A program made the translations under genes and the position numbers. DNA of 64,000 bases from a bacterium UBP6_UBA1177 (lineage in GTDB: Bacteria; UBP6; UBA1177): positions 7,858 to 71,857 of the forward strand of contig DBYV01000035.1 in NCBI GenBank assembly GCA_002310995.1. The letters are read 5' to 3'. Below, in pieces: positions 1 to 64,000 of this stretch (positions within the stretch are counted from its first letter, which is position 1; each line of letters starts with the position of its first letter). The notes beneath the pieces are model-generated. The model worked only from the letters and a program-made list of their open reading frames with translations, was not told the DNA's origin and did no database searches.

Positions 1-70
1 CGAATGGATCAAGAAAGGTGCCCAGAGTTCCGATACGGTAGCTTCTCTCGTTAAAAAAGTAAGAAAGTAA
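1..70 (+). CDS. rpsP: 30S ribosomal protein S16, 3' end only (gene starts upstream of window)
   Basis: Frame from nt 2 reads EWIKKGAQSSDTVASLVKKVRK then TAA at 68-70. This is a typical S16 C-terminus, and the conserved KH-protein/rimM neighbours follow. Confidence 0.6.
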   Translation, partial: EWIKKGAQSSDTVASLVKKVRK

Positions 71-96
71 ATTCTTATTCTTTTTAGGAGGATTTT

Positions 97-330
97 ATGA
101 AAGAACTCATTGAACAGATCGCTAAGCGGTTGGTTGATAATCCGGAACAGGTTTCAGTTACAGAAGTTGAAGGCGAAAATTCGATTACTCTTGAACTCAG
201 AGTCGCAAAATCAGATCTTGGTAAAGTTATCGGCAAAGAAGGCAGGATTGCGAAGGCAATGAGAGTTCTTCTCGGCGCGGCAACTTCACACGAGCAGAAA
301 AAGTGCACTCTCGAAATAGTCGAAGATTGA
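97..330 (+). CDS. KH-domain RNA-binding protein (YlqC/UPF0109-like)
   Basis: 77 aa. GKVIGKEGRIAKAMR is a KH GXXG loop. AGGAGG lies just upstream of the ATG. Located between rpsP and rimM. Confidence 0.85.
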   Translation: MKELIEQIAKRLVDNPEQVSVTEVEGENSITLELRVAKSDLGKVIGKEGRIAKAMRVLLGAATSHEQKKCTLEIVED

Positions 331-803
331 ACAACGCTTCCTCTCTAAGAGTCGTAGGAACTTTTTCAAAAGTTCTGAAAAAAGACGGTTCTCTTCTTTT
401 CAGACCTGAATTTAAAGACAGTGATTTTTTATTGGATTTTGATGTTTTATACCATTTTGATTTCAGAACAAAGTGGCACATCGCTTCAATAACAAAGACC
501 GGTAAAGGTTTTATGATCCGTTTCGCCGATGTCAAAACCTTCAGAGAAGCTGAATTTTTCATTGGAGAAAAGTTTGCCCTTCCAGAAGATGAAATATTCG
601 GCAGATCACAAGATCTTATGATCGGAGAAACTGTCTACGACAAATCGGAAAAAGAATTCGGCAAAATAGTTGCTTTCACATCTACTCCGACTTATTCGCT
701 TGCCGAAATAGAAAAAGAAGACTCTTCTTCAGTATTAATCCCGTTTACCGAAAAATTTTTCAAACTCGAAAAAGGAAAGATTGTGCTGATTGCAAAACCT
801 TAG
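303..803 (+). CDS. rimM: 16S rRNA processing protein RimM
   Basis: The C-terminal PRC-barrel-like segment LIGETVYDKSEKEFGKIVAFTSTPTYSLAEIEKEDSSSVLIPFTEKFF and the rpsP-KH-rimM order support the call. The listed ATG overlaps the KH gene by 28 nt; an in-frame TTG at 327 is a more likely start. Confidence 0.7.
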   Translation: MHSRNSRRLNNASSLRVVGTFSKVLKKDGSLLFRPEFKDSDFLLDFDVLYHFDFRTKWHIASITKTGKGFMIRFADVKTFREAEFFIGEKFALPEDEIFGRSQDLMIGETVYDKSEKEFGKIVAFTSTPTYSLAEIEKEDSSSVLIPFTEKFFKLEKGKIVLIAKP

Positions 804-1234
804 TTTGCTTTAAGAAAAGTGACTAAACTTTCGAGAGCAGTTGAATAAGTCGCAGTTCCGAGACCGTAAACGACTTTGACAGCAACATCGCTTAAATACG
901 ATTTACGGCGGAACTCTTCTCTTTCGAAAATATTTGATATGTGAGCTTCAACAAACGGGATTTTAGAGCAAAGAAGCGCATCGCGCAGAAGAACGCTGGT
1001 GTGAGTGTAAGCTCCAGGGTTTATCACGATTCCGTCACATTTTGCATTTACGATGATTTTTGCGAGAGCTCCTTCGCAGTATTCTGAAACCGATTCAGTC
1101 TCAACTCCGAGAACCTTCGCTTTTTCTGAAAAAGCCGAAATCAGTTTTTCGCGTGTTCCCTTTCCTCCGTATATCTCAGGCTCCCTTTCGCCGATTTTGT
1201 CAAGCAGAGGCCCTTCAATAAGCAGAATCTTCAT
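800..1234 (-). CDS. aroQ: type II 3-dehydroquinate dehydratase
   Basis: 144 aa with type II dehydroquinase signatures INPGAYTHTSVLLRDAL and VEAHISNIFEREEFRRKS. Confidence 0.9.
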   Translation of the reverse strand: MKILLIEGPLLDKIGEREPEIYGGKGTREKLISAFSEKAKVLGVETESVSEYCEGALAKIIVNAKCDGIVINPGAYTHTSVLLRDALLCSKIPFVEAHISNIFEREEFRRKSYLSDVAVKVVYGLGTATYSTALESLVTFLKAN

Positions 1235-1446
1235 ATCCCGACCTCGTTCATTTCACGCCATTTTATTTCCGAAAAAATTGAAAGCAACCATGCCGCAGCA
1301 GGCGATTTTTCAGCATTTTCTATCGCAGAAACGATTTTAGCAACCTCGCTTTCGGGCTTTTTTTCGGCATATTCTTTGACCATTTCAGCCGCAACCTCCC
1401 AGTTTTTCTGCCTGAGAGCAATTACAATCATTGTTTCAGTAACCAT
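1231..1446 (-). CDS. small hypothetical protein (71 aa)
   Basis: Fills the hydF-aroQ gap. Its TGA overlaps the aroQ ATG (ATGA), suggesting coupling. No recognisable motif. Confidence 0.35.
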   Translation of the reverse strand: MVTETMIVIALRQKNWEVAAEMVKEYAEKKPESEVAKIVSAIENAEKSPAAAWLLSIFSEIKWREMNEVGI

Positions 1447-1454
1447 TTTTCACC

Positions 1455-2654
1455 TCAGAATCCATCAATGTCAAAAGGTTTCAGCGCGCGCGGAAAAACG
1501 CCGTGCAGATAACTTATGAGAACTCCGAAATTGGTCACAGGAACTCCTTTTTCAGCAGGTATCGCCTGTCTGAGAAGCATTTCGCGCCTGTTCAAAGTGC
1601 AAGCGCCACAGTGAACTATCAGTTTGTAGTCACTCAGGTTTTCTGGGTAATCGCGACCTGCCGAAGTATCAATTATGAGCCCACCGCCCACTTTGTCATT
1701 GAGCCATTTTGGGATTTTGACACGTGCGATGTCGTCATCCTGCGAATGGTGCGAGCAGCTTTCAGCGATAAGAACCTTGTCGCCCGCTTTCAAAGATTCG
1801 ACCGTTTTCACAGCTCTGACCATTTCGGCAAGGTTGCCTTTCTGCCTGATTGAAAGAATAGAAAAAGATGTGAACAGAATATCTTCCGGAACAATCGGCG
1901 CAACCTTTGAAAAAACCTGAGAATCAGTTACAGCCAGAGCAGGTTTCACGCTTAATGAATCAAGCGTTTTCTGCAAATTCTGCGGTTCGCACGAAAGGGC
2001 AATTCCGCCGCCGTCAAGAATATCTCTCCATGCTCTAACCTGCGGCATAATCATTCTTCCTTTCGGCGCGCTTGAATCGATAGGAGTTATCATCAGAACG
2101 ACGTCCCCCGGATTTATGAGATCGCGCAGGAACGGCGGTTCCCACTCGTCCGGCGAAAGTTCCGTTATCTTTCTAGTTATTTTATCAATTCCTTCGTTGT
2201 TTAGAGCACTTACTGAGATATATTCTTTGCCTCCGAGCCATGTTTTAACACTTTCAGAAATCGCAAGTTCAGACTTGTTCAGCACTAGAACAAACGGAAT
2301 TCTTTCCTTCAGGCACTCTGAAATCACGTTATCCTCAAGTTCTCCGGCAACTCCAGATGCATCGACAACAAGAATCACCATGTCGGATTTTTTAAGATAA
2401 CCAATTGATTTTTTTACCCTTTCAAGCCCCAAAGCATTTCCTGTATCGTCAATTCCTGCTGTATCAATAAGCACTGCCGGACCTACCGGAAAAAGCTCAA
2501 TCGCCTTCATAACAGGGTCAGTCGTCGTTCCAGGAACATCCGAAACTATAGCCACATTCTGCCCGGTAAAAGCGTTTATCAGAGAAGACTTTCCGGCATT
2601 TCTTCTGCCGAAAATCGAAATACGAAGCCTGTCGCCAGTCATTACTCTGCTCAT
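1455..2654 (-). CDS. hydF: [FeFe]-hydrogenase maturation GTPase HydF
   Basis: N-terminal GTPase motifs are GRRNAGKSS, GTTTDP, DTAGID and NKSE. The C-terminal cluster-ligand pattern CSHH...HCGAC (CxH...HCxxC) is typical of HydF. Confidence 0.85.
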   Translation of the reverse strand: MSRVMTGDRLRISIFGRRNAGKSSLINAFTGQNVAIVSDVPGTTTDPVMKAIELFPVGPAVLIDTAGIDDTGNALGLERVKKSIGYLKKSDMVILVVDASGVAGELEDNVISECLKERIPFVLVLNKSELAISESVKTWLGGKEYISVSALNNEGIDKITRKITELSPDEWEPPFLRDLINPGDVVLMITPIDSSAPKGRMIMPQVRAWRDILDGGGIALSCEPQNLQKTLDSLSVKPALAVTDSQVFSKVAPIVPEDILFTSFSILSIRQKGNLAEMVRAVKTVESLKAGDKVLIAESCSHHSQDDDIARVKIPKWLNDKVGGGLIIDTSAGRDYPENLSDYKLIVHCGACTLNRREMLLRQAIPAEKGVPVTNFGVLISYLHGVFPRALKPFDIDGF

Positions 2655-2661
2655 GTAACCC

Positions 2662-3291
2662 TCACAAAATATTTTTATAGTCTTTAAAATAAGTAAATTT
2701 TACATTTTCGGCCGAAAGTTTCTCGGCAAGTTCATCGGTCGCGTAGATTTTATCGGCGTATCTTGAACCGCAAAAATCAGTCTCACCGTCACCGAAATAG
2801 ATAGTCTCGAAACCATCGTTTTTGTATTTTTCGACAACAGCGCGCTTGCAGTTGGAACAGTTTTTGGAGCAAAGCGGAGGAAGAGCATTTTGACACGGAA
2901 CCAGTTCCCAGTTTTTATCACCTAAGTATTTGATATCGTTGATATAAGCATCGACTTCGGTATCGCCCATGAAAAGCTCGGCAAAACTCTTGAAACCGCC
3001 GCTTAAAATCACGATTTCGTCACCGTTTTCGCGGACTTTTTTCACAAAATCAAAAAATCCTTCGCGTACCGGCACAATTTTCTTAATAAAATCAAAAAGT
3101 TCATCTTTTCCAGCTTTCATCGAATCTACTTCATCAACCAAGGTTTGATGCCGCTCCTTTCTGCCTGCCCTCATCTCGTTTTCGAGCTCCCGCCAGTCAA
3201 CGATGCAGTACTTGTCGAAAGCGACCACCAGAGTGTCCAAAGCCGTCACCGTTCCGTCAAAATCAAGGATGTAGCACTTTTTTCCGTTCAT
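2662..3291 (-). CDS. HAD-IB phosphatase, MtnX-like
   Basis: Motifs YILDFDGTVT (HAD motif I), ILSGG and GDGETD, plus the Cys cluster CSKNCSNCK as in MtnX-type enzymes. I place the start at the internal ATG 3291, preceded by GGAGGAAAA, rather than at the ORF-track start 3462. Confidence 0.6.
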   Translation of the reverse strand: MNGKKCYILDFDGTVTALDTLVVAFDKYCIVDWRELENEMRAGRKERHQTLVDEVDSMKAGKDELFDFIKKIVPVREGFFDFVKKVRENGDEIVILSGGFKSFAELFMGDTEVDAYINDIKYLGDKNWELVPCQNALPPLCSKNCSNCKRAVVEKYKNDGFETIYFGDGETDFCGSRYADKIYATDELAEKLSAENVKFTYFKDYKNIL

Positions 3292-3385
3292 TTTTCCTCC
3301 AGCAAAAGCGGAGCAATATACCATTTTTTGCAGAAAGCTGTAATTTTTTCGCGTTTTTTTTAGTTCTGTATAAGTAAAAAATCTC

Positions 3386-3413
3386 TTTACAATCAGTAGT
3401 TTTCCAATATAAT
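3386..3413 (+). promoter_or_regulatory. putative sigma-70 promoter for the 3449-9115 operon
   Basis: TTTACA (3386-3391), a 16-nt spacer, then TATAAT (3408-3413), about 36 nt upstream of the TTG start at 3449. Confidence 0.3.
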
Positions 3414-3448
3414 TTCTGGCTTTTTGCTGTTTGATTTGAGGTATTTCC

Positions 3449-5467
3449 TTGTATAACGACAAGATTCACGGACTAGGCTTGCTATTCACATTCATTACTG
3501 TTCTGATTGCAGCAGTTGCAGCTATAATCATCTATTCAGGCGGTGAAACAACAACATTTCAAGGTTTCGCGGAATCAAACGAAACCATAATAAATTCAGA
3601 GACTTCTGTAAGTATCAAGAAAATTTTGGTAATGGAAGGCGATACTGTCTACAAAGGGCAGAAACTCGCCGAACTTGAAAGCCAGGAACTTTCCATCCGC
3701 ATCGCCGAAATCCGCAGCCAGCTGCTCCAGATCGAGACGAAACGCGGAATGAGTGAGAAAGAAATCAAATCGAAAATTTTACAGAATAAAGCGGCGGAAC
3801 GCGCTGTAATAAGCGAACTCAGGGCTCAGATCCAGACTCTTGAGAATCAGCTTAAAATCAACAAAGAGCTTTCGGACGGGCTCAAAAGCGTAAAAATCAA
3901 AAAGTCTGATTCAATCAAAAATCCTATAGAAATCCAGATCGAATCGCTTGAATCGGCAATCGTTGACCGAAGAAAGGAATTCGCCGAAATCCACCGGATG
4001 TACAGTAAAATGCTTGAAAGCGGCGAAACTCCTGAAAATGTCGAGGCCGAAAAATTGAGAGCCGAGCTTGAATCCCTCGAAAAACAGAACGCGAACATGG
4101 CGGTTTACGCGCCTTTCGAAGGAATCGTCGGCAGCGTTTTCATCAAAAACGGAAACGGCGAAAAAGTTTTCTTCAAAGGCGGCGAAAAAATCGCGGCATA
4201 CAGTCCCATTCTTTCGATTGTCAACAAAGAACCTTCTTTCGTAAAAGCTTATGTTCCAGAATCGCAATTCTCGGTCATAGAAATCGGCGATGAAGTTACC
4301 ATATCAAATTCTCAGTCTCCTCAGCATATAACAGGCGTTGTAACAGGACTCGGCGGAAGGATAATTCCGCTTCCGACAAGGCTTTTAAAAAACCCGAATA
4401 TCGCTCTCTGGGGAAGAGAAATTGTTGTCAAAATACCAGAAAACAACGGATTTATCCTCGGTGAAAAAGTCTCGATAACCTATGGCAGCAATGTCTGGGA
4501 CAATCTGGCGAGGGCGTTTTCAATCACACAGTCAAAACTTTCCGCAAAGGAAAGGGATAAAAAAAAACTGAATAAATCACGACAAGACCTCACCCCTGCC
4601 CCTCCAACGTGGCGAGGAGAAGATCGACCTCTACCAGGCACGTCAATACAGTGGGACGGCAAGGTAAAAATCGAGGCATCGGGTGCTGTTTTTGTTCCCG
4701 AAACAGGAAAATTTCTTGTTGTTTCAGATGAAACAGAAAAGAAAACGCCGCTTCTTTTCGAAGTCGGCAAAAACGGCGAAACAAAAACAATCAGCATAAA
4801 CAACTTTAATAAAATCAATGACTTAGAATCAATAGCAAAAGAAAGTAAAAACACTTATCTCATAATGTCCTCTCTCAGTTACTCCAAAAAAGGAAAACTC
4901 AAACCCGAAAGAAGAATTCTTGCGAGAATTACTTTCTCAAACGGTGCTGCACAACTTGAAAAAGCGGTTGATTTTTATGAAATTCTCAAAAATTTTGCTG
5001 AAAAATCTGATTCGGACGCAGCTAAATTCTTGAAAAAAGGCATAGCCGAAAAAACAATCGACATCGAAGGAATGTTTGTCATCGAAAATTCGCTTTTCAT
5101 CGCTTTCAAAAATCCTCTTTTCAATGAAAACGGCATTATTCTTGAAATAACCGGCTACGAAACCATTTTTGCAGAGAAAAAAATTTCGGGAAACCAGCTG
5201 AAAACGATATTTGTCAATCTTCCTCTTGAAAGAAGAATTTCAGATATTTATATGATTTCCCGTGATAAATTCTACTTTACCGCTTCGTGCAACAGCGAAA
5301 AATGCGGTGGATTCTACCGCTTTGAAAACGGGAAAAGCGAACTTATAAAAGAGTTCCCGGAGCTGAAACCGGAAGGAATCGCACTCGATGACGGTGGAAA
5401 TTTCTTCATATTTTTCGACCTCGGTCAACAGGAAAATTCAAAATTTCTGAATCTGGGCAGAATATGA
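3449..5467 (+). CDS. HlyD-family periplasmic adaptor-like protein fused to a C-terminal beta-propeller-like domain
   Basis: TTG start. N-terminal TM helix, a biotinyl/lipoyl-like hairpin (VMEGDTVYKGQKLAELES ... YAPFEGIVGSVF) flanking a long coiled coil, then about 300 aa with repeated hydrophobic-strand/Gly motifs (IDIEGMFV, PEGIALDDGGNFFIFF). Confidence 0.5.
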   Translation: MYNDKIHGLGLLFTFITVLIAAVAAIIIYSGGETTTFQGFAESNETIINSETSVSIKKILVMEGDTVYKGQKLAELESQELSIRIAEIRSQLLQIETKRGMSEKEIKSKILQNKAAERAVISELRAQIQTLENQLKINKELSDGLKSVKIKKSDSIKNPIEIQIESLESAIVDRRKEFAEIHRMYSKMLESGETPENVEAEKLRAELESLEKQNANMAVYAPFEGIVGSVFIKNGNGEKVFFKGGEKIAAYSPILSIVNKEPSFVKAYVPESQFSVIEIGDEVTISNSQSPQHITGVVTGLGGRIIPLPTRLLKNPNIALWGREIVVKIPENNGFILGEKVSITYGSNVWDNLARAFSITQSKLSAKERDKKKLNKSRQDLTPAPPTWRGEDRPLPGTSIQWDGKVKIEASGAVFVPETGKFLVVSDETEKKTPLLFEVGKNGETKTISINNFNKINDLESIAKESKNTYLIMSSLSYSKKGKLKPERRILARITFSNGAAQLEKAVDFYEILKNFAEKSDSDAAKFLKKGIAEKTIDIEGMFVIENSLFIAFKNPLFNENGIILEITGYETIFAEKKISGNQLKTIFVNLPLERRISDIYMISRDKFYFTASCNSEKCGGFYRFENGKSELIKEFPELKPEGIALDDGGNFFIFFDLGQQENSKFLNLGRI

Positions 5468-6699
5468 AAAAGTTTTTCTCTATTTTTTTCATATTTTTCC
5501 TTTTTTCATCTCTTTTTTGCGAAGATCTGACGATTGCTCAGTACATCGAATCGGCACAAAACGATCCTCGCCTTAAATCAAAAAAGGCGATGTCAGATTC
5601 CATCGAAAATTCAAACGACACACCCGGCATAAAAGGGCTTGAATTCCGAAGCGAAACGGGAAACTTCGACATTATGGAGCAGAAATACGCTCTCAGGCTC
5701 TATTTCAAAGGGTTCGGCGAGACAAAATCTTCGCGCGAATTTATAAAAAATATGCAGAACCTTCACAAACTTGAATATGCGTCGGCCCGCTCGGATGTCC
5801 TGTTTGAAAGATACAGCACGATTGTGACTTACATTCAGCACAAAAAAGAGCTAAAAATCATCGATTCGATGCGCGAACTTCTTTACGACAAGCTCGCTGT
5901 CACCACGAAAATGGGCGAAATCACCGGTGAAACGACCGAAATCGACAAAATGGATATCGACGACAAAATAACCGAAATTGAAATGCGTAAGATCGAGCTT
6001 GAATCGACTCTCGAATCGATTGAAACCTTGATAAAAAACGATACCGGAGCGGACAAAATCCCTGTTTTTGAAAGAGAAAAAATTGTTTCGGTCGATGATA
6101 TTGAAAAATTTGCGGAATCCCTGACTGAAATCCATGGCGCATCTAAAGCCGAAAACGACTACCAAACTCTGCGTTCGATAGTCGCACAGAACGAAATCGC
6201 TCTCGAAGAAGCGAAAGAGCGCGACTGGCTGAAATATATATCTCTCGAATACGACACAGACCACCGCAACGACAAGCCGTCACGCGGATTTTCGATAGGT
6301 TTTGCGATTTCGATTCCTGGATTTAAAAATAACCAGTCGTCACTGGTTAAAAAGAAACTGAAATCTTTGGAGCTTGCTTCTGATTTTAACATGCAGAAAC
6401 GCTTCAGGGAAGCAGAGATCATGACTGCTCTTCTGATGCTGAAACGAGAGATAAAACAATATAAAATGCTGTTGAAAAGGAAAGAGGAAGGGGAAAAAAG
6501 CAACATTTTTGCCAAATATTCGTCAATAGAGGGCTTAAACCCGATGATGGTCATCAAACTGAAAGAGAAAATCCTGAAAAAAGATCTGAAACTTGCTGAA
6601 CTGGAACTCAAAATCTACGAGAAATACATCAGTCTCGCATATCTTTTAGGGCTTTACGAAGACGGAAACAGCAACTTTCTCAGTGGGAAAAGTGAATAA
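5464..6699 (+). CDS. TolC-like outer-membrane factor (tentative)
   Basis: Signal peptide. LTIAQYIESAQNDPRLKS resembles the N-terminal motif of OMF/TolC proteins. Two coiled-coil-rich halves. The ATG overlaps the upstream stop (ATGA). Confidence 0.4.
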   Translation: MKKFFSIFFIFFLFSSLFCEDLTIAQYIESAQNDPRLKSKKAMSDSIENSNDTPGIKGLEFRSETGNFDIMEQKYALRLYFKGFGETKSSREFIKNMQNLHKLEYASARSDVLFERYSTIVTYIQHKKELKIIDSMRELLYDKLAVTTKMGEITGETTEIDKMDIDDKITEIEMRKIELESTLESIETLIKNDTGADKIPVFEREKIVSVDDIEKFAESLTEIHGASKAENDYQTLRSIVAQNEIALEEAKERDWLKYISLEYDTDHRNDKPSRGFSIGFAISIPGFKNNQSSLVKKKLKSLELASDFNMQKRFREAEIMTALLMLKREIKQYKMLLKRKEEGEKSNIFAKYSSIEGLNPMMVIKLKEKILKKDLKLAELELKIYEKYISLAYLLGLYEDGNSNFLSGKSE

Positions 6700-7520
6700 T
6701 GGCCGCACACACTCAAACCGAAATTCCTTCAGTTCTCCAGAGGTTTGAGTTCAAATACCACATTCCGCGCTCGATGATTGAACCGATTTCCGACTTCGTT
6801 AAGGCTTACTGCTTTCTCGATAAATACTCAGAAATGTCGCCTACCGGATACTACCGCATAAATAATCTTTACTTTGACTCACCTTTCTACACTTTTCTGA
6901 ACAACAGGCTTGAAAGGAAAGAACGGCGTTTCAACATGAGAATCCGCTCATACGGAGAAAATCCTAAACCGCCATACTTCTGGGAAATCAAGTGCAAACT
7001 GGGTGAAAACAGGCAGAAATTCAGATCTAAAGTGAAATCCGATGAAATCGAACAACTTTTCTATTCGCCACGTGCCTCAGTAGAGCTCGGTTTTTCAGGG
7101 ACCGAGGCTCAAAACATGGATTTTTTCCAGTCACTCGCCCTTTCATACAATGCCGAACCACAGATTATAACACAGTACGACAGAATGGCGTGGATAAGCG
7201 AAACGGACGAATACGCAAGAGTCACTTTCGATGCTAATCTCCAGTGCGCCGAGGAACACAATTTCAACGTTCACCCTGACCCGGCTAAAATGGAAAGTTA
7301 CGATACAACAACAATTTTCAGGCACGATGCCCACTGCATACTCGAACTCAAAGGGCAGGTTTCGCACCTTCCGCTCTGGATGGTCGATCTTGTCAAGACT
7401 TTCGACCTCAAGCGCGCTGCTTTCTCAAAGTTCAGGTACGGCATGCTGCGTGTTTTAAGAAACAATCATCCCGACAATGTCTGGTTCAATGTTTTTGACC
7501 AAGGAGAAATATATGAGTGA
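6699..7520 (+). CDS. VTC-domain (polyphosphate-polymerase / triphosphate-tunnel-like) protein
   Basis: FEFKYHIP..., YRINNLYFDSP and RFNMRIRSYG...WEIKCKLGENRQKFRS are the alternating basic beta-strand pattern of VTC/CYTH-like tunnel domains. The start overlaps the upstream stop (TAATG). Confidence 0.7.
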   Translation: MAAHTQTEIPSVLQRFEFKYHIPRSMIEPISDFVKAYCFLDKYSEMSPTGYYRINNLYFDSPFYTFLNNRLERKERRFNMRIRSYGENPKPPYFWEIKCKLGENRQKFRSKVKSDEIEQLFYSPRASVELGFSGTEAQNMDFFQSLALSYNAEPQIITQYDRMAWISETDEYARVTFDANLQCAEEHNFNVHPDPAKMESYDTTTIFRHDAHCILELKGQVSHLPLWMVDLVKTFDLKRAAFSKFRYGMLRVLRNNHPDNVWFNVFDQGEIYE

Positions 7521-8199
7521 TTTTCTGACAAACAACCTTTCGTCATCCTCGCTTTCGTCGCTTAGCGTGATTTTTTCGGCAACCATGGCTTTCATTCTCT
7601 CGGTTTCAATAGGTCTCACCTACATCAAAACTTTCCGAGGACTTTCATACTCTCGCAACTTCGTTCAGGCGATAATGCTTTGCTCAATAATCACGTCAAT
7701 GGTTATTCATGCGATCGGTGACAGCGTCGCAATCGGAATCGGCACTCTTGGCGCACTTTCCATAATCCGCTTCAGAACAAACCTCAAGGATTCGCGTGAC
7801 ATCGTCTTCATGTTCGCTGCACTTTCGAGCGGAATTGCATGCGGAGTCGGCGCATATTTCATGGCTTTTTTCGGCATTCTCCTTTTCAACATAGCCGCTT
7901 TCGTCCTTTATCTGTCACAGCTCAGCAAAGTCTCATACTTCGATGGAATTTTGCGCTTCAACATCGGCACCAATGAACTTGATATTCAGAAAATGGCTGA
8001 AATTCTTAAAAAGCACTGCAAAGTCTTCGCCCTCATCACTTTAAAGGAAATCGCTGTCGGTGAAAGGCTCGAATATGCTTACCATATCAAAATGAAGCCT
8101 AAATCGACTTCGGAAGAGCTTGTTAACGAGCTTAAAAAAGAGATTCCGGCAATAAACAACGTTTCTCTTCTTCTTCAGGAAACAACAGTAGAACTGTAA
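7513..8199 (+). CDS. DUF4956-family membrane protein
   Basis: Multi-TM N-terminal half with SIIRFRTNLKDSRDIVFMFAALSSGIACGVG, the hallmark stretch of DUF4956. Start taken at ATG 7513 behind AAGGAG (ORF-track start is 7477). Usual partner of bacterial VTC genes. Confidence 0.7.
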   Translation: MSDFLTNNLSSSSLSSLSVIFSATMAFILSVSIGLTYIKTFRGLSYSRNFVQAIMLCSIITSMVIHAIGDSVAIGIGTLGALSIIRFRTNLKDSRDIVFMFAALSSGIACGVGAYFMAFFGILLFNIAAFVLYLSQLSKVSYFDGILRFNIGTNELDIQKMAEILKKHCKVFALITLKEIAVGERLEYAYHIKMKPKSTSEELVNELKKEIPAINNVSLLLQETTVEL

Positions 8200-8203
8200 A
8201 AAG

Positions 8204-9115
8204 ATGAAAAACGAAAAAACTCGGAAAATCATAGAGATTTCACTTTTTGTCTTTTTGTTTCTTGTAATATTTTCAAGAGTTTACCTTGAAACGGCAGTAT
8301 TTGCAAAAAAGCCGTTTTTTTCTTATTTTGTGGCAACGCATCACTGCGCGTGGTTTACTTTCGTCTTCTTTTATTTCGCTCTCTGCGCCCGCTATATTTT
8401 AGGCTTGAAACCCGAAAAAATCCCTTATTTAGCCCTTCTCAGCCCGGTGATATACGTTCCGCTTCTCCATGCGTGGATTACAGGCGCAAACCTTAGACTC
8501 CAGTATATACGCGGCGACTTTTCAAAAGCGCTTCTTGACATTTTAACGCTCTACAAATTCAGCGAAAAAAACAGCCAGTTTTTCTTTGAAATGCTCGCTC
8601 TCCTCGTTATTTTTGCAGTTTTGAGCTACATCGTTTCACGCAGCGTTTTAAGAACAGTTCTTAACATACTTGTCGGTTTCTACGGCAGCATGTTTCTGGC
8701 CGGATTTCAGTTTTTCGGGGTCGCGCCGCGAACAAAAGCATACTTTCCGCTTAATACGGTTTTCAAAAACCACATTCTGCTTTCTTTAGTCTATTTCACA
8801 GCCGTGATTCTGGCATTTTCAATATGCTTTTTTCCTGAAATCAAAACTCTTGTAAAACGCGATTTCAAACCTTTGGGAATGGCTTTGGTTCCAGGAATCT
8901 TAATTCCGCCTACCATGTTCGACTTTTTGGAGAAATCACTGAATAGTGCTGATGCAATACTGCTTGCACTAACCTGTACAACGACTCTCTTTTCTCTGAT
9001 TTTTCTGCAGAAAGAAACAAATCTGCCCGGAGGACGTTTTTTCCCGTTTGTTTTTTCGGCTTTTTCGCTTGTTTTGATATTAGGAATAATATTCAGAGAT
9101 AAAGTTTTTATTTAA
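8204..9115 (+). CDS. polytopic membrane protein, unknown function
   Basis: 303 aa with about 8 hydrophobic helices. Starts 4 nt after the DUF4956 stop. No motif recognised. Confidence 0.4.
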   Translation: MKNEKTRKIIEISLFVFLFLVIFSRVYLETAVFAKKPFFSYFVATHHCAWFTFVFFYFALCARYILGLKPEKIPYLALLSPVIYVPLLHAWITGANLRLQYIRGDFSKALLDILTLYKFSEKNSQFFFEMLALLVIFAVLSYIVSRSVLRTVLNILVGFYGSMFLAGFQFFGVAPRTKAYFPLNTVFKNHILLSLVYFTAVILAFSICFFPEIKTLVKRDFKPLGMALVPGILIPPTMFDFLEKSLNSADAILLALTCTTTLFSLIFLQKETNLPGGRFFPFVFSAFSLVLILGIIFRDKVFI

Positions 9116-9633
9116 ATTCCGCTGACAATTTTCCACTTTCCGTCTTCTTTGATGAATTTCATCTGGTTATTTTCCGAAACTCTGTGATTCGTCATGCCAT
9201 CAGGCTGCATAAAGGCATTCTCTTCTGTCGGAGGTACTGTGCTTTTCATCTTGAATCTTACCTCAAAGAAAAATAGAAGTCTCGCCCTGTTTTCGTTGTC
9301 AGGATCAAACAAAAGATCTTTGATTATGCAGGTGATATTTACCTTTTCAAGGCTGTGGTAAGCATCCGAATTAAGGATTTCGACAAGTTTGTCGTAGTCA
9401 ATATCATCATCAGCCTCGTCCGTTCCGTTCGTGTCGTAGTAGTCTTTCGAAACATACTCAAGAAAAATCTCGGGGTTTTGTTCCTTGAAACCTTTAATGT
9501 AGTAGCCGAAAACCGTCAGAATCTCCTTCGAATCTGGTGTTTCCTCGATATTCGTCCCCTTGATCATTTTAGGGCTGCATGCGACAGTCATAAACATCGA
9601 AAAAACAATCATCAGCATCATCAATTTTTTCAT
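9112..9633 (-). CDS. NTF2/SnoaL-like lipoprotein (tentative)
   Basis: Start placed at the internal ATG 9633 behind GGAGGAACAA. Signal peptide with lipobox MTVAC. The C-terminal ...EDGKWKIVSGI ending is typical of NTF2-like folds. Last gene of the T2SS operon. Confidence 0.4.
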   Translation of the reverse strand: MKKLMMLMIVFSMFMTVACSPKMIKGTNIEETPDSKEILTVFGYYIKGFKEQNPEIFLEYVSKDYYDTNGTDEADDDIDYDKLVEILNSDAYHSLEKVNITCIIKDLLFDPDNENRARLLFFFEVRFKMKSTVPPTEENAFMQPDGMTNHRVSENNQMKFIKEDGKWKIVSGI

Positions 9634-9652
9634 TTGTTCCTCCTTTAAATAT

Positions 9653-11089
9653 TTATTCTTCCTCTCCGTCTTTTTCTTCAGCCGCAGGTTTTGGCGGTTC
9701 GGCATCGCCTTCATCTTCCTGACTTTCACGGGCCTTTTTGACAGCTTCGATCTCTTCACGGGCTCTTCGGATTTCATTCATTGCCGCTTCCTGAGCCTCT
9801 TTGAGTCTAGCTGCCTCCTCCTGTCGCATTTTTTCATCTTCTTCTCTACGCGCTCTCTCCTCTCTTTCCCGCTGTTCGCGCTCTTCACGCTCCGCGCGCA
9901 TCTTTTCTTCCTGCTCTTTTGCAGCTTCCTCCTTTCTTCTAAGCTCTTCCTCTTTGCGTTTGAGCTCGTCTTCTTTTTTCTTCAGTTCCTCATTTCCACC
10001 GTCTGCTTTTGCATCTTCTTTGTTCAAAGGAGCTGGCGGTGCGGCATTCAGTCTTTCCCTCTGTGGCAAACGTTCCTGTTTTTGAGGACGCTGCGGCCTT
10101 GACAAATTGTTCCTGCGCTGTTTGATATCGCCCCTTTCTTCTAACGGAACCCTCTTTTGTATTTTATTCATCTGAGGATTATTCAAGAAACCTTTGAGAC
10201 TAAAAGCAAAACTGTTTTCCTGCTCTCCTTTATAGGAGGAAAGCTGGCTTAAAAGCAAATTGAGCGCAACATTTTCGGTAATTTTAGCCATATCAGGAAC
10301 TTTTGCCGAAATCTCAAGATCAAGCCTTGATGACATAAAGTTCCTAATGTTCAAATTGAGTTTTCCTGTAGCTTCAAGTTCAACAATGCCTTTAATAATC
10401 AGTTTTTTAATATCTGCTTTGTTGTCCGCAATCTCTGCTGAAAGCTCCAGTTCGCCGATAATTATCTTTCCGACATCAAAATCACCCATCGGGGTCGGGA
10501 TTTTACCTCTAAGAACAACATCTGTACCGCTCAATTCTATCTTTCCGCTATATTTTCCCTCCTTATTACACATATTACCGCCGCCACTAAGCGCACCTGT
10601 CAGTACTACTTCAGCAAGAAACGGCTTCAGGACAGAAAGAGGAACTTCCGAAGCATCAAGCGAATAACACGGGTTTTCACTGGTATCGAACGATGCATCA
10701 AGCCCGCCGCCTTGCGAATTTATATCTTCTACATGAATATCTCCGGCAGGGTGCCCTCCCAATGTTGCAAACAACGAAGGTGAAAAAGAGAATAATGCAA
10801 AAGTAACAACTTTATTCCCTTTCTGAAGCAGAGAACCTTCCTCGAACGAAATATTTCCGAAAAGCGATACATTTACATCCTCTGCCAGCAGAGCAAGATC
10901 CCTTACAAAAAGCTGTTCATTGACTTTGGAAATAACAAAATCGTCTGGAAAAAACACCTTCATTCCGATCCAGAGACCTATAAAAACCGCAGCATTTACA
11001 AACAATGCTCTCTTTAAAAGTACCTGGACTTTGCCTGGAATAGGCAAGTTTTTGATTTTGTTAAATATTTCAGAAAATTTATTCGCCAT
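9653..11089 (-). CDS. GspN-like type II secretion protein with long Glu/Arg/Lys-rich C-terminal tail
   Basis: N-terminal TM helix, a periplasmic domain of about 300 aa, and the position after gspM in the G-to-N order. The C-terminal ~140 aa are almost pure E/R/K/A. Confidence 0.4.
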   Translation of the reverse strand: MANKFSEIFNKIKNLPIPGKVQVLLKRALFVNAAVFIGLWIGMKVFFPDDFVISKVNEQLFVRDLALLAEDVNVSLFGNISFEEGSLLQKGNKVVTFALFSFSPSLFATLGGHPAGDIHVEDINSQGGGLDASFDTSENPCYSLDASEVPLSVLKPFLAEVVLTGALSGGGNMCNKEGKYSGKIELSGTDVVLRGKIPTPMGDFDVGKIIIGELELSAEIADNKADIKKLIIKGIVELEATGKLNLNIRNFMSSRLDLEISAKVPDMAKITENVALNLLLSQLSSYKGEQENSFAFSLKGFLNNPQMNKIQKRVPLEERGDIKQRRNNLSRPQRPQKQERLPQRERLNAAPPAPLNKEDAKADGGNEELKKKEDELKRKEEELRRKEEAAKEQEEKMRAEREEREQREREERARREEDEKMRQEEAARLKEAQEAAMNEIRRAREEIEAVKKARESQEDEGDAEPPKPAAEEKDGEEE

Positions 11090-11627
11090 TTGCGCTCTCC
11101 TTTTTCATAGCTGCAACAACAAGCGAGACATCATAATTCTGTTTGTTGAAACGCTTTTTTATCGTTATCGAATCGACAAAAACGTAACGCCCTTTGTTTT
11201 CAAGCCCGTAAAGGAAGGTCAAGGTCTGATCAAGAGGGACTTCGCGAAGATTTAGTTCGATTCTTTCGATATTGATATCACCTTTTTTTCGCGGTTTTAT
11301 CTCTTTTATCGAACTTATCGGAATACCAACGCTCTCCTTGACAGCCGATATATCGGAATTGAGATTCACATTGCTCGAATCTATGCTGTCCTGCATTTTC
11401 GAAGCCTCAGCCTGAGCCTTTTTAAAAAGTTCCTTCTTGGAAACCATTTCCTGAATCATTTTTTCCTGCTCAACAATTGTATCCTTCCTGTCGTCTATCG
11501 CCGAACTCATGAAAAACCATATTGCGATAAAAATAAAAATCATTACAAAAGTAAGAAAAGCCACAAGGATGGTACGTTCGCGTTCGCTGAAATTGCCTAT
11601 TGCCTCTATAAGTTTTTCTTTCATCAT
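11079..11627 (-). CDS. gspM: GspM/PilO-like type II secretion protein
   Basis: 182 aa. N-terminal TM (ILVAFLTFVMIFIFIAIWFFM), a coiled coil and a small C-terminal domain. Called mainly from its position between the gspL-like and gspN-like genes. Confidence 0.5.
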   Translation of the reverse strand: MMKEKLIEAIGNFSERERTILVAFLTFVMIFIFIAIWFFMSSAIDDRKDTIVEQEKMIQEMVSKKELFKKAQAEASKMQDSIDSSNVNLNSDISAVKESVGIPISSIKEIKPRKKGDINIERIELNLREVPLDQTLTFLYGLENKGRYVFVDSITIKKRFNKQNYDVSLVVAAMKKESANGE

Positions 11628-11633
11628 ACCCTC

Positions 11634-13112
11634 CTAATCGTTGGCTTCCTTTCCTTTTTTCCTGCTCTTCTTAGCCTTTGGATCATCTTTTTTCGGTCCG
11701 GCATAGTTGAAGGAAATATTGAACGAACTCTTATCGCCTCTCGTGTTTATCTGACCTCTGTTTATCTCGTCAATCAAAGGGTCCTGTTCTAAAAGATCGG
11801 TGAATTTGTTAATGTCATCAAGACTACTGCTTGTTCCTACGACCCTGATCTTTCCCTCCTCCTTTATCGATATTTCGGAGACTTCGATTGTGCTGTTTTC
11901 AAACGTAAAATAAGGGAAAACTATTTCCATGATGTAGAGTGCACTGTAAGGATAAACCGCCTTTTTGTCGGCCGTACTAGCCTCTCCTTTTATCGATTTG
12001 TCCATTATCGACAACGCCTGACGAAGCGAAGGCATCTCCTTGCCGATAACATCCTTCATAAGTTGTTTTGTTCTCTCTTCGCCGGCCGTTATCCTTTCGT
12101 CCAGATACTTTATTCTCATTTCCATGCCGACAACAAGCATAAGTATTGCAGCAACATAGAGAAAAAGCGCAATTATCGCCCTCTTTTTAAGGAAAGCGAA
12201 TCCACCTTTGTAAGCGAAATCACCTGTTGCGAAATTTACTGTACTGTCGTTGTCCACAGATTCAGAAATCATCTCAAGCTGAGTCGCAAAATCATAAACT
12301 ATAAATTTCGAATTGGAAAAAACGGAAGAATCCATTTCACAGACTATCTTTTCAGATCCTGCGGGAAGAATACCGCCAATAAAGACTGCCGTTTCTCCCG
12401 GATCTCCGGCAAAAGGAGCAAAAAAAACGAATATCTTTTCAAAAAACGAAATTATTGTCTTGCGGATTCTCACTTCAATATCGCTCAGTTCGCCTGGTTC
12501 GCTGAGATCACCGGCGACGCTGAGCCATGAATCAAGTTCTGCCTGAGGGTCTTCGCCGCCGAAAATTGAAAGCATATCACTTCTGAGTTCGTTCAAACCC
12601 CCGTTTCTTACAATCTGACCGTCAGGAAAAACCATGATGACGTATTCATCGTTCACAAATATCGCCTTTTTCAGAGGAATATCTGACTTGAAGAAAAGGA
12701 CTTCCTCTGGAACTATGCTTCTGACCTTCTCTCTTGCCGAATCATCGAAATCAAGCAATGCCTTGCGGATGACATCCTTACCTGCCGCAAAAACATTCAT
12801 GTCGCTGCTTCCCTTCTGGAAGTTTTTGACCTCAATCATCATATCGTCCTCTTTGAACGGAGTTTCGGACTCTATATCCTGAGCGACAATTTTTTTGAGA
12901 TATGAATGTTTTACCGGAGGATAATTCCTAGCGTAGTAGAGCATTTCCCTGCCGGAGCAGATAAAATCTATGTAATCGAAGTTTTTAAAAAGCTCGGCAG
13001 CCTCTTCTTTACCGGCAAATTCACTCTTTTCAAAGGTCGTTTTGTTGTATTCCTTCGAAAAAGTGTCTATCAGGAATCCGCCGTTTGCCGCCCTGCATGA
13101 AGCAAATTTCAT
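11634..13112 (-). CDS. gspL: GspL-like (PilM/PilN-type) type II secretion assembly protein
   Basis: 492 aa. Cytoplasmic N-terminal domain, a single central TM (AIIALFLYVAAILMLVVGM) and a periplasmic C-terminal domain. Positioned between gspK and gspM. Confidence 0.5.
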   Translation of the reverse strand: MKFASCRAANGGFLIDTFSKEYNKTTFEKSEFAGKEEAAELFKNFDYIDFICSGREMLYYARNYPPVKHSYLKKIVAQDIESETPFKEDDMMIEVKNFQKGSSDMNVFAAGKDVIRKALLDFDDSAREKVRSIVPEEVLFFKSDIPLKKAIFVNDEYVIMVFPDGQIVRNGGLNELRSDMLSIFGGEDPQAELDSWLSVAGDLSEPGELSDIEVRIRKTIISFFEKIFVFFAPFAGDPGETAVFIGGILPAGSEKIVCEMDSSVFSNSKFIVYDFATQLEMISESVDNDSTVNFATGDFAYKGGFAFLKKRAIIALFLYVAAILMLVVGMEMRIKYLDERITAGEERTKQLMKDVIGKEMPSLRQALSIMDKSIKGEASTADKKAVYPYSALYIMEIVFPYFTFENSTIEVSEISIKEEGKIRVVGTSSSLDDINKFTDLLEQDPLIDEINRGQINTRGDKSSFNISFNYAGPKKDDPKAKKSRKKGKEAND

Positions 13113-13136
13113 TTTTTACCTCACCTTGATAATAAA

Positions 13137-14372
13137 TTATCCTTCCCTGTAATAGTAAATGTTACCCTCTCGGTCCACAATCATCTCGACCCAGCTTTCA
13201 ATCCCTTCCTTTATGCCGATAGCCTTAATGCGATAGACGCTTCCAGTCGTATCGGCGATTTCGGATATCGATTTATCGAGCGAAACCCCTTCGTCGGCAC
13301 ATGCCTGAATGAAATCGTCACGTTTCGCAAAACCGTACTGCGCCCTTTTGGCAAGAATCTTTCCAAGAAGTTCGCGCATTGCATCTTCGTTGTAGAACAC
13401 TGTCAAAGCCTTGTCGACCGCATAAGCCCTGATCAAACCTTCCAGCATATCATGGTTTGCCTTATTCACATTGATTTTTCCGGTGGAATATATCGTGATG
13501 TGCGGCTCAAGAATCTTGAAAACAAGATCATCTACGCCGTAAACCATCATCAGTTCCTGAACGGTATCGAATTTGGAGTTTTTAACTTTATACTCAGGTT
13601 CGAAATCATCATAGTTCGACTGTTCGTCGCCGCCTGTCATATACTTCGCGCCATCGGTATATTTATCATCACCCATATCGACCCAGTCAACAATGTTCTG
13701 AATAAGTTCCTCTCGGTCGACATATTCAGCCCTCGAAGTGTTTTCAAGAAAGATAAAATCATAAAACTCAGGTTCAATCAGGGCTTCAAGCATTTTTATA
13801 ATCGCCCCTTTCGTGCCGTAAGCCAGTTGATTAAGGTTGATTTTCGTATCTTCGCCCTTGAATTCAACCTTGAAGTCTCCAGGAAACTGAAATATCGGAT
13901 CTCCTGTCTCGGTATAAGTATATTCACCTTCTTCATCGTTTGTCGCGGCACCTTTCGGATTTTCGACATCGCTTGAAGAAACAACATCCTCGATATCAAC
14001 AAAAGGTCCTGCATTGGTAAAAGTGCGAAGAACGGCCGTGTCCATCGGAATTATATCCCATATTTCTATCTGCTGTGACATATCAAACTGCTTTAAAAGG
14101 CTTTCTACCTGCTTCTGAAGATCAAAAATAATAACCGCAAAATTCACTGCACTTGAAGCTAAAGCCTGAGCCTCTGCCTTGTGTTTGTAGTTCATCGCAA
14201 GATCAAATTCAGTCTTTGCTTCGTAGTTCATATCACTTACTATCGGAAGCATAACAGCTATCATAACAAGGACAAGAACAAGGGCAAACCCGCGCTTTTT
14301 CCCTTTCGGGTCTTTTTCAGCACTTGCCTTAGCGTGCAGGCTTGACTTTATTTTGTCCAACAAATTCAACAT
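13137..14372 (-). CDS. gspK: type II secretion minor pseudopilin GspK
   Basis: 411 aa. KKRGFALVLVLVMIAVMLPIV is the GspK-type N-terminus, the size is right, and it follows gspJ. Confidence 0.7.
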   Translation of the reverse strand: MLNLLDKIKSSLHAKASAEKDPKGKKRGFALVLVLVMIAVMLPIVSDMNYEAKTEFDLAMNYKHKAEAQALASSAVNFAVIIFDLQKQVESLLKQFDMSQQIEIWDIIPMDTAVLRTFTNAGPFVDIEDVVSSSDVENPKGAATNDEEGEYTYTETGDPIFQFPGDFKVEFKGEDTKINLNQLAYGTKGAIIKMLEALIEPEFYDFIFLENTSRAEYVDREELIQNIVDWVDMGDDKYTDGAKYMTGGDEQSNYDDFEPEYKVKNSKFDTVQELMMVYGVDDLVFKILEPHITIYSTGKINVNKANHDMLEGLIRAYAVDKALTVFYNEDAMRELLGKILAKRAQYGFAKRDDFIQACADEGVSLDKSISEIADTTGSVYRIKAIGIKEGIESWVEMIVDREGNIYYYREG

Positions 14373-14373
14373 G

Positions 14374-15027
14374 TTAAAAACTAAATGGTTTAGTCATCTT
14401 AAGGTTTACTACAGTTTCTATCTTATAGTCTTCTTTGCCGAAATCCCCTTCTTCGGCAATCATCGTAATCTTTACTTTCGGTGGAAGTGAGTTGACGTTG
14501 TCGATGCTTTCTGTGTTCCAGTGGTCAACCCACTCTTTTGTCGTTGTACGCCAATACTCGAATTTTATGCTCTTGAAACCTTTGAGAACAGGATAAACAT
14601 TGCCTCCCCTTTCAGGGTCTTCGTCAACCCAAAGGCTTTCCCTGCGCATAAGAATGTTTTCACCCTCAACATTCTCTCCGTAATACTCAATCTCAGTCTG
14701 ATCGCACTGCTTGAATCCGGCAGCCATTTTAACGTGGTTGATAGTCGCAAAAGTGAGATGGCTCACAGGGTCGTCATCTTCGCTCTTAAATATTGTCTTA
14801 TGCGTCTCTTCAGGAGCTCCTTTGTTTACTGTAAGATAAGCATTTTTCAAATCACTGCGGATAAGTTCAAGCGTGAAATATATGCTGCGCTCCCTCTCTG
14901 TTACAGCCTTTATCTTGGCCCTGCCACTCAAAAGGTTGGAAAACGAGAAATAAACTGATGCCACCAGTATTACAGTTATGCTCATTGCAAGAAGAACTTC
15001 TATGAGAGTAAAACCTTTTTTCATCAT
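14374..15027 (-). CDS. gspJ: type II secretion minor pseudopilin GspJ
   Basis: The N-terminus MMKKGFTLIEVLLAMSITVIL is a prepilin N-methylation motif (G|FTLIE). 217 aa. Called also from gene order. Confidence 0.7.
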   Translation of the reverse strand: MMKKGFTLIEVLLAMSITVILVASVYFSFSNLLSGRAKIKAVTERERSIYFTLELIRSDLKNAYLTVNKGAPEETHKTIFKSEDDDPVSHLTFATINHVKMAAGFKQCDQTEIEYYGENVEGENILMRRESLWVDEDPERGGNVYPVLKGFKSIKFEYWRTTTKEWVDHWNTESIDNVNSLPPKVKITMIAEEGDFGKEDYKIETVVNLKMTKPFSF

Positions 15028-15767
15028 TTGCCTTTGGGAGCTCCTCCGCCGTTAATCATATTGTTCATGCCTGGAGTCCCTTTATTGAGGCCTTCGAACC
15101 TGTTTTTCTGAGAACCTTTGCCTCCTTTGCCGCCCTTCCCTTTGTTTCCTTTGCTGTCGCCTGTATACTGCTGGAACGTTTTTACTGTTCCGTCAGTTGT
15201 CAGAAACACAGTAAAAACAACTTTTTCCGATTCTTTTACACCTTCACCCCAAAATACCGAAACGGTAAGCTTGCGGATTCTCTCCTTAAAGAAATCTTCG
15301 ATGTTACCTTTTGCAAGAGAAAGCATTGAAGCACTCTGGTCGAGATAAGAACCATCATCAGCGCTCGTTGAAAAGTCTGGGAGCGGGATAAAAACGCGCT
15401 TTACTGAATATTTCCAGCGAAAACCTTCGTATTCCCTATCTTCAAAATCACCTTCTTCCTCTGTTTCGTCATCAGGAAGTCCTTCTTCTTTTATAATTTC
15501 CTCAACATCGTGCAGTTTAAGACGACAGAGTTCTGTTCCGAGATAGATGTTGTGAACCTTCGAAGCATATATATAACTTGCTGAAATTATTCTAGAAGCT
15601 GCAAAAAGAACACCGGAGAGGATAGTTATCGCCGCAAGAACCTCAATAAGTGAAAAACCTCTTTTAGGCTCCCCTGATGCAGGGGAGCTGGCAGCTCTGC
15701 TGACTGAGGGGTTATTGAACGCAGGGGAGCTGGCAACCGCAGGTTGACTGAGAGGTCTAATCATCAC
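15024..15767 (-). CDS. gspI: GspI-like minor pseudopilin with atypically long leader and Gly/Lys-rich tail
   Basis: The KRGFSLIEVLAAITIL prepilin motif appears only after a leader of about 37 aa. GTG/ATG start overlaps the gspH-like stop. C-terminal tail is GNKGKGGKGGKG. Confidence 0.55.
   Translation of the reverse strand: MMIRPLSQPAVASSPAFNNPSVSRAASSPASGEPKRGFSLIEVLAAITILSGVLFAASRIISASYIYASKVHNIYLGTELCRLKLHDVEEIIKEEGLPDDETEEEGDFEDREYEGFRWKYSVKRVFIPLPDFSTSADDGSYLDQSASMLSLAKGNIEDFFKERIRKLTVSVFWGEGVKESEKVVFTVFLTTDGTVKTFQQYTGDSKGNKGKGGKGGKGSQKNRFEGLNKGTPGMNNMINGGGAPKGK
15669..15757. repeat. REP-like GC-rich element, 1.5 copies, inside the gspI-like 5' coding region
   Basis: CCCCTGATGCAGGGGAGCTGGCAGCTCTGCTGACTGAGGGG followed by the partial GCAGGGGAGCTGGCAACCGCAGGTTGACTGAGAGGTC. 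Same family as 27483-27525 and 58481-58526. Confidence 0.75.
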
Positions 15768-16588
15768 GATTTTCCCTCCGCATCCTGGTCTTTCAGCAGT
15801 TCTCTCATATCTTCAATCTCGTCTTCAAAGCTTCCTGACTCAATTTTCACGTTGAGAAACATATCGGAAGTAATATAGACATAACTTTCTTCCCCGTCTT
15901 CAGTCTCTTCTCCCAAAGAAAGATAAAAAGGCTCGATCCTCCCTTCAGGAAAAATATAGATAAAGACTTTCGGCTCCTTTCCTTTATTGTCGGAATCGAG
16001 GAAATCACCCCGCTTTACGATTTCAGGCGTGTGATATGCAAAAAAACCTGTAACAATAAGCCCTTTTGCAAATTTTTTCTCGCCTGAATTTTTTGTGAAC
16101 TCCGGTTTCAGAATAGCTTTCAGAGAGCGTCTGTCGGGAATAAAATTTTCGTAGTTGTAGTAATCCGAATTTTCCAGATCTTCCTGCGAAGAAAGAAGCC
16201 GTGCTTTCTCAAGAAGGTTTTCTGCACCAAGCGCGGAACCCTTTCCGGCAAAAGGATCACTTCCCTTGCCGTTTTCCATCCTTTCGATAAGTTTTTCGTT
16301 TTCCTCTTCCTTTGCAGCTGCAGCTTCTCCAGTAAAAAGATAGAACGGTGTTTCGCTTTTCTCAGTCCAGTAGCTCCCTTTTTCCAGATCGATAACAAGA
16401 CGGATATACTCTTTGTTGCGCACCGCCTGCATGAAGCTGTAACGCAGAAACGAATTGAAACCGCCCATTTCGGCACTTGCCTGATAACGTCCGAAGCGGT
16501 TCACACCCGCAACGGAAAAGCCGGCGATAACTATGGCTATCGCAGCTACGGCAAGCATTTCGACCATGGAAAATCCGGATCTTTTCAT
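15764..16588 (-). CDS. gspH: GspH-like pseudopilin
   Basis: MKRSGFSMVEMLAVAAIAIVIAG is a prepilin N-terminus. Positioned between gspG and the gspI-like gene. At 274 aa it is larger than a typical GspH. Confidence 0.5.
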   Translation of the reverse strand: MKRSGFSMVEMLAVAAIAIVIAGFSVAGVNRFGRYQASAEMGGFNSFLRYSFMQAVRNKEYIRLVIDLEKGSYWTEKSETPFYLFTGEAAAAKEEENEKLIERMENGKGSDPFAGKGSALGAENLLEKARLLSSQEDLENSDYYNYENFIPDRRSLKAILKPEFTKNSGEKKFAKGLIVTGFFAYHTPEIVKRGDFLDSDNKGKEPKVFIYIFPEGRIEPFYLSLGEETEDGEESYVYITSDMFLNVKIESGSFEDEIEDMRELLKDQDAEGKS

Positions 16589-16590
16589 AA

Positions 16591-17022
16591 TTAGTCGTCT
16601 TCCCAGTTGGTTATATCGTCGTTTCCGCCTTCTTTGCCGTCAGGACCAAAGGAATAAAGGTCGAAGCTGTCTTCGTTGTTGCTTCCCGGATAAATGTAAA
16701 CATATTCGTTTCCCCACGGGTCCTGAGGAACTTTTTTCTCTTTCAGAATTTTTTCTTCAACAAGTCTCGAAAGACCGTCGTCGCTGTCAGGATAACGCCC
16801 GAACTCGGTTTTATAAAGGTCAAGCGCGTTTGAAATCGTGCCGATGTCAATCTTTGCCTGTTTTATCTTCGATTTATCGAGATAACCCATAACACCGACG
16901 CCGACAGCACCCATGATCATCGTCATAATCGTGATCGTTACCATGATTTCAAGAAGCGAAAAGCCTTTCGACGCCTCTTTCGCGTTTGCTTTGATCAAAG
17001 CCTTAAAAAATCTCTTAAACAT
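16591..17022 (-). CDS. gspG: type II secretion major pseudopilin GspG
   Basis: KGFSLLEIMVTITIM..., the Q/DPWGNEYVY motif and SFGPDGKEGGNDDI are the canonical GspG signature. AGGAGG lies upstream of the ATG. Confidence 0.9.
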   Translation of the reverse strand: MFKRFFKALIKANAKEASKGFSLLEIMVTITIMTMIMGAVGVGVMGYLDKSKIKQAKIDIGTISNALDLYKTEFGRYPDSDDGLSRLVEEKILKEKKVPQDPWGNEYVYIYPGSNNEDSFDLYSFGPDGKEGGNDDITNWEDD

Positions 17023-17067
17023 AAAAACCTCCTGAAAAAAACGTAAAAAAACTAAAACCTATAAATT

Positions 17068-17084
17068 AAGCAACTCGAGTGCCA
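17068..17084 (-). promoter_or_regulatory. sigma-54 (-24/-12) type promoter upstream of gspG
   Basis: The minus strand reads TGGCACTCGAGTTGCTT, i.e. TGGCAC-N5-TTGC, matching the RpoN consensus TGGCACG-N4-TTGCW. It lies 46-62 nt upstream of the gspG ATG. Confidence 0.5.
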
Positions 17085-17231
17085 CAAAATTTATTTAATA
17101 AATTCAGCAATTTACAAACTCAAAAAGAATGTCAATTCGGCAATTTGACAATTTGTCAGCAAAGCCATAGCAAAAACCGTACAAATTATGAAGAAATCTC
17201 TGTGGTTATATACGTTCCGGATTTCAGAGGA

Positions 17232-18206
17232 CTACTTCGATTTTATCAGGATAACAAGAAAAAACGGCCCTCCGACAAGAGAAGTCACTACTCCGACAGG
17301 AATTTCCGATGGAGCTATAACAGTTCTCGAAACTGCGTCCGAAAGCATAAGTATGCATCCTCCGGTGAGAAGCGCAGCAAATGCTAAAGGCGCGTGCTTT
17401 CTTCCAGTAAGTCTCCCAGCGATATGAGGTGCCATCATGCCGATAAAACCTATAGGTCCAACTTGAGAAACAACGACTGCGACAGCTAAAGAAACGGTAA
17501 AAAGAAGAATGTTGCCGATTACATTCATGTTAACGCCGCGTGTCGTCGCGATATCAGAATCTATCCGCATGAGATCAAGTTCTCTGTGGAAAAAGAGCGA
17601 AACAAATATCATTACAACAAAAGCCGGAATAATTTTTAGGACTGTCGAAAAACCTGTAAAATCAAGGCTTCCCATCATCCAGTGAATCATCATCGCGCTT
17701 TCACTTCCGCTTGCGATATACTGGATGAAAAGTATAAGTCCGCTGCATATAAAGTTGACCGCGACTCCGGCTAAAAGAAGAAATCCAGTATCAAACCTTT
17801 TTTTGAGGCGGCCTGCCGAATAGATGAAAACAACGGTCAGAAAGGCACATACAAAACTGAAGAGCTGTGTAATCGGAAGAGCAAAAGCAAACCCCGAAAA
17901 AAGCTTTATCGCCGTTACCGCCCCCAAAGCTGCGCCGCTGCTCACTCCGAGTGTATATGGTGTCGCGAGATCATTCTTGAACATAGACTGAAACACCATT
18001 CCGCAAAGTGCCAAAGTAGCCCCACAGACAAAAGCGCCTAAAGTTCTCGGAACTCTTATGTTCCAGAATATATTCGAAGCCGCGTTTTCACCGAAGATTT
18101 CCCTCAACGGCATTTCAATATATCCGAAAAAAGGAAGAATCGCGAGGAGTATCAAAGAGAGTAGCGCTATAGCGGCAATTTTGACGATATTAAGCTTCAC
18201 CGACAT
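17232..18206 (-). CDS. FecCD/BtuC-family ABC transporter permease (iron-siderophore/cobalamin type)
   Basis: Motifs RVPRTLGAFVCGATLALCGMVFQSMFKNDLATPYTLGVSSGAALG and GFIGMMAPHIAGRLTG...EIPVGVVTSLVGGPFFL are typical FecCD motifs. Confidence 0.85.
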   Translation of the reverse strand: MSVKLNIVKIAAIALLSLILLAILPFFGYIEMPLREIFGENAASNIFWNIRVPRTLGAFVCGATLALCGMVFQSMFKNDLATPYTLGVSSGAALGAVTAIKLFSGFAFALPITQLFSFVCAFLTVVFIYSAGRLKKRFDTGFLLLAGVAVNFICSGLILFIQYIASGSESAMMIHWMMGSLDFTGFSTVLKIIPAFVVMIFVSLFFHRELDLMRIDSDIATTRGVNMNVIGNILLFTVSLAVAVVVSQVGPIGFIGMMAPHIAGRLTGRKHAPLAFAALLTGGCILMLSDAVSRTVIAPSEIPVGVVTSLVGGPFFLVILIKSK

Positions 18207-19465
18207 TACTTCACCTTAGAAGCAGCAATTGAATCAAGCAGAGATTTTGCTATCGACTCAAGATATTCATCCTTTTGAAGCAAATCTTTTTCTGTTTTAT
18301 TCGTTATATAACCTACCTCGAAAAGAAGGGACGGCATTCTTGCACCTACAAGAACGTAAAAAAGTGCACCTTTGTTGTAACCCCTGATTTTCACCCCATA
18401 TTTTTGGAGATTTTTCTTCAGGCCCTGTCCTATTTCAGAAGAGTATTTAAGACTGTCTCCGACATAGTAACTCATTGTCATGTCAACCAGAATCGTATCG
18501 AGAAGAGTGACGTTTTCAGAAATTTTGTTCTCGACTCTTGCAAGTTTGTCGGCATATTCGTCCCGCGTATTGTCAAGATGATATATCTCCATTCCGCCGA
18601 CATTCCTGTCTTTGAAAGAGTTCGCGTGGAGCGATATAAACAGATCTCCGTTCATAGCGTTTGCTATAGCCGCGCGCTCCTCCAAAGGAAGAAAAATATC
18701 TTTGTTTCTAGTAAGTTTAACCTCAATCCCTTCATAATTTTTCGAAAGTTTTTCTATCTTTCTGGCAAGCTTGAAAACTACGTCCTTTTCATAAAGTTTA
18801 CCCGAAATCGCCCCCGGGTCTTTGCCTCCGTGACCTGGATCTATTACGATTATTTTTTTCTTTTTTGCCTTAATTTCAGTTTTTGCGGCAGTTTTCTCAG
18901 TTTTTTTTGTCTGAGTTTCACTCTTTTTTATCTCCTGTTTTTCTTTGGGACCAGCTTTAACAGCAGACTTTTCAGGAATTTGTTCAGGGGCCTTCTCAGC
19001 AACTTTTTCAGGAATTTTCTCGCCGTAGTAGTCGATTACTATTCTCCACGGCTCCTCCATTTCTACCACGTTGTAACTTTCGACTTTACCAGTTTCAATA
19101 ACTATCCTAATACCGTTTTCACGCTTACCGAGCCTTATCTTTTTCAAGAACGAGTCATACTTCACATCAGGAAGGCGGAACCCTGAAGCATCAACGCCGA
19201 TGAGGTCGATATATATTCTGTTTGTATCACCGTCTTTAAGCAGATTATACTTGTATGAAACCTTTTCACTCGGATAGACAGCGACCCTTATCGAACTGTT
19301 TCCGGGCCAGACTTTGATATCGTTGAGCTTTTTCTCGCCTTTCGAAGCATTCGTGAGATCCATAATAAGCTGATCCAAAGACTCTCTGTCGGCATCGCTC
19401 AGGGAAGTTTGCGCAAAAACAATAAAAAATGAAAAGAATATAAGAAAGAAAACGCTGAATTTCAT
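18206..19465 (-). CDS. N-acetylmuramoyl-L-alanine amidase (AMIN domain + Amidase_3)
   Basis: Signal peptide, an AMIN-like N-terminal domain, a Lys/Glu-rich linker, then IVIDPGHGGKDPGA ... SLHANS ... the Amidase_3 core. Confidence 0.85.
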   Translation of the reverse strand: MKFSVFFLIFFSFFIVFAQTSLSDADRESLDQLIMDLTNASKGEKKLNDIKVWPGNSSIRVAVYPSEKVSYKYNLLKDGDTNRIYIDLIGVDASGFRLPDVKYDSFLKKIRLGKRENGIRIVIETGKVESYNVVEMEEPWRIVIDYYGEKIPEKVAEKAPEQIPEKSAVKAGPKEKQEIKKSETQTKKTEKTAAKTEIKAKKKKIIVIDPGHGGKDPGAISGKLYEKDVVFKLARKIEKLSKNYEGIEVKLTRNKDIFLPLEERAAIANAMNGDLFISLHANSFKDRNVGGMEIYHLDNTRDEYADKLARVENKISENVTLLDTILVDMTMSYYVGDSLKYSSEIGQGLKKNLQKYGVKIRGYNKGALFYVLVGARMPSLLFEVGYITNKTEKDLLQKDEYLESIAKSLLDSIAASKVK

Positions 19466-19468
19466 CAG

Positions 19469-20896
19469 TTAGAACCTGACTCCGGCAAAACCACCTATCG
19501 AGAAGCAGTTGTAGTAGCTGTATGAACCTGCATAGTCTCTTGCTTCCACAAGATACCATTTTGAAGCAGCCCTTGCTCCAAAACTGAAATATTTGTTGAG
19601 ATAGTATGTTATGGCACCACTATAGTAAGGCCTGTTTTTAAGCCATTTTCCATCTTCTCCCAACGATTGGAAAGTCATCATAAAATCTATAGCCAGAGAA
19701 TCGAAGAAAAACATATCCGTGAATACGTTTATCTGGTAGTTGTCGTACTTTTTCGCTTCATGGTTATAAAGTTTGTTGTGCTCGAACGAACCGCCTACCG
19801 AAAATGTGCCGGTTATATCGAAAACGAGGTCAAGATAGTATCCGGCAGTCCAGTCCTTCCCTCTTCCGGCATAACTCATAAGATAGCGTGACTTTGTTGT
19901 AGGTGTGCTGGAAATCGATTCACTCTGGCCTCTGTAATACTCCCTTTCAATATCGTAGAACGTGTTAAAATACGAAGGAATGTAGTCAGGTTCCATCGCC
20001 CTGACCTCCCATCGGCTCAAAATCTGCATGTCTGTACTCGTCGGAAGCATAAGTTTGTGCTTTGCACCGAAGTGCATGCCGAAGCCAGCATCGACAATTT
20101 TGTTCATGTCGGTATAAAGAGTCAGCTGGTAATACTTCATCGCCAAAACCCGGAAAGAGAGGTCAAAACCGAAAATCTGAAAATTGGAATCAGTAATTTC
20201 ACGTCCGTATTCGTTATCGCTCTTTCCCGTAATCTGATCAGGTGCAAAAACATCAGCGAAATAAGATGCTCCGATTTCAAGGTTGTTGCCGTAACTTTCC
20301 TTGCTGAAAAAACTTATCGGCTTAAGGTAGAATCGGCCTCCGATGACATTCGGCGGAGTAACATCGTCCATAAAAAAATCTATTCCGGCATAATCGGTAT
20401 TAACTTCAAGGTTGACTCCGCGCTGCGGATGATAAAGCCTCAAATCACCGTAGTATGCTCCGACAATCGAACCGTTGCCAACGTAACGGTTTCTCTGCTC
20501 GCCGAAGTAAAAATAGAACATATCGCCGGAATGACCGTAGTGAAAATAATTGAGAATCGCAACCCAGTCCCTCGCATCGTCCCAGTCTTCCTTCGGGAAA
20601 ATTGCAGCTGTTGTCGGAATGTCGTTATCGTTTTTCAGAATAAATCTGACCGGAAGACCTACACCGAAACCGAGCATTGAAAATTCAGCGGAAGCATAAA
20701 CATCAAGCTCAAGAAGCAAAGATTCACCCTGATATGTCGGGAAAAGCGCACCTCCGAGACTTATTCCCCTTTTAAAGCGGCTGTAAGCCTCATTCGGATG
20801 AAAATCAACCGCACTCGCAACGGAAAAAGATGCCAGGATCAGGAAAAACAAACATATTCCGAGCACTCTCTTCATAATATTCTCCAAAATCAACAC
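19469..20896 (-). CDS. outer-membrane beta-barrel protein, unknown function
   Basis: Signal peptide, alternating aromatic/Gly-rich strands throughout, and a C-terminal ...GGFAGVRF with terminal Phe as in OMPs. Confidence 0.4.
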   Translation of the reverse strand: MLILENIMKRVLGICLFFLILASFSVASAVDFHPNEAYSRFKRGISLGGALFPTYQGESLLLELDVYASAEFSMLGFGVGLPVRFILKNDNDIPTTAAIFPKEDWDDARDWVAILNYFHYGHSGDMFYFYFGEQRNRYVGNGSIVGAYYGDLRLYHPQRGVNLEVNTDYAGIDFFMDDVTPPNVIGGRFYLKPISFFSKESYGNNLEIGASYFADVFAPDQITGKSDNEYGREITDSNFQIFGFDLSFRVLAMKYYQLTLYTDMNKIVDAGFGMHFGAKHKLMLPTSTDMQILSRWEVRAMEPDYIPSYFNTFYDIEREYYRGQSESISSTPTTKSRYLMSYAGRGKDWTAGYYLDLVFDITGTFSVGGSFEHNKLYNHEAKKYDNYQINVFTDMFFFDSLAIDFMMTFQSLGEDGKWLKNRPYYSGAITYYLNKYFSFGARAASKWYLVEARDYAGSYSYYNCFSIGGFAGVRF

Positions 20897-20898
20897 AA

Positions 20899-23800
20899 TT
20901 ACATTTCAAACTCTGAAAAGTTATCCGGTTCAATCTTTTCAAAGGTGTAAAAACCGTTCACAGCGGCAAATTCGCTGCTGCTGAGCATATTGCCGACATC
21001 CTCCTGTGTCGCAGGTACATTCTGGCCCGGAACAACAAAAGTAGCCATATCGCGCCCGTTTTCCTTCGAATGGTAAAGAGCCGTATCGGCCAGCGTTACA
21101 ACATTTTCAAAAGTTACAAGTTTGGGTTCGCTGACAAAAAACGGAAGTGCAACGATTCCCATCGACACCGTTATCCAGACAGTTGATCCGCCTTGCGTTG
21201 TAAACGGATGCTTCTCTATTGCTTTTCTTATTTTTTTTGCGACTTCGAACATCTTTTCAAGCGGAATATTTTTCAGCACGATAAGAAACTCCTCGCCGCC
21301 CCATCTGATAAGAATATCGTCAGCACGGACAGATTCCTGCATGACTTCGGCGACACCTTTCAGAACCATATCACCCACATCATGCCCGTAAAGATCGTTA
21401 ACACGCTTGAAATGGTCGATATCCATCATTATGACACCGTATACATTGTCGTTCTTTTCCTGTATGATGTTGCGGTTGTCGAGAAGATGCATTTTTCGGT
21501 CGCGCGATTCGATAAAACGCCTGATTTTGCGCTCTTCTACATCGAACATATAGCGCCTGTTCATAAGCCCTGTCAGCGGGTCCTTCATTACAGCTTCTTT
21601 GAGAGCGTTGTTTTTAATCTGGAGTTCAGCCGTCTTTTCGTCTATCAGACGCTTGATATCGTATTCTCTTATCTTTTTAAGCCGTCTGTTCAGGAAAATC
21701 ATAAAAACAATAAAGGCGACTAGAATAAAAGGAGCCGTCACAACAAGCCATTTTTTCTCATGCCATTCTGTGTCTACCTCAAAAACGAACTTCTTTTCAG
21801 TGAATTTAGAAGGATTGCCGGAACGGTATGCACGGACTGAAAATTCGTGAGAACCGCCATGAATATTCGATAGATTGACCGTTCTTTTGCTTGTTCTGTT
21901 TACCTGTTCTTTATCGAAAGAATAGTCAAAAAACAACTCGCCAGCCCCTGAAAACAAAGGCGCAGAATATGAAATAGAGAGATTTTCCACCGTTTGCGGA
22001 AGAGACATTTTTCCGATATCGTCTAAAGAGTAATTTCCGCCGCCATCATCCGAAGAAAAAATGTTTTCTATTACAATTTCAGGAACAAAATCGTCTTTTT
22101 CCTTAAAATTCGTGTCAAAAACGGCAATGCCTTTCATCATCGGAACATAAAGCCGGTTATCGGAAAGCGCGGAATCTGAAGTTCTTCCTTCGGCACATTC
22201 CCACGATGCCATACCGTTCTTTTTGCCATAAACAACAGCCGGAACACTGGAACAGCCGCCGTTGAGGAAGCAGTCGGCATCTTTGCCCTTTATCGATGCG
22301 ACACCAATATTGGTCATCAGCCAGAAGTTTCCGTTTTTATCCTCTAAAACCGAATGAATCGCCGCTTCGCCGCTGATTCCCGGCACATGGAAAGCTATAG
22401 CATCATTCTCGATATCGACAAAAATCTCGTTCGACAGCGTAACTACCCATATGCGCTGCTTTGAATCAACAAAAGTGCGTTTTACAAAAACATCCTTTTT
22501 CCAGAGTGGCACAGGTTTCAGAGTCCCGTTTTCCTCAAGCCCGAAAACGCCGCTCCATTTCGTAACAACAAAAAGTTGGCCTTCATGATCGATTATATCG
22601 ACTATTTCGGCATTGACATCCGGCAGCTGGTACTTTTCTACGGTCCTGTCGTTTTTGAAAACGAAAAGTGCGCCGACAAGCGAGTTGTCGCTCACCCACA
22701 CATTTCCTTCAGAATCGCTGAAAAAGACATCCGTTGAAACCGGGAAAAGGTCTTCCGCACTTGTGTAAATCTCCTTAACCGGCTTGAAAGTCTTGTCGGG
22801 CTGCATGATGTAAAGCCCAGACTCGCCCGAAACCCACAAATTGTCAGTTTTATCAAAAAATATGCGGTTGAAAACCTGTTTGCATCCTGTTTCTCCGCAG
22901 GCAGATTCCCAAGGTCCGAACTCATCGTTTTCTTTAAAAATCCCTTTCCGCGTATTTACAAAAATATTTCCTGCTGAATCTGAGACAATACCTGAAACAG
23001 TCTCCTCATCAAAAATCATCCCTTTGAAAGAACTTCTTTTGGCAATGCAGAAACCGCCGGTAGAAGTTCCAAACCAGACATTTCCCTCCTTGTCGCGGGC
23101 TGAAGCGGTAATTGCCCCGCCCAGATCCAAAGAGTGGTTTTCGTCAGGGAAAAGACCTCCATTTTTTGTTCCTATCCAAAGCCAGCCTGAATCATTTGCT
23201 TCCAGCACTGTTATATCAGCGTAAGGAAGTGCTTTTTCTTTATTCTCGCACCCGATTGAAACTTCGTTGTTTTCAATGGTGTAAAAGCAGTTTTTTCCAC
23301 CTGCGTAAATAATATTGTCAGCTCCTTCCGCAAAAGCTGATATCGAATCATCAAGGTAGTCAACCTGAACAAAACGCTCGCTTCCGTCTTTCATGAAGTA
23401 GACGCCGTTTTCCGTTCCGAGCCAGACAGTGTCACTACTGTCGATAAAAACTTTGTTGACATTTTTTGTTCCGAGACGCGAATTTTCGGGAGAGAACCAC
23501 TCGAAAAAGCCGTTCACCGAAAGAACGAAGACTCCCTTACCGTTTACAGCACCGTAAAGAAGTGCCTTTTTCTTGTCGTAAGCAAGCGATTTGACATTAA
23601 AATTACCGACTTTTTCCGCATTTTTGAATTTGAGCGCTCTGAAACTGCCCAAATCGGTTATCCAGACACCTAAATCAGTAGCAATGTAGCCGTTCCCGAT
23701 ACCGTCTGAAACGAAGTCGTTTATAGTGCTTGTCGGAATGCCGGCAAGTTTGCCGCCGTCAGGAAGAACGAATTCACTTCCGTCAAATCTTACAAGAGAA

Positions 23801-23982
23801 TTCTTTGTGGCAACAAACATATGCCCTGATGGAGCACCGGCAAATGCAACAATTTGATTTTGCGGAAGATTTTGCAACGAATCATAACAGTCAAAGCAGA
23901 TACCGTTATGACAGGTTCCGGTCACAGAATACAAAGAGAAAGAAAGAACCGCTATAAACAAAAACCAAAAAATTTTTTTCAT
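20899..23982 (-). CDS. sensor diguanylate cyclase (periplasmic beta-propeller repeats + TM + GGDEF)
   Basis: 1027 aa. Signal peptide and many propeller-like repeats (NxWxGTxxGL-type), a TM helix WLVVTAPFILVAFIVFMIFL, and a GGDEF domain with the RADD I-site 5 residues before RWGGEEFLIV. Confidence 0.85.
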   Translation of the reverse strand: MKKIFWFLFIAVLSFSLYSVTGTCHNGICFDCYDSLQNLPQNQIVAFAGAPSGHMFVATKNSLVRFDGSEFVLPDGGKLAGIPTSTINDFVSDGIGNGYIATDLGVWITDLGSFRALKFKNAEKVGNFNVKSLAYDKKKALLYGAVNGKGVFVLSVNGFFEWFSPENSRLGTKNVNKVFIDSSDTVWLGTENGVYFMKDGSERFVQVDYLDDSISAFAEGADNIIYAGGKNCFYTIENNEVSIGCENKEKALPYADITVLEANDSGWLWIGTKNGGLFPDENHSLDLGGAITASARDKEGNVWFGTSTGGFCIAKRSSFKGMIFDEETVSGIVSDSAGNIFVNTRKGIFKENDEFGPWESACGETGCKQVFNRIFFDKTDNLWVSGESGLYIMQPDKTFKPVKEIYTSAEDLFPVSTDVFFSDSEGNVWVSDNSLVGALFVFKNDRTVEKYQLPDVNAEIVDIIDHEGQLFVVTKWSGVFGLEENGTLKPVPLWKKDVFVKRTFVDSKQRIWVVTLSNEIFVDIENDAIAFHVPGISGEAAIHSVLEDKNGNFWLMTNIGVASIKGKDADCFLNGGCSSVPAVVYGKKNGMASWECAEGRTSDSALSDNRLYVPMMKGIAVFDTNFKEKDDFVPEIVIENIFSSDDGGGNYSLDDIGKMSLPQTVENLSISYSAPLFSGAGELFFDYSFDKEQVNRTSKRTVNLSNIHGGSHEFSVRAYRSGNPSKFTEKKFVFEVDTEWHEKKWLVVTAPFILVAFIVFMIFLNRRLKKIREYDIKRLIDEKTAELQIKNNALKEAVMKDPLTGLMNRRYMFDVEERKIRRFIESRDRKMHLLDNRNIIQEKNDNVYGVIMMDIDHFKRVNDLYGHDVGDMVLKGVAEVMQESVRADDILIRWGGEEFLIVLKNIPLEKMFEVAKKIRKAIEKHPFTTQGGSTVWITVSMGIVALPFFVSEPKLVTFENVVTLADTALYHSKENGRDMATFVVPGQNVPATQEDVGNMLSSSEFAAVNGFYTFEKIEPDNFSEFEM

Positions 23983-24126
23983 TATCTGCGTTCCAAAATA
24001 TCAACCGTAGAAACAGAAAAACCGAAAAACGGTGCAAAATAGCACACAACAACGTTTCTAACAAGAAAAATTCACAAAATCATCACAAAAAATTTAAAGA
24101 AAAAAACTAAAAGAAAGAAAAAGAAT

Positions 24127-24203
24127 TGGTAGCGGGAGAGTGATTCGAACACTCGACCTGCGGGATATGAGTCCGCTGCTCTAGCCACCTGAGCTATCCC
24201 GCC
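24127..24203 (-). tRNA. tRNA with CAU anticodon (elongator Met, or Ile2 if lysidine-modified)
   Basis: The reverse complement folds as a cloverleaf: acceptor GGCGGGA/TCCCGCT, D arm GCTC-AGGTGGCTA-GAGC, anticodon loop CTCATAT, T arm GAGTG-TTCGAAT-CACTC, with encoded CCA. G1:U72 is paired, so it is not an initiator. Confidence 0.85.
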
Positions 24204-24350
24204 ACACAGGACGGCGAGAGTTTAGGAAAAACTTTTTCAAAGTCAATAAAAAATTTACAAAAAAAATTTTTTTGCTGACAAAAACCGGAAATACAAAGCA
24301 AAAATAAGATAAGAGAATGACGTTTTATAATGAATTTTCAGAGTGATAAA

Positions 24351-24776
24351 TTAGAAATTCAACGTAAGATTTACAACAACTTCCGCACCAAGAGTTTTCG
24401 CTACAGGACATGTATCTGCAGCACTCTTGAGCATTGCCTGCTGTTTCGGAGTGTAGACGTTTGGCGGAAAGTTGAAGACGATGTCAATCTGACCTATCCG
24501 GCGCGGGTCGGCAGCCATAGTCTTTTTGATTTCGTATGTTGTACCGTCAACATTGAAGTCATGAGTCTGCGCGGTAATGCCCATTATCGTCATCATGCAT
24601 GCACCAAGCGCTCCGCAAACGAGATCGGTTGGAGAAAAAGCTTCGCCTTTGCCATGGTTGTCGGTAGGAGCATCGGTCATAATAGTGTTGTTCGATTTAA
24701 GGTGGGTCATTTCATTACGCAAACTGCCTTTGTACTGCCCTTTTATTATTACCGGAGTATTTGTGGTGTCTATCAT
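24351..24776 (-). CDS. OsmC/Ohr-family protein
   Basis: 141 aa. GKGEAFSPTDLVCGALGACMMT and ...AADTCPV are the two conserved Cys regions of OsmC-like proteins. Confidence 0.8.
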   Translation of the reverse strand: MIDTTNTPVIIKGQYKGSLRNEMTHLKSNNTIMTDAPTDNHGKGEAFSPTDLVCGALGACMMTIMGITAQTHDFNVDGTTYEIKKTMAADPRRIGQIDIVFNFPPNVYTPKQQAMLKSAADTCPVAKTLGAEVVVNLTLNF

Positions 24777-24788
24777 TTTGTGCCTCTT

Positions 24789-26048
24789 TTATTTAATATT
24801 TTCAGCTATCTTAACAGCAACTGCGGATGCAAGTGCGATGTCTTCGAGAGCGACCCACTCTTTCTGAGAATGGAAGTTTACGCCGCCTGCAAAGATGTTC
24901 GGACACGGAAGACCCATGAAGGAAAGTCTTGCGCCGTCGGTTCCGCCGCGGATAGGCTCAACTTCTGGTGCAGCGCCGAGGTCTTCGATCGCCTTCTTGA
25001 CATATTCGTAAACGACCATGTTGTTCTTCATTACTTCGTACATGTTGAGGTAGCTTTCGGTAAAAACAGGAGTTACCTGAAGACGCGGTTCCTCAGCCTT
25101 GAGAACTTCGATAATATTGAGGATTATCTTCTCTTCGCGCTCTATATCTTCGGGAACGAAGCTTCTCAGGATCATGCTGACAGTAACTTCCTCGCTGCCG
25201 CCGCTGATGCCGACAATGTGGATGAAAGGCTCTCTGCCGCAGGTTCTCTCAGGCGACATCGTCTTCGGAAGCATATCAATGAATTTTCCTGCGTATCTGA
25301 TTGCATTTACCATTTTGTCTTTTGCATATCCGGGGTGGATCGAAACGCCGCGCAGTGTTACTTTCGCCGAGAAAGCGTTGAAATTCTCGTAGTTTACTTC
25401 ATACGGAGCGCCACCGTCGAAAGTGTATGCGAAGTCAGCGTCTACTTTCTGAAGGTTGATTTTGTCGACACCGCGTCCGATTTCTTCGTCGGGAGTGAAG
25501 CAGATTCTGATTTCTGGGTGTTTGATTTCGGGATGTTTGCCGAGATATTCAACCATCGACATGATCGCAGCAACACCTGCTTTGTCGTCAGCGCCAAGAA
25601 GCGTAGTTCCGTCGGAAGTGATGATCGTGTCTCCGATGCAGTCCGAAAGATGCATTGTGTCAGCGGGGTCGATGACCGTGCCGCCTTTAAGATTTATGAC
25701 CGAACCATCGTATTTTTCGTGGATTACAGGACATACGCCTTCGCCTTTGCAGTCAAGAGCGACATCCATATGGGCGATGAAAGCGACTTTCTTCGTGATG
25801 CCGCAGTTTGTCGCCATTTTCGCGTAAACATAGCCGTTTTCATCCATTTCCGCGTTTGCAAGGCCGAGCGATTTAAGCTCTTCGACAAGCTTTCTGCCGA
25901 GATTCTTTTCTTTCGGCGAAGAAGGACAAGTCTCGCTATCCTCAACAGACTGCGTATCTTCCTTAACGTAGTCGAGGAAACGGTTCAACAGATTGGTCTC
26001 ACTAAGGATTTTGGTTACCAGCTGATCTCTTTTCATGACAAACTCCAT
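24789..26048 (-). CDS. pepT: peptidase T (M20B tripeptidase)
   Basis: 419 aa. Contains FLDYVKEDTQS, AHMD, GADDKAGVA, TPDEEIG and GGTDGA. The length and order of the metal-ligand motifs fit PepT. Confidence 0.9.
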   Translation of the reverse strand: MEFVMKRDQLVTKILSETNLLNRFLDYVKEDTQSVEDSETCPSSPKEKNLGRKLVEELKSLGLANAEMDENGYVYAKMATNCGITKKVAFIAHMDVALDCKGEGVCPVIHEKYDGSVINLKGGTVIDPADTMHLSDCIGDTIITSDGTTLLGADDKAGVAAIMSMVEYLGKHPEIKHPEIRICFTPDEEIGRGVDKINLQKVDADFAYTFDGGAPYEVNYENFNAFSAKVTLRGVSIHPGYAKDKMVNAIRYAGKFIDMLPKTMSPERTCGREPFIHIVGISGGSEEVTVSMILRSFVPEDIEREEKIILNIIEVLKAEEPRLQVTPVFTESYLNMYEVMKNNMVVYEYVKKAIEDLGAAPEVEPIRGGTDGARLSFMGLPCPNIFAGGVNFHSQKEWVALEDIALASAVAVKIAENIK

Positions 26049-26065
26049 AAAAATTAGTAAAAAAA

Positions 26066-26968
26066 TTAAGCTGTTTTTTCAGTTTCAGGCGCAGGTGCGG
26101 CAGCGGGTTTCGCTTCCGCCGGTTTTTCCGCGACTTTGATCTCGAATGTCGCCTTTATCGCATGAGTAGGACATGCAGCGGCGCATTTTCCGCAAGCGAT
26201 GCACTTCGCCGGATCGATGTAGGCAAGGAAATTCTCGACTGTGATTGCCTGAACTTTCTCCGGGCACTCTTTCGCGCATTTTCCGCAGCCGATGCATGCA
26301 GCCTTGCAGACGCTCATTGCAGCCGGAGCTTTGTCGGTGTTGCGGCAGCCTACGAAAACGCGCCTGCCAACGCGCCCTTTCGGACGGATCTCGATAAGTT
26401 TTCTCGGGCATTTCTTAGCGCAGACTCCGCAGGAAGTGCATTTTGCCTCGTCAACAACGGGAAGTCCCGTGGTTTTATCCATCGAAAGTGCACCGAAAGC
26501 ACATGCAGAAACGCAGTCGCCAAGGCCTAAACAACCGTAAGGGCAGCCTTTCTCGCCTACAAAAAGCGAAGCGGCGACAGCACAGTTCGCAGGGCCGTCG
26601 TAATCACTTTTTCTGGTCGTTTTTTCAATCGTTCCGCCGCATCTGACAACTGCGACTTTAGGAACACTTTCCTGCATTGCAAGGCCTATGACCTCCCCTA
26701 TTTTCTTGCGGGTTTCGGCATTGCAGCCTGGGCAGCACGGAATATCGGAAGAACCGGCTGTTGCTGCTTTCACGATACCCTCTGCAAGTCCTCTGCAGCC
26801 AGGGAAACCGCAACCGCCGCAGTTTGCGCCGGGAAGAAACTCAAGCACTTCGTCAATGCGAGGATCTTCCTCAACCTTGAATTTTTTGGCTGTGAGAAAA
26901 AGAACTACAGCCGAGACAACAGCAATGATTCCTAAAATCAGAACTGAATAAAGGATAACTCCGTCCAT
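26066..26968 (-). CDS. RnfB-like Fe-S protein (N-terminal TM, CGGCG motif, several 4Fe-4S ferredoxin motifs)
   Basis: TM helix, then LPGANCGGCGFPGCRGLAEGIV, the RnfB N-terminal cluster site. This is followed by CxxCxxCxxxCP repeats and a Pro/Ala/Lys tail. No rnfCDGEA genes are adjacent. Confidence 0.75.
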   Translation of the reverse strand: MDGVILYSVLILGIIAVVSAVVLFLTAKKFKVEEDPRIDEVLEFLPGANCGGCGFPGCRGLAEGIVKAATAGSSDIPCCPGCNAETRKKIGEVIGLAMQESVPKVAVVRCGGTIEKTTRKSDYDGPANCAVAASLFVGEKGCPYGCLGLGDCVSACAFGALSMDKTTGLPVVDEAKCTSCGVCAKKCPRKLIEIRPKGRVGRRVFVGCRNTDKAPAAMSVCKAACIGCGKCAKECPEKVQAITVENFLAYIDPAKCIACGKCAAACPTHAIKATFEIKVAEKPAEAKPAAAPAPETEKTA

Positions 26969-26983
26969 AACTACCCCCGTAAA

Positions 26984-27397
26984 TTAAGATTTCCTGCAAA
27001 CAAAGACAAAAGTCTTTGCGAAATATGGCTTCAAAAGAGCCAGAATCACAAAATAAGGCAGCAAAATTATTAAAGAAATTAAAGCAGCCAAAGCTTCTGA
27101 CGAAATAAAACTCGAAGAGATGAAAAGTGCCGAAACCATAAGCAGAAACGGAATGAAAAACACATAAAAAACAGCCTTCAAACCGAATTTTTCCTCCATT
27201 TCGACAACCACGGAATCACCCGCTTCGACCTCTTCCATCGGAACTGCTTCGATAATTTTTTCGGCCATATCGTGAGCAGCACACATACTTTTCGCATGGC
27301 ATGCGCTGCACGCGCTTTTGACCTCGATTTTCACCGAAACAAGCTCTTTTCCGGCCTTAACGACCGTTCCTGTGTGTGTAACCTTCGTATTCGCCAT
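26984..27397 (-). CDS. RseC/MucC-family (SoxR-reducing system) protein
   Basis: 137 aa. Soluble N-terminus with SACSACHAKSMC, then two TM helices. Directly upstream of the RnfB-like gene, as is common. Confidence 0.65.
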   Translation of the reverse strand: MANTKVTHTGTVVKAGKELVSVKIEVKSACSACHAKSMCAAHDMAEKIIEAVPMEEVEAGDSVVVEMEEKFGLKAVFYVFFIPFLLMVSALFISSSFISSEALAALISLIILLPYFVILALLKPYFAKTFVFVCRKS

Positions 27398-27482
27398 TTT
27401 TTGAACCTAAAAAAACGTATTTTTTTATACTTTAACAATTTTTTGTCAATTTTTAGATTGAATAAGTCTTACCTTATCTCGG

Positions 27483-27525
27483 CGCCCCTGACGCAGGGGA
27501 GCTGACGCGAAGCGGCTGAGGGGTC
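27483..27525. repeat. REP-like GC-rich element (intergenic copy)
   Basis: CGCCCCTGACGCAGGGGAGCTGACGCGAAGCGGCTGAGGGGTC contains the CCCCTG-N3-CAGGGG hairpin. Related to 15669-15757 and 58481-58526. Confidence 0.7.
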
Positions 27526-28087
27526 ACACTCCGCAGAAAACAATTCCGAGCACTGCGCTGAAAATGATGAGAGTTATCGGAGAAATCTTCTTTTTTCCGA
27601 AAACAGGAGGCAGAAACGCTGCTACAAGCAAGATCGCCGTTATCGCAAGCGCCTTAAAATCGACACTGTAGGAACTTTTCACATCAATAAAAGCTTCGGC
27701 TGTCATGTAGAGCCCGATTGCTAGGATAAGCCCTACAACACAGGGTTTCAGCGTGCCGATTACAGTATTGAAGCACTTGTTTTTCATAAGCGAATTGAAG
27801 ACAAACATACAGAGCAGCATGATTAAAAAAGCGGGAAAAACGACGGCGAAAGTGGCGATAAAAGCACCTAAAAATCCTGCCTGGCTGCGCCCGACATAAG
27901 TCGCGAGGTTCACCATGATAGGCCCCGGCGTCATTTCGCTCACAGCAATCATGTAAGTCAAAGTTTCGTCGGTAACCCAGCCGTAAGAAAGCACAACGTC
28001 GCGTATCAGCGGAATAGCTGCGTAAGCTCCGCCGAAAGCGAAGCATCCGACTTTGAGAAAACCTAAAAAAAGATCGAGATAAATCAT
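27524..28087 (-). CDS. chrA: chromate transporter (CHR family), half-size subunit
   Basis: 187 aa. FLKVGCFAFGGAYAAIPLI and SEMTPGPIMVNLATYVG are CHR family motifs. ATGA overlap with the partner gene. Confidence 0.8.
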   Translation of the reverse strand: MIYLDLFLGFLKVGCFAFGGAYAAIPLIRDVVLSYGWVTDETLTYMIAVSEMTPGPIMVNLATYVGRSQAGFLGAFIATFAVVFPAFLIMLLCMFVFNSLMKNKCFNTVIGTLKPCVVGLILAIGLYMTAEAFIDVKSSYSVDFKALAITAILLVAAFLPPVFGKKKISPITLIIFSAVLGIVFCGV

Positions 28088-28650
28088 TTATTCTCCAAAT
28101 TTTTTCCTTTAACGGCAAATACCGCAAAACCGAGAAAAGCCGCGGCGATGATGATTGTAATTGCCGAAAATTTGAGCGAAAACACATCTATTGCGAGCAT
28201 CGCCAGAGTTGATGCAACCAAAACCGCTATCGTAAACGGCTTTTTCTTCATGTTTTTTATCATCGTGACAGCTGCGCTTACGATGAGCACGCCGACTGCG
28301 CATTTTATGCCGAAAAAGGCGCTTTTGACGACCTGAATTTCGAGGAAGTTGTCGAGAACGCCCGAAATCAGAAGTATCACAAGGAAAGAAGGCATGACGA
28401 TTCCGGCTGTTGCCATGATCGAACCCAAAATTCCCGCCTGTCTGTAACCTACGAAAGTCGCGCAGTTTATGGCGATAGGCCCCGGTGTCGATTCCGCGAT
28501 GACGGTGACATTCATCATGTCGTCGTGGGTTATCCACTTTTTCTTTTCTACACAGTTATCCTCAATTACGCTCAGCATGGCATAGCCGCCGCCGAAAGTG
28601 AAAAAACCGATCTTCATGAATGTGAGAAAGAGATCAATCAGAATACGCAT
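28084..28650 (-). CDS. chrA: chromate transporter (CHR family), half-size subunit
   Basis: 188 aa. FMKIGFFTFGGGYAMLSVI and AESTPGPIAINCATFVG. Tandem pair of short CHR genes. Confidence 0.8.
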   Translation of the reverse strand: MRILIDLFLTFMKIGFFTFGGGYAMLSVIEDNCVEKKKWITHDDMMNVTVIAESTPGPIAINCATFVGYRQAGILGSIMATAGIVMPSFLVILLISGVLDNFLEIQVVKSAFFGIKCAVGVLIVSAAVTMIKNMKKKPFTIAVLVASTLAMLAIDVFSLKFSAITIIIAAAFLGFAVFAVKGKNLENK

Positions 28651-28733
28651 AAAAAAACCTGCACAAAAAATTGCGTTGAATTGATACTGAAAAAAATGGA
28701 AAAAGCTATTTTAAGGGATTGATTTAAAGGATT

Positions 28734-30869
28734 TTATTCTGCGGGAACGATAGCGATGTTGTCAAAAATTGCCCAGCGAGCTTTGCTCCCGTTACCTCCG
28801 AATTTGAATTCAAGAGAACATGTCTGGCCATTCCAGTTTTCAGCCGTAACGTTGGATGTATCAATCCAAGTATTGTTAAGATCGCTGTTGCCGAAATCTA
28901 TTGTGAGCGGACTGCCGCTTTCATTGTATTGCCAGCTTCCGTTAGTCACAAAATGATCAGTTTTATTCCACTTGTAATAATAAGATTGAGTACCGCATTT
29001 AAGCAGGATGGAAATCGTTACTATCTGATCTGTGGCAAGCTGGAAAGATATTTTCTGCGGAAGTTTTGCGGTATCTGAAATTTCAAAAGTGTGCGATTTA
29101 AGAACACTTTTAGCACTATTGCCTTTTGTCGCCGAAACTTTCAATGCTGGATTTTCTCCAAACATTGCCTTCTCAAAACTTCCATCGTCAGTTGTCCAAA
29201 GCCACGGCTCCTTATCAGAAGCCCAAACTGAGAAATCTCCGTTCCAGATTATATCTTTATCTGAAAGTTCGGGAACATTTGCGTGACCGGTTCCTGCGTG
29301 ACCACCTTCATCAGAAAACTCTGATGTCTTTTTCCAAGTTTTGCCGTTGTCGGCACTGAAACGGAATTCATATTCGTATTCACCTGCCGAAGGGAACGCA
29401 TAAGTGTATTTATATTCATCATTATTACCGAACGCGGTGCCGATCCCTGTGCCGTCATTAAAAGCTTCATTGACGTCAGCTTCATACCAAACATATTCCA
29501 TCTCGGCATCTTTTGGTCTGACTCCGAACTGAGCTCTGACACCCATCAAAAATTCAGATGAATTGACTGTTTGATCAGTAAGTCCTTCAATATAAACTCT
29601 GCCGTAAAATGTTACTGGATAATCGAGTCTGAAAGTATAGTTGTCAGAATCTTTCGGATACTGAATATCAGCCCAGCCTACGGAATAGTTGTGTTCCTCA
29701 CCACCGCATTCTCCGCCGTAATAAACGAGCTCAAAATCATCGACTATAATTTCTGTTTCACCATAGCTGGAAGAGTTTCCAGTTCTAAACATAAGTCTCA
29801 ATTCATTATTCTGCCATTTTTCTGCTGTAATCTCGGAACCGAAAATAATAATTACATCATGCATCTGAGGATTTTCGGTGTCATCGAAATTGACAGGTTG
29901 GTTAAAAACATTTTGTTTATGATTTGCATCCGTAGCAAGAACAAAAGCTCTGCTTTGCGCATGCCAGTTGTAGGAGTAATAATTGTTATTGTTGTTCTTG
30001 TCCCACAACAAGCTTACTACGACAGGAGACGCCTTAAGAGCAGCCATTTTGAATTTAACGCCTACCGGAATTTCGGCATCAGCTGCGGATGCAAATTTGA
30101 TTTGTATAACAGGCTGATTGTCATCATAAGATGTCGCGATTTTAAGAGCATTGTCGACATTTGTGTATGTCGTAACCGGAGTTCCTGCTTGATATTCAAT
30201 TCCTTTCTTTTCCCAATATTTCGGTGTCCCGTCTTCATTCCATTCGCTGAAGTCGCCGTTCGGAATCTGGACACAAGCAGGATTAGGTTCAGTGTCACCG
30301 GTATCAGTGTCAGACGTATCCGCTGTGTCAGATGTATCTGCTGTGTCTGAAGTGTCTGATGTATCTGCTGTATCGGATGTGTCGGAAGTATCAGAGGTGT
30401 CGGAAGTATCAGATGTGTCCGATGTGTCTGAAGTGTCTGACGTATCAGATGTATCTGATGTGTCGGATGTGTCTGAAGTATCGGACGTATCTGAAGTGTC
30501 GGAAGTATCAGAGGTGTCTGACGTATCAGATGTGTCCGATGTGTCTGAAGTATCGGACGTATCAGAAGTGTCGGTTGTGTCTGAAGTATCGGACGTATCA
30601 GAAGTATCGGACGTATCAGAAGTGTCGGTTGTGTCTGAAGTATCAGACGTGTCTGAAGTGTCGGATGTGTCGGATGTATCTGAAGTATCGGACGTATCAG
30701 AAGTGTCGGTTGTGTCAGACGGATCTTCTGTGTCGCTCGGATCTTCAACAATATCCTCATCCGTTACTTCGGAATCAGGAAGTTTGTCATCCGTTTTTTT
30801 GTCGTCTCCGCAGGATGTTACAAACATCATGAAGAGCAATGCCAATGCCAAAGTCATAAAATTTTTCAT
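28734..30869 (-). CDS. secreted lipoprotein with long (Asp-Thr-Ser)n linker and CBM-like modules
   Basis: Start placed at ATG 30869 behind GGAGGCAAAAAG (ORF-track start 31034 would overlap clpP). Signal peptide plus lipobox VTSC, a DTS repeat, and two NGDFSxW-type jelly-roll/CBM-like segments. Confidence 0.6.
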   Translation of the reverse strand: MKNFMTLALALLFMMFVTSCGDDKKTDDKLPDSEVTDEDIVEDPSDTEDPSDTTDTSDTSDTSDTSDTSDTSDTSDTSDTTDTSDTSDTSDTSDTSDTTDTSDTSDTSDTSDTSDTSDTSDTSDTSDTSDTSDTSDTSDTSDTSDTSDTSDTSDTSDTSDTSDTSDTADTSDTSDTADTSDTADTSDTDTGDTEPNPACVQIPNGDFSEWNEDGTPKYWEKKGIEYQAGTPVTTYTNVDNALKIATSYDDNQPVIQIKFASAADAEIPVGVKFKMAALKASPVVVSLLWDKNNNNNYYSYNWHAQSRAFVLATDANHKQNVFNQPVNFDDTENPQMHDVIIIFGSEITAEKWQNNELRLMFRTGNSSSYGETEIIVDDFELVYYGGECGGEEHNYSVGWADIQYPKDSDNYTFRLDYPVTFYGRVYIEGLTDQTVNSSEFLMGVRAQFGVRPKDAEMEYVWYEADVNEAFNDGTGIGTAFGNNDEYKYTYAFPSAGEYEYEFRFSADNGKTWKKTSEFSDEGGHAGTGHANVPELSDKDIIWNGDFSVWASDKEPWLWTTDDGSFEKAMFGENPALKVSATKGNSAKSVLKSHTFEISDTAKLPQKISFQLATDQIVTISILLKCGTQSYYYKWNKTDHFVTNGSWQYNESGSPLTIDFGNSDLNNTWIDTSNVTAENWNGQTCSLEFKFGGNGSKARWAIFDNIAIVPAE
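30292..30745. repeat. tandem 9-bp repeat encoding (D-T-S)n
   Basis: GA(Y)AC(N)TC(N) units are repeated about 45 times with wobble variation. All six frames are open across the tract. Confidence 0.9.
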
Positions 30870-31008
30870 CTTTTTGCCTCCAAAACTAAAAAAGTGCCAA
30901 AACAAACGACAGATTATAGTGTCATTCTTAATTAAAGCAATGAAAAAGTTCTTAAAGAGAGTTGCAAAAAAAACAAAAAATGATAAATAGAGCGGTTTTA
31001 ATTGTTTC

Positions 31009-31626
31009 ATGGAGAACAAAATGCAAAAAAACATCAGACCTTATTCAGGACTTGTTCCGATAGTTGTTGAAAAGGAAGGCGGCGGCGAAAGATCTTACGA
31101 CATCTACTCCCGTCTGCTCAAAGACCGCATCATTTTCATAGGCGAAGAAATCACTGACGACCTTGCAAACGCCGTTGTTGCAGAGCTTCTTCTTCTCGAA
31201 GGACAGGACAGCGAACAGGATATCTACATTTATGTCAACAGCCCTGGCGGATCGGTAACGGCAGGACTCGCAATCTATGACACGATTCAATACATTAAGC
31301 CCGATGTTTCTATGATTTGTGTCGGTCAGGCCGCTAGCATGGCTGCTGTTCTTATGTCTTGTGGAGCAAAAGGAAAAAGATTTGCCCTTCCCAACTCCCG
31401 CATCATGATTCACCAGCCTATGGGCGGTTTCCGCGGTCAGGCAACCGATATAGAAATTCAGGCGAAAGAGATACTTTTCATCAAAGACCGCCTACTTCAG
31501 ATACTCCATTCGCATACAGGCAAAGATATTGAAACTCTCCGCGCTGATATGGAACGCGATTTCTTCATGTCAGCTGAAGAAGCCGTTAAATACGGTCTGA
31601 TTGATAGTGTGGTAACAAAAAGATAG
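31009..31626 (+). CDS. clpP: ATP-dependent Clp protease proteolytic subunit
   Basis: Motifs [41 protein letters not shown] and IMIHQP contain the Ser-His-Asp triad regions. Confidence 0.95.
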
Positions 31627-31632
31627 GTCAAA

Positions 31633-32901
31633 ATGGCACAACGAAACAAACAGGACATCCACTGCTCTTTCTGCGGAAGACCGCAGACAGAAGTAGAAAG
31701 AATAATTTACGGCAGAAACGCTTACATTTGCAATGAATGTGTGGAAATGTGCGCAGAGCTTCTTGGAGAAAACGCTCAAGTTGCAGAAAACAAAGAACCG
31801 AAAAGTAGCAGAAACGAGGGAATTCATACGACTCCGATGCAAATAAAATCTTATCTTGATCAGTTCGTCATCGGTCAGGAATATGCGAAAAAAGTTCTCT
31901 CCGTCGCAGTTTACAACCACTACAAAAGGGTTCGTTCGCTGCAAAAAACCAATATTCAAAAAAGCAATATCCTGCTTCTCGGCCCAACAGGTTCGGGAAA
32001 AACGCTTCTGGCCAGAACTTTGGCAACTTTCCTTGACGTTCCGTTCAGTATTGCCGATGCAACGACGCTCACAGAAGCCGGATATGTCGGCGAAGATGTC
32101 GAAAATGTTCTTCTTTCGCTGATTCAGGCGGCGAATTACGACATCGAAAAGGCAGAACACGGCATAATTTATATTGATGAAATCGACAAAATCGCCAGAA
32201 AATCTGAAAATACTTCGATAACACGCGATGTCAGCGGCGAAGGAGTACAGCAGGCGCTTCTGAAAATAATAGAAGGAACTGTTGCGAACGTGCCTCCGAC
32301 AGGCGGCAGAAAACATCCGCATCAGGAATATCTGAAAATTGACACTTCCAACATTCTTTTCATTGTCGGCGGCGCATTCGAAGGGATTGAAAAAATCATT
32401 GCGCGCAGAATCGGCAGAAAGAAAGTCGGCTTCGGCTCAGAAACCGGCAAAAAAATCGAAGAAAAACACATACTCTCCGAAATTCAGCCGGAAGATCTTC
32501 TCCGTTTCGGACTTATCCCTGAACTTATCGGCAGACTCCCGATGACAGCTTACCTCGAAGAACTTACCGCAGATGAACTGCGCAGAGTTCTGACCGAGCC
32601 AAAAAACGCGCTGATTACTCAGTACAAAGAGCTTTTCATGCTGGACGGAATCGAACTTTCCTTTTCAGATGGTGCTCTTGACGCAATCGTCAAAAAGACC
32701 GAGCAGCTTAAAACAGGCGCCCGTGGTCTGAGACGCATACTCGAAACAGCCATGCTTGACATAATGTATGACACACCCGAAGAAAAGGAAAACCTTAAAG
32801 AAATCGTTATCACACCTGAAGTGATCACATCAGGCAAAAAACCTCTGAAAAAATATAAAATCGAACAATCCAAAAATAGAAATACCGGCAAAGGAGCATA
32901 G
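31633..32901 (+). CDS. clpX: ATP-dependent Clp protease ATP-binding subunit ClpX
   Basis: Zinc finger [27 protein letters not shown], Walker A GPTGSGKT and Walker [10 protein letters not shown]. Confidence 0.95.
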
Positions 32902-32906
32902 TTTTA

Positions 32907-35255
32907 ATGATTTCCAAAAATACTTTTCCACTGTTTCTCTACAACGACACTGTTATATTTCCCTATTACTCGTTCACCATTTCAGTTGATGATCCCTATG
33001 AACACGAAGTCTTCAGCAGGGCTTTCGAAAAAGAAGAACAGGTTGTTGTTGCGGCATTCAAAAAGCTTCCCGATGATCCTGAAAAAAGCATTTTTCTTCC
33101 AGTGGCTACACTTTGCGATGTCATTCACTTAGAAGAAGTTGAAAACAGAAGGTACAAAGTTGTTCTTGCCGGTGCGAAACGCGTCCTTTTTTACTCTTAT
33201 CAACGTGATCCGCAAACTCATCTTTTCACGGTAAAAGTCAAAGAGTTCAAGACAACTTTTCCGAAGGAGAAAAACCCTGCAACTGCAAGAAGAATCCTGG
33301 AAGATGCTCTCAAAAGATACTTTGACATAGCAGGTTTTCCGCCGGAGAAAGCAAATCAGATCACCGAGGAGGAAAATCTTGAAGATTTCGTCGACTGCTG
33401 CGCCTCATCCCTGGATCAGTCCATGGACCCCGAAGGTTTCCGCAGAGTTTTTGAAGAGAAGGATCTTTACAAAAGAATACTTGATCTTACAAAGATTTTC
33501 CTTGCCGAAACCAACATTGCAAACATTGAAAACGAAATAGACGACGAGGTTCACGAGCGTTTTGAAAGAAGTCAGCGCGAGCAGTTTTTAAGAGAGAAAA
33601 TCCGAGTTCTCAACGAAGAACTGAACGGAGAAAACTATCAAGGCGATTCCGAGAACGGCGGCGATCCGAACAAAAGTCTGAATTTCGACCTCAATTCTTT
33701 CAAGGCGCCGGATTATGTAAAAGAACGTCTTAAAACCGAACTCACGAAATCGGCACGTATTCCTCCCTTCACGCCGGAACAGGAAGTTATAAGAAATTAC
33801 ATAGAAACAATTCAATCGCTTCCGTGGGAAGAATCGACAAAGTGTGAAATAGATATCGACTGCGCCAGAAAGCAGCTTGACGATGACCACTACGGACTTA
33901 CCGAAGTCAAGGAACGGATTCTTGAATATCTGGCTGTTCTCAAACTTTCCGGAAATCTGAAAGCTCCGATAATCTGTCTCGCCGGCCCTCCCGGAGTGGG
34001 CAAAACGAGTATTGCATCCTCTCTTGCCGCGGCAACCGGAAGAAAATTCGTTCGTCAGTCATTGGGTGGTCTTCGCGACGAAGCCGAAATCAGAGGTCAC
34101 AGACGCACCTATTTAGCTGCTCTGCCAGGGAAAATCATCCTTTCGCTTCAAAAGGTCAAAGTCAACAACCCGCTGTTTTTGTTGGATGAAATTGACAAAC
34201 TCGGTGCTGACTACAAAGGTGACCCATCTTCCGCGCTGCTTGAAGTTCTCGACCCGGAGCAGAACAAAACTTTTACAGATCACTTTCTTGACCTTGAATT
34301 TGACCTCAGCAACGTCCTTTTTGTCGCTACTGCAAACGACAAAAACAAAATTCCAGTTGCACTGAAAGACAGGATGGAAGTCATTGATATTGACGGTTAC
34401 ACAACTTTCGAGAAGAAAAATATCGCAAAAAAACATCTCATTCCGAAAGAGAAAAAGCTCAACGGAATCGAGGACACCAATCTGGATTTTACAGAAGATG
34501 CCTTAGATTTACTGATAAAATCATATACTTGCGAAGCAGGAGTGCGTGAACTCGAAAGAAAAATCGCATCAATTTGCAGAAAAACCGCACTTGCCAAAGC
34601 GGAAGGCAAAGAAACGGAATCAACTATAACCAAAGAAAATCTCGGCAAATATCTCGGAGTCGAAAAATATTCCGAGGACGCAATCGGCAAAGAGCCTGAA
34701 ATCGGCGTTGTCAACGGTCTGGCTTGGACCCCATACGGTGGAACAGTTCTTCAAGTCGAAGCGATAAAATATCCTGGGAAAGGTGGTTTTGAAGTCACCG
34801 GCAGTCTCGGTGATGTAATGAAAGAATCTGTAAAGATTGCAGCAAGTTATGTCCGTTCACTCTTCTCTGAAAATAAAATTGTAGATGACGAAATATGGGA
34901 CAAACAGACTATCCACATCCACTTTCCGGACGGCGCGACGCCAAAAGACGGACCTTCAGCCGGCGGCGCGATTTCGCTTGCAATTGCCTCCTTAATGTCG
35001 GGAATTCCGGTGCAGCCGAAAATCGCTATGACAGGCGAAGTTTCGCTCAAAGGAAAAATCACGAAAATAGGCGGTCTCAAAGCAAAAGTCATGGCAGCAA
35101 AACAGGCTGGAATTACGAAACTTTTCATTCCCGAGGAAAACCGCGGTGACTACAGTGAAATTCCAGATGAAATCAAGGACGGAATCAAAGTAAAATTCGT
35201 AAAAGAGTGCCGCGAAATTCTGAAGGAAGCTCTTCCCGAACTTAAAATCAGCTGA
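32907..35255 (+). CDS. lon: Lon protease
   Basis: 782 aa. Walker A GPPGVGKTS, Walker B LFLLDEIDK, and the protease Ser motif PKDGPSAG with a downstream K. Confidence 0.95.
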   Translation: MISKNTFPLFLYNDTVIFPYYSFTISVDDPYEHEVFSRAFEKEEQVVVAAFKKLPDDPEKSIFLPVATLCDVIHLEEVENRRYKVVLAGAKRVLFYSYQRDPQTHLFTVKVKEFKTTFPKEKNPATARRILEDALKRYFDIAGFPPEKANQITEEENLEDFVDCCASSLDQSMDPEGFRRVFEEKDLYKRILDLTKIFLAETNIANIENEIDDEVHERFERSQREQFLREKIRVLNEELNGENYQGDSENGGDPNKSLNFDLNSFKAPDYVKERLKTELTKSARIPPFTPEQEVIRNYIETIQSLPWEESTKCEIDIDCARKQLDDDHYGLTEVKERILEYLAVLKLSGNLKAPIICLAGPPGVGKTSIASSLAAATGRKFVRQSLGGLRDEAEIRGHRRTYLAALPGKIILSLQKVKVNNPLFLLDEIDKLGADYKGDPSSALLEVLDPEQNKTFTDHFLDLEFDLSNVLFVATANDKNKIPVALKDRMEVIDIDGYTTFEKKNIAKKHLIPKEKKLNGIEDTNLDFTEDALDLLIKSYTCEAGVRELERKIASICRKTALAKAEGKETESTITKENLGKYLGVEKYSEDAIGKEPEIGVVNGLAWTPYGGTVLQVEAIKYPGKGGFEVTGSLGDVMKESVKIAASYVRSLFSENKIVDDEIWDKQTIHIHFPDGATPKDGPSAGGAISLAIASLMSGIPVQPKIAMTGEVSLKGKITKIGGLKAKVMAAKQAGITKLFIPEENRGDYSEIPDEIKDGIKVKFVKECREILKEALPELKIS

Positions 35256-35787
35256 AAAATCCAGCAAAACAAGCAGGAATTCTGCCGTATTTCAAAAAAA
35301 CTTTTTTGAGAAAATCTTGAGTTTTTTCCTTCTCTTTCAAGTCTTCTTCCGTCAGAACAGGCGTATCGGGAAAAAGTGCGAGAACTCTCTCCGCAAAAAA
35401 TCCGCTCGCTTCGTAAGAAATGATTTTTTCACTTTTTCCTTCAAAAAGTTTGGTGTTTTTTACTCCACAGCTCGGACTTTTTGCTTTAAGAAAAAAACCA
35501 TCAATATTTATCAATGTTTCTAAATAGTTATTTGAATATTCAAGCATTTTTTCGGTCCAGAATTTTCCGGTTTCAGGCTGAAAGAGGAGATTTTTTTCGT
35601 CAATTCTGATAACTCTGATTTTTTCGCGCGGGCAGCCTAAATCTATCGCGATTTCGGGGCACCAATGAATGATTTCCGCGTGTTTTTTGAGATTTTCGGC
35701 AAAATCGCAGAAAAAATCTTTCCCGTCATAGCGGCATTTGTCGAATCCGAAGCATCTGCTCATATAAATTTTTGGTTTTTTGCTCAT
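35248..35787 (-). CDS. DUF523-family protein (TudS/YbbK-like, Cys-rich)
   Basis: Start placed at ATG 35787 behind GGGAGGAAAAA. SRCFGFDKCRYDGK resembles the SACLLGxxCRYDG motif of DUF523. The 3' end overlaps the lon stop by 8 nt (convergent genes). Confidence 0.5.
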   Translation of the reverse strand: MSKKPKIYMSRCFGFDKCRYDGKDFFCDFAENLKKHAEIIHWCPEIAIDLGCPREKIRVIRIDEKNLLFQPETGKFWTEKMLEYSNNYLETLINIDGFFLKAKSPSCGVKNTKLFEGKSEKIISYEASGFFAERVLALFPDTPVLTEEDLKEKEKTQDFLKKVFLKYGRIPACFAGFFS

Positions 35788-35851
35788 TTTTTCCTCCCGA
35801 AAAGTCATTTTTTCAATAGCCTTTTAAAAAAAAAAGTCCATTTCATTTTAG

Positions 35852-35900
35852 ACGTGACGACGTAATGGTGCAACGACGTGACGATGAAATAACGTGACGA
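35852..35900. promoter_or_regulatory. three direct ACGTGACGA repeats (possible operator) upstream of the DUF523 gene
   Basis: ACGTGACGA occurs at 35852-35860, 35876-35884 and 35892-35900, which is 65-113 nt upstream of the minus-strand ATG at 35787. Confidence 0.3.
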
Positions 35901-36138
35901 TGGAATCAACCGAAAATTTGACTCTTTTTGAAAGAAGACTAACATTTTTATGCCTGCCCGGTGCGTGAGCTTGGGGCGTTAGAAGTTTTTTCCTATTTAA
36001 ATTTTGGGGTTTGTACTTACTACCGTGAATGTTGATCGGTTCGGCTTTCCCCACCTGTGAGCACAGGATAAAGCTTGCTTCGGGCCACGGCCACGGCGGG
36101 TTTTCTGATTATTTTCCGAAAATTCAGATGTTTTCAGG

Positions 36139-37818
36139 TTATTTTTTTGAACCTTTTTTCTGGTTCACAAGGTGTGTGTAGAGTGTTCTTCTTATCTTTT
36201 TGGTCGAAGTTTTCTGGAATTCTTCAGTATGTATCCTGATTTCCGAAATTTTTGCATACGCAGGAAGAGTTTCATTCAGTTCATCCCGGTTCTGCTGCAT
36301 GATTCCTACGAGCTGATCCTCTGTGACATTTTCAGCTTTCATTTTGTCATAATCGGGATAAACAAACGCTATCAGCCTCCCTTTGCCGCCGTCGAGAACG
36401 AGCGATTCTGAGACAAACGGCATATAGTTGATTTTGAGTTCGATCTCTTCCGGATAGATGTTCTGCCCGGACGAAGAAAGAATCATGTTCTTCAGTCTTC
36501 CGCAGATAAAAAGGAAGCCGTCTTTGTCTATTCTGCCAAGGTCACCGGTGTGAAGCCATCCTTCGCTGTCGAGAACTTCGGCGGTCTCCTTCTCCATTTT
36601 GTAGTAGCCGCTCATTATGTTCTCCCCTTTGACGCAGATCTCGCCTACTCCTTTTTTGTCGGGATTGTCGATTTTGGCAGTCAAGTAGGTCATGATTTTT
36701 CCGCAGCTGCCGATTTTGCGGTTATCTGCGTAGTCGGTGTATGCGATAAGCGGTGCGCACTCGGTCATTCCGTATCCGGTCGTGAATCTGACGCCTGATT
36801 TGAGAAGGAACGATTCGATTTTCGGGTTGAAAGCGGCTCCGCCGGAGATGACTTCGTAACACTTTCCGCCGAAGAAATCGCTGATCCCCTTCCCTATTTT
36901 CTTCATTATTATCTGTCTGATGCCGGGAATCGCCATAAGAATCCTCATTTTCTTGGTCTCAAGTAGCGGACGGATCTTTGAAGTGTATATTTTTTCAAGG
37001 ATGAGCGGAACCGAAATGACAAGAAAAGGCTTGGCTTCGCCGAAAGCCTTGATAAGAATTTTCGGTGTCGGTGTTCTGCTCATGAAAATTATGTGAAGCC
37101 CTCTTGCAACCTGAAGAAGAAAGTCAAAAGCGCATCCGAAACAGTGTGCCAGCGGGAGAAACGAAACCATTGCCTCACCGCCTTTCGGAAGAGAATCAAT
37201 GGCATACTGGATATTCGCCATAAGACAGTTGTGCGAAATCATGACACCTTTTGAAAAACCGGTCGTTCCTGATGTGTAGACTATCGTCGCAAGATCGGTC
37301 TTTGCAGGAATTTCAAAAGAAAGCGTTTCTTTCGTAATAGTCTGTGTTTTAACAAAATTATCAATAATTCCGGCAATTTTTTCACTCAGATTTTCTTCTT
37401 TTGAAAACACCGCCGACATATCTTCAAGTTTGAAAACGGCTTCGACTTCCGGAAGCTGCGCGAAATTAAGTTTTTCTTCTATTATGAGTTCAGAAGCGAA
37501 AAAGAGCTTTGAATCGGAGTGATTGACAAGATGGTGTATCTCTTCAGCCGTAAAATCGCTGAGAAGCGGAACGATTACAGCGCCGTAAGTCACTGTTGCA
37601 AGGTAGGTTACAGCCCAGTTTACCGAATTTTTGCCGCAGAGAGCGATCTTGTCGCCTTTTTTTATGCCGATAGCTTTGAATATCTCATGTAACTCTTTTA
37701 TTTTATTGGCTGTTTCGCCGAAAGTAAGAGGCTCTGAACCGTAATCGCTGAAACACGGTTTATCCCAATTCAGTTTAAAGGAATCTTCAAAAACCTTTAC
37801 GAGATCTTCTTTCAACAT
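36139..37818 (-). CDS. AMP-dependent long-chain acyl-CoA ligase
   Basis: YTSGTTGFSKGVM (AMP-binding motif), GYGMTE, GWLHTGDLG and the C-terminal KIRR. Start placed at ATG 37818 behind GGAGGGG (ORF-track TTG is at 37836). Confidence 0.85.
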   Translation of the reverse strand: MLKEDLVKVFEDSFKLNWDKPCFSDYGSEPLTFGETANKIKELHEIFKAIGIKKGDKIALCGKNSVNWAVTYLATVTYGAVIVPLLSDFTAEEIHHLVNHSDSKLFFASELIIEEKLNFAQLPEVEAVFKLEDMSAVFSKEENLSEKIAGIIDNFVKTQTITKETLSFEIPAKTDLATIVYTSGTTGFSKGVMISHNCLMANIQYAIDSLPKGGEAMVSFLPLAHCFGCAFDFLLQVARGLHIIFMSRTPTPKILIKAFGEAKPFLVISVPLILEKIYTSKIRPLLETKKMRILMAIPGIRQIIMKKIGKGISDFFGGKCYEVISGGAAFNPKIESFLLKSGVRFTTGYGMTECAPLIAYTDYADNRKIGSCGKIMTYLTAKIDNPDKKGVGEICVKGENIMSGYYKMEKETAEVLDSEGWLHTGDLGRIDKDGFLFICGRLKNMILSSSGQNIYPEEIELKINYMPFVSESLVLDGGKGRLIAFVYPDYDKMKAENVTEDQLVGIMQQNRDELNETLPAYAKISEIRIHTEEFQKTSTKKIRRTLYTHLVNQKKGSKK

Positions 37819-37967
37819 TTTCCCCTCCGGAAGCAAAAAACCTGCAAAAAATAGCGTTTTTAAGGCTTCGTGTCAACAATAGAACCGCTATTTATTGTTT
37901 TAACTGGACAAAAAGGGCTCTTTTTGTATTATCGCGCGGTTTTATTAAGTTTTTTGGTCAAAGCAAT

Positions 37968-39326
37968 ATGAAAAAGATTGTTCTTTCGGTTTTATCATTG
38001 ATTTTACTGGCATTTTTAGTTTCATGCGAAGATTCCGCCCTGCCCGATCTGCCTGATATGGATGAGTCGATGGATGTCGATGCTTTTGAAATCGGTGACG
38101 AGGATGCAACTCCAGATTACGAATCAAAACCTGATGAGGAAAACGGCGTAAACGATGCAGATAACCAGGAAACTCCTGATTCTGAGAGTCCAGATTCCGA
38201 AAAACCTGACACTGAAACTCCGGATGAAACTCCAGATGAAGAAATTTCTGAACCTGAGATAGCGGCTTCACACCTCATTGTCGCGACTGTAGGCGGCTAC
38301 GATGTCCCGATGAGCGGTCACGTTTACTATGCTAAAGACGAAAACCTCGACACTTTTAAGGAAATTCCGCTTGAAGGCGGAATGGGAAGCTCCGACGGCG
38401 CAGATCTCAACGTCGCGGCTTTTACAGAAGGTTTCGCAGTTGTCGGAAGGCACGATTCTTCTTCACTTTACTTTTTTACGCCCGACTTTGAATTTGAGCA
38501 GGAAATTCAAGTAAAACCGGATACTTACATAAACATGCAGGACATGGTCTATAACCCGTTCAAAGACGAATTCATCGTTTCAGCTCTCAATTTTGACGAT
38601 TTTGACTCGAAAACGACATTTTCCAACAAACTATTCATATTCAAAAAAGATTCGCCGGAAACAGCATCAACCTTGGAAATAAGCGATAACGAGTCGGCAA
38701 GCCCTGCAAAAATGAAGATTGTCGGCAAAAAACTTTTCGTTGCACTGCAGAACCTCGAAAACAACACTTCGGCAAAAGGCGAAATAGCAGTCGTTGATCT
38801 CGAAAATTATTCGGTCGAAAGGATAACTCTTCCCACAACGAACCCGACAGGAAAGATCGAATACAACAAAAATGTCGATAAAAACCACATCTATCTTACG
38901 ACGACCGGTAACTGGAAACAGGGTGACGGCGCACTTCTGCAAGTAAATACGGATACTTACGAAGTTAAGAAAGTCTTAAGCGAATCTGAGGAAGAAAACA
39001 ACATTTTAGACGGCGATTTCGTTGACCTCTCGATTGCCGATAACGGTGATTTTTTCATAATTTTTTCCAACAACATCCTTTACAACGACAACAGCCTTCT
39101 GCTCTACAAACCGAAAGAAGGCAAAATTTCAAAAATAGATTCCAAAATCAACGCATTTGCGGCAAATCCGATCGACTACAGCTCTGTCAGCGGCAAAATT
39201 TACTATTTCGTTGATGAAAAATCGGATACTTACCTTAAATCTTTCGATACGAAGACTAAGGCTGACGAAAAGATCCTTCTTGATTTCGGTCCGGCTGCGT
39301 TAAGAGTGAAATACGACTACAAGTGA
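37968..39326 (+). CDS. lipoprotein with acidic Pro/Asp/Glu linker and beta-propeller-like body, unknown function
   Basis: Signal peptide plus lipobox LVSC, a PDSESPDSEKPDTETPDETPDEE linker, then beta-strand-rich sequence. Confidence 0.45.
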   Translation: MKKIVLSVLSLILLAFLVSCEDSALPDLPDMDESMDVDAFEIGDEDATPDYESKPDEENGVNDADNQETPDSESPDSEKPDTETPDETPDEEISEPEIAASHLIVATVGGYDVPMSGHVYYAKDENLDTFKEIPLEGGMGSSDGADLNVAAFTEGFAVVGRHDSSSLYFFTPDFEFEQEIQVKPDTYINMQDMVYNPFKDEFIVSALNFDDFDSKTTFSNKLFIFKKDSPETASTLEISDNESASPAKMKIVGKKLFVALQNLENNTSAKGEIAVVDLENYSVERITLPTTNPTGKIEYNKNVDKNHIYLTTTGNWKQGDGALLQVNTDTYEVKKVLSESEEENNILDGDFVDLSIADNGDFFIIFSNNILYNDNSLLLYKPKEGKISKIDSKINAFAANPIDYSSVSGKIYYFVDEKSDTYLKSFDTKTKADEKILLDFGPAALRVKYDYK

Positions 39327-39333
39327 GGGATAA

Positions 39334-40908
39334 ATGAAAATTGTAAACGGAAACAATCTGACAATCGAAGATGTGTGCGATGTCGCATATAAAAATGAGC
39401 AGGTCGCACTCCCTGAAGATAAAAAATTCTGGGAAACTTTAGAAAAATCACGGAAATTTCTGGAAGATTACGTAAAAACCGGAGTGCCGGTCTACGGCGT
39501 CACGACCGATTTCGGCGACAGCTGCGATAACCAGATAAGCATTGACAAGGCGGGCGAGCTCCAGCGGACGATCTGCACATATCACGGGATCGGTTTAGGC
39601 CCGAAATTCGACCGCGTCACCGGAAGAGCAGTAGTTCTTGCGCGCCTCAACAGCAACGTAAAAGGCGGTCACTCGGCAATTCGCCCTGAACTTGCCAAAA
39701 TGATGCTCACGCTTCTCAACAAGGACATAATTCCGGTGATCCCGCAGCTCGGTTCGGTCGGTGCTTCGGGAGACTTGACACCTCTCAGCTACCTTGCGGC
39801 AGTCATCATGGGCGAACGCGATGTTTACTACAAAGGAAAAATCGTTCCTGCGGCCGAGGCTATGAAAGCTGAAGGGATAAAACCGCTTCCGATCGAAGCG
39901 AAAGAAGGTCTGGCACTTATGAACGGAACAAGCGTGATGACTGCGGTCGCCTCTCTTGCTTGGAAAAAAGCTGAAAGATTAGCCAGAATTTCAGACTTTT
40001 TAACCGCTGTGACATCTGAAATCACGCAGGGAAAGGACACTCCTTTCGCCGAAAAGGTGAGTGAAATCAAAAATCACCGCGGACAGTGCGATTCCGCAGC
40101 ATATATACGCGAAATCATTAAAGATTCCAAGCGCGTTTTCAGATACGAGGATTTCCTTAAGAATAAAATCGATTCGATCGAAAACAAAGGTTTCATCAAG
40201 CAGCAGAATAAAATCCAGGACAGATACTCCATCCGCTGCGCGCCGCAGATAACTGGCGTTTACCGCGACACTCTGCGCTTTGCAAGAGAGCTGATAACAG
40301 AAGAACTCAATTCCGCAAACGACAATCCCCTTGTCGATATCAGAAGCGGCAGACTTTTCAACACCGGAAACTTCTACGGCGGCCACATCTGCGCTGCATG
40401 CGACTACCTGCGGACGGCTTTGGCAAATATCGCCGATCTTTCCGACAAACAGGCAGAAGTCATAATCGACGGCAAATTCAACGGACTCACCGAAAATCTG
40501 ATCCCCTTTACTCCCGAAAACCATCCGAGAGCGGGACTAAGACTCGGTTTCAAAGCAGTCCAGATAACGATAAGCGCAATCCGCGGCGAAGTTATGACAT
40601 ACTCCTTCCCAGTCAGCATCACAAGTGCGCCGACAGAGGCTCTCAATCAGGACAAAGTTTCGATGGGAACGATCTCCGCTCGCAAACTTGCCGAGCAGAC
40701 CGACCTTGTGTTTTTGCAGTTCGCAGCTCACATTCTCGCCGCAATGCAGGCGGTAGACCTCGCCGGGAAGGAAAATTTTTCATCGTTCACGCGCAGAGTT
40801 CACAACGAAGTCCGCAAGATCAGCCCGTTCGTTGAAGATGACCGCGCTTTGGACAAAGAAGCCGAAGCAGTCGCGGAATGGCTGAAAGAGACTGAGATTT
40901 TCGGATAA
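39334..40908 (+). CDS. aromatic amino acid / histidine ammonia-lyase family enzyme (MIO cofactor)
   Basis: GSVGASGDLTPLS contains the Ala-Ser-Gly MIO-forming triad. NGT, QDRYSIRC and NDNP are conserved blocks of the HAL/PAL/TAL family. Confidence 0.85.
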   Translation: MKIVNGNNLTIEDVCDVAYKNEQVALPEDKKFWETLEKSRKFLEDYVKTGVPVYGVTTDFGDSCDNQISIDKAGELQRTICTYHGIGLGPKFDRVTGRAVVLARLNSNVKGGHSAIRPELAKMMLTLLNKDIIPVIPQLGSVGASGDLTPLSYLAAVIMGERDVYYKGKIVPAAEAMKAEGIKPLPIEAKEGLALMNGTSVMTAVASLAWKKAERLARISDFLTAVTSEITQGKDTPFAEKVSEIKNHRGQCDSAAYIREIIKDSKRVFRYEDFLKNKIDSIENKGFIKQQNKIQDRYSIRCAPQITGVYRDTLRFARELITEELNSANDNPLVDIRSGRLFNTGNFYGGHICAACDYLRTALANIADLSDKQAEVIIDGKFNGLTENLIPFTPENHPRAGLRLGFKAVQITISAIRGEVMTYSFPVSITSAPTEALNQDKVSMGTISARKLAEQTDLVFLQFAAHILAAMQAVDLAGKENFSSFTRRVHNEVRKISPFVEDDRALDKEAEAVAEWLKETEIFG

Positions 40909-41077
40909 AAAACAATGACCATGTCTTGGAAAATCTGCAAACGAAAAAACTAATCTCTGTTCAAAATAAAAGATCTCAAAATAAATTTTCTTGATTTGAT
41001 TTGAAATATTGTGATAATCATATCGTTAAAAATTTGTTTATTGTTATCATAAATGCAGGGTAAAGTTATCATTCATA

Positions 41078-41836
41078 GTGACAATCAACCAAGTTACTAA
41101 AGAGGAAATGTTATTGCTTGATGAATCACGTTCAAGATCACAAATTGTGATCTTGAACGATAAAAAAAGTCGAGGAAGCAATGTTAAATATCTGCCTTAT
41201 GCCTTTACAGAACAAGGGGTAGCGATGCTTGCATCTGTTCTTAAAAGTGATACTGCAGTGCTGACAAGCATCATGATTATAGATGCTTTTGTCGCTTTGA
41301 GGCGGTTTGTGCAGACAAATTCCCAAATTTTTCAAAGACTGGAGTTTATGGAAAAACGGCAGATAACCAGTGAAATTCACTTATTGGAACACGGCAAAAA
41401 AATCGATGAACTTTTCGACAAAATGGACAGCTATAAAATCGAGGACAGGCAGGGAGTCTTCTTCCAAGGTCAGATTTTCGATGCCTACGCAAAATTTGAG
41501 TCTTTTATTACCGAGGCTGAAAAAGAGATTGTTCTGATTGATAACTATGTCGATTTAACGGTTCTGGAACGCTTCGCCAAAAAGAAAAGCGGCGTAAAAG
41601 TCACGATATACACCTATCCCAAAACAAAAATCACACCTCTTGACGTCCAGAAATTCAACGAACAATATCTAGGGCTTGAGCTGAAACACACGGAAAAAAT
41701 CCACGACCGCTTTTTGATTATTGACGGAAAAATCCTTTACCACATCGGGGCATCGCTCAAAGATCTCGCAAAACAGTGCTTCGCTTTCGAAATCATCGAT
41801 TCATCGTGGATTCCAGAAATTATGAGGAATTTGTAA
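41078..41836 (+). CDS. ORF6N-family protein, apparently 5'-truncated
   Basis: GTG start. The sequence begins inside the ORF6N/KilA-N-like domain (..LPYAFTEQGVAMLASVLKSDTAV..IIDAFVALRR) and lacks the usual first ~50 aa. The C-terminal block is IVLIDNYVD...HDRFLIIDGKILYHIGASLKDL. Confidence 0.6.
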   Translation: MTINQVTKEEMLLLDESRSRSQIVILNDKKSRGSNVKYLPYAFTEQGVAMLASVLKSDTAVLTSIMIIDAFVALRRFVQTNSQIFQRLEFMEKRQITSEIHLLEHGKKIDELFDKMDSYKIEDRQGVFFQGQIFDAYAKFESFITEAEKEIVLIDNYVDLTVLERFAKKKSGVKVTIYTYPKTKITPLDVQKFNEQYLGLELKHTEKIHDRFLIIDGKILYHIGASLKDLAKQCFAFEIIDSSWIPEIMRNL

Positions 41837-42170
41837 CCGCCGCACGGCGCACCTTTCTGCCCGCCGTCAGCGACAATAATTTTTTATGTGTGAGAATTTC
41901 GTAAAAAAAGAACGCGAAATTCTTTCCTGAGAAATTTTCGCGAATGAAATCGTTCCTTTCTGCGGAAGAAATTTCAGAATTTCCAGTATGTAGGAAAACA
42001 CTCAACTTTGCGAAAAGAAATATTTTTACCAAGATTTTTCTGAAAAACTTTATTAAATTACAAATACAAATATAATTTTTGGCTTTTTTGAGGTTGTTCA
42101 TGGCTAAAAATCGAAAATATACTTTCAAAGCACGAAACATCTTTAGGCTTTATATTTCAGGGGAATTGAT

Positions 42171-43232
42171 ATGAAGTCGAGAAAAAAACTCAAAGCCTTA
42201 AGACATCAACGAGCGCGAGAAAGAGCTGAAATAAAAAAGCGCAGTCGTTTCCGAAAACGAAAGCGCAACAAAAGACTTTTACAGCGCAAAGCAGATATTA
42301 ATATCAGAAGAGCTATCAAACAAAAACCTAGCATATCCCAAACAGCTCCATCAAATTTTTCTCTAATCGATAATACAGATGAGGTTGTTGCCTATATCAA
42401 TAATTGCAAAAAATTATTACATGAGAAAGAAAAAGTAACAATTGATATTGCTAATATTCAAACCTTGACTTCTGACGCAATAGCTCTTCTGGTCGCGTGC
42501 GCAGATGACCCGCATTTTCGTGGTAAATATGGTGAACTATCAGGAAATGCTCCAAAAGATATAAAACTACTAACTCTATTCATGGAATCAGGTTTCTACA
42601 AATTTGTTAGAGCACACAGGTTTATGAAAACAGCACAAAAAGAAAGAGACAATTTACTTCACAAAGAAAGCAATTTTAAAGTTCAACCAGATATCGCCAG
42701 AGAAGCTTGTCTACATGGCACACAACATCTTTTCAACAATAAAGAACCTATTAATAAAGAACTTATTTCATGCTTGTATGAAATGATAATAGAAGCAATG
42801 TCAAACACCAACAATCATGCTAACAAAGATAAGGAAGGGGGAACAAAATGGTGGTTGTATGCATACAATGATCCTGAAGGAAAAACATGCTATTCTTTTG
42901 TGGATTTAGGTGTTGGAATATTTGAAAGTTTACCTGTTAAGATTTATAAGAAGATAGCTATGAAATTTGGTTTTTCTCACAATGCAGATCTAGTAAATGA
43001 CTTGTTAGAAGGCAAAATCAAGTCAAGCAAAAGAGAAGATAATAATATTAGAGGTAAAGGCATTCCACAAATTGCAAACAACAGCCAAAAAGATATTTTT
43101 AAAAGAGCTTTTATAATTAGTAATGATGTAAAAATTGATCTCAAATCAAGAAGAACAGAGAAATTATCTAATGATTTTCATGGCACATTATTATATTGGG
43201 AATTGACTAAACAAGGAGAGAACAATGGATAA
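42171..43232 (+). CDS. poly-basic N-terminus + STAS-like segment + GHKL (RsbW/SpoIIAB-type) ATPase/kinase domain protein
   Basis: The first ~50 aa are about half K/R. VTIDIANIQTLTSDAIALLVA is a STAS-like strand-helix. GHKL boxes: N-box EAMSNTNNHA, G1 VDLGVGIF, G2 RGKGIP. Confidence 0.5.
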   Translation: MKSRKKLKALRHQRARERAEIKKRSRFRKRKRNKRLLQRKADINIRRAIKQKPSISQTAPSNFSLIDNTDEVVAYINNCKKLLHEKEKVTIDIANIQTLTSDAIALLVACADDPHFRGKYGELSGNAPKDIKLLTLFMESGFYKFVRAHRFMKTAQKERDNLLHKESNFKVQPDIAREACLHGTQHLFNNKEPINKELISCLYEMIIEAMSNTNNHANKDKEGGTKWWLYAYNDPEGKTCYSFVDLGVGIFESLPVKIYKKIAMKFGFSHNADLVNDLLEGKIKSSKREDNNIRGKGIPQIANNSQKDIFKRAFIISNDVKIDLKSRRTEKLSNDFHGTLLYWELTKQGENNG

Positions 43233-43554
43233 GATTTGTATTAACATCAAAAATGATTTTTCAGATTCCCCGGGAGCACGTTACAGAAAAGATGGACCAC
43301 ACTCAGGACAAGAATTTTATGAAGATAAATTAAAACCTAAATTTGATGAAGCTCTTAAGCTGGGATTAAAATTAGAAATTGATTTAGACGGAGTTTGGGG
43401 CTATCCGTCATCTTTTGTATCTGGCTCTTTTGGAAAATTATCGCTAGAATATGGCGCAGACAAAGTATTAAAAAATATTGAGTTCATATCTAAAGACAGT
43501 GAAACTCGCAAATACAGAATTATTGAAGAAATAAAAAATCCAACAATTAAATAA
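43225..43554 (+). CDS. DUF4325 (STAS-like) domain protein
   Basis: 109 aa. LEIDLDGVWGYPSSFVSGSFGKL matches the DUF4325 core pattern (xDFxGVxxxxSSFxxExFG). The start overlaps the upstream stop by 8 nt (ATGGATAA). Confidence 0.55.
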   Translation: MDKICINIKNDFSDSPGARYRKDGPHSGQEFYEDKLKPKFDEALKLGLKLEIDLDGVWGYPSSFVSGSFGKLSLEYGADKVLKNIEFISKDSETRKYRIIEEIKNPTIK

Positions 43555-44166
43555 ATGAGAATTTTTTATATTATAATTGGCATTATTGCCGAAATCCTGT
43601 TCTTCCTAATACTATTTTATAGTACATGGTATTATAGTATTAATATCATCGACTTTTTGATGTTGATTATAACAATAACTATTTCGATAGTTGTTATATA
43701 TCTGACACAAGCTCTTAACAAAAATGATATCATTATAAATATGATAATCGATGACATCAAAGAACTGATTTCACTTTATGAACAAAATTCAAATCTTTTT
43801 CTGGAACTTAAAGAAAATCAATTAAAATTGAAGACAGCTAGAGATAGGGTGAATATGTTGTTTCACAAATCAGACCTTTTAATTGATTGTATAAAAAATG
43901 AGCTTGAAGAATCATTTCCGGGTTTTTTGAAAAAAGAAAACAAAAAAGAAAACAAAAAAGAAGACAAAAAAGAAGAGAAAAACTATATTGCTAAATTAAC
44001 TACTCCATATTATAATTGGGTGACTGGAGGAAAATTGTACGAGGAAAAATTTCGTATCGATTCTGAATTTATAAAAGATCACGAAAATTGTCTTCGCAAG
44101 ACCACTTCATCATTAAAGCTTGTTATTCATGAATTTGTAAGATATACTAAATGGAAAGGATTCTAG
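43555..44166 (+). CDS. two-TM membrane protein with cytoplasmic coiled coil, unknown function
   Basis: The ATG immediately follows the upstream TAA. Two N-terminal hydrophobic helices, helical heptad-like sequence, and the KKENKKENKKEDKKEEK repeat. Confidence 0.45.
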   Translation: MRIFYIIIGIIAEILFFLILFYSTWYYSINIIDFLMLIITITISIVVIYLTQALNKNDIIINMIIDDIKELISLYEQNSNLFLELKENQLKLKTARDRVNMLFHKSDLLIDCIKNELEESFPGFLKKENKKENKKEDKKEEKNYIAKLTTPYYNWVTGGKLYEEKFRIDSEFIKDHENCLRKTTSSLKLVIHEFVRYTKWKGF

Positions 44167-44348
44167 TTTCTCCCAAATACGGAATACAAACGTTAGATAA
44201 TATTAAAAACGGCGAATTATTTTGGGTGCCGAATCGGCAAAAACCCGCAAAAACCTTTTGAATACCTCGACCTTGACAGTGGTTTCGCCGCCGCCGCACA
44301 GCGCACAAAAGCACCTGAATTTAAACTTCAAAAGAGGTCGTAATCAGG

Positions 44349-44376
44349 TTGATTTCCTCACAAAAAACAATATAAT
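44349..44376 (+). promoter_or_regulatory. putative sigma-70 promoter for the methyltransferase operon
   Basis: TTGATT (44349-44354), a 16-nt spacer, then TATAAT (44371-44376), about 40 nt upstream of ATG 44416. Confidence 0.3.
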
Positions 44377-44415
44377 TTCAGGCTTTATTTGGGGATTGCG
44401 GTCTATGGGGTAAAA

Positions 44416-46668
44416 ATGGAAATAAAAATCGAAAATAACAAAATTTTTGCACCTCTGAAAAACAAATGGCTCGTCTATAAACCGGAAGAGGAAGTTAGAC
44501 AAAAGTATATATGCCGCTTGGTTGATAGTTACGGCTACTCTCTTGAACAAATGGCGCAAGAGCTGCAAGTTACAAATTCACAGCGTGGACTGGGGGCAGC
44601 AAGAGCTGATATTGTAATTTGGCGTAACAAAGAAACAAATAAATATCCTTTGATTGTTGTAGAATGCAAAGCTGAATCCGTTACAATTCATAAAGAAGAC
44701 TATTATCAGGGAATGAACTATGCTTCATGGGCTCATGCGAACTTTTTTGTAACAACAAACTTGAAAGAAACTCGTATTTTCAAGATTGTTGAAGGCGAAA
44801 TCCCGAACAAGCTTGAAGAAGTTGTTGATATTCCGGATGCGGCGAAAGCCAACGATCAAAAAGAAATTGATAAATTATTGAAGCAAACAAAGGCTTTTAC
44901 TCGTGATGAGTTTTCGAAACTGCTTTTCAAGTGTCACAATATCATTCGTAACAACGATAAACTTTCGCCTGAAGCTGCTTTTGATGAAATCAGCAAGATA
45001 CTGTTCATCAAGATTAGGTTTGAGCGTGATAATAGCGGAAATCAAATTTTCTCACTGAATACGTTCAAGAAAGACAAGGAAAGCTACGAAAGATACAAAC
45101 CTAAAGGCGGAGAAGATTTTTATCAGTTTTTATTTACTCAGACTAAACAACAGTTTGCCAATGACCATCTGTTTGATGACAATGCCAAAATTGAGATTCG
45201 TGAAAACAGCTTTGAGCAGATTGTTAAGGAATTGGAGATATATAATCTTTCTACAACTTCAGACGATGTAAAAGGAATCGCTTTTGAAAAATTCTTGGGG
45301 AAAACATTCCGTGGTGAGTTGGGGCAGTTCTTTACCCCGCGAACAATTGTTGATTTTATGGTTTCCATCCTTGATCCGCAGGAAGGCGAATATATATGTG
45401 ACCCGTGCTGCGGAAGCGGCGGCTTTTTGATTAAAGCATTTGAATATGTTCGAGAAAAAATAGAAAAAGATGTCGAAGCGCAAAAGGAATTAATAAAGCA
45501 GAAATACTACGGTGAAGATTACGAAAAGCTGTCCGAAGCCAAAAAACAAAAAATTGAAGATACTGTAGCAAAAGCATTCGCCTACATGAATGAAGAGCTG
45601 AATCTCAATAATGAGAAAGGGCGGTTGCGCACGCTGTCATTTGATTGCATTTACGGCACAGATGCCAATCCGCGAATGGCTCGAACTGCAAAAATGAATA
45701 TGATCATGCACGGAGACGGTCACGGCGGCGTTCATCACCACGACGGACTTTTGAATGTAAACGGAATTTTTGAAAACCGTTTCGATATTATTCTCACGAA
45801 TCCGCCCTTCGGTTCAAGAGTTGAGAAAGATTTGAAAATATCAGAAGCTGACAGATTTACCGATCAGGAAAGAATTAATGCCTATATAGAAAGATACGGT
45901 GATGCTTACAGAGAAGCGTTAAAACAGGTAAATGACAACATCGGAAAACCGCTTCTGAGTCTTTATAAAATAGACAACGGATTAACTGAGGTGCTCTTTA
46001 TTGAGCGTTGTCTGAATTTGCTAAAACCAGGCGGAAGAATGGGAATTGTTCTCCCGGAAGGTGTTTTGAACAACTCTAATCTTCAAAAAGTGCGCGAATT
46101 TGTTGAAAGCAAAGCTAAAATTTTGCTGATTGTTTCCATTCCGCAGGATGTTTTCATTGCTTCTGGCGCAACGGTAAAACCAAGTCTTTTGTTCTTCAAA
46201 AAATTCACTCAGAAAGAAGCAGAAGAATATGAGAAAATAAGAAAAGAAGCTGAAAAAACTGTTGAATTAAAATACGCAGATGAATTAACATCTATCGAAG
46301 AACAACTCTCCAAACGAGGGAAAGAAGCTTTACCAAAAGAACAAAAGAAAGAATTGAATGCAAAGAAAAAACAGATTCTGGAAAAGAAGCAAGACGAAAT
46401 TAAGGCAGAAATAAAAGAGCATTTTGACTATGAAATACCGATTGCCGAAGTAAAAAAAGCAGGTATCAGCACAACCGGTGCGGCCATTGAAAACGAACTT
46501 ATTCCATTGGCAGATGAATTTGCGCCATACAGAAAAGAGATGAAATTGTGGGAAAAACCAGAGAAAGAAACACAATATAAATCTGACGATAATGGTTTCG
46601 TTTATCGCATAAGGATAGCCAACCAAATTGTTGCTGAACCAGAAATTTTTTACGGACAGAAAAAATAG
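44416..46668 (+). CDS. hsdM: N6-adenine DNA methyltransferase (HsdM-like, gamma class) fused to N-terminal PD-(D/E)xK HsdR_N-type domain
   Basis: The N-terminus has ARADIVIW...PLIVVECKAES...FFVTTN, an HsdR_N-type nuclease-fold motif. The MTase has the AdoMet motif DPCCGSGGFL and the catalytic LTNPPFG. A Lys/Glu coiled coil lies near the C-terminus. The ORF-track start 44389 is also possible. Confidence 0.85.
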   Translation: MEIKIENNKIFAPLKNKWLVYKPEEEVRQKYICRLVDSYGYSLEQMAQELQVTNSQRGLGAARADIVIWRNKETNKYPLIVVECKAESVTIHKEDYYQGMNYASWAHANFFVTTNLKETRIFKIVEGEIPNKLEEVVDIPDAAKANDQKEIDKLLKQTKAFTRDEFSKLLFKCHNIIRNNDKLSPEAAFDEISKILFIKIRFERDNSGNQIFSLNTFKKDKESYERYKPKGGEDFYQFLFTQTKQQFANDHLFDDNAKIEIRENSFEQIVKELEIYNLSTTSDDVKGIAFEKFLGKTFRGELGQFFTPRTIVDFMVSILDPQEGEYICDPCCGSGGFLIKAFEYVREKIEKDVEAQKELIKQKYYGEDYEKLSEAKKQKIEDTVAKAFAYMNEELNLNNEKGRLRTLSFDCIYGTDANPRMARTAKMNMIMHGDGHGGVHHHDGLLNVNGIFENRFDIILTNPPFGSRVEKDLKISEADRFTDQERINAYIERYGDAYREALKQVNDNIGKPLLSLYKIDNGLTEVLFIERCLNLLKPGGRMGIVLPEGVLNNSNLQKVREFVESKAKILLIVSIPQDVFIASGATVKPSLLFFKKFTQKEAEEYEKIRKEAEKTVELKYADELTSIEEQLSKRGKEALPKEQKKELNAKKKQILEKKQDEIKAEIKEHFDYEIPIAEVKKAGISTTGAAIENELIPLADEFAPYRKEMKLWEKPEKETQYKSDDNGFVYRIRIANQIVAEPEIFYGQKK

Positions 46669-46674
46669 ACAACC

Positions 46675-47985
46675 ATGCAACAAAAAACACACACATATTT
46701 AAGATTCGTAAGATACAAAGATCTCAACCTATGGGATGTTAAACGCTTTTGGGGCGATTTAGATTTGCTATTTTCAAGCTCCGTTAGATTAAAAGATATC
46801 TTATCACCACACTTTGAACCAGTATCTAAAGAAGAAATGTTGAATAAACAGTGGCATATTATATCCAAAATCAACTTTGCTGGAAAATTGTTTTTAAGAG
46901 ATGTTTCGGAGGCTAAAACATTTAAGGGGAATTTAAATAAAATCGATTCCAACACACTGATCTATTCCAAAATAAATGTTAAACACGGATGTATATACTT
47001 CCATCCAGACAATGCTGAACCGTTTGGCGTAAGTTCTGAATATCCTGCTTACAAGATAGACGCATCAAAAGTAAGTGGAGCATATTTGGTAAAAGTCATA
47101 CAAAGCCAATATTTTAAAACCCTTTTAAACCAAAAAACTAGCGGAATATCAAAAGCAAGAGTTAAACCATACGAATTTCTTGATATAAAAATTCCGCTCC
47201 CATCTCTTTCAGAACAGCAAGCATTGATAAAAGCATACAATGATAAAATCCAGCAAGCTGAAACTTTGGAAAAACAAGCTGAACAAATTGGAAAAGATAT
47301 TGATGCTTACTTAAATGATGAATTGGGAATATCTCAATCTGAGAGTTCTGACGAACAAAATATAGTTAATGAATATAAATTCTTGCGATTCGTTAATTTT
47401 AAATATTTAAGAGAATGGGGATTCAACAAAATAATAAATCACAAAAAGAACCTATCGTGTCTTAACAATGATGCCAACGGCTATAAAACGACGCAATTAT
47501 CTGATATTATTAGTTTAAAAAGTGGCCTCTTTTTACCTAAAGACAAACAAAACGGAACCCTTTACGATGTTTATGGCGGTAATGGTATCACGGGAACTCA
47601 CAATGAATATTGTTTCTCTGGGAAAAGAGTGGTCATTGGACGAGTTGGAGAATATTGCGGAAATATACATTTAGTTGATGGAAATTATTGGGTAACAGAC
47701 AATGCTCTTATAGTTGACCAAAAAAGTGATAATATAACTTGGGAATACTTGGCGATAGCACTAAAATTACTAAATTTAAATCAATATAAAAATATTTCTG
47801 CTCAACCTGTAATATCCCAAAAGAAAATTTTGGTACTATCAATTCCACTCCCATCAATTGATATCCAAAATGTAATTGTAAAACACATAAACAAACAGAA
47901 AGAACAGATCAAGCAATTAAAACAACAAGCAGAGAATCTGAAAAAAGAAGCTTTGGAAAAATTTGAAAAGGAGATATTTGAGTAA
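46675..47985 (+). CDS. hsdS: restriction-modification specificity subunit (HsdS-like, two TRDs)
   Basis: Two variable halves are each followed by the conserved helix: IPLPSLSEQQALIKAYNDKIQQAE and IPLPSIDIQNVIVKHINKQKEQIKQLK. Confidence 0.85.
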   Translation: MQQKTHTYLRFVRYKDLNLWDVKRFWGDLDLLFSSSVRLKDILSPHFEPVSKEEMLNKQWHIISKINFAGKLFLRDVSEAKTFKGNLNKIDSNTLIYSKINVKHGCIYFHPDNAEPFGVSSEYPAYKIDASKVSGAYLVKVIQSQYFKTLLNQKTSGISKARVKPYEFLDIKIPLPSLSEQQALIKAYNDKIQQAETLEKQAEQIGKDIDAYLNDELGISQSESSDEQNIVNEYKFLRFVNFKYLREWGFNKIINHKKNLSCLNNDANGYKTTQLSDIISLKSGLFLPKDKQNGTLYDVYGGNGITGTHNEYCFSGKRVVIGRVGEYCGNIHLVDGNYWVTDNALIVDQKSDNITWEYLAIALKLLNLNQYKNISAQPVISQKKILVLSIPLPSIDIQNVIVKHINKQKEQIKQLKQQAENLKKEALEKFEKEIFE

Positions 47986-47987
47986 TT

Positions 47988-49745
47988 ATGAGAATAAAGT
48001 CGTTATACATAGAGGATTACAAAAATATAAAAAAACAGACTTTCGATTTTTCTGAATCAGATGGATATATTGCGTTAATAGGTCTCAATGGCTCTGGAAA
48101 AAGCAATTTATTAGAGGCTATAGGGTTGATTTTTAAAGGTTTTTTTAACAATGAAAAGATACCTTTTGTATTTGAGTTGCAATATAATCACGAAGGAAAG
48201 GAGTATATTCGTAAACCAAGAAGTGCTAAGATTGATAATGTTAAGGTCAAATCTTCTGACATGTTCAACCCGTCCTCTGTCATTGCATGTTATAGTGGTG
48301 AAGATTTTAGGTTGTGGAATTTAGTGTTTGAAGATTATTATATGCACTATTTTAATCAAGCAATAAAAGGCCTCTCGTTTTCTCCTAAATTAATGTATGT
48401 AAACAAGTATTGTTGGAAAATAGCTTTTATAGCATTGTTTTGTTCTTATAAGAAATCAACAAGTGATTTTTTAGAAAAATGCTTGCATATTACAGATTTA
48501 ACTTCTATTAATTGCCATTTTGATATAGATGCCTTGAAAAAAGAAAAATTTAAAGAAAATCAATCCCTTAAGTGGTTTAATAGAATAGAAGAACTGCAAA
48601 ATGAAAATACTAATAAAATAATTAATGCCAACACAATAAAAACTATAGACATGTCTATTTATGGCGTTACAGATTCCCAAGATAATAGTAAATACATATT
48701 CCAGTTTCTTTATTTATTATCAATCCCTGAAAAGAATTCTGAAAAGGGACAAACTATAGATAAACTTATAACCGATATCGAAATTGATATTAATGGAGTT
48801 AATTTCGACTATTTGAGTGAAGGCGAAAAGAAAATGATACTGATTACATGTATCACACAAATACTTGGCGATGAAAATTCGCTTGTATTACTTGACGAAC
48901 CTGACGCTCATGTTCATATTGCAAGAAAGAAGGAGTTATTAACAGCTATTGAATCTTTTGAAAGTCAAGCAATACTAACCACCCATTCCCCTATATTCGT
49001 CAATGAAATATATAAACGAAACAAAAATAATTTATTTTTTCTGGAAAACGGCTCCCTCAGTAACCCTGATTATATCAATAAATTAATACAACTTTCATCT
49101 GGTGAAATTGATTTCTTAAACGGATCTATTCTATTAAGTTCTAAAAAGATTCTTGTAACAGAAGGACCTTACGACAAAAGATATATAGAAAAAGCAATAG
49201 CTGTTCTCCAAGCCGAAGATTCACGATACAAAGAGTTTAGCCACATTGTCATAATTCCAAGCGGTGGTGCTGGTGAGAATTCAAAAACATTTTATGAACA
49301 GGTACTTCAACCACAAATCGATAAATATGATAAAATAGTATTCTTGTTCGATTATGACGGCGATGGATACACAGGATGGGAAAAAATACGCGATTTACAA
49401 ACAGCAAAGCTAACATCTATATTTTATCAAGACAACTATGATCCTGAAAAGACTAAAAAACCCGAACAAAAAGATACAATTATGCTTGAAGATTTGTTTC
49501 CAGAGGAATCATATAAAACCATCATCGACACAATTCATGAATGTAAAACACATAAAGATTTCAGAAATATAAGGTTAAAATTTGAAGATAAAGATGAAAA
49601 TAAAAAAAATAAAAATAAAAACCAAACCTTGGCGGATAGAATAAAACATCACATACAAAACAACTATAATGATTTTAAAAAGGAGTGGTTTAAAGGTTTT
49701 AAGCCGGTACTGGATAAGCTATTAGAAGTTTTTGATTTGGAATAA
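47988..49745 (+). CDS. OLD-family nuclease-like protein (ABC-type ATPase + TOPRIM)
   Basis: Walker A GLNGSGKSNLLEAIG, LSEGEKKM, Walker B LVLLDEPDAHVH and H-loop TTHSP. C-terminal TOPRIM-like ILVTEGPYDKRYIE and FLFDYDGDG. Confidence 0.7.
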   Translation: MRIKSLYIEDYKNIKKQTFDFSESDGYIALIGLNGSGKSNLLEAIGLIFKGFFNNEKIPFVFELQYNHEGKEYIRKPRSAKIDNVKVKSSDMFNPSSVIACYSGEDFRLWNLVFEDYYMHYFNQAIKGLSFSPKLMYVNKYCWKIAFIALFCSYKKSTSDFLEKCLHITDLTSINCHFDIDALKKEKFKENQSLKWFNRIEELQNENTNKIINANTIKTIDMSIYGVTDSQDNSKYIFQFLYLLSIPEKNSEKGQTIDKLITDIEIDINGVNFDYLSEGEKKMILITCITQILGDENSLVLLDEPDAHVHIARKKELLTAIESFESQAILTTHSPIFVNEIYKRNKNNLFFLENGSLSNPDYINKLIQLSSGEIDFLNGSILLSSKKILVTEGPYDKRYIEKAIAVLQAEDSRYKEFSHIVIIPSGGAGENSKTFYEQVLQPQIDKYDKIVFLFDYDGDGYTGWEKIRDLQTAKLTSIFYQDNYDPEKTKKPEQKDTIMLEDLFPEESYKTIIDTIHECKTHKDFRNIRLKFEDKDENKKNKNKNQTLADRIKHHIQNNYNDFKKEWFKGFKPVLDKLLEVFDLE

Positions 49746-49750
49746 ATATC

Positions 49751-50578
49751 ATGGGCAAGACAATAACAACATATCTGATTGACGGAGATCCGAAAGGAAC
49801 TCAGTATGTTTTCATCAGCAACAAGATTTGCCAGATGTACATAATCCCGCGTTCTAATCTGGCGATTTTGAATGAGCGGTCTGAGCTGTGGACTCCGGCA
49901 TTTTACATCCTGCTTGGTGAGGATGAGGCAACCAAACCCAAAGCCTATATCGGTGAAACTGAAAATTTTCGTGAACGAGTGAAAGACCACGACAGCAAGA
50001 AAGAGTTTTGGCAAAAAGCTCTGATTTTCATCGCAAAAGATGCCGCAATGACAAAATCCGACGTGCAATACCTTGAGCACAAAGCCATCAAAGAGGCAAA
50101 AATTTCAAATACTTTTGTGCTGAATGAAAACAAACAGACGCCGAAAGCCCCCAATCTTCCTGAATACAGAAAAGATGATATGGACGGATTTTTTGAAGAT
50201 GTGAAATTCCTGACATCTTTCATCGGATGCAACATATTTGACGTGGTTAAACCGAAAGAAAAACATTTGTTTTACACAAAAGGGCGCGGTTGCGAGGCTA
50301 AAGGTTTCTACGATGCCAAAGGTTTTACCGTTTTAAAAGGAAGCATCATCGCAAAGTCATCGGCTCCGTCGTTGACATGGAAGGAAAAACGCGAAAATCT
50401 GGTTAAAGAATACACTTTCGTGAACGGCGATAAATTGGAACTGGAATCTGATAAAACCTTCTCCAGCCCGAGCAGTGCTGCCGATTTCTGCCTCGGAAGC
50501 AGTAGCAACGGCTGGTTAGTCTGGAAAGACAAAGACGGTCAAACATTAGATTCAGTCTACAGAAAACAGTTGGGATAA
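49751..50578 (+). CDS. GIY-YIG nuclease-like protein with C-terminal DUF4357
   Basis: FYILLGE...AYIGETENFRERVKDHD is GIY-YIG-like. The C-terminal FSSPSSAADFCLGSSSNGWLVWKDKDG matches the DUF4357 pattern. Confidence 0.65.
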   Translation: MGKTITTYLIDGDPKGTQYVFISNKICQMYIIPRSNLAILNERSELWTPAFYILLGEDEATKPKAYIGETENFRERVKDHDSKKEFWQKALIFIAKDAAMTKSDVQYLEHKAIKEAKISNTFVLNENKQTPKAPNLPEYRKDDMDGFFEDVKFLTSFIGCNIFDVVKPKEKHLFYTKGRGCEAKGFYDAKGFTVLKGSIIAKSSAPSLTWKEKRENLVKEYTFVNGDKLELESDKTFSSPSSAADFCLGSSSNGWLVWKDKDGQTLDSVYRKQLG

Positions 50579-50634
50579 ATAATTATGTTGATGTCCCTCA
50601 CGATGAAAATGAAACCAACCGATAAGGAGTCCAA

Positions 50635-51606
50635 ATGAGTTACAGACCACCGTTTGAAATCACGGCGAAAGCGATAAATCTTATTTCGGAGATTTCGGCG
50701 CAGCTTGAGCGTTTTTCCATCGCGATGGAGCAGGGCGACAGCGTGCAGCTCCGCAAAATTAATCGCATGAAAACTATTCACGGTACTTTGGCGATAGAAG
50801 GGAACTCTCTTTCCGAAGAGCAGGTAACGGCTTTAATTGAAGGAAAGCATGTGATCGCGCCGCTGCGTGAGGTTCAGGAAGTGCGGAATGCGATTCTGGC
50901 TTACGGGCAGTTTATGAAATTCGATCCTTACAATGAGGATGATCTGCTCAAAGCACACGGTATTTTTGCTTTGGGACTCGTGGACAACCCGGGACATTTC
51001 AGAAAAGGCGGAGTCTGCGTCATGGGCAAGGACGGAATCAGCCATGTTGCGCCTCCGGCACACCGGGTTCCTTTTTTGATTTCCGACCTGTTTGACTGGG
51101 TAAAAAAATCGGAAGATCACATTCTGATAAAAAGCAGCGTTTTTCACTATGAGTTTGAATTTATTCATCCGTTTCCTGATGGTAACGGCAGAATGGGACG
51201 TTTCTGGCAGTCAAGGCTCCTTGCAGAGTGGAATCCGGTGTTTGAGTATATTCCGGTTGAGAACATGATCCGCGAAAATCAGGCTGATTATTACAAGGCG
51301 ATCGAGCGCAGTACTGATGAAAATGATTCAGGAATTTTTGCAGAATTCATGTTGCAGACAATTCTTGATACAATAAAAAAGCATAAGAAAAAGGTGACTG
51401 CAAAAGTGACTGTAAAGGTGACTGCAAATCAGCAGAAAATTATTTCTGCAATAAACGAAAACCCGTATATTACGCAGGAAGAGCTTTCAAAGAAAGTCGG
51501 AATTGCCGTAAAAAATATTAAGGAAAATATGAAAAAGTTGCAGGAACAGGGCATTATCCGCCGCATCGGCGCAGACAAAAACGGTCACTGGGAAATAGTG
51601 AAATAA
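50635..51606 (+). CDS. Fic-family protein with C-terminal winged-helix domain
   Basis: Canonical Fic motif HPFPDGNGRMGR. C-terminal QQKIISAINENPYITQEELSKKVGIAVKNIKENMKKLQEQGIIRR is a wHTH. Confidence 0.9.
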   Translation: MSYRPPFEITAKAINLISEISAQLERFSIAMEQGDSVQLRKINRMKTIHGTLAIEGNSLSEEQVTALIEGKHVIAPLREVQEVRNAILAYGQFMKFDPYNEDDLLKAHGIFALGLVDNPGHFRKGGVCVMGKDGISHVAPPAHRVPFLISDLFDWVKKSEDHILIKSSVFHYEFEFIHPFPDGNGRMGRFWQSRLLAEWNPVFEYIPVENMIRENQADYYKAIERSTDENDSGIFAEFMLQTILDTIKKHKKKVTAKVTVKVTANQQKIISAINENPYITQEELSKKVGIAVKNIKENMKKLQEQGIIRRIGADKNGHWEIVK

Positions 51607-51630
51607 AAAACGTGCGATAAGGAGGCAGAC

Positions 51631-52113
51631 ATGGGAAAAACACTGGTGATTTACTTTTCGGCTGGCGGTCACACAAAATTGAAAGCTGTCCAGCTTGCTG
51701 AGGCAGTCGGAGCCGATATTTTCGAGATCGAGCCGGTGAAAAAGTACACGAAGGCCGATCTTCTGTGGATGAATCCGCTTTCAAGGAGTTTCCGCGAAGT
51801 GGCAACACGCAAAAGCAAACGCCCCGAAATCGTCGATAAAGAGCTTGATTTAACAAGTTACGACAAGATTTTTCTCGGTTTCCCAATCTGGGGCTGGGCA
51901 GCACCGTCAATCGTCAACGCTTTTTTGGAAAAGCACGATTTTTCGGGCAAAACTATCGTCGTTTTCGCGACAAGCGGCGGCACGATGAAGCTCGACGGAA
52001 GCGTAAAATCGCTCACTCCTTCGCTTTCTGAAACCACAGTTGTAAAAGAAGGAAAAGTTCTCAACGGAGAATGGACAAAAGAAGCGCTTGCCGAATGGGC
52101 GAAAGATCTTTAA
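51631..52113 (+). CDS. flavodoxin-like protein
   Basis: 160 aa. TLVIYFSAGGHT is an FMN phosphate-binding loop, and FLGFPIWGW is a typical short-chain flavodoxin pattern. Confidence 0.75.
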   Translation: MGKTLVIYFSAGGHTKLKAVQLAEAVGADIFEIEPVKKYTKADLLWMNPLSRSFREVATRKSKRPEIVDKELDLTSYDKIFLGFPIWGWAAPSIVNAFLEKHDFSGKTIVVFATSGGTMKLDGSVKSLTPSLSETTVVKEGKVLNGEWTKEALAEWAKDL

Positions 52114-52146
52114 CGCGGCGTAACGACGTAACGCCGTCACGATAAT

Positions 52147-53802
52147 TTAGAGAACTACCGATTCTTTGTGAACACCGAAAACTTCTTCAAGAGTTCCTGC
52201 GATTTCGCCGAGTGTCGCATACTGTTTTACAGCGTCGAGGATCTTCGGCATAAGGTTATCGCTGGTCTGAGCCGTAGCCTTGATGATCGCGAGGTGTCTC
52301 TTGACGGCGTCGTTGTCGCGGTTTTCTTTGACAGCCTTGATTTTAGCGATCTGAGCGACCTGGATTGACGGGTCAACTTTGAGAAGGTTAGCCGGAGCGG
52401 GTTCCTTGATCTGGAACTTGTTGACGCCGACAACAACCTGTTCGCCGCTTTCGACTTCAAGCTGATAGTGGTATGCACTGTCCTGTATTTCCTGCTGGAC
52501 AAAGCCTTTTTCGATCGCTTCGACCATTCCGCCGAGCTCGTCGATGCGAGCGATGTATCCTTTAGCCTTTTCGTAAATGCTGTCGGTAAGAGCTTCAATG
52601 TAGTAACTTCCTGCGAGCGGGTCGATCGTGTCTGCAACGCCGCTTTCGTAAGCTACGATCTGCTGCGTTCTGAGCGCGATCCTAACGCTGTCTTCGGTCG
52701 GAAGTGCAAGCGCTTCGTCACGGCTGTTGGTGTGAAGCGACTGGGTTCCGCCGAGAACCGCCGCCAAAGTCTGGATAGCAACTCTGACGATGTTGTTGTC
52801 GGGCTGCTGTGCTGTGAGCGTGCATCCTGCCGTCTGAGTGTGGAAACGGAGCATCTGAGATTTTGCACTCTTCGAGTTGAAGCGGAACTTCATGATTTCA
52901 GCCCAGAGTCTTCTTGCAGCGCGGAATTTGGCAACTTCCTCAAGAAGGTTGTTGTTTGCGTTGAAGAAGAAGGAAAGACGCGGTGCGAAAACGTCAACGT
53001 CAAGTCCTGCCTTGATTGCAGCTTCGACGTAAGCGATACCGTCAGCAAGCGTGAAAGCGACTTCCTGAACCGCATTCGAACCAGCTTCACGGATGTGGTA
53101 ACCCGAAATAGAGATCGTGTTCCACTTCGGAACGTTCTGCGCACAGAAAGCGAAAATATCGGTGATAAGTCTCATCGAAGGTTTCGGCGGAAAGCGGTAA
53201 GTGCCTCTCGCGATGTATTCCTTGAGGATATCGTTCTGAATGGTTCCGGTGAGTTTGTCAGCCGAGAAACCCTGCTTTTCGGCAACTGCGATATACATCG
53301 AAAGAAGAACTGAAGCGGTTCCGTTGATCGTCATTGATGTCGAAACATCGCCAAGCGGAATACCGTCGAAAAGAATTTCCATATCTTTGAGAGAATCGAT
53401 CGCAACACCGACTTTTCCGACTTCACCGTCACTCATCGGATGATCCGAGTCGTAGCCGATCTGCGTCGGAAGGTCGAAAGCGACCGAAAGACCCGTCTGA
53501 CCGTTGCCGAGAAGGTATTTGTAACGTTTGTTCGATTCTTCTGCCGTTCCGAAACCTGCATACTGACGCATCGTCCAGAATCTGCCGCGGTACATCGTGG
53601 GCTGGACGCCTCTGGTGAACGGATATTCGCCCGGCACACCGCGTGTTTCGAGGTATTTTTCGTCCTCGTTTTCAGGAATGTAGAGAGGTTCTACAGTTTC
53701 ACCGTAGGATGTTTTGAAGCGCTGCTTCCTTTCGGGGAACTTAGCGACTGCCTTGCCGTAACTTCCGGCTTTCCAATTCTCGAATGTCTCTTTTACTGTC
53801 AT
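52147..53802 (-). CDS. methylmalonyl-CoA mutase family, catalytic (large, N-terminal) subunit without B12-binding domain
   Basis: [53 protein letters not shown] and GYHIREAG. At 551 aa it ends before the cobalamin-binding domain. Confidence 0.9.
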
Positions 53803-53959
53803 TTTTAACTCCTAAATTAAGTGAAAAAACTCGAAATCGCGCGATTTTATTTAGCGCGCGGGAAAATGCAAAGAAAACCGTTATTTTTGAGATTTAATTG
53901 TTATTAAGCGGCTTTGATGTAAAATAATGCGCTTGTTTTTTGATTTTTAGGAAGTGATT

Positions 53960-55474
53960 ATGCGTATATTTTTGCCAATGTTTATTGTTTTTGTGCTGAT
54001 TTTTTCAGTTTCCTGCGAAAACAAAGTTAATATTCCTGAAAAAGAACTGCCTGATGCGGATGGAGAGGAAGTTTCAGACGAAGATGCCGACGCTGTTCAT
54101 GAACCTCTTTTCAATCTGAAAGTTGAGAAAAACGAAAAAAATGTTCTTTCATGCAGGCTTACTTTTTCGACAATAGATGAGAGAAAGACTTTTGTTAAAT
54201 ACTATTCCCCTACTCATTCCGGCTATAAAATTAGCGAAGATACAGCAAAAAATGAGCACTATTTCTTTCTCTGGGGAATGAGAGAGAATCTTGACTACAT
54301 TATCGAAATCTATTCAGACGAAGAATCGCCGGAACTTCTCGCAACAACTGAATTTCATTCCGGAATTGCTCCTGATTACATTTTCCCTCCTTACCTTGTG
54401 ACAAATGAGAAAGAAAGTGTTCAACCAGGATTCGTCTTTTTGGCGCAGCACTCAATGCCTGATGATGTAATGATGGAACCAGTAATATTTCTCGTTGACA
54501 TTGAAGGTTTTGTTGTCTGGTATTTCGAATATCACATTCCAGGATTTGCACTGTTGGCAGAGCCTCATTATCGCAAAAATACTCAGACTGTTTTTATCGG
54601 TATTGAAAAGGGAATGATGGACGATATATTGGCCGAGGAAGGAATAGAAATCGACTTTGAAGGAAATATTGTATGGAAATCGCCTGATCTTCCAGGGTCT
54701 TTGTACGGGAAAACGGTATGGCATCATATGTACCGGATTCTTGAAGACGATACCCTTCTTTTTATACGCGCTCAATATGATGGCACTGTGGTAAGTGACA
54801 GAATAGTGAATTTTGACAAAAATTATTCCGAGCTTTGGAGCTGGGGATACTTCGATTCTCCAGATTACTTCAGCACAGTTGAATGTCCTGATCCAAATGC
54901 TTTTTGGTGCGACTGGACACACACGAATTCGGCAATGATGTTCAAAAAGGACAATATCGTCTATTTCAATTCTCTATGGCTCGGTTTTTTCAAGATTGAC
55001 ATGAACACCAAAGAAATTTTGTGGAAATTTGGTAAAGACGGTGATTTTACAATGCTCTCGGATCACCCAAACCCTTGGCCTGTTAATACGCATGATCCTA
55101 AATTCTATGATTCGTCAAGAAAGCGTCTAATCTTTTTTGACAATGGCTTAACAGATCGGTTTTATTCAAGAATTATCGAATATGAAATAGATGAGGATAG
55201 GATGACTGCCGAAATAACTTTCGAATACGACGGCAGAGATTCTGGACACGGCTGGTTTGCCAAAATGGGCTGGGGTGATGCCGATTATCTTGAAAACGGC
55301 AACATTCTTGTGACAACAGGCTGGGTTGACGAGACACAGAATTCCTCGATTTTTGAAATTACCCGCGACGGAAGAGTTGTCTGGGAACTTTACACCGAGC
55401 AGAATGATGATTTTATGATAGAACTTTACAATGCGGAAAAGTTTGTTCCGCCGCTGGAGTTTCTGAATGAATAA
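53960..55474 (+). CDS. arylsulfotransferase (ASST)-like beta-propeller lipoprotein, paralogue 1
   Basis: Signal peptide plus lipobox FSVSC. CDWTHTNS...FKIDMNTKEILWKFGKDGDF resembles the Arylsulfotran_2 core. ATG 53960 lies behind AGGAAG (ORF-track GTG is at 53954). Confidence 0.55.
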   Translation: MRIFLPMFIVFVLIFSVSCENKVNIPEKELPDADGEEVSDEDADAVHEPLFNLKVEKNEKNVLSCRLTFSTIDERKTFVKYYSPTHSGYKISEDTAKNEHYFFLWGMRENLDYIIEIYSDEESPELLATTEFHSGIAPDYIFPPYLVTNEKESVQPGFVFLAQHSMPDDVMMEPVIFLVDIEGFVVWYFEYHIPGFALLAEPHYRKNTQTVFIGIEKGMMDDILAEEGIEIDFEGNIVWKSPDLPGSLYGKTVWHHMYRILEDDTLLFIRAQYDGTVVSDRIVNFDKNYSELWSWGYFDSPDYFSTVECPDPNAFWCDWTHTNSAMMFKKDNIVYFNSLWLGFFKIDMNTKEILWKFGKDGDFTMLSDHPNPWPVNTHDPKFYDSSRKRLIFFDNGLTDRFYSRIIEYEIDEDRMTAEITFEYDGRDSGHGWFAKMGWGDADYLENGNILVTTGWVDETQNSSIFEITRDGRVVWELYTEQNDDFMIELYNAEKFVPPLEFLNE

Positions 55475-56975
55475 ATTCTTTGCTATCACATTGTTTTTAT
55501 TGTTGTTTTTGTGTGTTTCATGTGAAAACAAGGTCAATTTTCCTGAAAAAGAAATTTCTGATGAAGATGAAATTCAGGATGAAGACACAGACACTGTTCA
55601 GGAGCTTCTTTTCAACTTGAAAGTTGAAGCAAATGAGAAAAATTCCCTTTCGTGCAGGCTCACTTTTTCAACATCAGATGAAAGAAAAACTTTTGTGAAG
55701 TACTATTCAGACACCCACAAGGGCTATAAAATCAGCGAGGAATCGGCAAAAAGTGAACACTATTTCTTTCTTTGGGGAATGCGAGAAAACAGGGATTACA
55801 AAATAGAAATTTATTCTGATGATGCAGAACCTGAACTTCTTGCAAGTGCTGAATTTCATTCCGGGAGAGCCCCAGACTATCTTCCATTAATGTATCCAGG
55901 CGAGCACAACAAGGCAAAAACTGCTGAAGGTTTTGTCCTTTTCCAATATGCCATAACAGATCTTGACCTTATGGTTCCTGTAGCCTTGATGCTTGATACC
56001 GACGGTGAGATCGTGTGGTATTACGAATATTACACATGGTTTTCGAATTCGTTCGGTGATGTTGCGTGGAATCCTGAAAAGCAGACAATACTGATTGCGC
56101 TTTTAAAAAACGCCTCTGCAAATGATTCTTTGGCCGAAGAGGCGATAGAGATTGATCTGGAGGGAAATATTGTTTGGAAAGCTCCTGGGATCATGAGCTA
56201 TTATTATGGTCCTGAAAGCTGGCATCATGCTTATTACATGATGAAGGATGGTTCTGTAACTTTCCCGCAGGTAATTTATGATGATTGTATTATTACAGAT
56301 AAAATTGTAAATCTTAATGGTGCAACTTACGACGAACTCTGGAGTTGGGATTACAGGGATTATTTTGAAAAACCAGACTGTGCTACAGCTGAAAACGACA
56401 ATTTTTATATTGACTGGACGCACACAAACAGTGTCTCGATGTTCAAGGAAGAAGGAATAGTCTATGTCAATTCGCGCAACTTCTCGACTTTTTTTAAAAT
56501 CGATATGAACTCAGGCACAATAATCTGGAGGCTTGGCAAAGACGGTGATTTTACATTTGTCGGAAAAAAAGAATATCCTTGGTTTGAACGTGCCCATGAT
56601 CCTGAAATCAACGGTGCCAACGGAAACAAAGTCATTTTCTTTGACAACGGCACGGCGGAAAGAGGATTCAGCAGAATTGTGGAGTACACTATCGACGAAA
56701 AAGCTATGACGGCAGAAATGACTTTCGAGTTTGACGGTATTAATCTTGGCAAAGGTTGGTGGAGCAAATACTGGGGTGATGCAGACCGCCTTGAAAATGG
56801 TAATATTTTTGTCACTATTGGTATAAATGATATGCAGCAGATTTCAAGATTCCTAGAACTAACTCCTAATGGCGAAGTTGTTTGGGAGTTTTTCTTTGAA
56901 AAAAATGATGACTGGCAGATTTCACTATACAAAGCAGATAAATTTATTCCTCCATTGGAGTTTGTGAATGAGTAG
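55467..56975 (+). CDS. ASST-like beta-propeller lipoprotein, paralogue 2
   Basis: Lipobox LCVSC and IDWTHTNS...FKIDMNSGTIIWRLGKDGDF. The start overlaps the paralogue 1 stop by 8 nt (ATGAATAA). Confidence 0.55.
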   Translation: MNKFFAITLFLLLFLCVSCENKVNFPEKEISDEDEIQDEDTDTVQELLFNLKVEANEKNSLSCRLTFSTSDERKTFVKYYSDTHKGYKISEESAKSEHYFFLWGMRENRDYKIEIYSDDAEPELLASAEFHSGRAPDYLPLMYPGEHNKAKTAEGFVLFQYAITDLDLMVPVALMLDTDGEIVWYYEYYTWFSNSFGDVAWNPEKQTILIALLKNASANDSLAEEAIEIDLEGNIVWKAPGIMSYYYGPESWHHAYYMMKDGSVTFPQVIYDDCIITDKIVNLNGATYDELWSWDYRDYFEKPDCATAENDNFYIDWTHTNSVSMFKEEGIVYVNSRNFSTFFKIDMNSGTIIWRLGKDGDFTFVGKKEYPWFERAHDPEINGANGNKVIFFDNGTAERGFSRIVEYTIDEKAMTAEMTFEFDGINLGKGWWSKYWGDADRLENGNIFVTIGINDMQQISRFLELTPNGEVVWEFFFEKNDDWQISLYKADKFIPPLEFVNE

Positions 56976-58476
56976 ATTTTTAATTATGTCGGTGTTTTTT
57001 TTGGCGTTTTTGTTTGTTTCCTGTGAAAACAAAGTATCTGTTCCTAATAAAGAAATTCCTGATGAGGATGAAATATCAGATGAAGACACTGATTCCGGAG
57101 ACGAACTGATTTCAGACCTTAAAATCGAGGAAAATAAAGAAAATTCTCTTTCGTGCAGGCTTACTTTTTCAACCGCAAATGAGAAAAAAACTTTTGTGAA
57201 GTACTATTCAGACACCCACAAGGGCTATAAAATCAGCGAGGAATCGGCAAAAAGTGAACACTATTTCTTTCTTTGGGGAATGCGAGAAAACAGGGATTAC
57301 AAAATAGAAATTTATTCTGATGATGCAGAACCTGAACTTCTTGCAAGTGCTGAATTTCATTCCGGGAGAGCCCCAGACTATCTTCCATTAATGTATCCAG
57401 GCGAGCACAACAAGGCAAAAACTGCTGAAGGTTTTGTCCTTTTCCAATATGCCGCCACGACTTACGATCACATTTTCCCAGTCGCGCTTATGGTCGATAC
57501 CGATGGAGAAGTTGTTTGGTATTATGAATACAATCAGTGGTATTTGAGCGCTTTCGGCGATGTCGCATGGAATCCGGAAAAACAGACAATACTCATCGGG
57601 CTCACAAAAGATTTGTCGGCAGCTGATTCTCTTGCTGAAGAAGCTATTGAAATCGACCTCGAAGGTAATATTTTATGGAAATCTCCTGAAACAGCGAGTT
57701 ATTATTACGGCCCAGGAAGCTGGAATCACGCATATTATATGATGAAAGACGGCTCAGTGACTTTTCCGCAAGTTATTTATGACGATTGCGTTGTCACCGA
57801 CAGAATCGTAAACCTTGACGCCGATACCTACGGCGAATTCTGGATCTGGGATTACAGGGATTATTTTGAAAAACCCGACTGCTCAACAAACACCAGCGGA
57901 GATTTTTATATTGACTGGACGCACACGAACAGTGTTTCAATGTTCAAGGAAGAAGGTATCGTATATGTCAATTCGCGCAACTTCTCGACATTGTTCAAAA
58001 TCGATATGAGCTCAGGCGCAATAATCTGGAGACTCGGAAAAGACGGAGACTTCTCATTTGTCGGCGATAATCCTAATCCGTGGTTTGAGCTTGCCCACGA
58101 ACCTGAAATTAACGGTGTCAATGGCAACAAAATCATTTTCTTTGACAACGGCACGGCAGAAAGAGGCTTCAGCAGAATTGTGGAATACACAATTGATGAA
58201 ACAAACATGACAGCCGAAATGACTTTTGAATTTGACGGCAGAGATCTCGGGAAAGGATGGTGGAGCGAATATTGGGGTGATGCTGACCGCCTTGAAAACG
58301 ACAATATCTTTGTAACGGCAGGTTTCTACGATATGCAGCAGATTTCAAGATTTTTCGAAGTTACACATGAAGGCGAAGTTGTATGGGAACTCTTTTTTGA
58401 AAAGGAGGATGACTGGCAGATTTCGCTCTATAAAGCTGACAAATTCGTACCGCCTTTGGAATTCATAAATAGATAA
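56968..58476 (+). CDS. ASST-like beta-propeller lipoprotein, paralogue 3
   Basis: Lipobox LFVSC and the same motifs as paralogue 2. The start overlaps the paralogue 2 stop by 8 nt (ATGAGTAG). Confidence 0.55.
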   Translation: MSRFLIMSVFFLAFLFVSCENKVSVPNKEIPDEDEISDEDTDSGDELISDLKIEENKENSLSCRLTFSTANEKKTFVKYYSDTHKGYKISEESAKSEHYFFLWGMRENRDYKIEIYSDDAEPELLASAEFHSGRAPDYLPLMYPGEHNKAKTAEGFVLFQYAATTYDHIFPVALMVDTDGEVVWYYEYNQWYLSAFGDVAWNPEKQTILIGLTKDLSAADSLAEEAIEIDLEGNILWKSPETASYYYGPGSWNHAYYMMKDGSVTFPQVIYDDCVVTDRIVNLDADTYGEFWIWDYRDYFEKPDCSTNTSGDFYIDWTHTNSVSMFKEEGIVYVNSRNFSTLFKIDMSSGAIIWRLGKDGDFSFVGDNPNPWFELAHEPEINGVNGNKIIFFDNGTAERGFSRIVEYTIDETNMTAEMTFEFDGRDLGKGWWSEYWGDADRLENDNIFVTAGFYDMQQISRFFEVTHEGEVVWELFFEKEDDWQISLYKADKFVPPLEFINR

Positions 58477-58480
58477 TGGG

Positions 58481-58526
58481 CGCCCCTGATGCAGGGGAGC
58501 TGTCAGCTCTGCTGACTGAGTGGGTC
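58481..58526. repeat. REP-like GC-rich element (intergenic copy)
   Basis: CGCCCCTGATGCAGGGGAGCTGTCAGCTCTGCTGACTGAGTGGGTC lies between two convergent stops. Near-identical to the first unit at 15669-15712. Confidence 0.75.
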
Positions 58527-58528
58527 GT

Positions 58529-59287
58529 TTATCTGTTTTTGCAGCGTTCTTTTAAGATAAGATTCTGATTTTTCTGGATTTTTTCTATTTCAGCCGCTCT
58601 TTTGCACTCCCATGTGTCGACAGGGTCGGATTTGTCCCATGCTTCGAGCATTTTGCGGTTCTTCTCGTTTACGATTCCGTAGCCAGGATATGCCGAATCC
58701 ATGTAAAAATAAGTGCGCGCGATGTCGCCGCGGATCGATTCGGCGGGCTCTGCCATATTGTTTTTGACTTCAAAATCGCAGTTGCCGTACTTCCTCTCCT
58801 CTCCTGAAATTATGCCGTAATCAAAGTTTGATCTGTCTGCATTGACTTTGCCGATCGCGGGAACGAGATTGTACATGTCAGCCTGCATAAACTGAAAATC
58901 TTTGTTCATTTTCGAAGCGCAGTTACGCCCTTTGAAACGCTTTCCTTTGCTGTCGACGCACTGCGGATCGCCCTCTTTCCACTCTTTCAGTTTTCCGCCG
59001 AAAGCTGCCGCCGGAACGATGTGTTCCCACTCTACACGCTTGCTTCGCGAATGGTTTTTCGCATCGAAATAGCTGCATCCTTCCGAGATGACTTTCTGTT
59101 TTTTGTCATAGGAACAGCCGCAGTAAAAGGTCTTACGCACTTTTTCGTCACCGTAAATCACCTTGTCGAGTAGCTTTTTCGACTTCGAAAACGAATTTAT
59201 CTCGGTGTTTCCTTTCTGCTGCTCCGACGCAAAGACAAAAACCGCCGCGACCGCGGAAAAAACGATAAAAATCAGGAGTTTTTTCAT
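58529..59287 (-). CDS. endA: endonuclease I (EndA/Vvn family, periplasmic/extracellular DNase)
   Basis: Signal peptide, FYCGCSYD, VEWEHIVPA, NLVPAIGKVNADRSN and ARTYFYM are hallmark endonuclease I blocks. Start placed at ATG 59287. Confidence 0.85.
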   Translation of the reverse strand: MKKLLIFIVFSAVAAVFVFASEQQKGNTEINSFSKSKKLLDKVIYGDEKVRKTFYCGCSYDKKQKVISEGCSYFDAKNHSRSKRVEWEHIVPAAAFGGKLKEWKEGDPQCVDSKGKRFKGRNCASKMNKDFQFMQADMYNLVPAIGKVNADRSNFDYGIISGEERKYGNCDFEVKNNMAEPAESIRGDIARTYFYMDSAYPGYGIVNEKNRKMLEAWDKSDPVDTWECKRAAEIEKIQKNQNLILKERCKNR

Positions 59288-59407
59288 AACCAGGTCCCTC
59301 AACCAGCCAAAACTAGCAAAATTGTAAGAAAAATGAGAAAAATTTCAAAAATCAACGAATTTTTGAGTTTTCTTAAAAATTTCTACTTAAAAATTTTCCG
59401 ATTCTGG

Positions 59408-59503
59408 GAAAAATTCTCAATAGCATTTAGAAAATTTCCAAAATAAGAAAAAGTTCTCAATAGTGTTGCGAATTTTTCTGAAATGAGTAAAATTTCTCAA
59501 TAG
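59408..59503 (+). repeat. three direct repeats at 40-bp periodicity (core TTCTCAATAG)
   Basis: TTCTCAATAG occurs at 59414-59423, 59454-59463 and 59494-59503, each preceded by G(A/T)AAAA(T/G)T. The array ends 24 nt before ATG 59527. Confidence 0.8.
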
Positions 59504-59526
59504 GTTCTTTTTTGAAGGAGTTGAGC

Positions 59527-60717
59527 ATGATAAAAAGAGAGAAATATCTCGCTGAGATCCGCAGTTTTTATGACAGTGACCTTATAAAAATCATCACGGG
59601 TGTCAGAAGATGCGGAAAGTCGGTGATCCTGGAACAGATTATGGAAGAAATAAGGCTCCGTTCCGACAATGTGGTATATCTCGATTTTGACGACAGGGCG
59701 GTGACATCATCGATTGAAAGCTGGAAAGATATTGTCGATTATGTAAATTCGCGCAAAAAAACAGGACTCTGTTATGTTTTTCTTGACGAAATTCAGGAAA
59801 TCGAAGACTGGGCGCTTGCATGCCGCTCTCTGAGACGGGAAAACTGCTCGGTTTTTATCACAGGTTCAAATTCAAAACTTCTTTCAAAAGAGTTTACAAG
59901 CGAACTTTCCGGTAGATATGTCGCGTTCAGGATCCGTCCGTTTGTCTACAAAGAACTTTCAGAATATGCAGAAGAACTTAAAAAAGAGTTTACTATCACT
60001 GACTACCTTGTCTGGGGCGGCTTTCCGAAAAGGTTTGAACTTAACGGAAGCGGCGAAACGAGAAGATATATTTCTGAACTTGACGAGACGATAGTTTCAA
60101 ACGACATTATCAACCGCTACGGCATAAGAAAATCGGTCGAATTTAAAAAATTCGTGAACTTCATGCTGATTTCAAATGCCCGGATTTATTCGGCAAAATC
60201 AATTTCGAACTATATGAAAAGCTGCGGCATAAACTGCACTTCGAACACCGTTCAGAAGTGGATAAGCTATCTTGCTGCCGCTTACATCATCGATGAAATC
60301 CCGCGCTATTCCAAAAAGGCGAAAAAAGAGCTCGAACAAAGCAAAAAAATCTACAACTGCGATGTTTCGCTCAATTCGATACGGTGCAAAGACAACCGCT
60401 TCGACTTGACGCACAATCTTGAGAATATCGTCTACAACGAGCTCGTTTTTATGGGCTACACTCTCTCAGTTTTTGACAATGGCGGAAAGGAAATTGATTT
60501 TATCGCCGAAAAGGAGAATCAGAGATACTACATTCAGGTTGCATATAGCATTGCCGAGGAAAAAGCCTACGAACGGGAACTTGGTGCATTCGATCCCCTT
60601 ACGCAAAGGGACAGGAAAATCATTATCACGAACGATGACATTGACTATTCTACCAGCAATATCGATCACTTGAAACTCAAAGACTTCCTTTTGATGAAGG
60701 ATTTAGAGAGGAAATAA
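59527..60717 (+). CDS. AAA-family ATPase with DUF4143 (AAA_14/DUF4143 architecture)
   Basis: Walker A GVRRCGKS and Walker B YVFLDEIQ. The C-terminal half resembles the DUF4143 nuclease-fold-like region. Start at ATG 59527 behind AAGGAG (ORF-track TTG is at 59512). Confidence 0.75.
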   Translation: MIKREKYLAEIRSFYDSDLIKIITGVRRCGKSVILEQIMEEIRLRSDNVVYLDFDDRAVTSSIESWKDIVDYVNSRKKTGLCYVFLDEIQEIEDWALACRSLRRENCSVFITGSNSKLLSKEFTSELSGRYVAFRIRPFVYKELSEYAEELKKEFTITDYLVWGGFPKRFELNGSGETRRYISELDETIVSNDIINRYGIRKSVEFKKFVNFMLISNARIYSAKSISNYMKSCGINCTSNTVQKWISYLAAAYIIDEIPRYSKKAKKELEQSKKIYNCDVSLNSIRCKDNRFDLTHNLENIVYNELVFMGYTLSVFDNGGKEIDFIAEKENQRYYIQVAYSIAEEKAYERELGAFDPLTQRDRKIIITNDDIDYSTSNIDHLKLKDFLLMKDLERK

Positions 60718-60766
60718 AAGATTTTTAGGAGCGAGCCGAGTTTTTCAAAAGCAGAAATTAGGAGAT

Positions 60767-61447
60767 TTACAGCAGACTGTTGATTTTGTCGGCGATCTCA
60801 GCCGGTTCGACTGTCGATTCGAAGCGTTCTATCACTTCGCCTTCGCGGTTTACAAGAAATTTGGTGAAATTCCACTTGATTTTGGAATTGTTTTTGTAGT
60901 CGGGATCCATTTTCGTGATGAAACCGTCCATGAATTCCGCTTTTTCGCCCGTAAATCCTGCGAAACTCTTCTTGCTTTTGAGGAAGGTGTAGAGCGGAAG
61001 CTCGTTTTCGCCGTTGACTTCGATTTTTTTGAAGTTGTCGAAACTTGTTGCGAATTTTGCCTGGCAGAACTGGTGGATTTCGTCATCGGTTCCCGGTGCC
61101 TGATGTCCGAACTGGTCGCACGGAAAATCAAGTATTTCCAAGCCTTTGTGATGATATTCCTTCCAAAGGTTCTCAAGTCCTTCATACTGCGGGGTGAAGC
61201 CGCATCCCGTCGCAGTGTTGACGATAAGAAGCACTTTGCCTTTGAAATTTGACATCGGAACATCGTTTCCCTTTCTGTCTTTTACCGTGAAATCGTAAAT
61301 ACTCATTTTTTTCTCCTTTACTTGTTCAGTTGCCTCTTTTGTTTCTGTTTTTGCCTGTGTTTCGCCAGCTTTGACCGCCGGTTTTTCCTTGTTGCACGAC
61401 AAAACCGCGAAAATGATGCAAACAAGCGTTAAAATGATTTTTTTCAT
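60767..61447 (-). CDS. glutathione peroxidase-family protein with lipoprotein signal
   Basis: Lipobox LSC, NTATGCGFTPQY (peroxidatic Cys), FPCDQFGHQAPG and KWNFTKFLV. Confidence 0.85.
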   Translation of the reverse strand: MKKIILTLVCIIFAVLSCNKEKPAVKAGETQAKTETKEATEQVKEKKMSIYDFTVKDRKGNDVPMSNFKGKVLLIVNTATGCGFTPQYEGLENLWKEYHHKGLEILDFPCDQFGHQAPGTDDEIHQFCQAKFATSFDNFKKIEVNGENELPLYTFLKSKKSFAGFTGEKAEFMDGFITKMDPDYKNNSKIKWNFTKFLVNREGEVIERFESTVEPAEIADKINSLL

Positions 61448-61463
61448 TGTTTTACCTCAAGAA

Positions 61464-62819
61464 TTACAGATATTTCACAAAAATATAGAGCGTGCTGATT
61501 GCGACAACTATTATTGCGGCAGGTGCGCTCAGCTTGCAGTATCTGCCCCAGCCGACAGGGTGACCTGATTTTGCAGAAACCAAGGTCCCGACTACATTTG
61601 CGCTTGCTCCTATCGGGGTTCCGCTGCCGCCGATGTCGGTCCCCATCGAGAGTGCCCAGGCCATTGTTTCAAGCGAAACTCCGGTTGATGCGGAAAGCGA
61701 TTTGATGACGGGGATCATCGTTGCGGCAAAAGGAATATTGTCGATGAAGGCACTCGCGACTGCCGAAACCCAGATGATTATTGCAATCATAATGTAGGCG
61801 TTGCCTTTTGATACTTTTCCGATGAAATCAGCGATAAGTTTGAGTATTCCGGTCTGCTCCAGACCGCCTACGACAAAGAAAAGTCCGATGAAAAAGAGCA
61901 GTGTTTTATAGTCAACATGCTGCAGTATTCTGGTTGCATATCTTGGAGCTGCAAAAAGCGTAAGAAGCGCGATTCCAAGGCCTATTGTCGCAACAGTGAG
62001 CCCGGTTTGGGCGTGGGTTACAAGCAGAACAACCGCAATCGAGAAGATTATGCAGCTGTTGCTGAAACCGATTCTGCTGACTATTGCCGATTTTGGCGTC
62101 GGAATTGTTGAAATATCAATATCTTTTCCAGCACTTACATATTCCTTACGGCACATCATAATGAAGTAAAGGAGCGTAAAAACAAGGCCGATAAACGCTA
62201 TTTTTCCGGTATGCTCGAAGAAATCACCGAAAGAATAACCGAGACTTGTTCCTATTATGATGTTGGGCGGATCACCGCACATTGTCGCGGAACCGCCTAA
62301 GTTCGCGCAGAAAATTTCGGCAAGAATCATGCTGACAGGGTTGAATTTGAGAAGGCGCGAAAGTTCAACCGTTACCGCCGCAAGGAAAAGAATGACCGTG
62401 ATGCTGTCAATGAACATCGAAAGGGCGAAGGAAATCAGCATGAACGCCACAAAAATGTAGATGACGCGGTAATTTACAAGTTTCGCAAGCCTCATGCAGA
62501 GCCAGCGGAAGAAACCCGAAGCCGCCATTCCTTCGACCATTACCATCATTCCGGCAATGAAAAATATCGTCGCCCAGTTGATTCCGGTCGAGTTTTCGGG
62601 AACGTCGCCAGCGCTGTACCAGAAACTTTTCGTGAGAATTATTTTTATGTTCAGTGTCTCCATGATCGCATCAAAACTGTGCATCCCGAGCCCGAAAACA
62701 AGAATCGCCGTAAGAACCGCACAGCCGAGCGTCACAAGATGTCGTTCGATTTTTTCAGTCACCATGAGAATGAACATTGCAAGAAAAATCACGACTGAAA
62801 GTATTTGTGCCAGAAGCAT
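61464..62819 (-). CDS. ArsB/NhaD-superfamily (CitMHS-like) anion permease
   Basis: 451 aa with about 12 TM helices and a duplicated-half organisation. GGSATMCGDPPNIIIG and GGSGTPIGASANVV are hairpin-loop motifs typical of this superfamily. Confidence 0.65.
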   Translation of the reverse strand: MLLAQILSVVIFLAMFILMVTEKIERHLVTLGCAVLTAILVFGLGMHSFDAIMETLNIKIILTKSFWYSAGDVPENSTGINWATIFFIAGMMVMVEGMAASGFFRWLCMRLAKLVNYRVIYIFVAFMLISFALSMFIDSITVILFLAAVTVELSRLLKFNPVSMILAEIFCANLGGSATMCGDPPNIIIGTSLGYSFGDFFEHTGKIAFIGLVFTLLYFIMMCRKEYVSAGKDIDISTIPTPKSAIVSRIGFSNSCIIFSIAVVLLVTHAQTGLTVATIGLGIALLTLFAAPRYATRILQHVDYKTLLFFIGLFFVVGGLEQTGILKLIADFIGKVSKGNAYIMIAIIIWVSAVASAFIDNIPFAATMIPVIKSLSASTGVSLETMAWALSMGTDIGGSGTPIGASANVVGTLVSAKSGHPVGWGRYCKLSAPAAIIVVAISTLYIFVKYL

Positions 62820-62923
62820 GACCGCACCTCATTTATTTAAAGGCTGAACTTTTTGCAAAGCGTCAGCTCGAAAAAAACCCGCTGTTATAGCGCGAACTAT
62901 TTTTTTTGCAATAGTTCAAAGCG

Positions 62924-64000
62924 ATGCGTATATTCGGGCAGTTTTTTGTTTTGAGGTCTGTTTTGGCAGAAAAACTTCTTTTCATAAATCCGTTTGTCGA
63001 AGATTTCACAGCTTACAACCTATGGGCGGCGCCGCTCGGACTTTTCAGGATCATGGAACATCACGAAAATATCGGCGACAAGGTGACTTACCTCGATTTT
63101 CTGGACGGAAGTTTTGTCGGCGACGATGCTGCGACTCCGCCTGTTTACCGCTCTTGGGAACGCCACACATACTGGAAACGCGAAATCGAAAAACCTGAGT
63201 GTTTGACAATGATCCCGCGCAAATATTACCGTTTCGGGGCGAACGACGACACCGTCAGAAAAACACTTTCAGAAGTTGAAAAACCCGACAAAGTCTACAT
63301 TTCGACAGGAATGACATACTGGTACCGCTCGGTTCTCAAAATCATTGATTTTGTCAGAGAAATTTTCGGAGACATCGAAATAAACGTCGGCGGGATCTCG
63401 GCTATTCTGATGCCTGAAATTTTTGAAGGAAAAAACGTTACAGTCAACACCGGAAAGGCACAGATCCCTGAAAATATCACGGGGACAGGGATGAAATACC
63501 TCAAGAACCTTCACTTTTTTCCGGCAAATCTCATTGAAGGCTGTCCTAACCGCTGCCCCTACTGCTCAAGCGTCATTTTCAATCCGAAAGTTTCTTACAA
63601 AGATATTCCTACCCTTGCAAAAAACCTTGAAAAATGGCACGCGGAGACCGGTTTCTGCGATGTCGCCTTCTACGATGACGCACTGCTTCTGCGAAACGGC
63701 GGGATCCTCCGCGATTTTCTCGACAGACTTCCGGCAGGAGTTTACCGTTTCCACACGCCTAACGGCCTCCATCTGCGCGAAATCAATGAAGATCTGTGCA
63801 AATATCTTGAAAAATACGACTTTCCGCAGCTCCGTTTCGGTTTTGAGACCGCCTTTTCGCGCTATGAGGACAAAACTTCGCTCAACCAGCTTAAATCTGT
63901 CGTAAAAATGCTGAAAGACCACGGCTTCACAAGTGAAAGAATTGGTGTTTACCTTCTCTGCGGACTTCCCGGACAGACTGTTGACGAAGTGGACAAAACC
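62924..64000 (+). CDS. radical SAM protein with N-terminal B12-binding-like domain (3' end outside window)
   Basis: An open frame from ATG 62924 (or TTG 62963) runs to the window end and is not in the ORF track because no stop is reached. It contains the radical SAM cluster motif CPNRCPYC preceded by a Rossmann-like LLFINP... domain. Confidence 0.7.
   Translation, partial: MRIFGQFFVLRSVLAEKLLFINPFVEDFTAYNLWAAPLGLFRIMEHHENIGDKVTYLDFLDGSFVGDDAATPPVYRSWERHTYWKREIEKPECLTMIPRKYYRFGANDDTVRKTLSEVEKPDKVYISTGMTYWYRSVLKIIDFVREIFGDIEINVGGISAILMPEIFEGKNVTVNTGKAQIPENITGTGMKYLKNLHFFPANLIEGCPNRCPYCSSVIFNPKVSYKDIPTLAKNLEKWHAETGFCDVAFYDDALLLRNGGILRDFLDRLPAGVYRFHTPNGLHLREINEDLCKYLEKYDFPQLRFGFETAFSRYEDKTSLNQLKSVVKMLKDHGFTSERIGVYLLCGLPGQTVDEVDKT

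Follow-up and report, generated by a model that had tools for sequence, protein, structure and literature searches.

VapKSC combines a kinase (VapK), a STAS antitoxin (VapS) and a PIN toxin (VapC); phosphorylation of VapS by VapK releases the toxin, and the system protects against phage Bas42 by ~2 logs (Chambers et al., EMBO J 2026, PMC13373217). Its kinase is switched on by single-stranded DNA, and 36% of vapKSC operons are located ≤10 kb from a defence gene (PMC13373217). CapK and CapS serve as regulators of immune operons and lie upstream of them, with 88 of 443 capK-capS pairs situated directly downstream of a restriction-modification (RM) system (PMC13373217).

Here, we describe a three-gene cassette in a 64,000-nucleotide stretch of DNA (the window) from the bacterium UBP6_UBA1177. 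The cassette encodes a predicted kinase, a DUF4325 protein and a small membrane protein. It is conserved as a unit in diverse bacteria and a few temperate phages, and occurs in defence islands and beside prophage repressors. In our judgement, the balance tips slightly towards an autonomous anti-phage cassette that acts by abortive infection, is gated by a kinase in toxin-antitoxin-like fashion and is related to VapKSC with the effector swapped.

Results

Organisation of the cassette and surrounding DNA

An ORF listing reproduced exactly the coordinates of the three plus-strand genes that a sequence-only reading of this DNA had given (Table 1), together with their overlap and abutment. On inspection of the sequence, the stop of gene 1 and the start of gene 2 overlap in ATGGATAA (43225-43232), and the TAA of gene 2 (43552-43554) is followed directly by the ATG of gene 3 (43555-43557); genes 1-3 are translationally coupled. 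The AT-richness remarked on in the same reading is borne out by a GC content of 0.33 and 0.28 across 42-44 kb, compared with ~0.43-0.48 in the flanks; values of ≤0.39 extend as far as 50 kb. A 24-codon ORF at 42100-42174, which shares an ATGA overlap with the gene 1 start, was dismissed since it is not conserved at other loci.

Two copies of a 16-nt direct repeat enclose the trio, the left one marking the left edge of a promoter-plus-trio segment. The sequence CCGCCGCACRGCGCAC has only two mismatch-free matches in the 64 kb, and with up to 3 mismatches four are found vs 0.16 expected from a shuffle control. Two metagenome scans for an empty site (an ORF6N-methyltransferase junction with a single 16-nt repeat) found none, so mobility of the cassette at this site is unproven. 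The AAATATAATTTTTGGCTTT motif upstream of gene 1 may function as a promoter; its three matches in the window are not clearly above chance, this number being reached in 3/100 shuffles. The copy at 44368-44386 is also ~31 nt from an in-frame methyltransferase ATG at 44417. Scans for sigma-70 promoters and terminators were at or below chance, and Rfam returned nothing near the trio.

Table 1. Coordinates of features in and around the cassette (positions in the window)
Feature	Position	Strand	Basis or description
16-nt direct repeat, left copy (CCGCCGCACGGCGCAC)	41837..41852	+	directly after stop of upstream ORF6N gene
Promoter-like motif AAATATAATTTTTGGCTTT	42068..42086	+	85 nt upstream of gene 1
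Gene 1 ('K')	42171..43232	+	ORF, 353 aa; predicted Ser/Thr protein kinase, RsbW/VapK type
Gene 1 polybasic tail	42171..42326	+	residues 1-52, 26 K/R and 3 D/E, modelled helical hairpin
Gene 1 STAS-like alpha/beta domain	42330..42680	+	residues 54-170, DSSP topology
Gene 1 GHKL (Bergerat-fold) kinase domain	42687..43220	+	residues 173-350
Gene 1 N-box	42792-42821	+	motif, HK/RsbW type ExxxNxxxHA
Gene 1 G1 box	42903-42917	+	motif, DxGxG
Gene 1 G2 box	43050-43061	+	motif, GxG
Gene 2 ('S')	43225..43554	+	ORF, 109 aa; single-domain DUF4325/STAS-like
Gene 2 invariant Ser63 codon	43411-43413	+	family alignment
Gene 3	43555..44166	+	ORF, 203 aa; 2-TM and four-helix bundle; candidate effector
Gene 3 TM helices	~43561-43620, ~43645-43704	+	two N-terminal hydrophobic helices
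12-nt tandem repeat in gene 3 (KKENKKENKKEDKKEEK stretch, encodes KKENKKENKKEDKKEE)	43930..43977	+	window-specific insertion
Gene 3 invariant Thr157 codon	44023-44025	+	family alignment
16-nt direct repeat, right copy (CCGCCGCACAGCGCAC)	44291..44306	+	between gene 3 and methyltransferase gene
Promoter-like motif CAATATAATTTNNGGCTTT	44368-44386		3 nt upstream of longest methyltransferase ORF start
Promoter-like motif, third copy	3405-3423		motif match

Gene 1 is a predicted kinase distantly related to VapK

Sequence searches of Pfam, NCBIfam, PADLOC and the PDB with gene 1 yielded nothing useful, Pfam giving neither an HATPase_c nor an HTH family match for the protein of the window, and its identity came only from a structure model, conserved motifs and profile-profile comparison. 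The best Foldseek matches of the AF2 model (pLDDT 88.9) in the PDB were CheA P4 (probability 0.97), SiaB, MprB and the EL346 kinase, all but SiaB being ATP-binding domains of histidine kinases, with modest E-values for the GHKL fold (best 5.8e-3); a BFVD fold search gave only weak viral histidine-kinase matches. Across 84 family members, residues E208, N212, H216, A217, D245, G247, G249, R294, G295 and G297 are invariant or nearly so, and G338 and T339 are also invariant in the family alignment. The GHKL fold proposed from the N-box, G1 and G2 motifs is upheld by structure matches and by conservation of these motifs. Distant homologues of gene 1 touch HATPase_c_2 (E 2.6e-5) and HATPase_c at sub-threshold scores, and many members of the VapK family carry PF02518.

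Ahead of the kinase domain, residues 54-170 of the model run beta-beta-alpha-beta-alpha-beta-alpha-beta by DSSP, which is the STAS topology, and from ~residue 84 onwards hhalign places this region collinear with the STAS part of VapK; the STAS-like domain suspected earlier holds up. Comparison with the VapK family by hhalign gave a probability of 39.7% (E 3e-4) with small alignments and of 94.3% (E 1e-7) with 84 vs 120 sequences, the latter over 241 collinear columns that span some of the STAS domain as well as the GHKL domain. Matches to single VapK and CapK sequences were weak (E 0.019 and 0.4, respectively), and VapK-family members score ≤~27 bits against the gene 1 family profile. Judged by these profiles, gene 1 is a distant, collinear homologue of VapK. 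Its own family comprises 377 word-search matches and 898 representative clusters (50% identity) at E≤1e-30, all ~340 aa in length, and the protein matches phrog_3364.

The Lys/Arg-rich start of gene 1 also withstood closer inspection (26/52 residues K/R). This tail, modelled as helices 2-24 and 26-51, lies upstream of the VapK-alignable region, which begins at residue 84; its composition is kept across the gene 1 family (mean K+R 35%, D+E 6%) and its sequence is not. The tail may bind nucleic acid, or it could bind anionic lipids instead. 

Gene 2 is a DUF4325 protein with an invariant serine

The assignment of gene 2 to DUF4325 was confirmed at 43.5 bits, above the Pfam gathering threshold of 23 (E 2.6e-11, residues 27-93). 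DUF4325 is the sole domain found by the Pfam search, with no HTH or wHTH. VapS is likewise a DUF4325 protein (Pfam E 2.7e-17), and its crystal chain 9z7o is the second-best PDB sequence for the gene 2 profile; gene 2 also matches phrog_5816. Comparison of the N-terminal domain of gene 1 with gene 2 by hhalign was not significant (probability 1.9%), and no sequence-level relation of the two STAS-like domains is claimed.

Five residues of gene 2 (R19, G24, F31, S63 and F69) are invariant in alignments of 56-83 sequences. S62-S63-F64 is aligned with S53-S54-F55 of CapS, in which S54 is the phospho-site (PMC13373217), and S63 adjoins VapS S48 in the alignment. By analogy, Ser63 would be the target of the gene 1 kinase.

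Gene 3 is a fast-evolving membrane protein

Gene 3 has no Pfam match at E≤0.1, no PADLOC or NCBIfam match, and belongs to no recognisable pore-forming, enzymatic or toxin family. The two predicted N-terminal TM helices are present as hydrophobic helices, while the coiled coil envisaged by the sequence-only reading is modelled instead as a four-helix bundle: the AF2 model, built on a four-sequence alignment (pLDDT 78.5), is all helical, with the two TM helices followed by a cytosolic bundle. The charge distribution suggests an N-in/C-in topology. As to the KKENKKENKKEDKKEEK repeat, it is indeed present but is not a conserved feature, the stretch at 43930-43977 being absent from the three closest homologues and of low pLDDT. 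A weak resemblance to an Rz-like spanin PHROG (E 0.005) was treated as compositional.

A word-based search with gene 3 found only three relatives. By median identity to the window copy, gene 3 (19%) diverges fastest of the trio, ahead of gene 1 (39%) and gene 2 (50%). Thr157 is the only invariant residue in this otherwise fast-evolving protein. Size and membrane topology are typical of membrane-acting effectors, with a cytosolic C-terminal domain available for regulation, and by analogy with VapC gene 3 may be toxic.

Foldseek returned only generic helical bundles for gene 3 (E > 0.27), among which the cytosolic domain resembles a chemoreceptor ligand-binding domain (probability 0.95, E 0.64). 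This likeness to signalling four-helix bundles, together with the lack of a recognisable toxin family, would suit membrane-linked stress signalling in which gene 3, as a sensor or anchor and not a toxin, informs the kinase of stress to the envelope or from phage adsorption, with output on other cellular targets that is not necessarily antiviral. The boundary between immune and general stress pathways is itself blurred (Chambers et al., PMC13373217). However, the loop joining the TM helices is ~8 residues long and leaves almost nothing exposed extracellularly for sensing, there is no output domain or conserved partner gene beyond the trio, and the genomic contexts described below point to conflict functions. 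We regard this reading as unlikely, yet as the one that fares best among the alternatives.

Conservation of the trio and comparison with known systems

The same trio, its order kept and its junctions overlapping or abutting, is present in ~81/87 related loci carrying gene 2, in line with the earlier proposal of a coupled three-gene cassette. Junctions are mostly 1-4 nt overlaps, with some longer overlaps and some short gaps. The trio is found in Bacteroidota, Patescibacteria, Acidobacteriota, Fibrobacterota, Nitrospirota, Gammaproteobacteria and viral contigs. 

Genes 1-3 have no match at E≤0.1 in PADLOC-DB v2 and no meaningful match in NCBIfam, and searches of the literature on DUF4325, STAS/GHKL phage defence and VapKSC turned up no trio of kinase, STAS protein and membrane protein. 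The suggestion that the trio corresponds to no named system holds in these model and literature searches; a kinase-STAS pair, on the other hand, is not without precedent, CapK/CapS and VapKSC having been described in 2026. The VapK homology of gene 1 and the membership of gene 2 in the Pfam family of VapS argue for an effector-swapped VapKSC relative rather than a system of a wholly unknown kind.

VapKSC and the present trio are alike in layout, with three coupled genes on one strand, the kinase first, the STAS protein second and the remaining protein last. In both, the kinase has a STAS domain ahead of its GHKL domain, the STAS protein belongs to DUF4325 and has an invariant Ser/Thr where helix 2 begins, and the operons occur in diverse bacteria, often near defence genes. 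They differ in the third gene, which here encodes two TM helices and a four-helix bundle with no PIN domain, in the extra conserved polybasic tail of gene 1 (~50 residues), in the low sequence similarity noted above, and in taxonomic range, with Bacteroidota, Patescibacteria and Acidobacteriota at its centre in place of enterobacteria. VapS inhibits VapC partly via a C-terminal helix (PMC13373217), and gene 2 has a short tail.

CapK-CapS likewise pairs a kinase made up of an N-terminal extension, a STAS and a GHKL domain with a STAS-domain substrate, and shares the aligned serine. However, the basic helical hairpin of gene 1 takes the place of the N-terminal HTH of CapK. CapS represses by binding DNA through a C-terminal wHTH, and gene 2 has no DNA-binding domain. 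The capK-capS pair forms a unit of two genes upstream of an operon that varies; the present pair is followed by a conserved third gene, and the genes downstream of the trio are not conserved.

The RsbW-RsbV, SpoIIAB-SpoIIAA and SiaB-SiaC modules also join an HK-type GHKL serine kinase (N-box ExxxNxxxHA) to a single-domain STAS substrate, and the partner-switch kinase SiaB is among the best structural matches of gene 1. A classical switch of the anti-sigma type would have gene 1 hold gene 3 inactive, as RsbW holds sigma B, until unphosphorylated gene 2 competes and frees the effector; the kinase would normally keep gene 2 phosphorylated, and a fall in ATP during infection would flip the switch. 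The RsbW/SpoIIAB-type N-box, the single-domain gene 2 with its conserved serine and the SiaB-SiaC pair among the best fold matches are compatible with such a scheme, and invariant Thr157 of gene 3 could mark a contact or target site. Gene 1 differs from RsbW-type kinases in having its own fused STAS domain and a basic tail, and the third component of the cassette is a membrane protein. Neither a sigma factor, a PP2C phosphatase (the latter needed for reset) nor a diguanylate cyclase occurs among the top 25 families listed for 264 neighbouring proteins, and the gene tables of six long contigs and the window island contain no sigma factor or PP2C phosphatase. In VapKSC, the closest characterised homologues, the arrangement is the opposite, the STAS protein binding the toxin (PMC13373217). 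On this experimental precedent, we prefer release of a STAS antitoxin by phosphorylation to the anti-sigma logic put forward in the sequence-only reading, and consider the latter improbable.

With still less confidence, Thr157 may be assigned a more central part, in which gene 1 would gate gene 3 directly by phosphorylating this residue, the DUF4325 protein would be a competing pseudo-substrate and the tail a dedicated sensor of phage nucleic acid. If true, gene 3 would be a membrane effector switched by phosphorylation, differing from VapKSC in mechanism, and the trio would found a branch with membrane effectors that, in temperate phages, also takes the slot beside the repressor.

Defence islands and prophage repressor regions harbour the trio

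In the window and in five of six long contigs, the trio lies beside RM, Gabija-like, Abi_2, SoFic, HEPN or toxin-antitoxin genes, as the proposal of a defence island had implied; the sixth contig (L100) has no defence neighbours. No flanking family is common to more than four of the 148 or 116 neighbouring proteins in two neighbour sets. Flanking genes vary between loci.

Downstream of the trio in the window are genes for a methyltransferase, a specificity subunit and an OLD/PtuA-like ATPase. Of the RM operon previously proposed here, the first two components are confirmed, but HsdR is absent and the ATPase stands in its place. Functional coupling of the trio to this operon was rejected, as the neighbours are not conserved.

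Three temperate phages carry related trios in their immunity regions. The K gene of Marinobacter phage AS1 and that of IMG/VR contig L086 directly follow a CI-like repressor gene on the same strand, the position taken by rexAB in lambda. Phage KIRK has a similar order, the CI repressor being succeeded by a 293-aa protein, a DUF4325 protein and a TM protein; this trio is counted by gene order, with the 293-aa protein as a putative kinase only. All three cassettes end in a small membrane protein. Lambda RexAB is a prophage-encoded abortive infection system that uses a membrane protein, and the analogy with it is positional and functional only, resting on the CI-adjacent position in AS1 and L086 and on the small membrane protein: the two share neither sequence similarity nor domains, RexAB has no STAS component and RexA is not a kinase. 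Taken together, the defence-island and prophage-repressor contexts indicate a conflict function.

These phage loci, the PHROG matches of genes 1 and 2 and the weak spanin-like match of gene 3 might instead reflect a module that temperate phages use for their own lysis timing or lysogeny control, and that entered bacterial islands secondarily. Yet relatives were found in just 7 of 2.9 million viral contigs vs 131 matches in species-representative genomes, and most loci have no phage genes nearby. The phage trios sit on the repressor side, away from the lysis genes, the AS1 lysozyme gene lying beyond the cro gene and on the other strand; from the repressor side they would probably be expressed in the lysogen, as is typical of prophage-encoded exclusion genes. 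A module serving the phage itself in this way seems to us decidedly unlikely.

Least plausible is a role like that of CapK/CapS in controlling transcription of the neighbouring methyltransferase/ATPase operon. Such a role would fit the location of the trio directly upstream of an RM-like operon in the window and the placement of capK-capS upstream of immune operons and, for some pairs, directly downstream of RM systems (PMC13373217), but not the 109-aa gene 2 and the gene 1 of this cassette, which have no wHTH or other DNA-binding domain and no HTH, respectively, nor the conserved third gene that separates the pair from what follows, the presence of relatives of the window methyltransferase ≤10 kb away in only 9/~85 loci at varying positions, or the methyltransferase operon's own copy of the promoter-like motif.

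Discussion

Abortive infection by an effector-swapped VapKSC relative would, by analogy with VapKSC, proceed as follows. In the uninfected cell, the gene 2 STAS protein would bind the cytosolic helical domain of gene 3 and keep it inactive. Infection would yield a signal, most probably a nucleic acid (single-stranded DNA, for instance), which gene 1 may sense via its STAS/GHKL groove and/or its polybasic tail. The activated kinase would then phosphorylate the invariant Ser63 of gene 2, and phosphorylated gene 2 would let go of gene 3, which could oligomerise and damage or depolarise the membrane. Such action would stop the infected cell before phage release, and the cassette would be expected to protect against phage, as VapKSC does.

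The polybasic tail and the membrane effector offer a route to the signal of this class of kinases and to the way in which a STAS protein may restrain a membrane protein. Adding the trio to catalogues of the PADLOC/NCBIfam type would provide a label for a recurrent trio of "hypothetical" proteins in gut, rumen and environmental genomes. If the cassette proves protective, the VapK/VapS switch would qualify as a portable, general-purpose control unit able to operate toxins unrelated to each other (the PIN nuclease of VapKSC and the membrane protein described here), and its reach would extend from enterobacteria to Bacteroidota, bacteria of the candidate phyla radiation, Acidobacteriota and temperate phages.

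Organisation of the three-gene cassette

The ORF listing bears out exactly the three open reading frames proposed in the sequence-only reading (see the table), and both coupled junctions described there are present in the sequence: genes 1 and 2 overlap in ATGGATAA at 43225-43232, and at 43552-43557 the TAA of gene 2 is followed without a gap by the ATG of gene 3. The cassette is also as AT-rich as claimed, with GC contents of 0.33 and 0.28 over 42-44 kb, remaining low up to 50 kb, versus ~0.43-0.48 in the flanks.

Coordinates and composition of the cassette, its neighbours and related loci
Locus	Feature	Position	Strand	Details
Window	ORF6N protein	41078-41836		PADLOC PDC-S05; defence-island neighbour
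Window	Gene 1	42171-43232	+	353 aa (ORF listing)
Window	Gene 2	43225-43554	+	109 aa (ORF listing)
Window	Gene 3	43555-44166	+	203 aa (ORF listing)
Window	Methyltransferase	44389-46668		N-terminal HSDR_N_2 domain
Window	Specificity subunit	46675-47985
Window	OLD/PtuA-like ABC ATPase	47988-49745		weak Toprim match
Window	GIY-YIG/DUF4357 protein	49751-50578		PDC-S14
Window	SoFic-like Fic protein	50635-51606
Gene 1 protein	Two long basic helices	residues 2-51		AlphaFold2 model
Gene 1 protein	Alpha/beta domain	residues 54-170		AlphaFold2 model; strand-helix order fits STAS topology
Gene 1 protein	Alpha/beta sandwich	C-terminal part		AlphaFold2 model
Marinobacter phage AS1 (L094, MK088078)	CI-like HTH gene, AS1_41, AS1_40, 1-TM protein	3431-5809
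IMG/VR contig L086	CI-like S24 repressor, trio	8403-11713		repressor ends 7 nt before trio
Long contig L095	Trio neighbours			methyltransferase, SNF2 helicase, AAA_23 ATPase, Schlafen-like protein
Long contig L096	Trio neighbours			type I RM system, integrase, nSTAND3-PIN protein
Long contig L097	Trio neighbours			type ISP RM enzyme, HicB
Long contig L098	Trio neighbours			Gabija-like pair, Abi_2, ISL3 transposase, RloB
Long contig L099	Trio neighbours			SoFic, HEPN protein

The promoter-plus-trio segment lies between two copies of a 16-nt direct repeat, CCGCCGCACRGCGCAC (41837-41852 and 44291-44306). These copies, 2,454 bp apart from start to start and the only mismatch-free ones in the window, could mark where the cassette was inserted. 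No unoccupied insertion site turned up in two metagenome scans. The motif CAATATAATTTNNGGCTTT occurs 5' of gene 1 (42068-42086), 5' of the methyltransferase gene (44368-44386) and at one unrelated site (3405-3423), a count of three that was reached by 3 of 100 shuffles and is not clearly above chance. It may represent a host promoter consensus, in which case the trio and the RM-like operon would have separate promoters. A 24-codon upstream ORF (42100-42174, MAKNRKYTFKARNIFRLYISGELI), joined to the gene 1 start by an ATGA overlap, has no comparable conserved counterpart in 66 related loci and is therefore probably fortuitous. On the minus strand, an antisense ORF of 106 aa (41820-42140) spans the intergenic region 5' of gene 1, and one public contig (L004) has it among its gene calls; because it has no family match and is of low complexity, it is probably spurious.

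Domain structure of the three proteins

Gene 1 has no match in Pfam, and belongs to a uniform family whose 377 word-search matches are all ~340 aa long and without names. When 1.84 billion representatives were searched exhaustively with a profile, 898 clusters reached E<=1e-30 and 2,733 reached E<=1e-3. The AlphaFold2 model, based on an alignment of 38 homologues, is confident (pLDDT 88.9, pTM 0.86), and its best fold matches in the PDB are the CheA ATP-binding domain (probability 0.97), SiaB and the kinases MprB and EL346; the E-values are modest (5.8e-3 and weaker), but the matches are consistent. SiaB is a partner-switch kinase, matched here in its complex with SiaC. Across 84 family members, N-box residues E208, N212, H216 and A217, of the RsbW/histidine-kinase type, are invariant, as are D245, G247 and G249 of G1 and R294, G295 and G297 of G2, and together they define the predicted ATP site. 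The N-terminal tail holds 26 K/R per 52 residues in the window copy and averages 35% K+R and 6% D+E in the family, its composition being kept and its sequence not. Model, fold matches, invariant motifs and tail composition all agree with the architecture first read from the sequence, namely a polybasic start, a STAS-like part and a GHKL core.

The assignment of gene 2 to the STAS-like family DUF4325 is likewise clear (Pfam E 2.6e-11), with R19, G24, F31, S63 and F69 invariant in the family alignment. Its match to phrog_5816 is confined to the C-terminal 93 positions of a 441-position profile, a hint that in some phages a DUF4325 domain forms the end of a longer fusion protein.

Gene 3 does carry two hydrophobic helices at its N-terminus, as proposed, separated by a loop of ~8 residues, and the distribution of charges points to a cytosolic location of both termini. 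In the structure model (pLDDT 78.5), for which just four sequences were aligned, the cytosolic part is a four-helix bundle, and fold searches returned only generic helical bundles. Gene 3 diverges much faster than the other two, median identity to the window copy being 19%, whereas gene 1 reaches 39% and gene 2 50%; apart from a near-invariant Met1, Thr157 is its sole invariant residue. The KKE repeat noted earlier is present, but not as a conserved feature: 12-nt tandem repeats at 43930-43977 produce a window-specific KKENKKENKKEDKKEE insertion which, being missing from the closest homologues, probably reflects replication slippage rather than a functional motif.

Relationship to VapKSC and CapK-CapS

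None of the three proteins matches a PADLOC or NCBIfam model, and further literature searches found no published description of the trio, in keeping with the original claim that it is no named defence system. Its general kind is already known. When activated by ssDNA, CapK (HTH-STAS-GHKL) phosphorylates the repressor CapS (STAS-wHTH) on a conserved serine. In the related three-gene toxin-antitoxin system VapKSC, which protects against phage Bas42 by ~2 logs, phosphorylation of VapS (a STAS domain with a short tail) by VapK (STAS-GHKL) sets free the PIN toxin VapC (Chambers et al., EMBO J 2026, PMC13373217). Using protein sequences from the appendix of that paper, we found that VapS belongs to the same Pfam family as gene 2 (DUF4325, E 2.7e-17); in a search of PDB sequences with the gene 2 profile, the VapS crystal chain 9z7o ranked second (E 0.16). 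Residues S62-S63-F64 of gene 2 align with CapS residues S53-S54-F55, of which S54 is phosphorylated, and adjoin S48 of VapS. Gene 1 is collinear with the VapK family (alignment built from 833 matches) through the STAS strand-helix, N-box, G1, G2 and C-terminal GT motif, at a probability of 39.7% (E 3e-4) with small alignments and 94.3% (E 1e-7) with 84 versus 120 sequences. Profile alignment and shared DUF4325 identify genes 1 and 2 as distant homologues of VapK and VapS. Gene 3, by contrast, is unrelated to VapC, and Chambers et al. mention neither membrane effectors nor DUF4325 (PMC13373217).

Conservation and genomic context

From species-representative genomes 80 loci were retrieved (131 of 171 pattern matches encoded a relative), with seven more from viral contigs, and trio membership was scored by ORF calling and HMM searches. 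Of the 89 loci where gene 1 was matched, 87 have gene 2 adjoining it, and a gene 3 family member follows in ~81 of those 87, the exceptions being mostly contig ends. Junctions are mostly overlaps of 1-4 nt, with some longer overlaps and some short gaps. Hosts comprise Bacteroidota, Patescibacteria, Acidobacteriota, Fibrobacterota, Nitrospirota, Gammaproteobacteria, one Bacilli MAG and one Woesearchaeota contig, and the window's own copy recurs on contigs of three origins: metagenomes of bovine gut, a Logan assembly (SRR5324863) and a MAG.

The closest trio in the genome collection (Prevotellaceae MAG JAQXTH010000006.1, 5628 onward; gene 1 identity 65%) is accompanied, a few kb upstream, by a Fic protein and by a protein closely homologous to the GIY-YIG/DUF4357 protein of the window (E 2.6e-172), pointing to exchange of island modules between bacteria of the rumen and the gut. 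On a bovine gut contig (ERZ909607, k127_138338) the identical trio precedes an HSDR_N_2 fragment that is truncated, along with pieces, in rearranged form, of the genes that lie upstream in the window; the contig reflects either a genuine rearrangement or a chimeric assembly.

Judged by their annotations, the surroundings of the trio in the window are a defence island, as originally read, with ORF6N, methyltransferase, OLD/PtuA-like ATPase, GIY-YIG and SoFic proteins. The downstream "RM operon" (44389-50578) is atypical. Besides a specificity subunit and a methyltransferase, whose fused HSDR_N_2 N-terminus is nuclease-like, it includes the GIY-YIG/DUF4357 protein and the ATPase, which is also MADS3-like, but it contains no HsdR helicase-nuclease; PADLOC models mad2, mad3 and mad5 match with moderate scores. 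The 5' part of the ORF6N gene carries an inverted repeat whose 15-nt arms match perfectly and are separated by 1 nt (41129-41159; CGTTCAAGATCACAA T TTGTGATCTTGAACG).

Defence neighbours recur elsewhere: independent gene calls with Pfam annotation place the trio within recognisable defence islands on five of six long contigs, the exception being L100, where none was seen. Frequent defence and mobile-element neighbours include type I methyltransferases, specificity subunits, ResIII helicases, OLD/Gabija-like ATPases, GmrSD, HpaII, ParE, RhuM, integrases and resolvases. Among the two nearest genes on either side at ~76 loci, however, no Pfam or PADLOC family recurred in more than four of the 148 or 116 neighbours scanned, and relatives of the window's methyltransferase lie within 10 kb in only 9 of ~85 loci, at varying positions. 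With no recurrent flanking family, the trio is independent of any particular neighbour.

By gene content, a related trio also sits beside the lysogeny switch of temperate phages. In phage AS1, AS1_41 belongs to the gene 1 family (E 9.5e-26), basic tail included, and AS1_40 to that of gene 2 (E 7.5e-31). The slot after the CI-like repressor gene in AS1 and L086 is that of rexAB in lambda. The published table for Francisella phage KIRK has consecutive entries for a CI repressor, a protein of 293 aa, a DUF4325 protein and a TM protein (PMC7924643), the same gene order, with the 293-aa product as a candidate kinase. The third gene varies among phages (1 TM and 125-159 aa in AS1 and KIRK). More distant kinase/DUF4325/small-protein trios occur in a Helicobacter prophage, whose third protein has an N-terminal TM segment, and on a Leptospira plasmid, whose pair NCBI annotates as "ATP-binding protein" and "STAS-like domain-containing protein".

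A proposed mechanism and its alternatives

A VapKSC-like switch that acts through another effector is the reading with the best support. From the domains, homology, co-conservation and genomic context observed here, we infer each of its biochemical steps: gene 2 would restrain the cytosolic domain of gene 3 until an infection signal, probably nucleic acid sensed by the gene 1 kinase, triggers phosphorylation of Ser63 on gene 2, and the freed gene 3 would then damage the membrane and abort infection. Rival explanations are an anti-sigma-style switch, in which the kinase itself would hold the effector; a signalling module without toxicity; and a phage-internal function. Least likely is a CapKS-like regulator of the adjacent operon, because gene 2 has no DNA-binding domain and the genes downstream of the trio differ among loci.

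The architecture and candidate role first proposed for the trio are largely right, and the system belongs, as a new and unnamed variant with a swapped effector, to the kinase-STAS class that was defined in 2026. Its kinase-STAS logic would now be no surprise to a specialist. The trio extends the class to a candidate membrane effector, new phyla and prophage immunity regions, and adds a polybasic tail.

What the first reader, a model, noticed from the sequence alone, without database searches (positions are those of the whole stretch)
44416..50578. HsdR-less methyltransferase/specificity operon tightly packed with OLD-family and GIY-YIG/DUF4357 nucleases
Four genes are separated by only 6, 2 and 5 nt, so they most likely form one operon:
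- An HsdM-like MTase (NPPFG, DPCCGSGG) carrying an N-terminal PD-(D/E)xK HsdR_N-type domain with an intact-looking D...ExK (ADIVIW...VVECK).
- A two-TRD HsdS.
- An ABC-ATPase+TOPRIM OLD-family protein.
- A GIY-YIG/DUF4357 protein.

No SF2 motor subunit (HsdR) is present anywhere in the island. Two readings are possible. In the first, this is a BcgI-like type IIB arrangement in which the nuclease is fused to the MTase and S is separate. In the second, an M+S methylation module marks self while restriction is delegated to the OLD and/or GIY-YIG proteins, making a composite methylation-linked defence system. In either case this is not a canonical type I system.
Basis: partly seen in the sequence, partly recalled or inferred. 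Interest (0 to 1): 0.65.

Follow-up and report, generated by a model that had tools for sequence, protein, structure and literature searches.

The report
Motor-less restriction enzyme with linked OLD nuclease
A small defence island in a rumen/gut Bacteroidales genome carries a restriction-modification enzyme whose DNA-cutting domain is built into the methylase, so it needs no HsdR motor; it shares an operon with an OLD-type ATPase-nuclease that almost always accompanies such enzymes, and with a free-standing GIY-YIG nuclease that is only a frequent neighbour.

Summary
Four co-oriented genes (44416-50578) are separated by 6, 2 and 5 nt, carry the stated motifs, and no HsdR or ResIII helicase lies on this contig.

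**Genes 1 and 2** look like a Type IIB-like (BsaXI/BcgI architecture) nuclease-methylase plus a two-TRD S subunit.
- The N-terminal domain aligns to the BsaXI endonuclease domain with all four catalytic residues kept.
- Those residues are conserved in distant relatives.

**Gene 3** is a true OLD-family ABC-ATPase-TOPRIM protein, and its link to this M/S family is specific.
- 53 of 67 M/S loci have an ABC-ATPase nuclease downstream: OLD-type or Septu-like PtuA+PtuB.
- All 7 contexts sampled from the OLD side lie directly behind such an M/S.
- The ATPase is swapped like a cassette (median 27% identity, against 69% for the methylase).
- This M-S-OLD core is shared with MADS, but MAD6-8 are absent.
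- Whether OLD guards the R-M enzyme or acts as its co-effector is unresolved.

**Gene 4** (GIY-YIG/DUF4357, PADLOC PDC-S14) is independent cargo. It also sits in a canonical HsdR-containing type I locus and stands alone elsewhere.

This is a new variant of known kinds and of moderate interest.

The parts
44416..46668 (+). RM subunit (750 aa): an N-terminal HsdR-type PD-(D/E)xK nuclease domain (about aa 1-140), a helical connector, a gamma-class N6-adenine methyltransferase, and a C-terminal helical hairpin with a small beta domain.
   Evidence: - Pfam HSDR_N_2 and N6_Mtase.
- PADLOC PDLC03018 at 1275 bits over the full length.
- The best PDB fold match is the BsaXI RM subunit, E=2.2e-16 over 853 columns.
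44485..44721 (+). Nuclease catalytic core: E24/E25, E49, D65 (ADIVIW), E83-x-K85 (VVECK) and Q98xxxY102.
   Evidence: - Intact in 76 of 78 close relatives.
- D65 is kept in 59 of 61, E83 in 52 of 61 and K85 in 54 of 61 representatives that share 33-60% identity.
- These residues align to the BsaXI catalytic residues E73, D90, E105 and K107 (PMC11997821).
45400..45810 (+). Methyltransferase motif I (DPCCGSGG, aa 329-336) through motif IV (NPPF, aa 462-465).
   Evidence: Located by pattern search. The residues of both motifs are invariant or nearly invariant (>=90%) across the 78 sequences.
46675..47985 (+). Specificity subunit S (436 aa) with two target-recognition domains.
   Evidence: - Pfam Methylase_S covers 269-420.
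- PADLOC Specificity_I models cover 6-251 and 269-425.
- Only the conserved regions share DNA similarity with the same-genus locus L005, which indicates swapped TRDs.
47988..49745 (+). OLD-family protein (585 aa): an ABC ATPase (Walker A G32-S39, Walker B/D-loop D303-D306, H333) followed by a C-terminal TOPRIM domain (E392, D455-x-D457).
   Evidence: - Pfam, PADLOC and NCBIfam ATPase hits.
- The AF2 model has pLDDT 86.8.
- Foldseek finds retron-Eco8 OLD, PtuA and AriA.
- TOPRIM is supported.
49751..50578 (+). GIY-YIG nuclease (aa 52-115) fused to DUF4357/RAMA (aa 214-266). This is PADLOC candidate PDC-S14 and is independent cargo.
   Evidence: - Domain hits.
- Its contexts elsewhere are a canonical type I locus, an M-S-ABC locus, and a stand-alone arrangement of an HTH gene, a 65-aa ORF, the GIY-YIG gene and RhuM.
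50635..51606 (+). Fic plus winged-HTH protein (SoFic-like), a further cargo gene of the island.
   Evidence: - Pfam Fic and HTH_24; PADLOC SoFic E=1e-43.
- Absent from the same site in L005.
42171..44166 (+). Three upstream island genes: a 353-aa GHKL-like ATPase (weak evidence), a 109-aa DUF4325 (STAS-like) protein, and a 203-aa protein of unknown family.
   Evidence: - Pfam DUF4325.
- A weak match of the 353-aa protein to HATPase_c-DUF4325 proteins (E=0.013; the aligned segments read EAMSNTNNHA / EVMDNVLIHS and DLGVGI / DYGIGI).

Best explanation
The operon joins separable defence modules.

**(1) Genes 1 and 2: a motor-less restriction-modification enzyme of Type IIB-like build.**
- One polypeptide carries an HsdR-type PD-(D/E)xK nuclease domain, a helical connector and a gamma-class m6A methyltransferase.
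- It pairs with a separate two-TRD S subunit, by analogy an (RM)2S complex.
- S reads a bipartite site. The methylase marks host DNA, and the built-in nuclease cuts unmodified sites. No HsdR is needed.
- This step is inferred from homology. Neither cleavage nor the recognition motif has been shown.

**(2) Gene 3: an OLD-family ABC-ATPase-TOPRIM nuclease.**
- It belongs to a clade encoded almost exclusively just downstream of this M/S family, and it is translationally close-packed with S.
- It is a specific partner module. It can be exchanged for other OLD alleles or for Septu-like PtuA+PtuB(HNH).
- Most likely it is a second layer coupled to the RM.S complex, in one of two ways:
  - a guardian that fires when the R-M enzyme is inhibited (the PrrC/PARIS logic), or
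  - an ATP-dependent co-effector (as MAD3-MAD4 are in MADS).
- My split is roughly 55:45 in favour of the guardian role.

**(3) Gene 4: GIY-YIG/DUF4357.** It is an independent, probably type IV-like, nuclease that rides in R-M islands.
For: **RM.S**
- BsaXI RM is the best fold match over the full length, E=2.2e-16. HsdM subunits score 1e-8 over the methylase part only.
- The N-terminal profile hits the BsaXI nuclease domain (E=1.5e-7), then BpuSI and an HsdR. Catalytic residues are aligned.
- The motif is conserved.
- S follows M in 67 of 67 loci.
- M/S pairs without any ABC ATPase exist: 14 of 67 loci, plus a paralogue on contig C57 of the same genome. This argues that the pair is self-sufficient.

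**OLD link**
- 53 of 67 loci have the ABC ATPase within 4 genes downstream, and 48 have it directly after S.
- The S-to-ABC gap has a median of 2 nt and is at most 30 nt in 50 of 51 loci.
- All 7 contexts of OLD homologues lie behind this M family.

**Cassette behaviour**
- ATPase median identity is 27% against 69% for the methylase; Mantel r=0.19.
- There is no DNA similarity over OLD between the window and the same site in a same-genus genome.
- 21 loci carry PtuA+PtuB instead.

**Precedents from the literature**
- Guardian systems PrrC and PARIS: PMC12707154.
- MADS: bioRxiv 10.1101/2023.03.30.534895 and PMC13662399.

**GIY-YIG independence**.
Against: - No biochemistry exists for this clade. 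Type IIB-style double-sided cleavage is untested.
- In MADS, a MAD2 methylase of the same superfamily does not suffice. MAD3/4 and MAD6-8 are all required, so the built-in nuclease may not be the main effector.
- Three relatives with a degenerate PD-ExK motif (L069, L074, L095) all keep OLD genes. This hints that OLD can carry the restriction function.
- GIY-YIG/DUF4357 co-occurs in 5 of 7 OLD-sampled loci.
- DUF4357 is fused to the OLD C-terminus in 3 loci. A looser functional tie between OLD and GIY-YIG cannot be excluded.
- The MTase AF2 model is only moderate (pLDDT 74.6).
Confidence: 0.55

Rival explanations
1. Minimal MADS-like system. M+S only recognise and methylate. Unmethylated sites are attacked by the OLD ATPase-TOPRIM, recruited or licensed by the RM.S complex. 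The PD-ExK domain is auxiliary or regulatory. OLD functionally replaces HsdR.
For: - In MADS, mad3 and mad4 (OLD-like) are essential for defence. mad5 (S) could only be deleted together with mad2 or mad3 (PMC13662399).
- The window methylase matches the MAD2 model over its N-terminal half, nuclease domain included (298 bits).
- The whole superfamily scores 130-540 bits against that model.
- The OLD clade sits behind this M family in 7 of 7 contexts.
- Nuclease-dead relatives keep OLD genes. L095 has ExK changed to VxN and carries two tandem OLDs.
Against: - The catalytic tetrad is intact in 76 of 78 close relatives and in 51 of 61 distant ones, so it is under selection.
- 21% of loci, and the C57 paralogue, have M/S with no ABC ATPase.
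- OLD is freely exchanged for unrelated alleles and for PtuAB with an HNH nuclease, and it co-evolves only weakly with M.
- MAD6-8, which are mandatory in MADS, are absent.
Confidence: 0.25
2. Mere neighbours. A type IIB-like R-M, a class-1-like stand-alone OLD and PDC-S14 are three autonomous systems. They share a promoter only because defence genes pile up in islands.
For: - P2 Old and Septu work alone (PMC10568477).
- The slot after S also holds RhuM, Fic, GHKL-DUF4325 and DRT-like genes.
- OLD alleles are swapped.
Against: - 79% occupancy by one ATPase family.
- All 7 reverse-sampled contexts lie behind this M family and none lie elsewhere.
- Spacers of 2 nt with no separate promoter signal above the shuffled expectation.
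Confidence: 0.15
3. A canonical type I M2S1 methylase that borrows an HsdR encoded elsewhere in the genome.
For: - Two hsdR genes exist, on contigs C38 and C10.
- Sources annotate the family as 'type I restriction enzyme M protein'.
- The genome is only 84% complete.
Against: - Each hsdR sits beside its own M/S.
- This M lacks HsdM_N and instead carries the HsdR nuclease domain.
- None of 80 relatives has a co-oriented HsdR.
- BsaXI fits far better than HsdM.
Confidence: 0.03

Closest known systems
Type IIB restriction-modification enzymes of the RM + S kind (BsaXI, PDB 8w0p; BcgI)
   Same: - An N-terminal PD-(D/E)xK nuclease is fused to a gamma-class m6A methylase, with a separate two-TRD S subunit and no ATPase motor.
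- The catalytic E...D...ExK residues align.
   Different: - Sequence identity is only about 19%, and the protein is 750 aa against 916 aa.
- Whether the BsaXI 'knob' and 'paddle' domains are present was not established.
- The nuclease domain carries the HsdR-like QxxxY motif.
- The enzyme is almost always followed by an ABC-ATPase nuclease.
- Double-sided cleavage is untested.
MADS (methylation-associated defence system, Pseudomonas aeruginosa SMC4386)
   Same: - A MAD2-type methylase of the same superfamily, an S subunit (MAD5), and an OLD-like ATPase plus TOPRIM (MAD3-MAD4) in one operon.
- Self/non-self discrimination is methylation-based.
   Different: - There is no MAD1, MAD6, MAD7 or MAD8.
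- OLD is one fused protein rather than a split pair.
- All scores fall far below the NCBIfam equivalog cut-offs: 298 vs 720, 30 vs 420 and 27 vs 400.
R-M guardian modules: PrrC within EcoPrrI, and PARIS (AriA/AriB)
   Same: - An ABC-type ATPase coupled to a nuclease.
- It is encoded within or next to an R-M operon, and its sequence is highly variable.
   Different: - PrrC is an anticodon nuclease in an HsdR-containing type IC locus.
- PARIS is a split AriA+AriB pair, usually found in satellite hotspots.
- No trigger is known for the OLD protein here.
Septu (PtuA/PtuB) and class 1 OLD nucleases
   Same: - The best PADLOC model for the ATPase is a PtuA model (PDLC00293).
- 21 related loci carry PtuA+PtuB(HNH) in the same slot.
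- The domain order matches P2 Old and Thermus scotoductus OLD (TsOLD).
   Different: - Class 1 OLD is defined as a lone gene, and Septu as a two-gene unit.
- Here the module is operon-fused to an M/S pair.
PADLOC PDC-S14 (GIY-YIG + DUF4357)
   Same: A full-length match of 275 bits.
   Different: Nothing notable. It is an uncharacterised candidate single-gene system.

Membership tests
Type IIB R-M (RM + S subclass) | Nuclease and methyltransferase in one polypeptide | tested here: met
   HSDR_N_2 plus N6_Mtase in one 750-aa ORF. Fold match to BsaXI RM over the full length.
Type IIB R-M (RM + S subclass) | Conserved catalytic E...D...ExK in the nuclease domain | tested here: met
   E49/D65/E83/K85 align to BsaXI E73/D90/E105/K107. 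Conserved in relatives.
Type IIB R-M (RM + S subclass) | Separate S subunit with two TRDs | tested here: met
   S is adjacent in 67 of 67 loci.
Type IIB R-M (RM + S subclass) | [quoted passage not shown] | not testable with these tools
   Needs purified enzyme.
Type IIB R-M (RM + S subclass) | BsaXI-type knob and paddle domains | not tested
   The AF2 model shows a C-terminal helical hairpin (aa 599-669) and a beta domain. It was not mapped onto the BsaXI domains.
Type I R-M | HsdR (SF2 translocase-nuclease) subunit partnered with M and S | tested here: not met
   No TIGR00348 or ResIII hit on the contig. The HsdR genes elsewhere have their own M/S. No co-oriented HsdR in 80 loci.
Type I R-M | HsdM with an HsdM_N domain | tested here: not met
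   No PF12161 hit. The C38 and C10 methylases do have it.
MADS | MAD6, MAD7 and MAD8 present (mandatory in the authors' MacSyFinder model) | tested here: not met
   - No mad6-8 hits among the island proteins.
- The genome search gave only generic hits on other contigs or far from the island.
- For mad7 nothing matched in the genome, but nothing matched in any control genome either, so the genome-wide search is uninformative.
MADS | MAD2, MAD3 and MAD5 at equivalog level | tested here: not met
   298 vs 720, 30 vs 420 and 27 vs 400 bits.
OLD family nucleases | N-terminal ABC ATPase with Walker A/B, signature motif and H-loop | tested here: met
   Invariant G32, N34, G37, K38, S39; S277-E278-G279; D303-D306; H333. 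Pfam hits.
OLD family nucleases | C-terminal TOPRIM with a conserved Glu and a DxD motif | tested here: met
   E392 is invariant; D455 and D457 are nearly invariant (>=90%). OLD-like_TOPRIM in 16 of 32 orthologues. Profile hits to the retron Ec67 protein and the T7 primase/helicase. Eco8 OLD fold match.
OLD class 2 (Gabija) / class 3 (retron) | Adjacent UvrD-like helicase (GajB), or reverse transcriptase plus ncRNA | tested here: not met
   The neighbours are S and GIY-YIG. No ResIII-type (SF2) helicase on the contig. A UvrD-family model was not searched for.
PADLOC PDC-S14 | Full-length match to the PDC-S14 HMMs | tested here: met
   PDLC04925, E=1.4e-82, residues 2-270.

The most novel reading that the evidence does not exclude
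The M-S-ABC triad may be an obligate three-component, ATP-dependent restriction system, a 'minimal MADS'.
- The RM.S complex finds unmethylated bipartite sites and licenses an interchangeable ABC-ATPase nuclease (OLD/TOPRIM or PtuAB/HNH) to destroy the DNA.
- An ABC ATPase would thus take the place of the SF2 HsdR motor.
- Given thousands of clusters in Bacteroidota and beyond, this would be a large restriction-enzyme class that annotation pipelines currently file as 'type I M protein' plus 'AAA ATPase'.
Probability: 0.25. Interest if true: 0.75.

Novelty: new variant of a known kind. Interest (0 to 1): 0.5.

Why it matters
- The methylase family is very large: more than 8000 clusters at 90% identity, and 866 clusters at 50% identity with E<=1e-30. 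It is routinely annotated as a type I M subunit. If it is in fact a self-contained restriction enzyme, R-M inventories for Bacteroidota, including gut and rumen Prevotella, are wrong in kind.
- The near-constant, cassette-like ABC-ATPase nuclease behind it gives a clean natural system for a specific question: do OLD and Septu modules act as guardians of an R-M enzyme or as its ATP-driven effector? That would link MADS, PARIS/PrrC and Type IIB enzymes.
- It also matters for the genetic tractability of these bacteria.

Tried and rejected
1. **Split ATPase plus TOPRIM, like MAD3/MAD4.** I supposed that the roughly 200-aa gene following the shorter ATPases in relatives was a split TOPRIM. Rejected: it is a PtuB-type HNH nuclease (PADLOC 120-180 bits).
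2. **HsdR acting in trans.** Rejected.
3. **GIY-YIG as an obligate partner.** Rejected after sampling its contexts.
4. **PADLOC scan of the isolated TOPRIM region.** No hit. Pfam on the window copy alone scores below the cut-off (E=0.0083). The TOPRIM call therefore rests on orthologue profiles and the fold.
5. **Phylum-wide unbiased census with the genome search.** It returned only 39 genomes. Five have the methylase, all in one genus. This shows patchiness but is not a census.
7. **Krishnan et al. [quoted passage not shown] It is not held, so prior description at the comparative-genomics level could not be checked.
8. **Promoter and terminator scan.** No signal above the shuffled expectation.

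Full report
**What is there.** The window holds a low-GC stretch from about 42000 to 50600, with GC 0.31-0.38 against about 0.43 elsewhere. Within it, four + strand ORFs lie at 44416-46668, 46675-47985, 47988-49745 and 49751-50578, separated by 6, 2 and 5 nt.
- Gene 1 has Pfam HSDR_N_2 (aa 32-149 of the TTG ORF) and N6_Mtase. It carries ADIVIW...VVECK, DPCCGSGG and NPPFG.
- Gene 2 has two TRD-bearing halves.
- Gene 3 is an ABC ATPase.
- Gene 4 is GIY-YIG plus DUF4357/RAMA and matches PADLOC PDC-S14 over its full length.
- No HsdR (TIGR00348) or ResIII helicase maps to the window's contig.

**The methylase is a nuclease-methylase of BsaXI-like build.**
- The AF2 model (78-sequence alignment, pLDDT 74.6) finds the Type IIB BsaXI RM subunit as its best PDB match. 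That match scores E=2.2e-16 and is aligned over 853 columns. Type I HsdM subunits follow at 1e-8 and cover only the methylase part.
- I built a profile of the N-terminal domain from 26 relatives sharing only 19-39% identity. It hits three PDB chains: the BsaXI endonuclease domain (E=1.5e-7), the type IIG BpuSI nuclease domain (6e-4) and a type I HsdR (5e-3).
- In the BsaXI alignment, the mutagenesis-proven residues E73, D90, E105 and K107 (PMC11997821) correspond to E49, D65, E83 and K85 here.
- These residues, together with E24/E25 and a QxxxY motif (Q98, Y102), are intact in 76 of 78 relatives of at least 65% identity.
- D...(E/D)xK is intact in 51 of 61 representatives sharing 33-60% identity. 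The would-be refuter 'residues degenerate in alignments' therefore fails.
- The family is very large: more than 8000 clusters at E<=1e-20 and 866 50%-identity clusters at E<=1e-30. Sources name it 'N-6 DNA methylase' or 'type I restriction enzyme M protein'.

**No HsdR partner.**
- The genome (84% complete) has two hsdR genes. One is on C38 in the order M(HsdM_N)-S-unknown-R. The other is on C10 as R plus an M.S fusion. Each is clearly paired with its own M/S.
- Among 80 related genome loci, only one has an HsdR-like gene nearby, and it lies on the opposite strand.
- The same genome carries a second, distant (27% identity) HSDR_N_2-methylase plus S on C57. It is followed by a RhuM/Fic fusion and no ATPase.

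**Gene 3 is a genuine OLD-family protein.**
- Across 33 orthologues, the Walker A, signature, Walker B/D-loop and H-loop residues are invariant. So is E392. D455 and D457 are nearly invariant, at 90% or more.
- Pfam OLD-like_TOPRIM hits 16 of 32 orthologous C-termini. The window copy reaches only Toprim E=0.0083.
- A profile of the C-terminal domain hits the retron Ec67 protein, in the part that the same profile aligns to the T7 primase/helicase.
- The AF2 model (pLDDT 86.8) matches full-length retron-Eco8 OLD, PtuA and AriA.

**The link between M/S and the ABC ATPase.** I called ORFs in the 80 loci and clustered them. The counts below refer to the 67 loci (the window included) that have at least 3.8 kb downstream.
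- S follows M in 67 of 67.
- One ATPase family follows within four genes in 53 (79%), and directly after S in 48.
- Of those 53, 31 are fused ATPase-TOPRIM (OLD type). Another 21 are a shorter ATPase followed by a roughly 200-aa protein. That protein turned out to be PtuB-type HNH, not TOPRIM, so these loci are Septu-like.
- The S-to-ATPase spacer has a median of 2 nt and is at most 30 nt in 50 of 51 loci.
- Sampling from the other side, seven OLD homologues (47-57% identity) were looked up in public assemblies. All seven lie directly behind an M/S of this family.
- Six of the seven have the HSDR_N_2 domain. The seventh (L095) is a 42%-identical M.S fusion whose ExK has decayed to VxN, and it is followed by two tandem OLD genes.

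**The ATPase nevertheless behaves as a cassette.**
- Its median pairwise identity is 27%, against 69% for the methylase, and the two are only weakly correlated (Mantel r=0.19).
- A same-genus genome has the island at the same chromosomal site, between an ammonia-lyase gene and a flavodoxin gene. DNA similarity there covers the flanks, the methylase (76%), the conserved regions of S and the GIY-YIG gene (89%). It does not cover the TRDs, OLD, the upstream genes or Fic.

**Gene 4 is not an obligate partner.**
- GIY-YIG/DUF4357 occurs in 10 of the 80 loci, behind varying middle genes.
- Close homologues (81-89% identity) are found in three kinds of context:
  - at the end of a canonical type I locus, in the order HsdR-S-S-AAA_13-HsdM-AbiH-GIY-Schlafen, in a complete Prevotella genome;
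  - in M-S-ABC-GIY in a Treponema MAG;
  - in 23 contigs as an HTH gene, a 65-aa ORF, the GIY-YIG gene and RhuM, with no R-M at all.
- DUF4357 is also fused to GmrSD and McrB-type type IV enzymes (PMC4619093, PMC11090510). In eight related loci a GmrSD gene occupies the corresponding slot. I therefore read gene 4 as an autonomous, probably type IV-like, nuclease.
- Two observations keep a looser tie open. It appears in 5 of the 7 OLD-sampled loci. DUF4357 is also fused to the C-terminus of OLD in three loci.

**Relation to MADS.**
- NCBIfam's MAD2 model matches the N-terminal half of the methylase, nuclease domain included, at 298 bits (cut-off 720). It matches ten other members of the superfamily at 130-540 bits. 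MAD2 therefore belongs to this superfamily.
- MADS also contains an S subunit (MAD5) and a split OLD-like pair (MAD3/MAD4). That pair is required for defence and forms an active ATPase-nuclease.
- MAD6-8, which the authors treat as mandatory, are absent from the island. The genome-wide mad7 search matched nothing in the control genomes either, so for mad7 only the island scan counts. The locus is therefore not MADS, but it shares the M-S-OLD core.

**Mechanism.**
- Shown by sequence and fold: an intact nuclease-methylase with its S subunit; an intact ATPase-TOPRIM; tight operon packing; and specific, bidirectional genomic linkage with cassette exchange.
- Inferred: that RM.S restricts on its own in the Type IIB manner.
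  - For: conservation of the catalytic residues, and the existence of M/S pairs without any ATPase.
  - Against: the MADS precedent, and the nuclease-dead variants that keep OLD.
- Inferred: that OLD is coupled to RM.S, either as a guardian in the PrrC/PARIS sense (PMC12707154) or as a co-effector. The extreme divergence and swapping of the ATPase are what one expects of a sensor in an arms race, so I lean to the guardian role. The data do not decide between the two.

**Novelty.**
- Type IIB enzymes, MADS, Septu, OLD and PDC-S14 are all known.
- The compact RM.S + OLD/PtuAB unit was not returned as a named system by the PADLOC models I searched, and the papers I read do not describe it. The clade has no biochemistry.
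- Earlier notes of this scan reached similar readings on other genomes. I treated them as leads and re-derived the points here.
- Verdict: a new variant of known kinds, of moderate interest.

Noticed in passing
window 42171-44166: Three upstream island genes: a 353-aa protein, a 109-aa DUF4325 (STAS-like) protein and a 203-aa protein of unknown family. The 353-aa protein weakly matches HATPase_c-DUF4325 proteins; the aligned segments read EAMSNTNNHA / EVMDNVLIHS and DLGVGI / DYGIGI (E=0.013). In relatives L013, L017 and L020, a fused HATPase_c-DUF4325 gene (419-435 aa; partial PADLOC DrmA hit) sits after S in place of OLD. This pair may be a split version of that gene.
   Followed up: partly
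own genome contig C57 (L107:3162-7990, - strand): A second, distant (27% identity) HSDR_N_2-methylase with an intact D...ExK, followed by S (463 aa) and a RhuM/Fic fusion (312 aa). No ABC ATPase is present.
   Followed up: partly
own genome contigs C38 (L003:8517-16030) and C10 (L004:3062-7788): Two canonical type I systems. The first runs M(HsdM_N)-S-355-aa unknown-HsdR (1045 aa). The second is HsdR (804 aa, EcoEI_R_C) plus an M.S fusion (771 aa).
   Followed up: partly
L068:4687-6747, L072:13613-15649, L074:8135-10267: OLD proteins of 678-710 aa carry a C-terminal DUF4357 domain. This is the same domain that is fused to GIY-YIG in the window.
   Followed up: partly
L095:1910-7716: A 788-aa M.S fusion, 42% identical to the window methylase, has a decayed nuclease motif (VECK changed to IVCN). 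It is followed by two tandem OLD-type genes (568 and 571 aa), and no HsdR gene was called in the locus held (6 kb either side of the OLD gene looked up).
   Followed up: partly
window 37902-40910 and 51591-52105 vs L005: The island occupies the same site, between an ammonia-lyase gene and a flavodoxin gene, in a same-genus genome. The GIY-YIG gene (89% nt identity) is more similar than the flanking core genes (81-83%) and the methylase (76%). OLD, the TRDs, the upstream genes and Fic share no DNA similarity. Only 4 of 14 other same-genus genomes carry the methylase.
   Followed up: partly
window 41078-41836 and 50635-51606: Two further cargo genes flank the core. One is an ORF6N-domain protein that matches PADLOC PDC-S05 (267 bits). 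The other is a Fic plus winged-HTH protein (SoFic-like).
   Followed up: no
L059:15367-17849 and 7 other loci: A gene for a protein of about 130 aa with no family hit, plus a 693-aa GmrSD type IV restriction gene, recurs directly after OLD. This is the slot that holds GIY-YIG/DUF4357 in the window.
   Followed up: no
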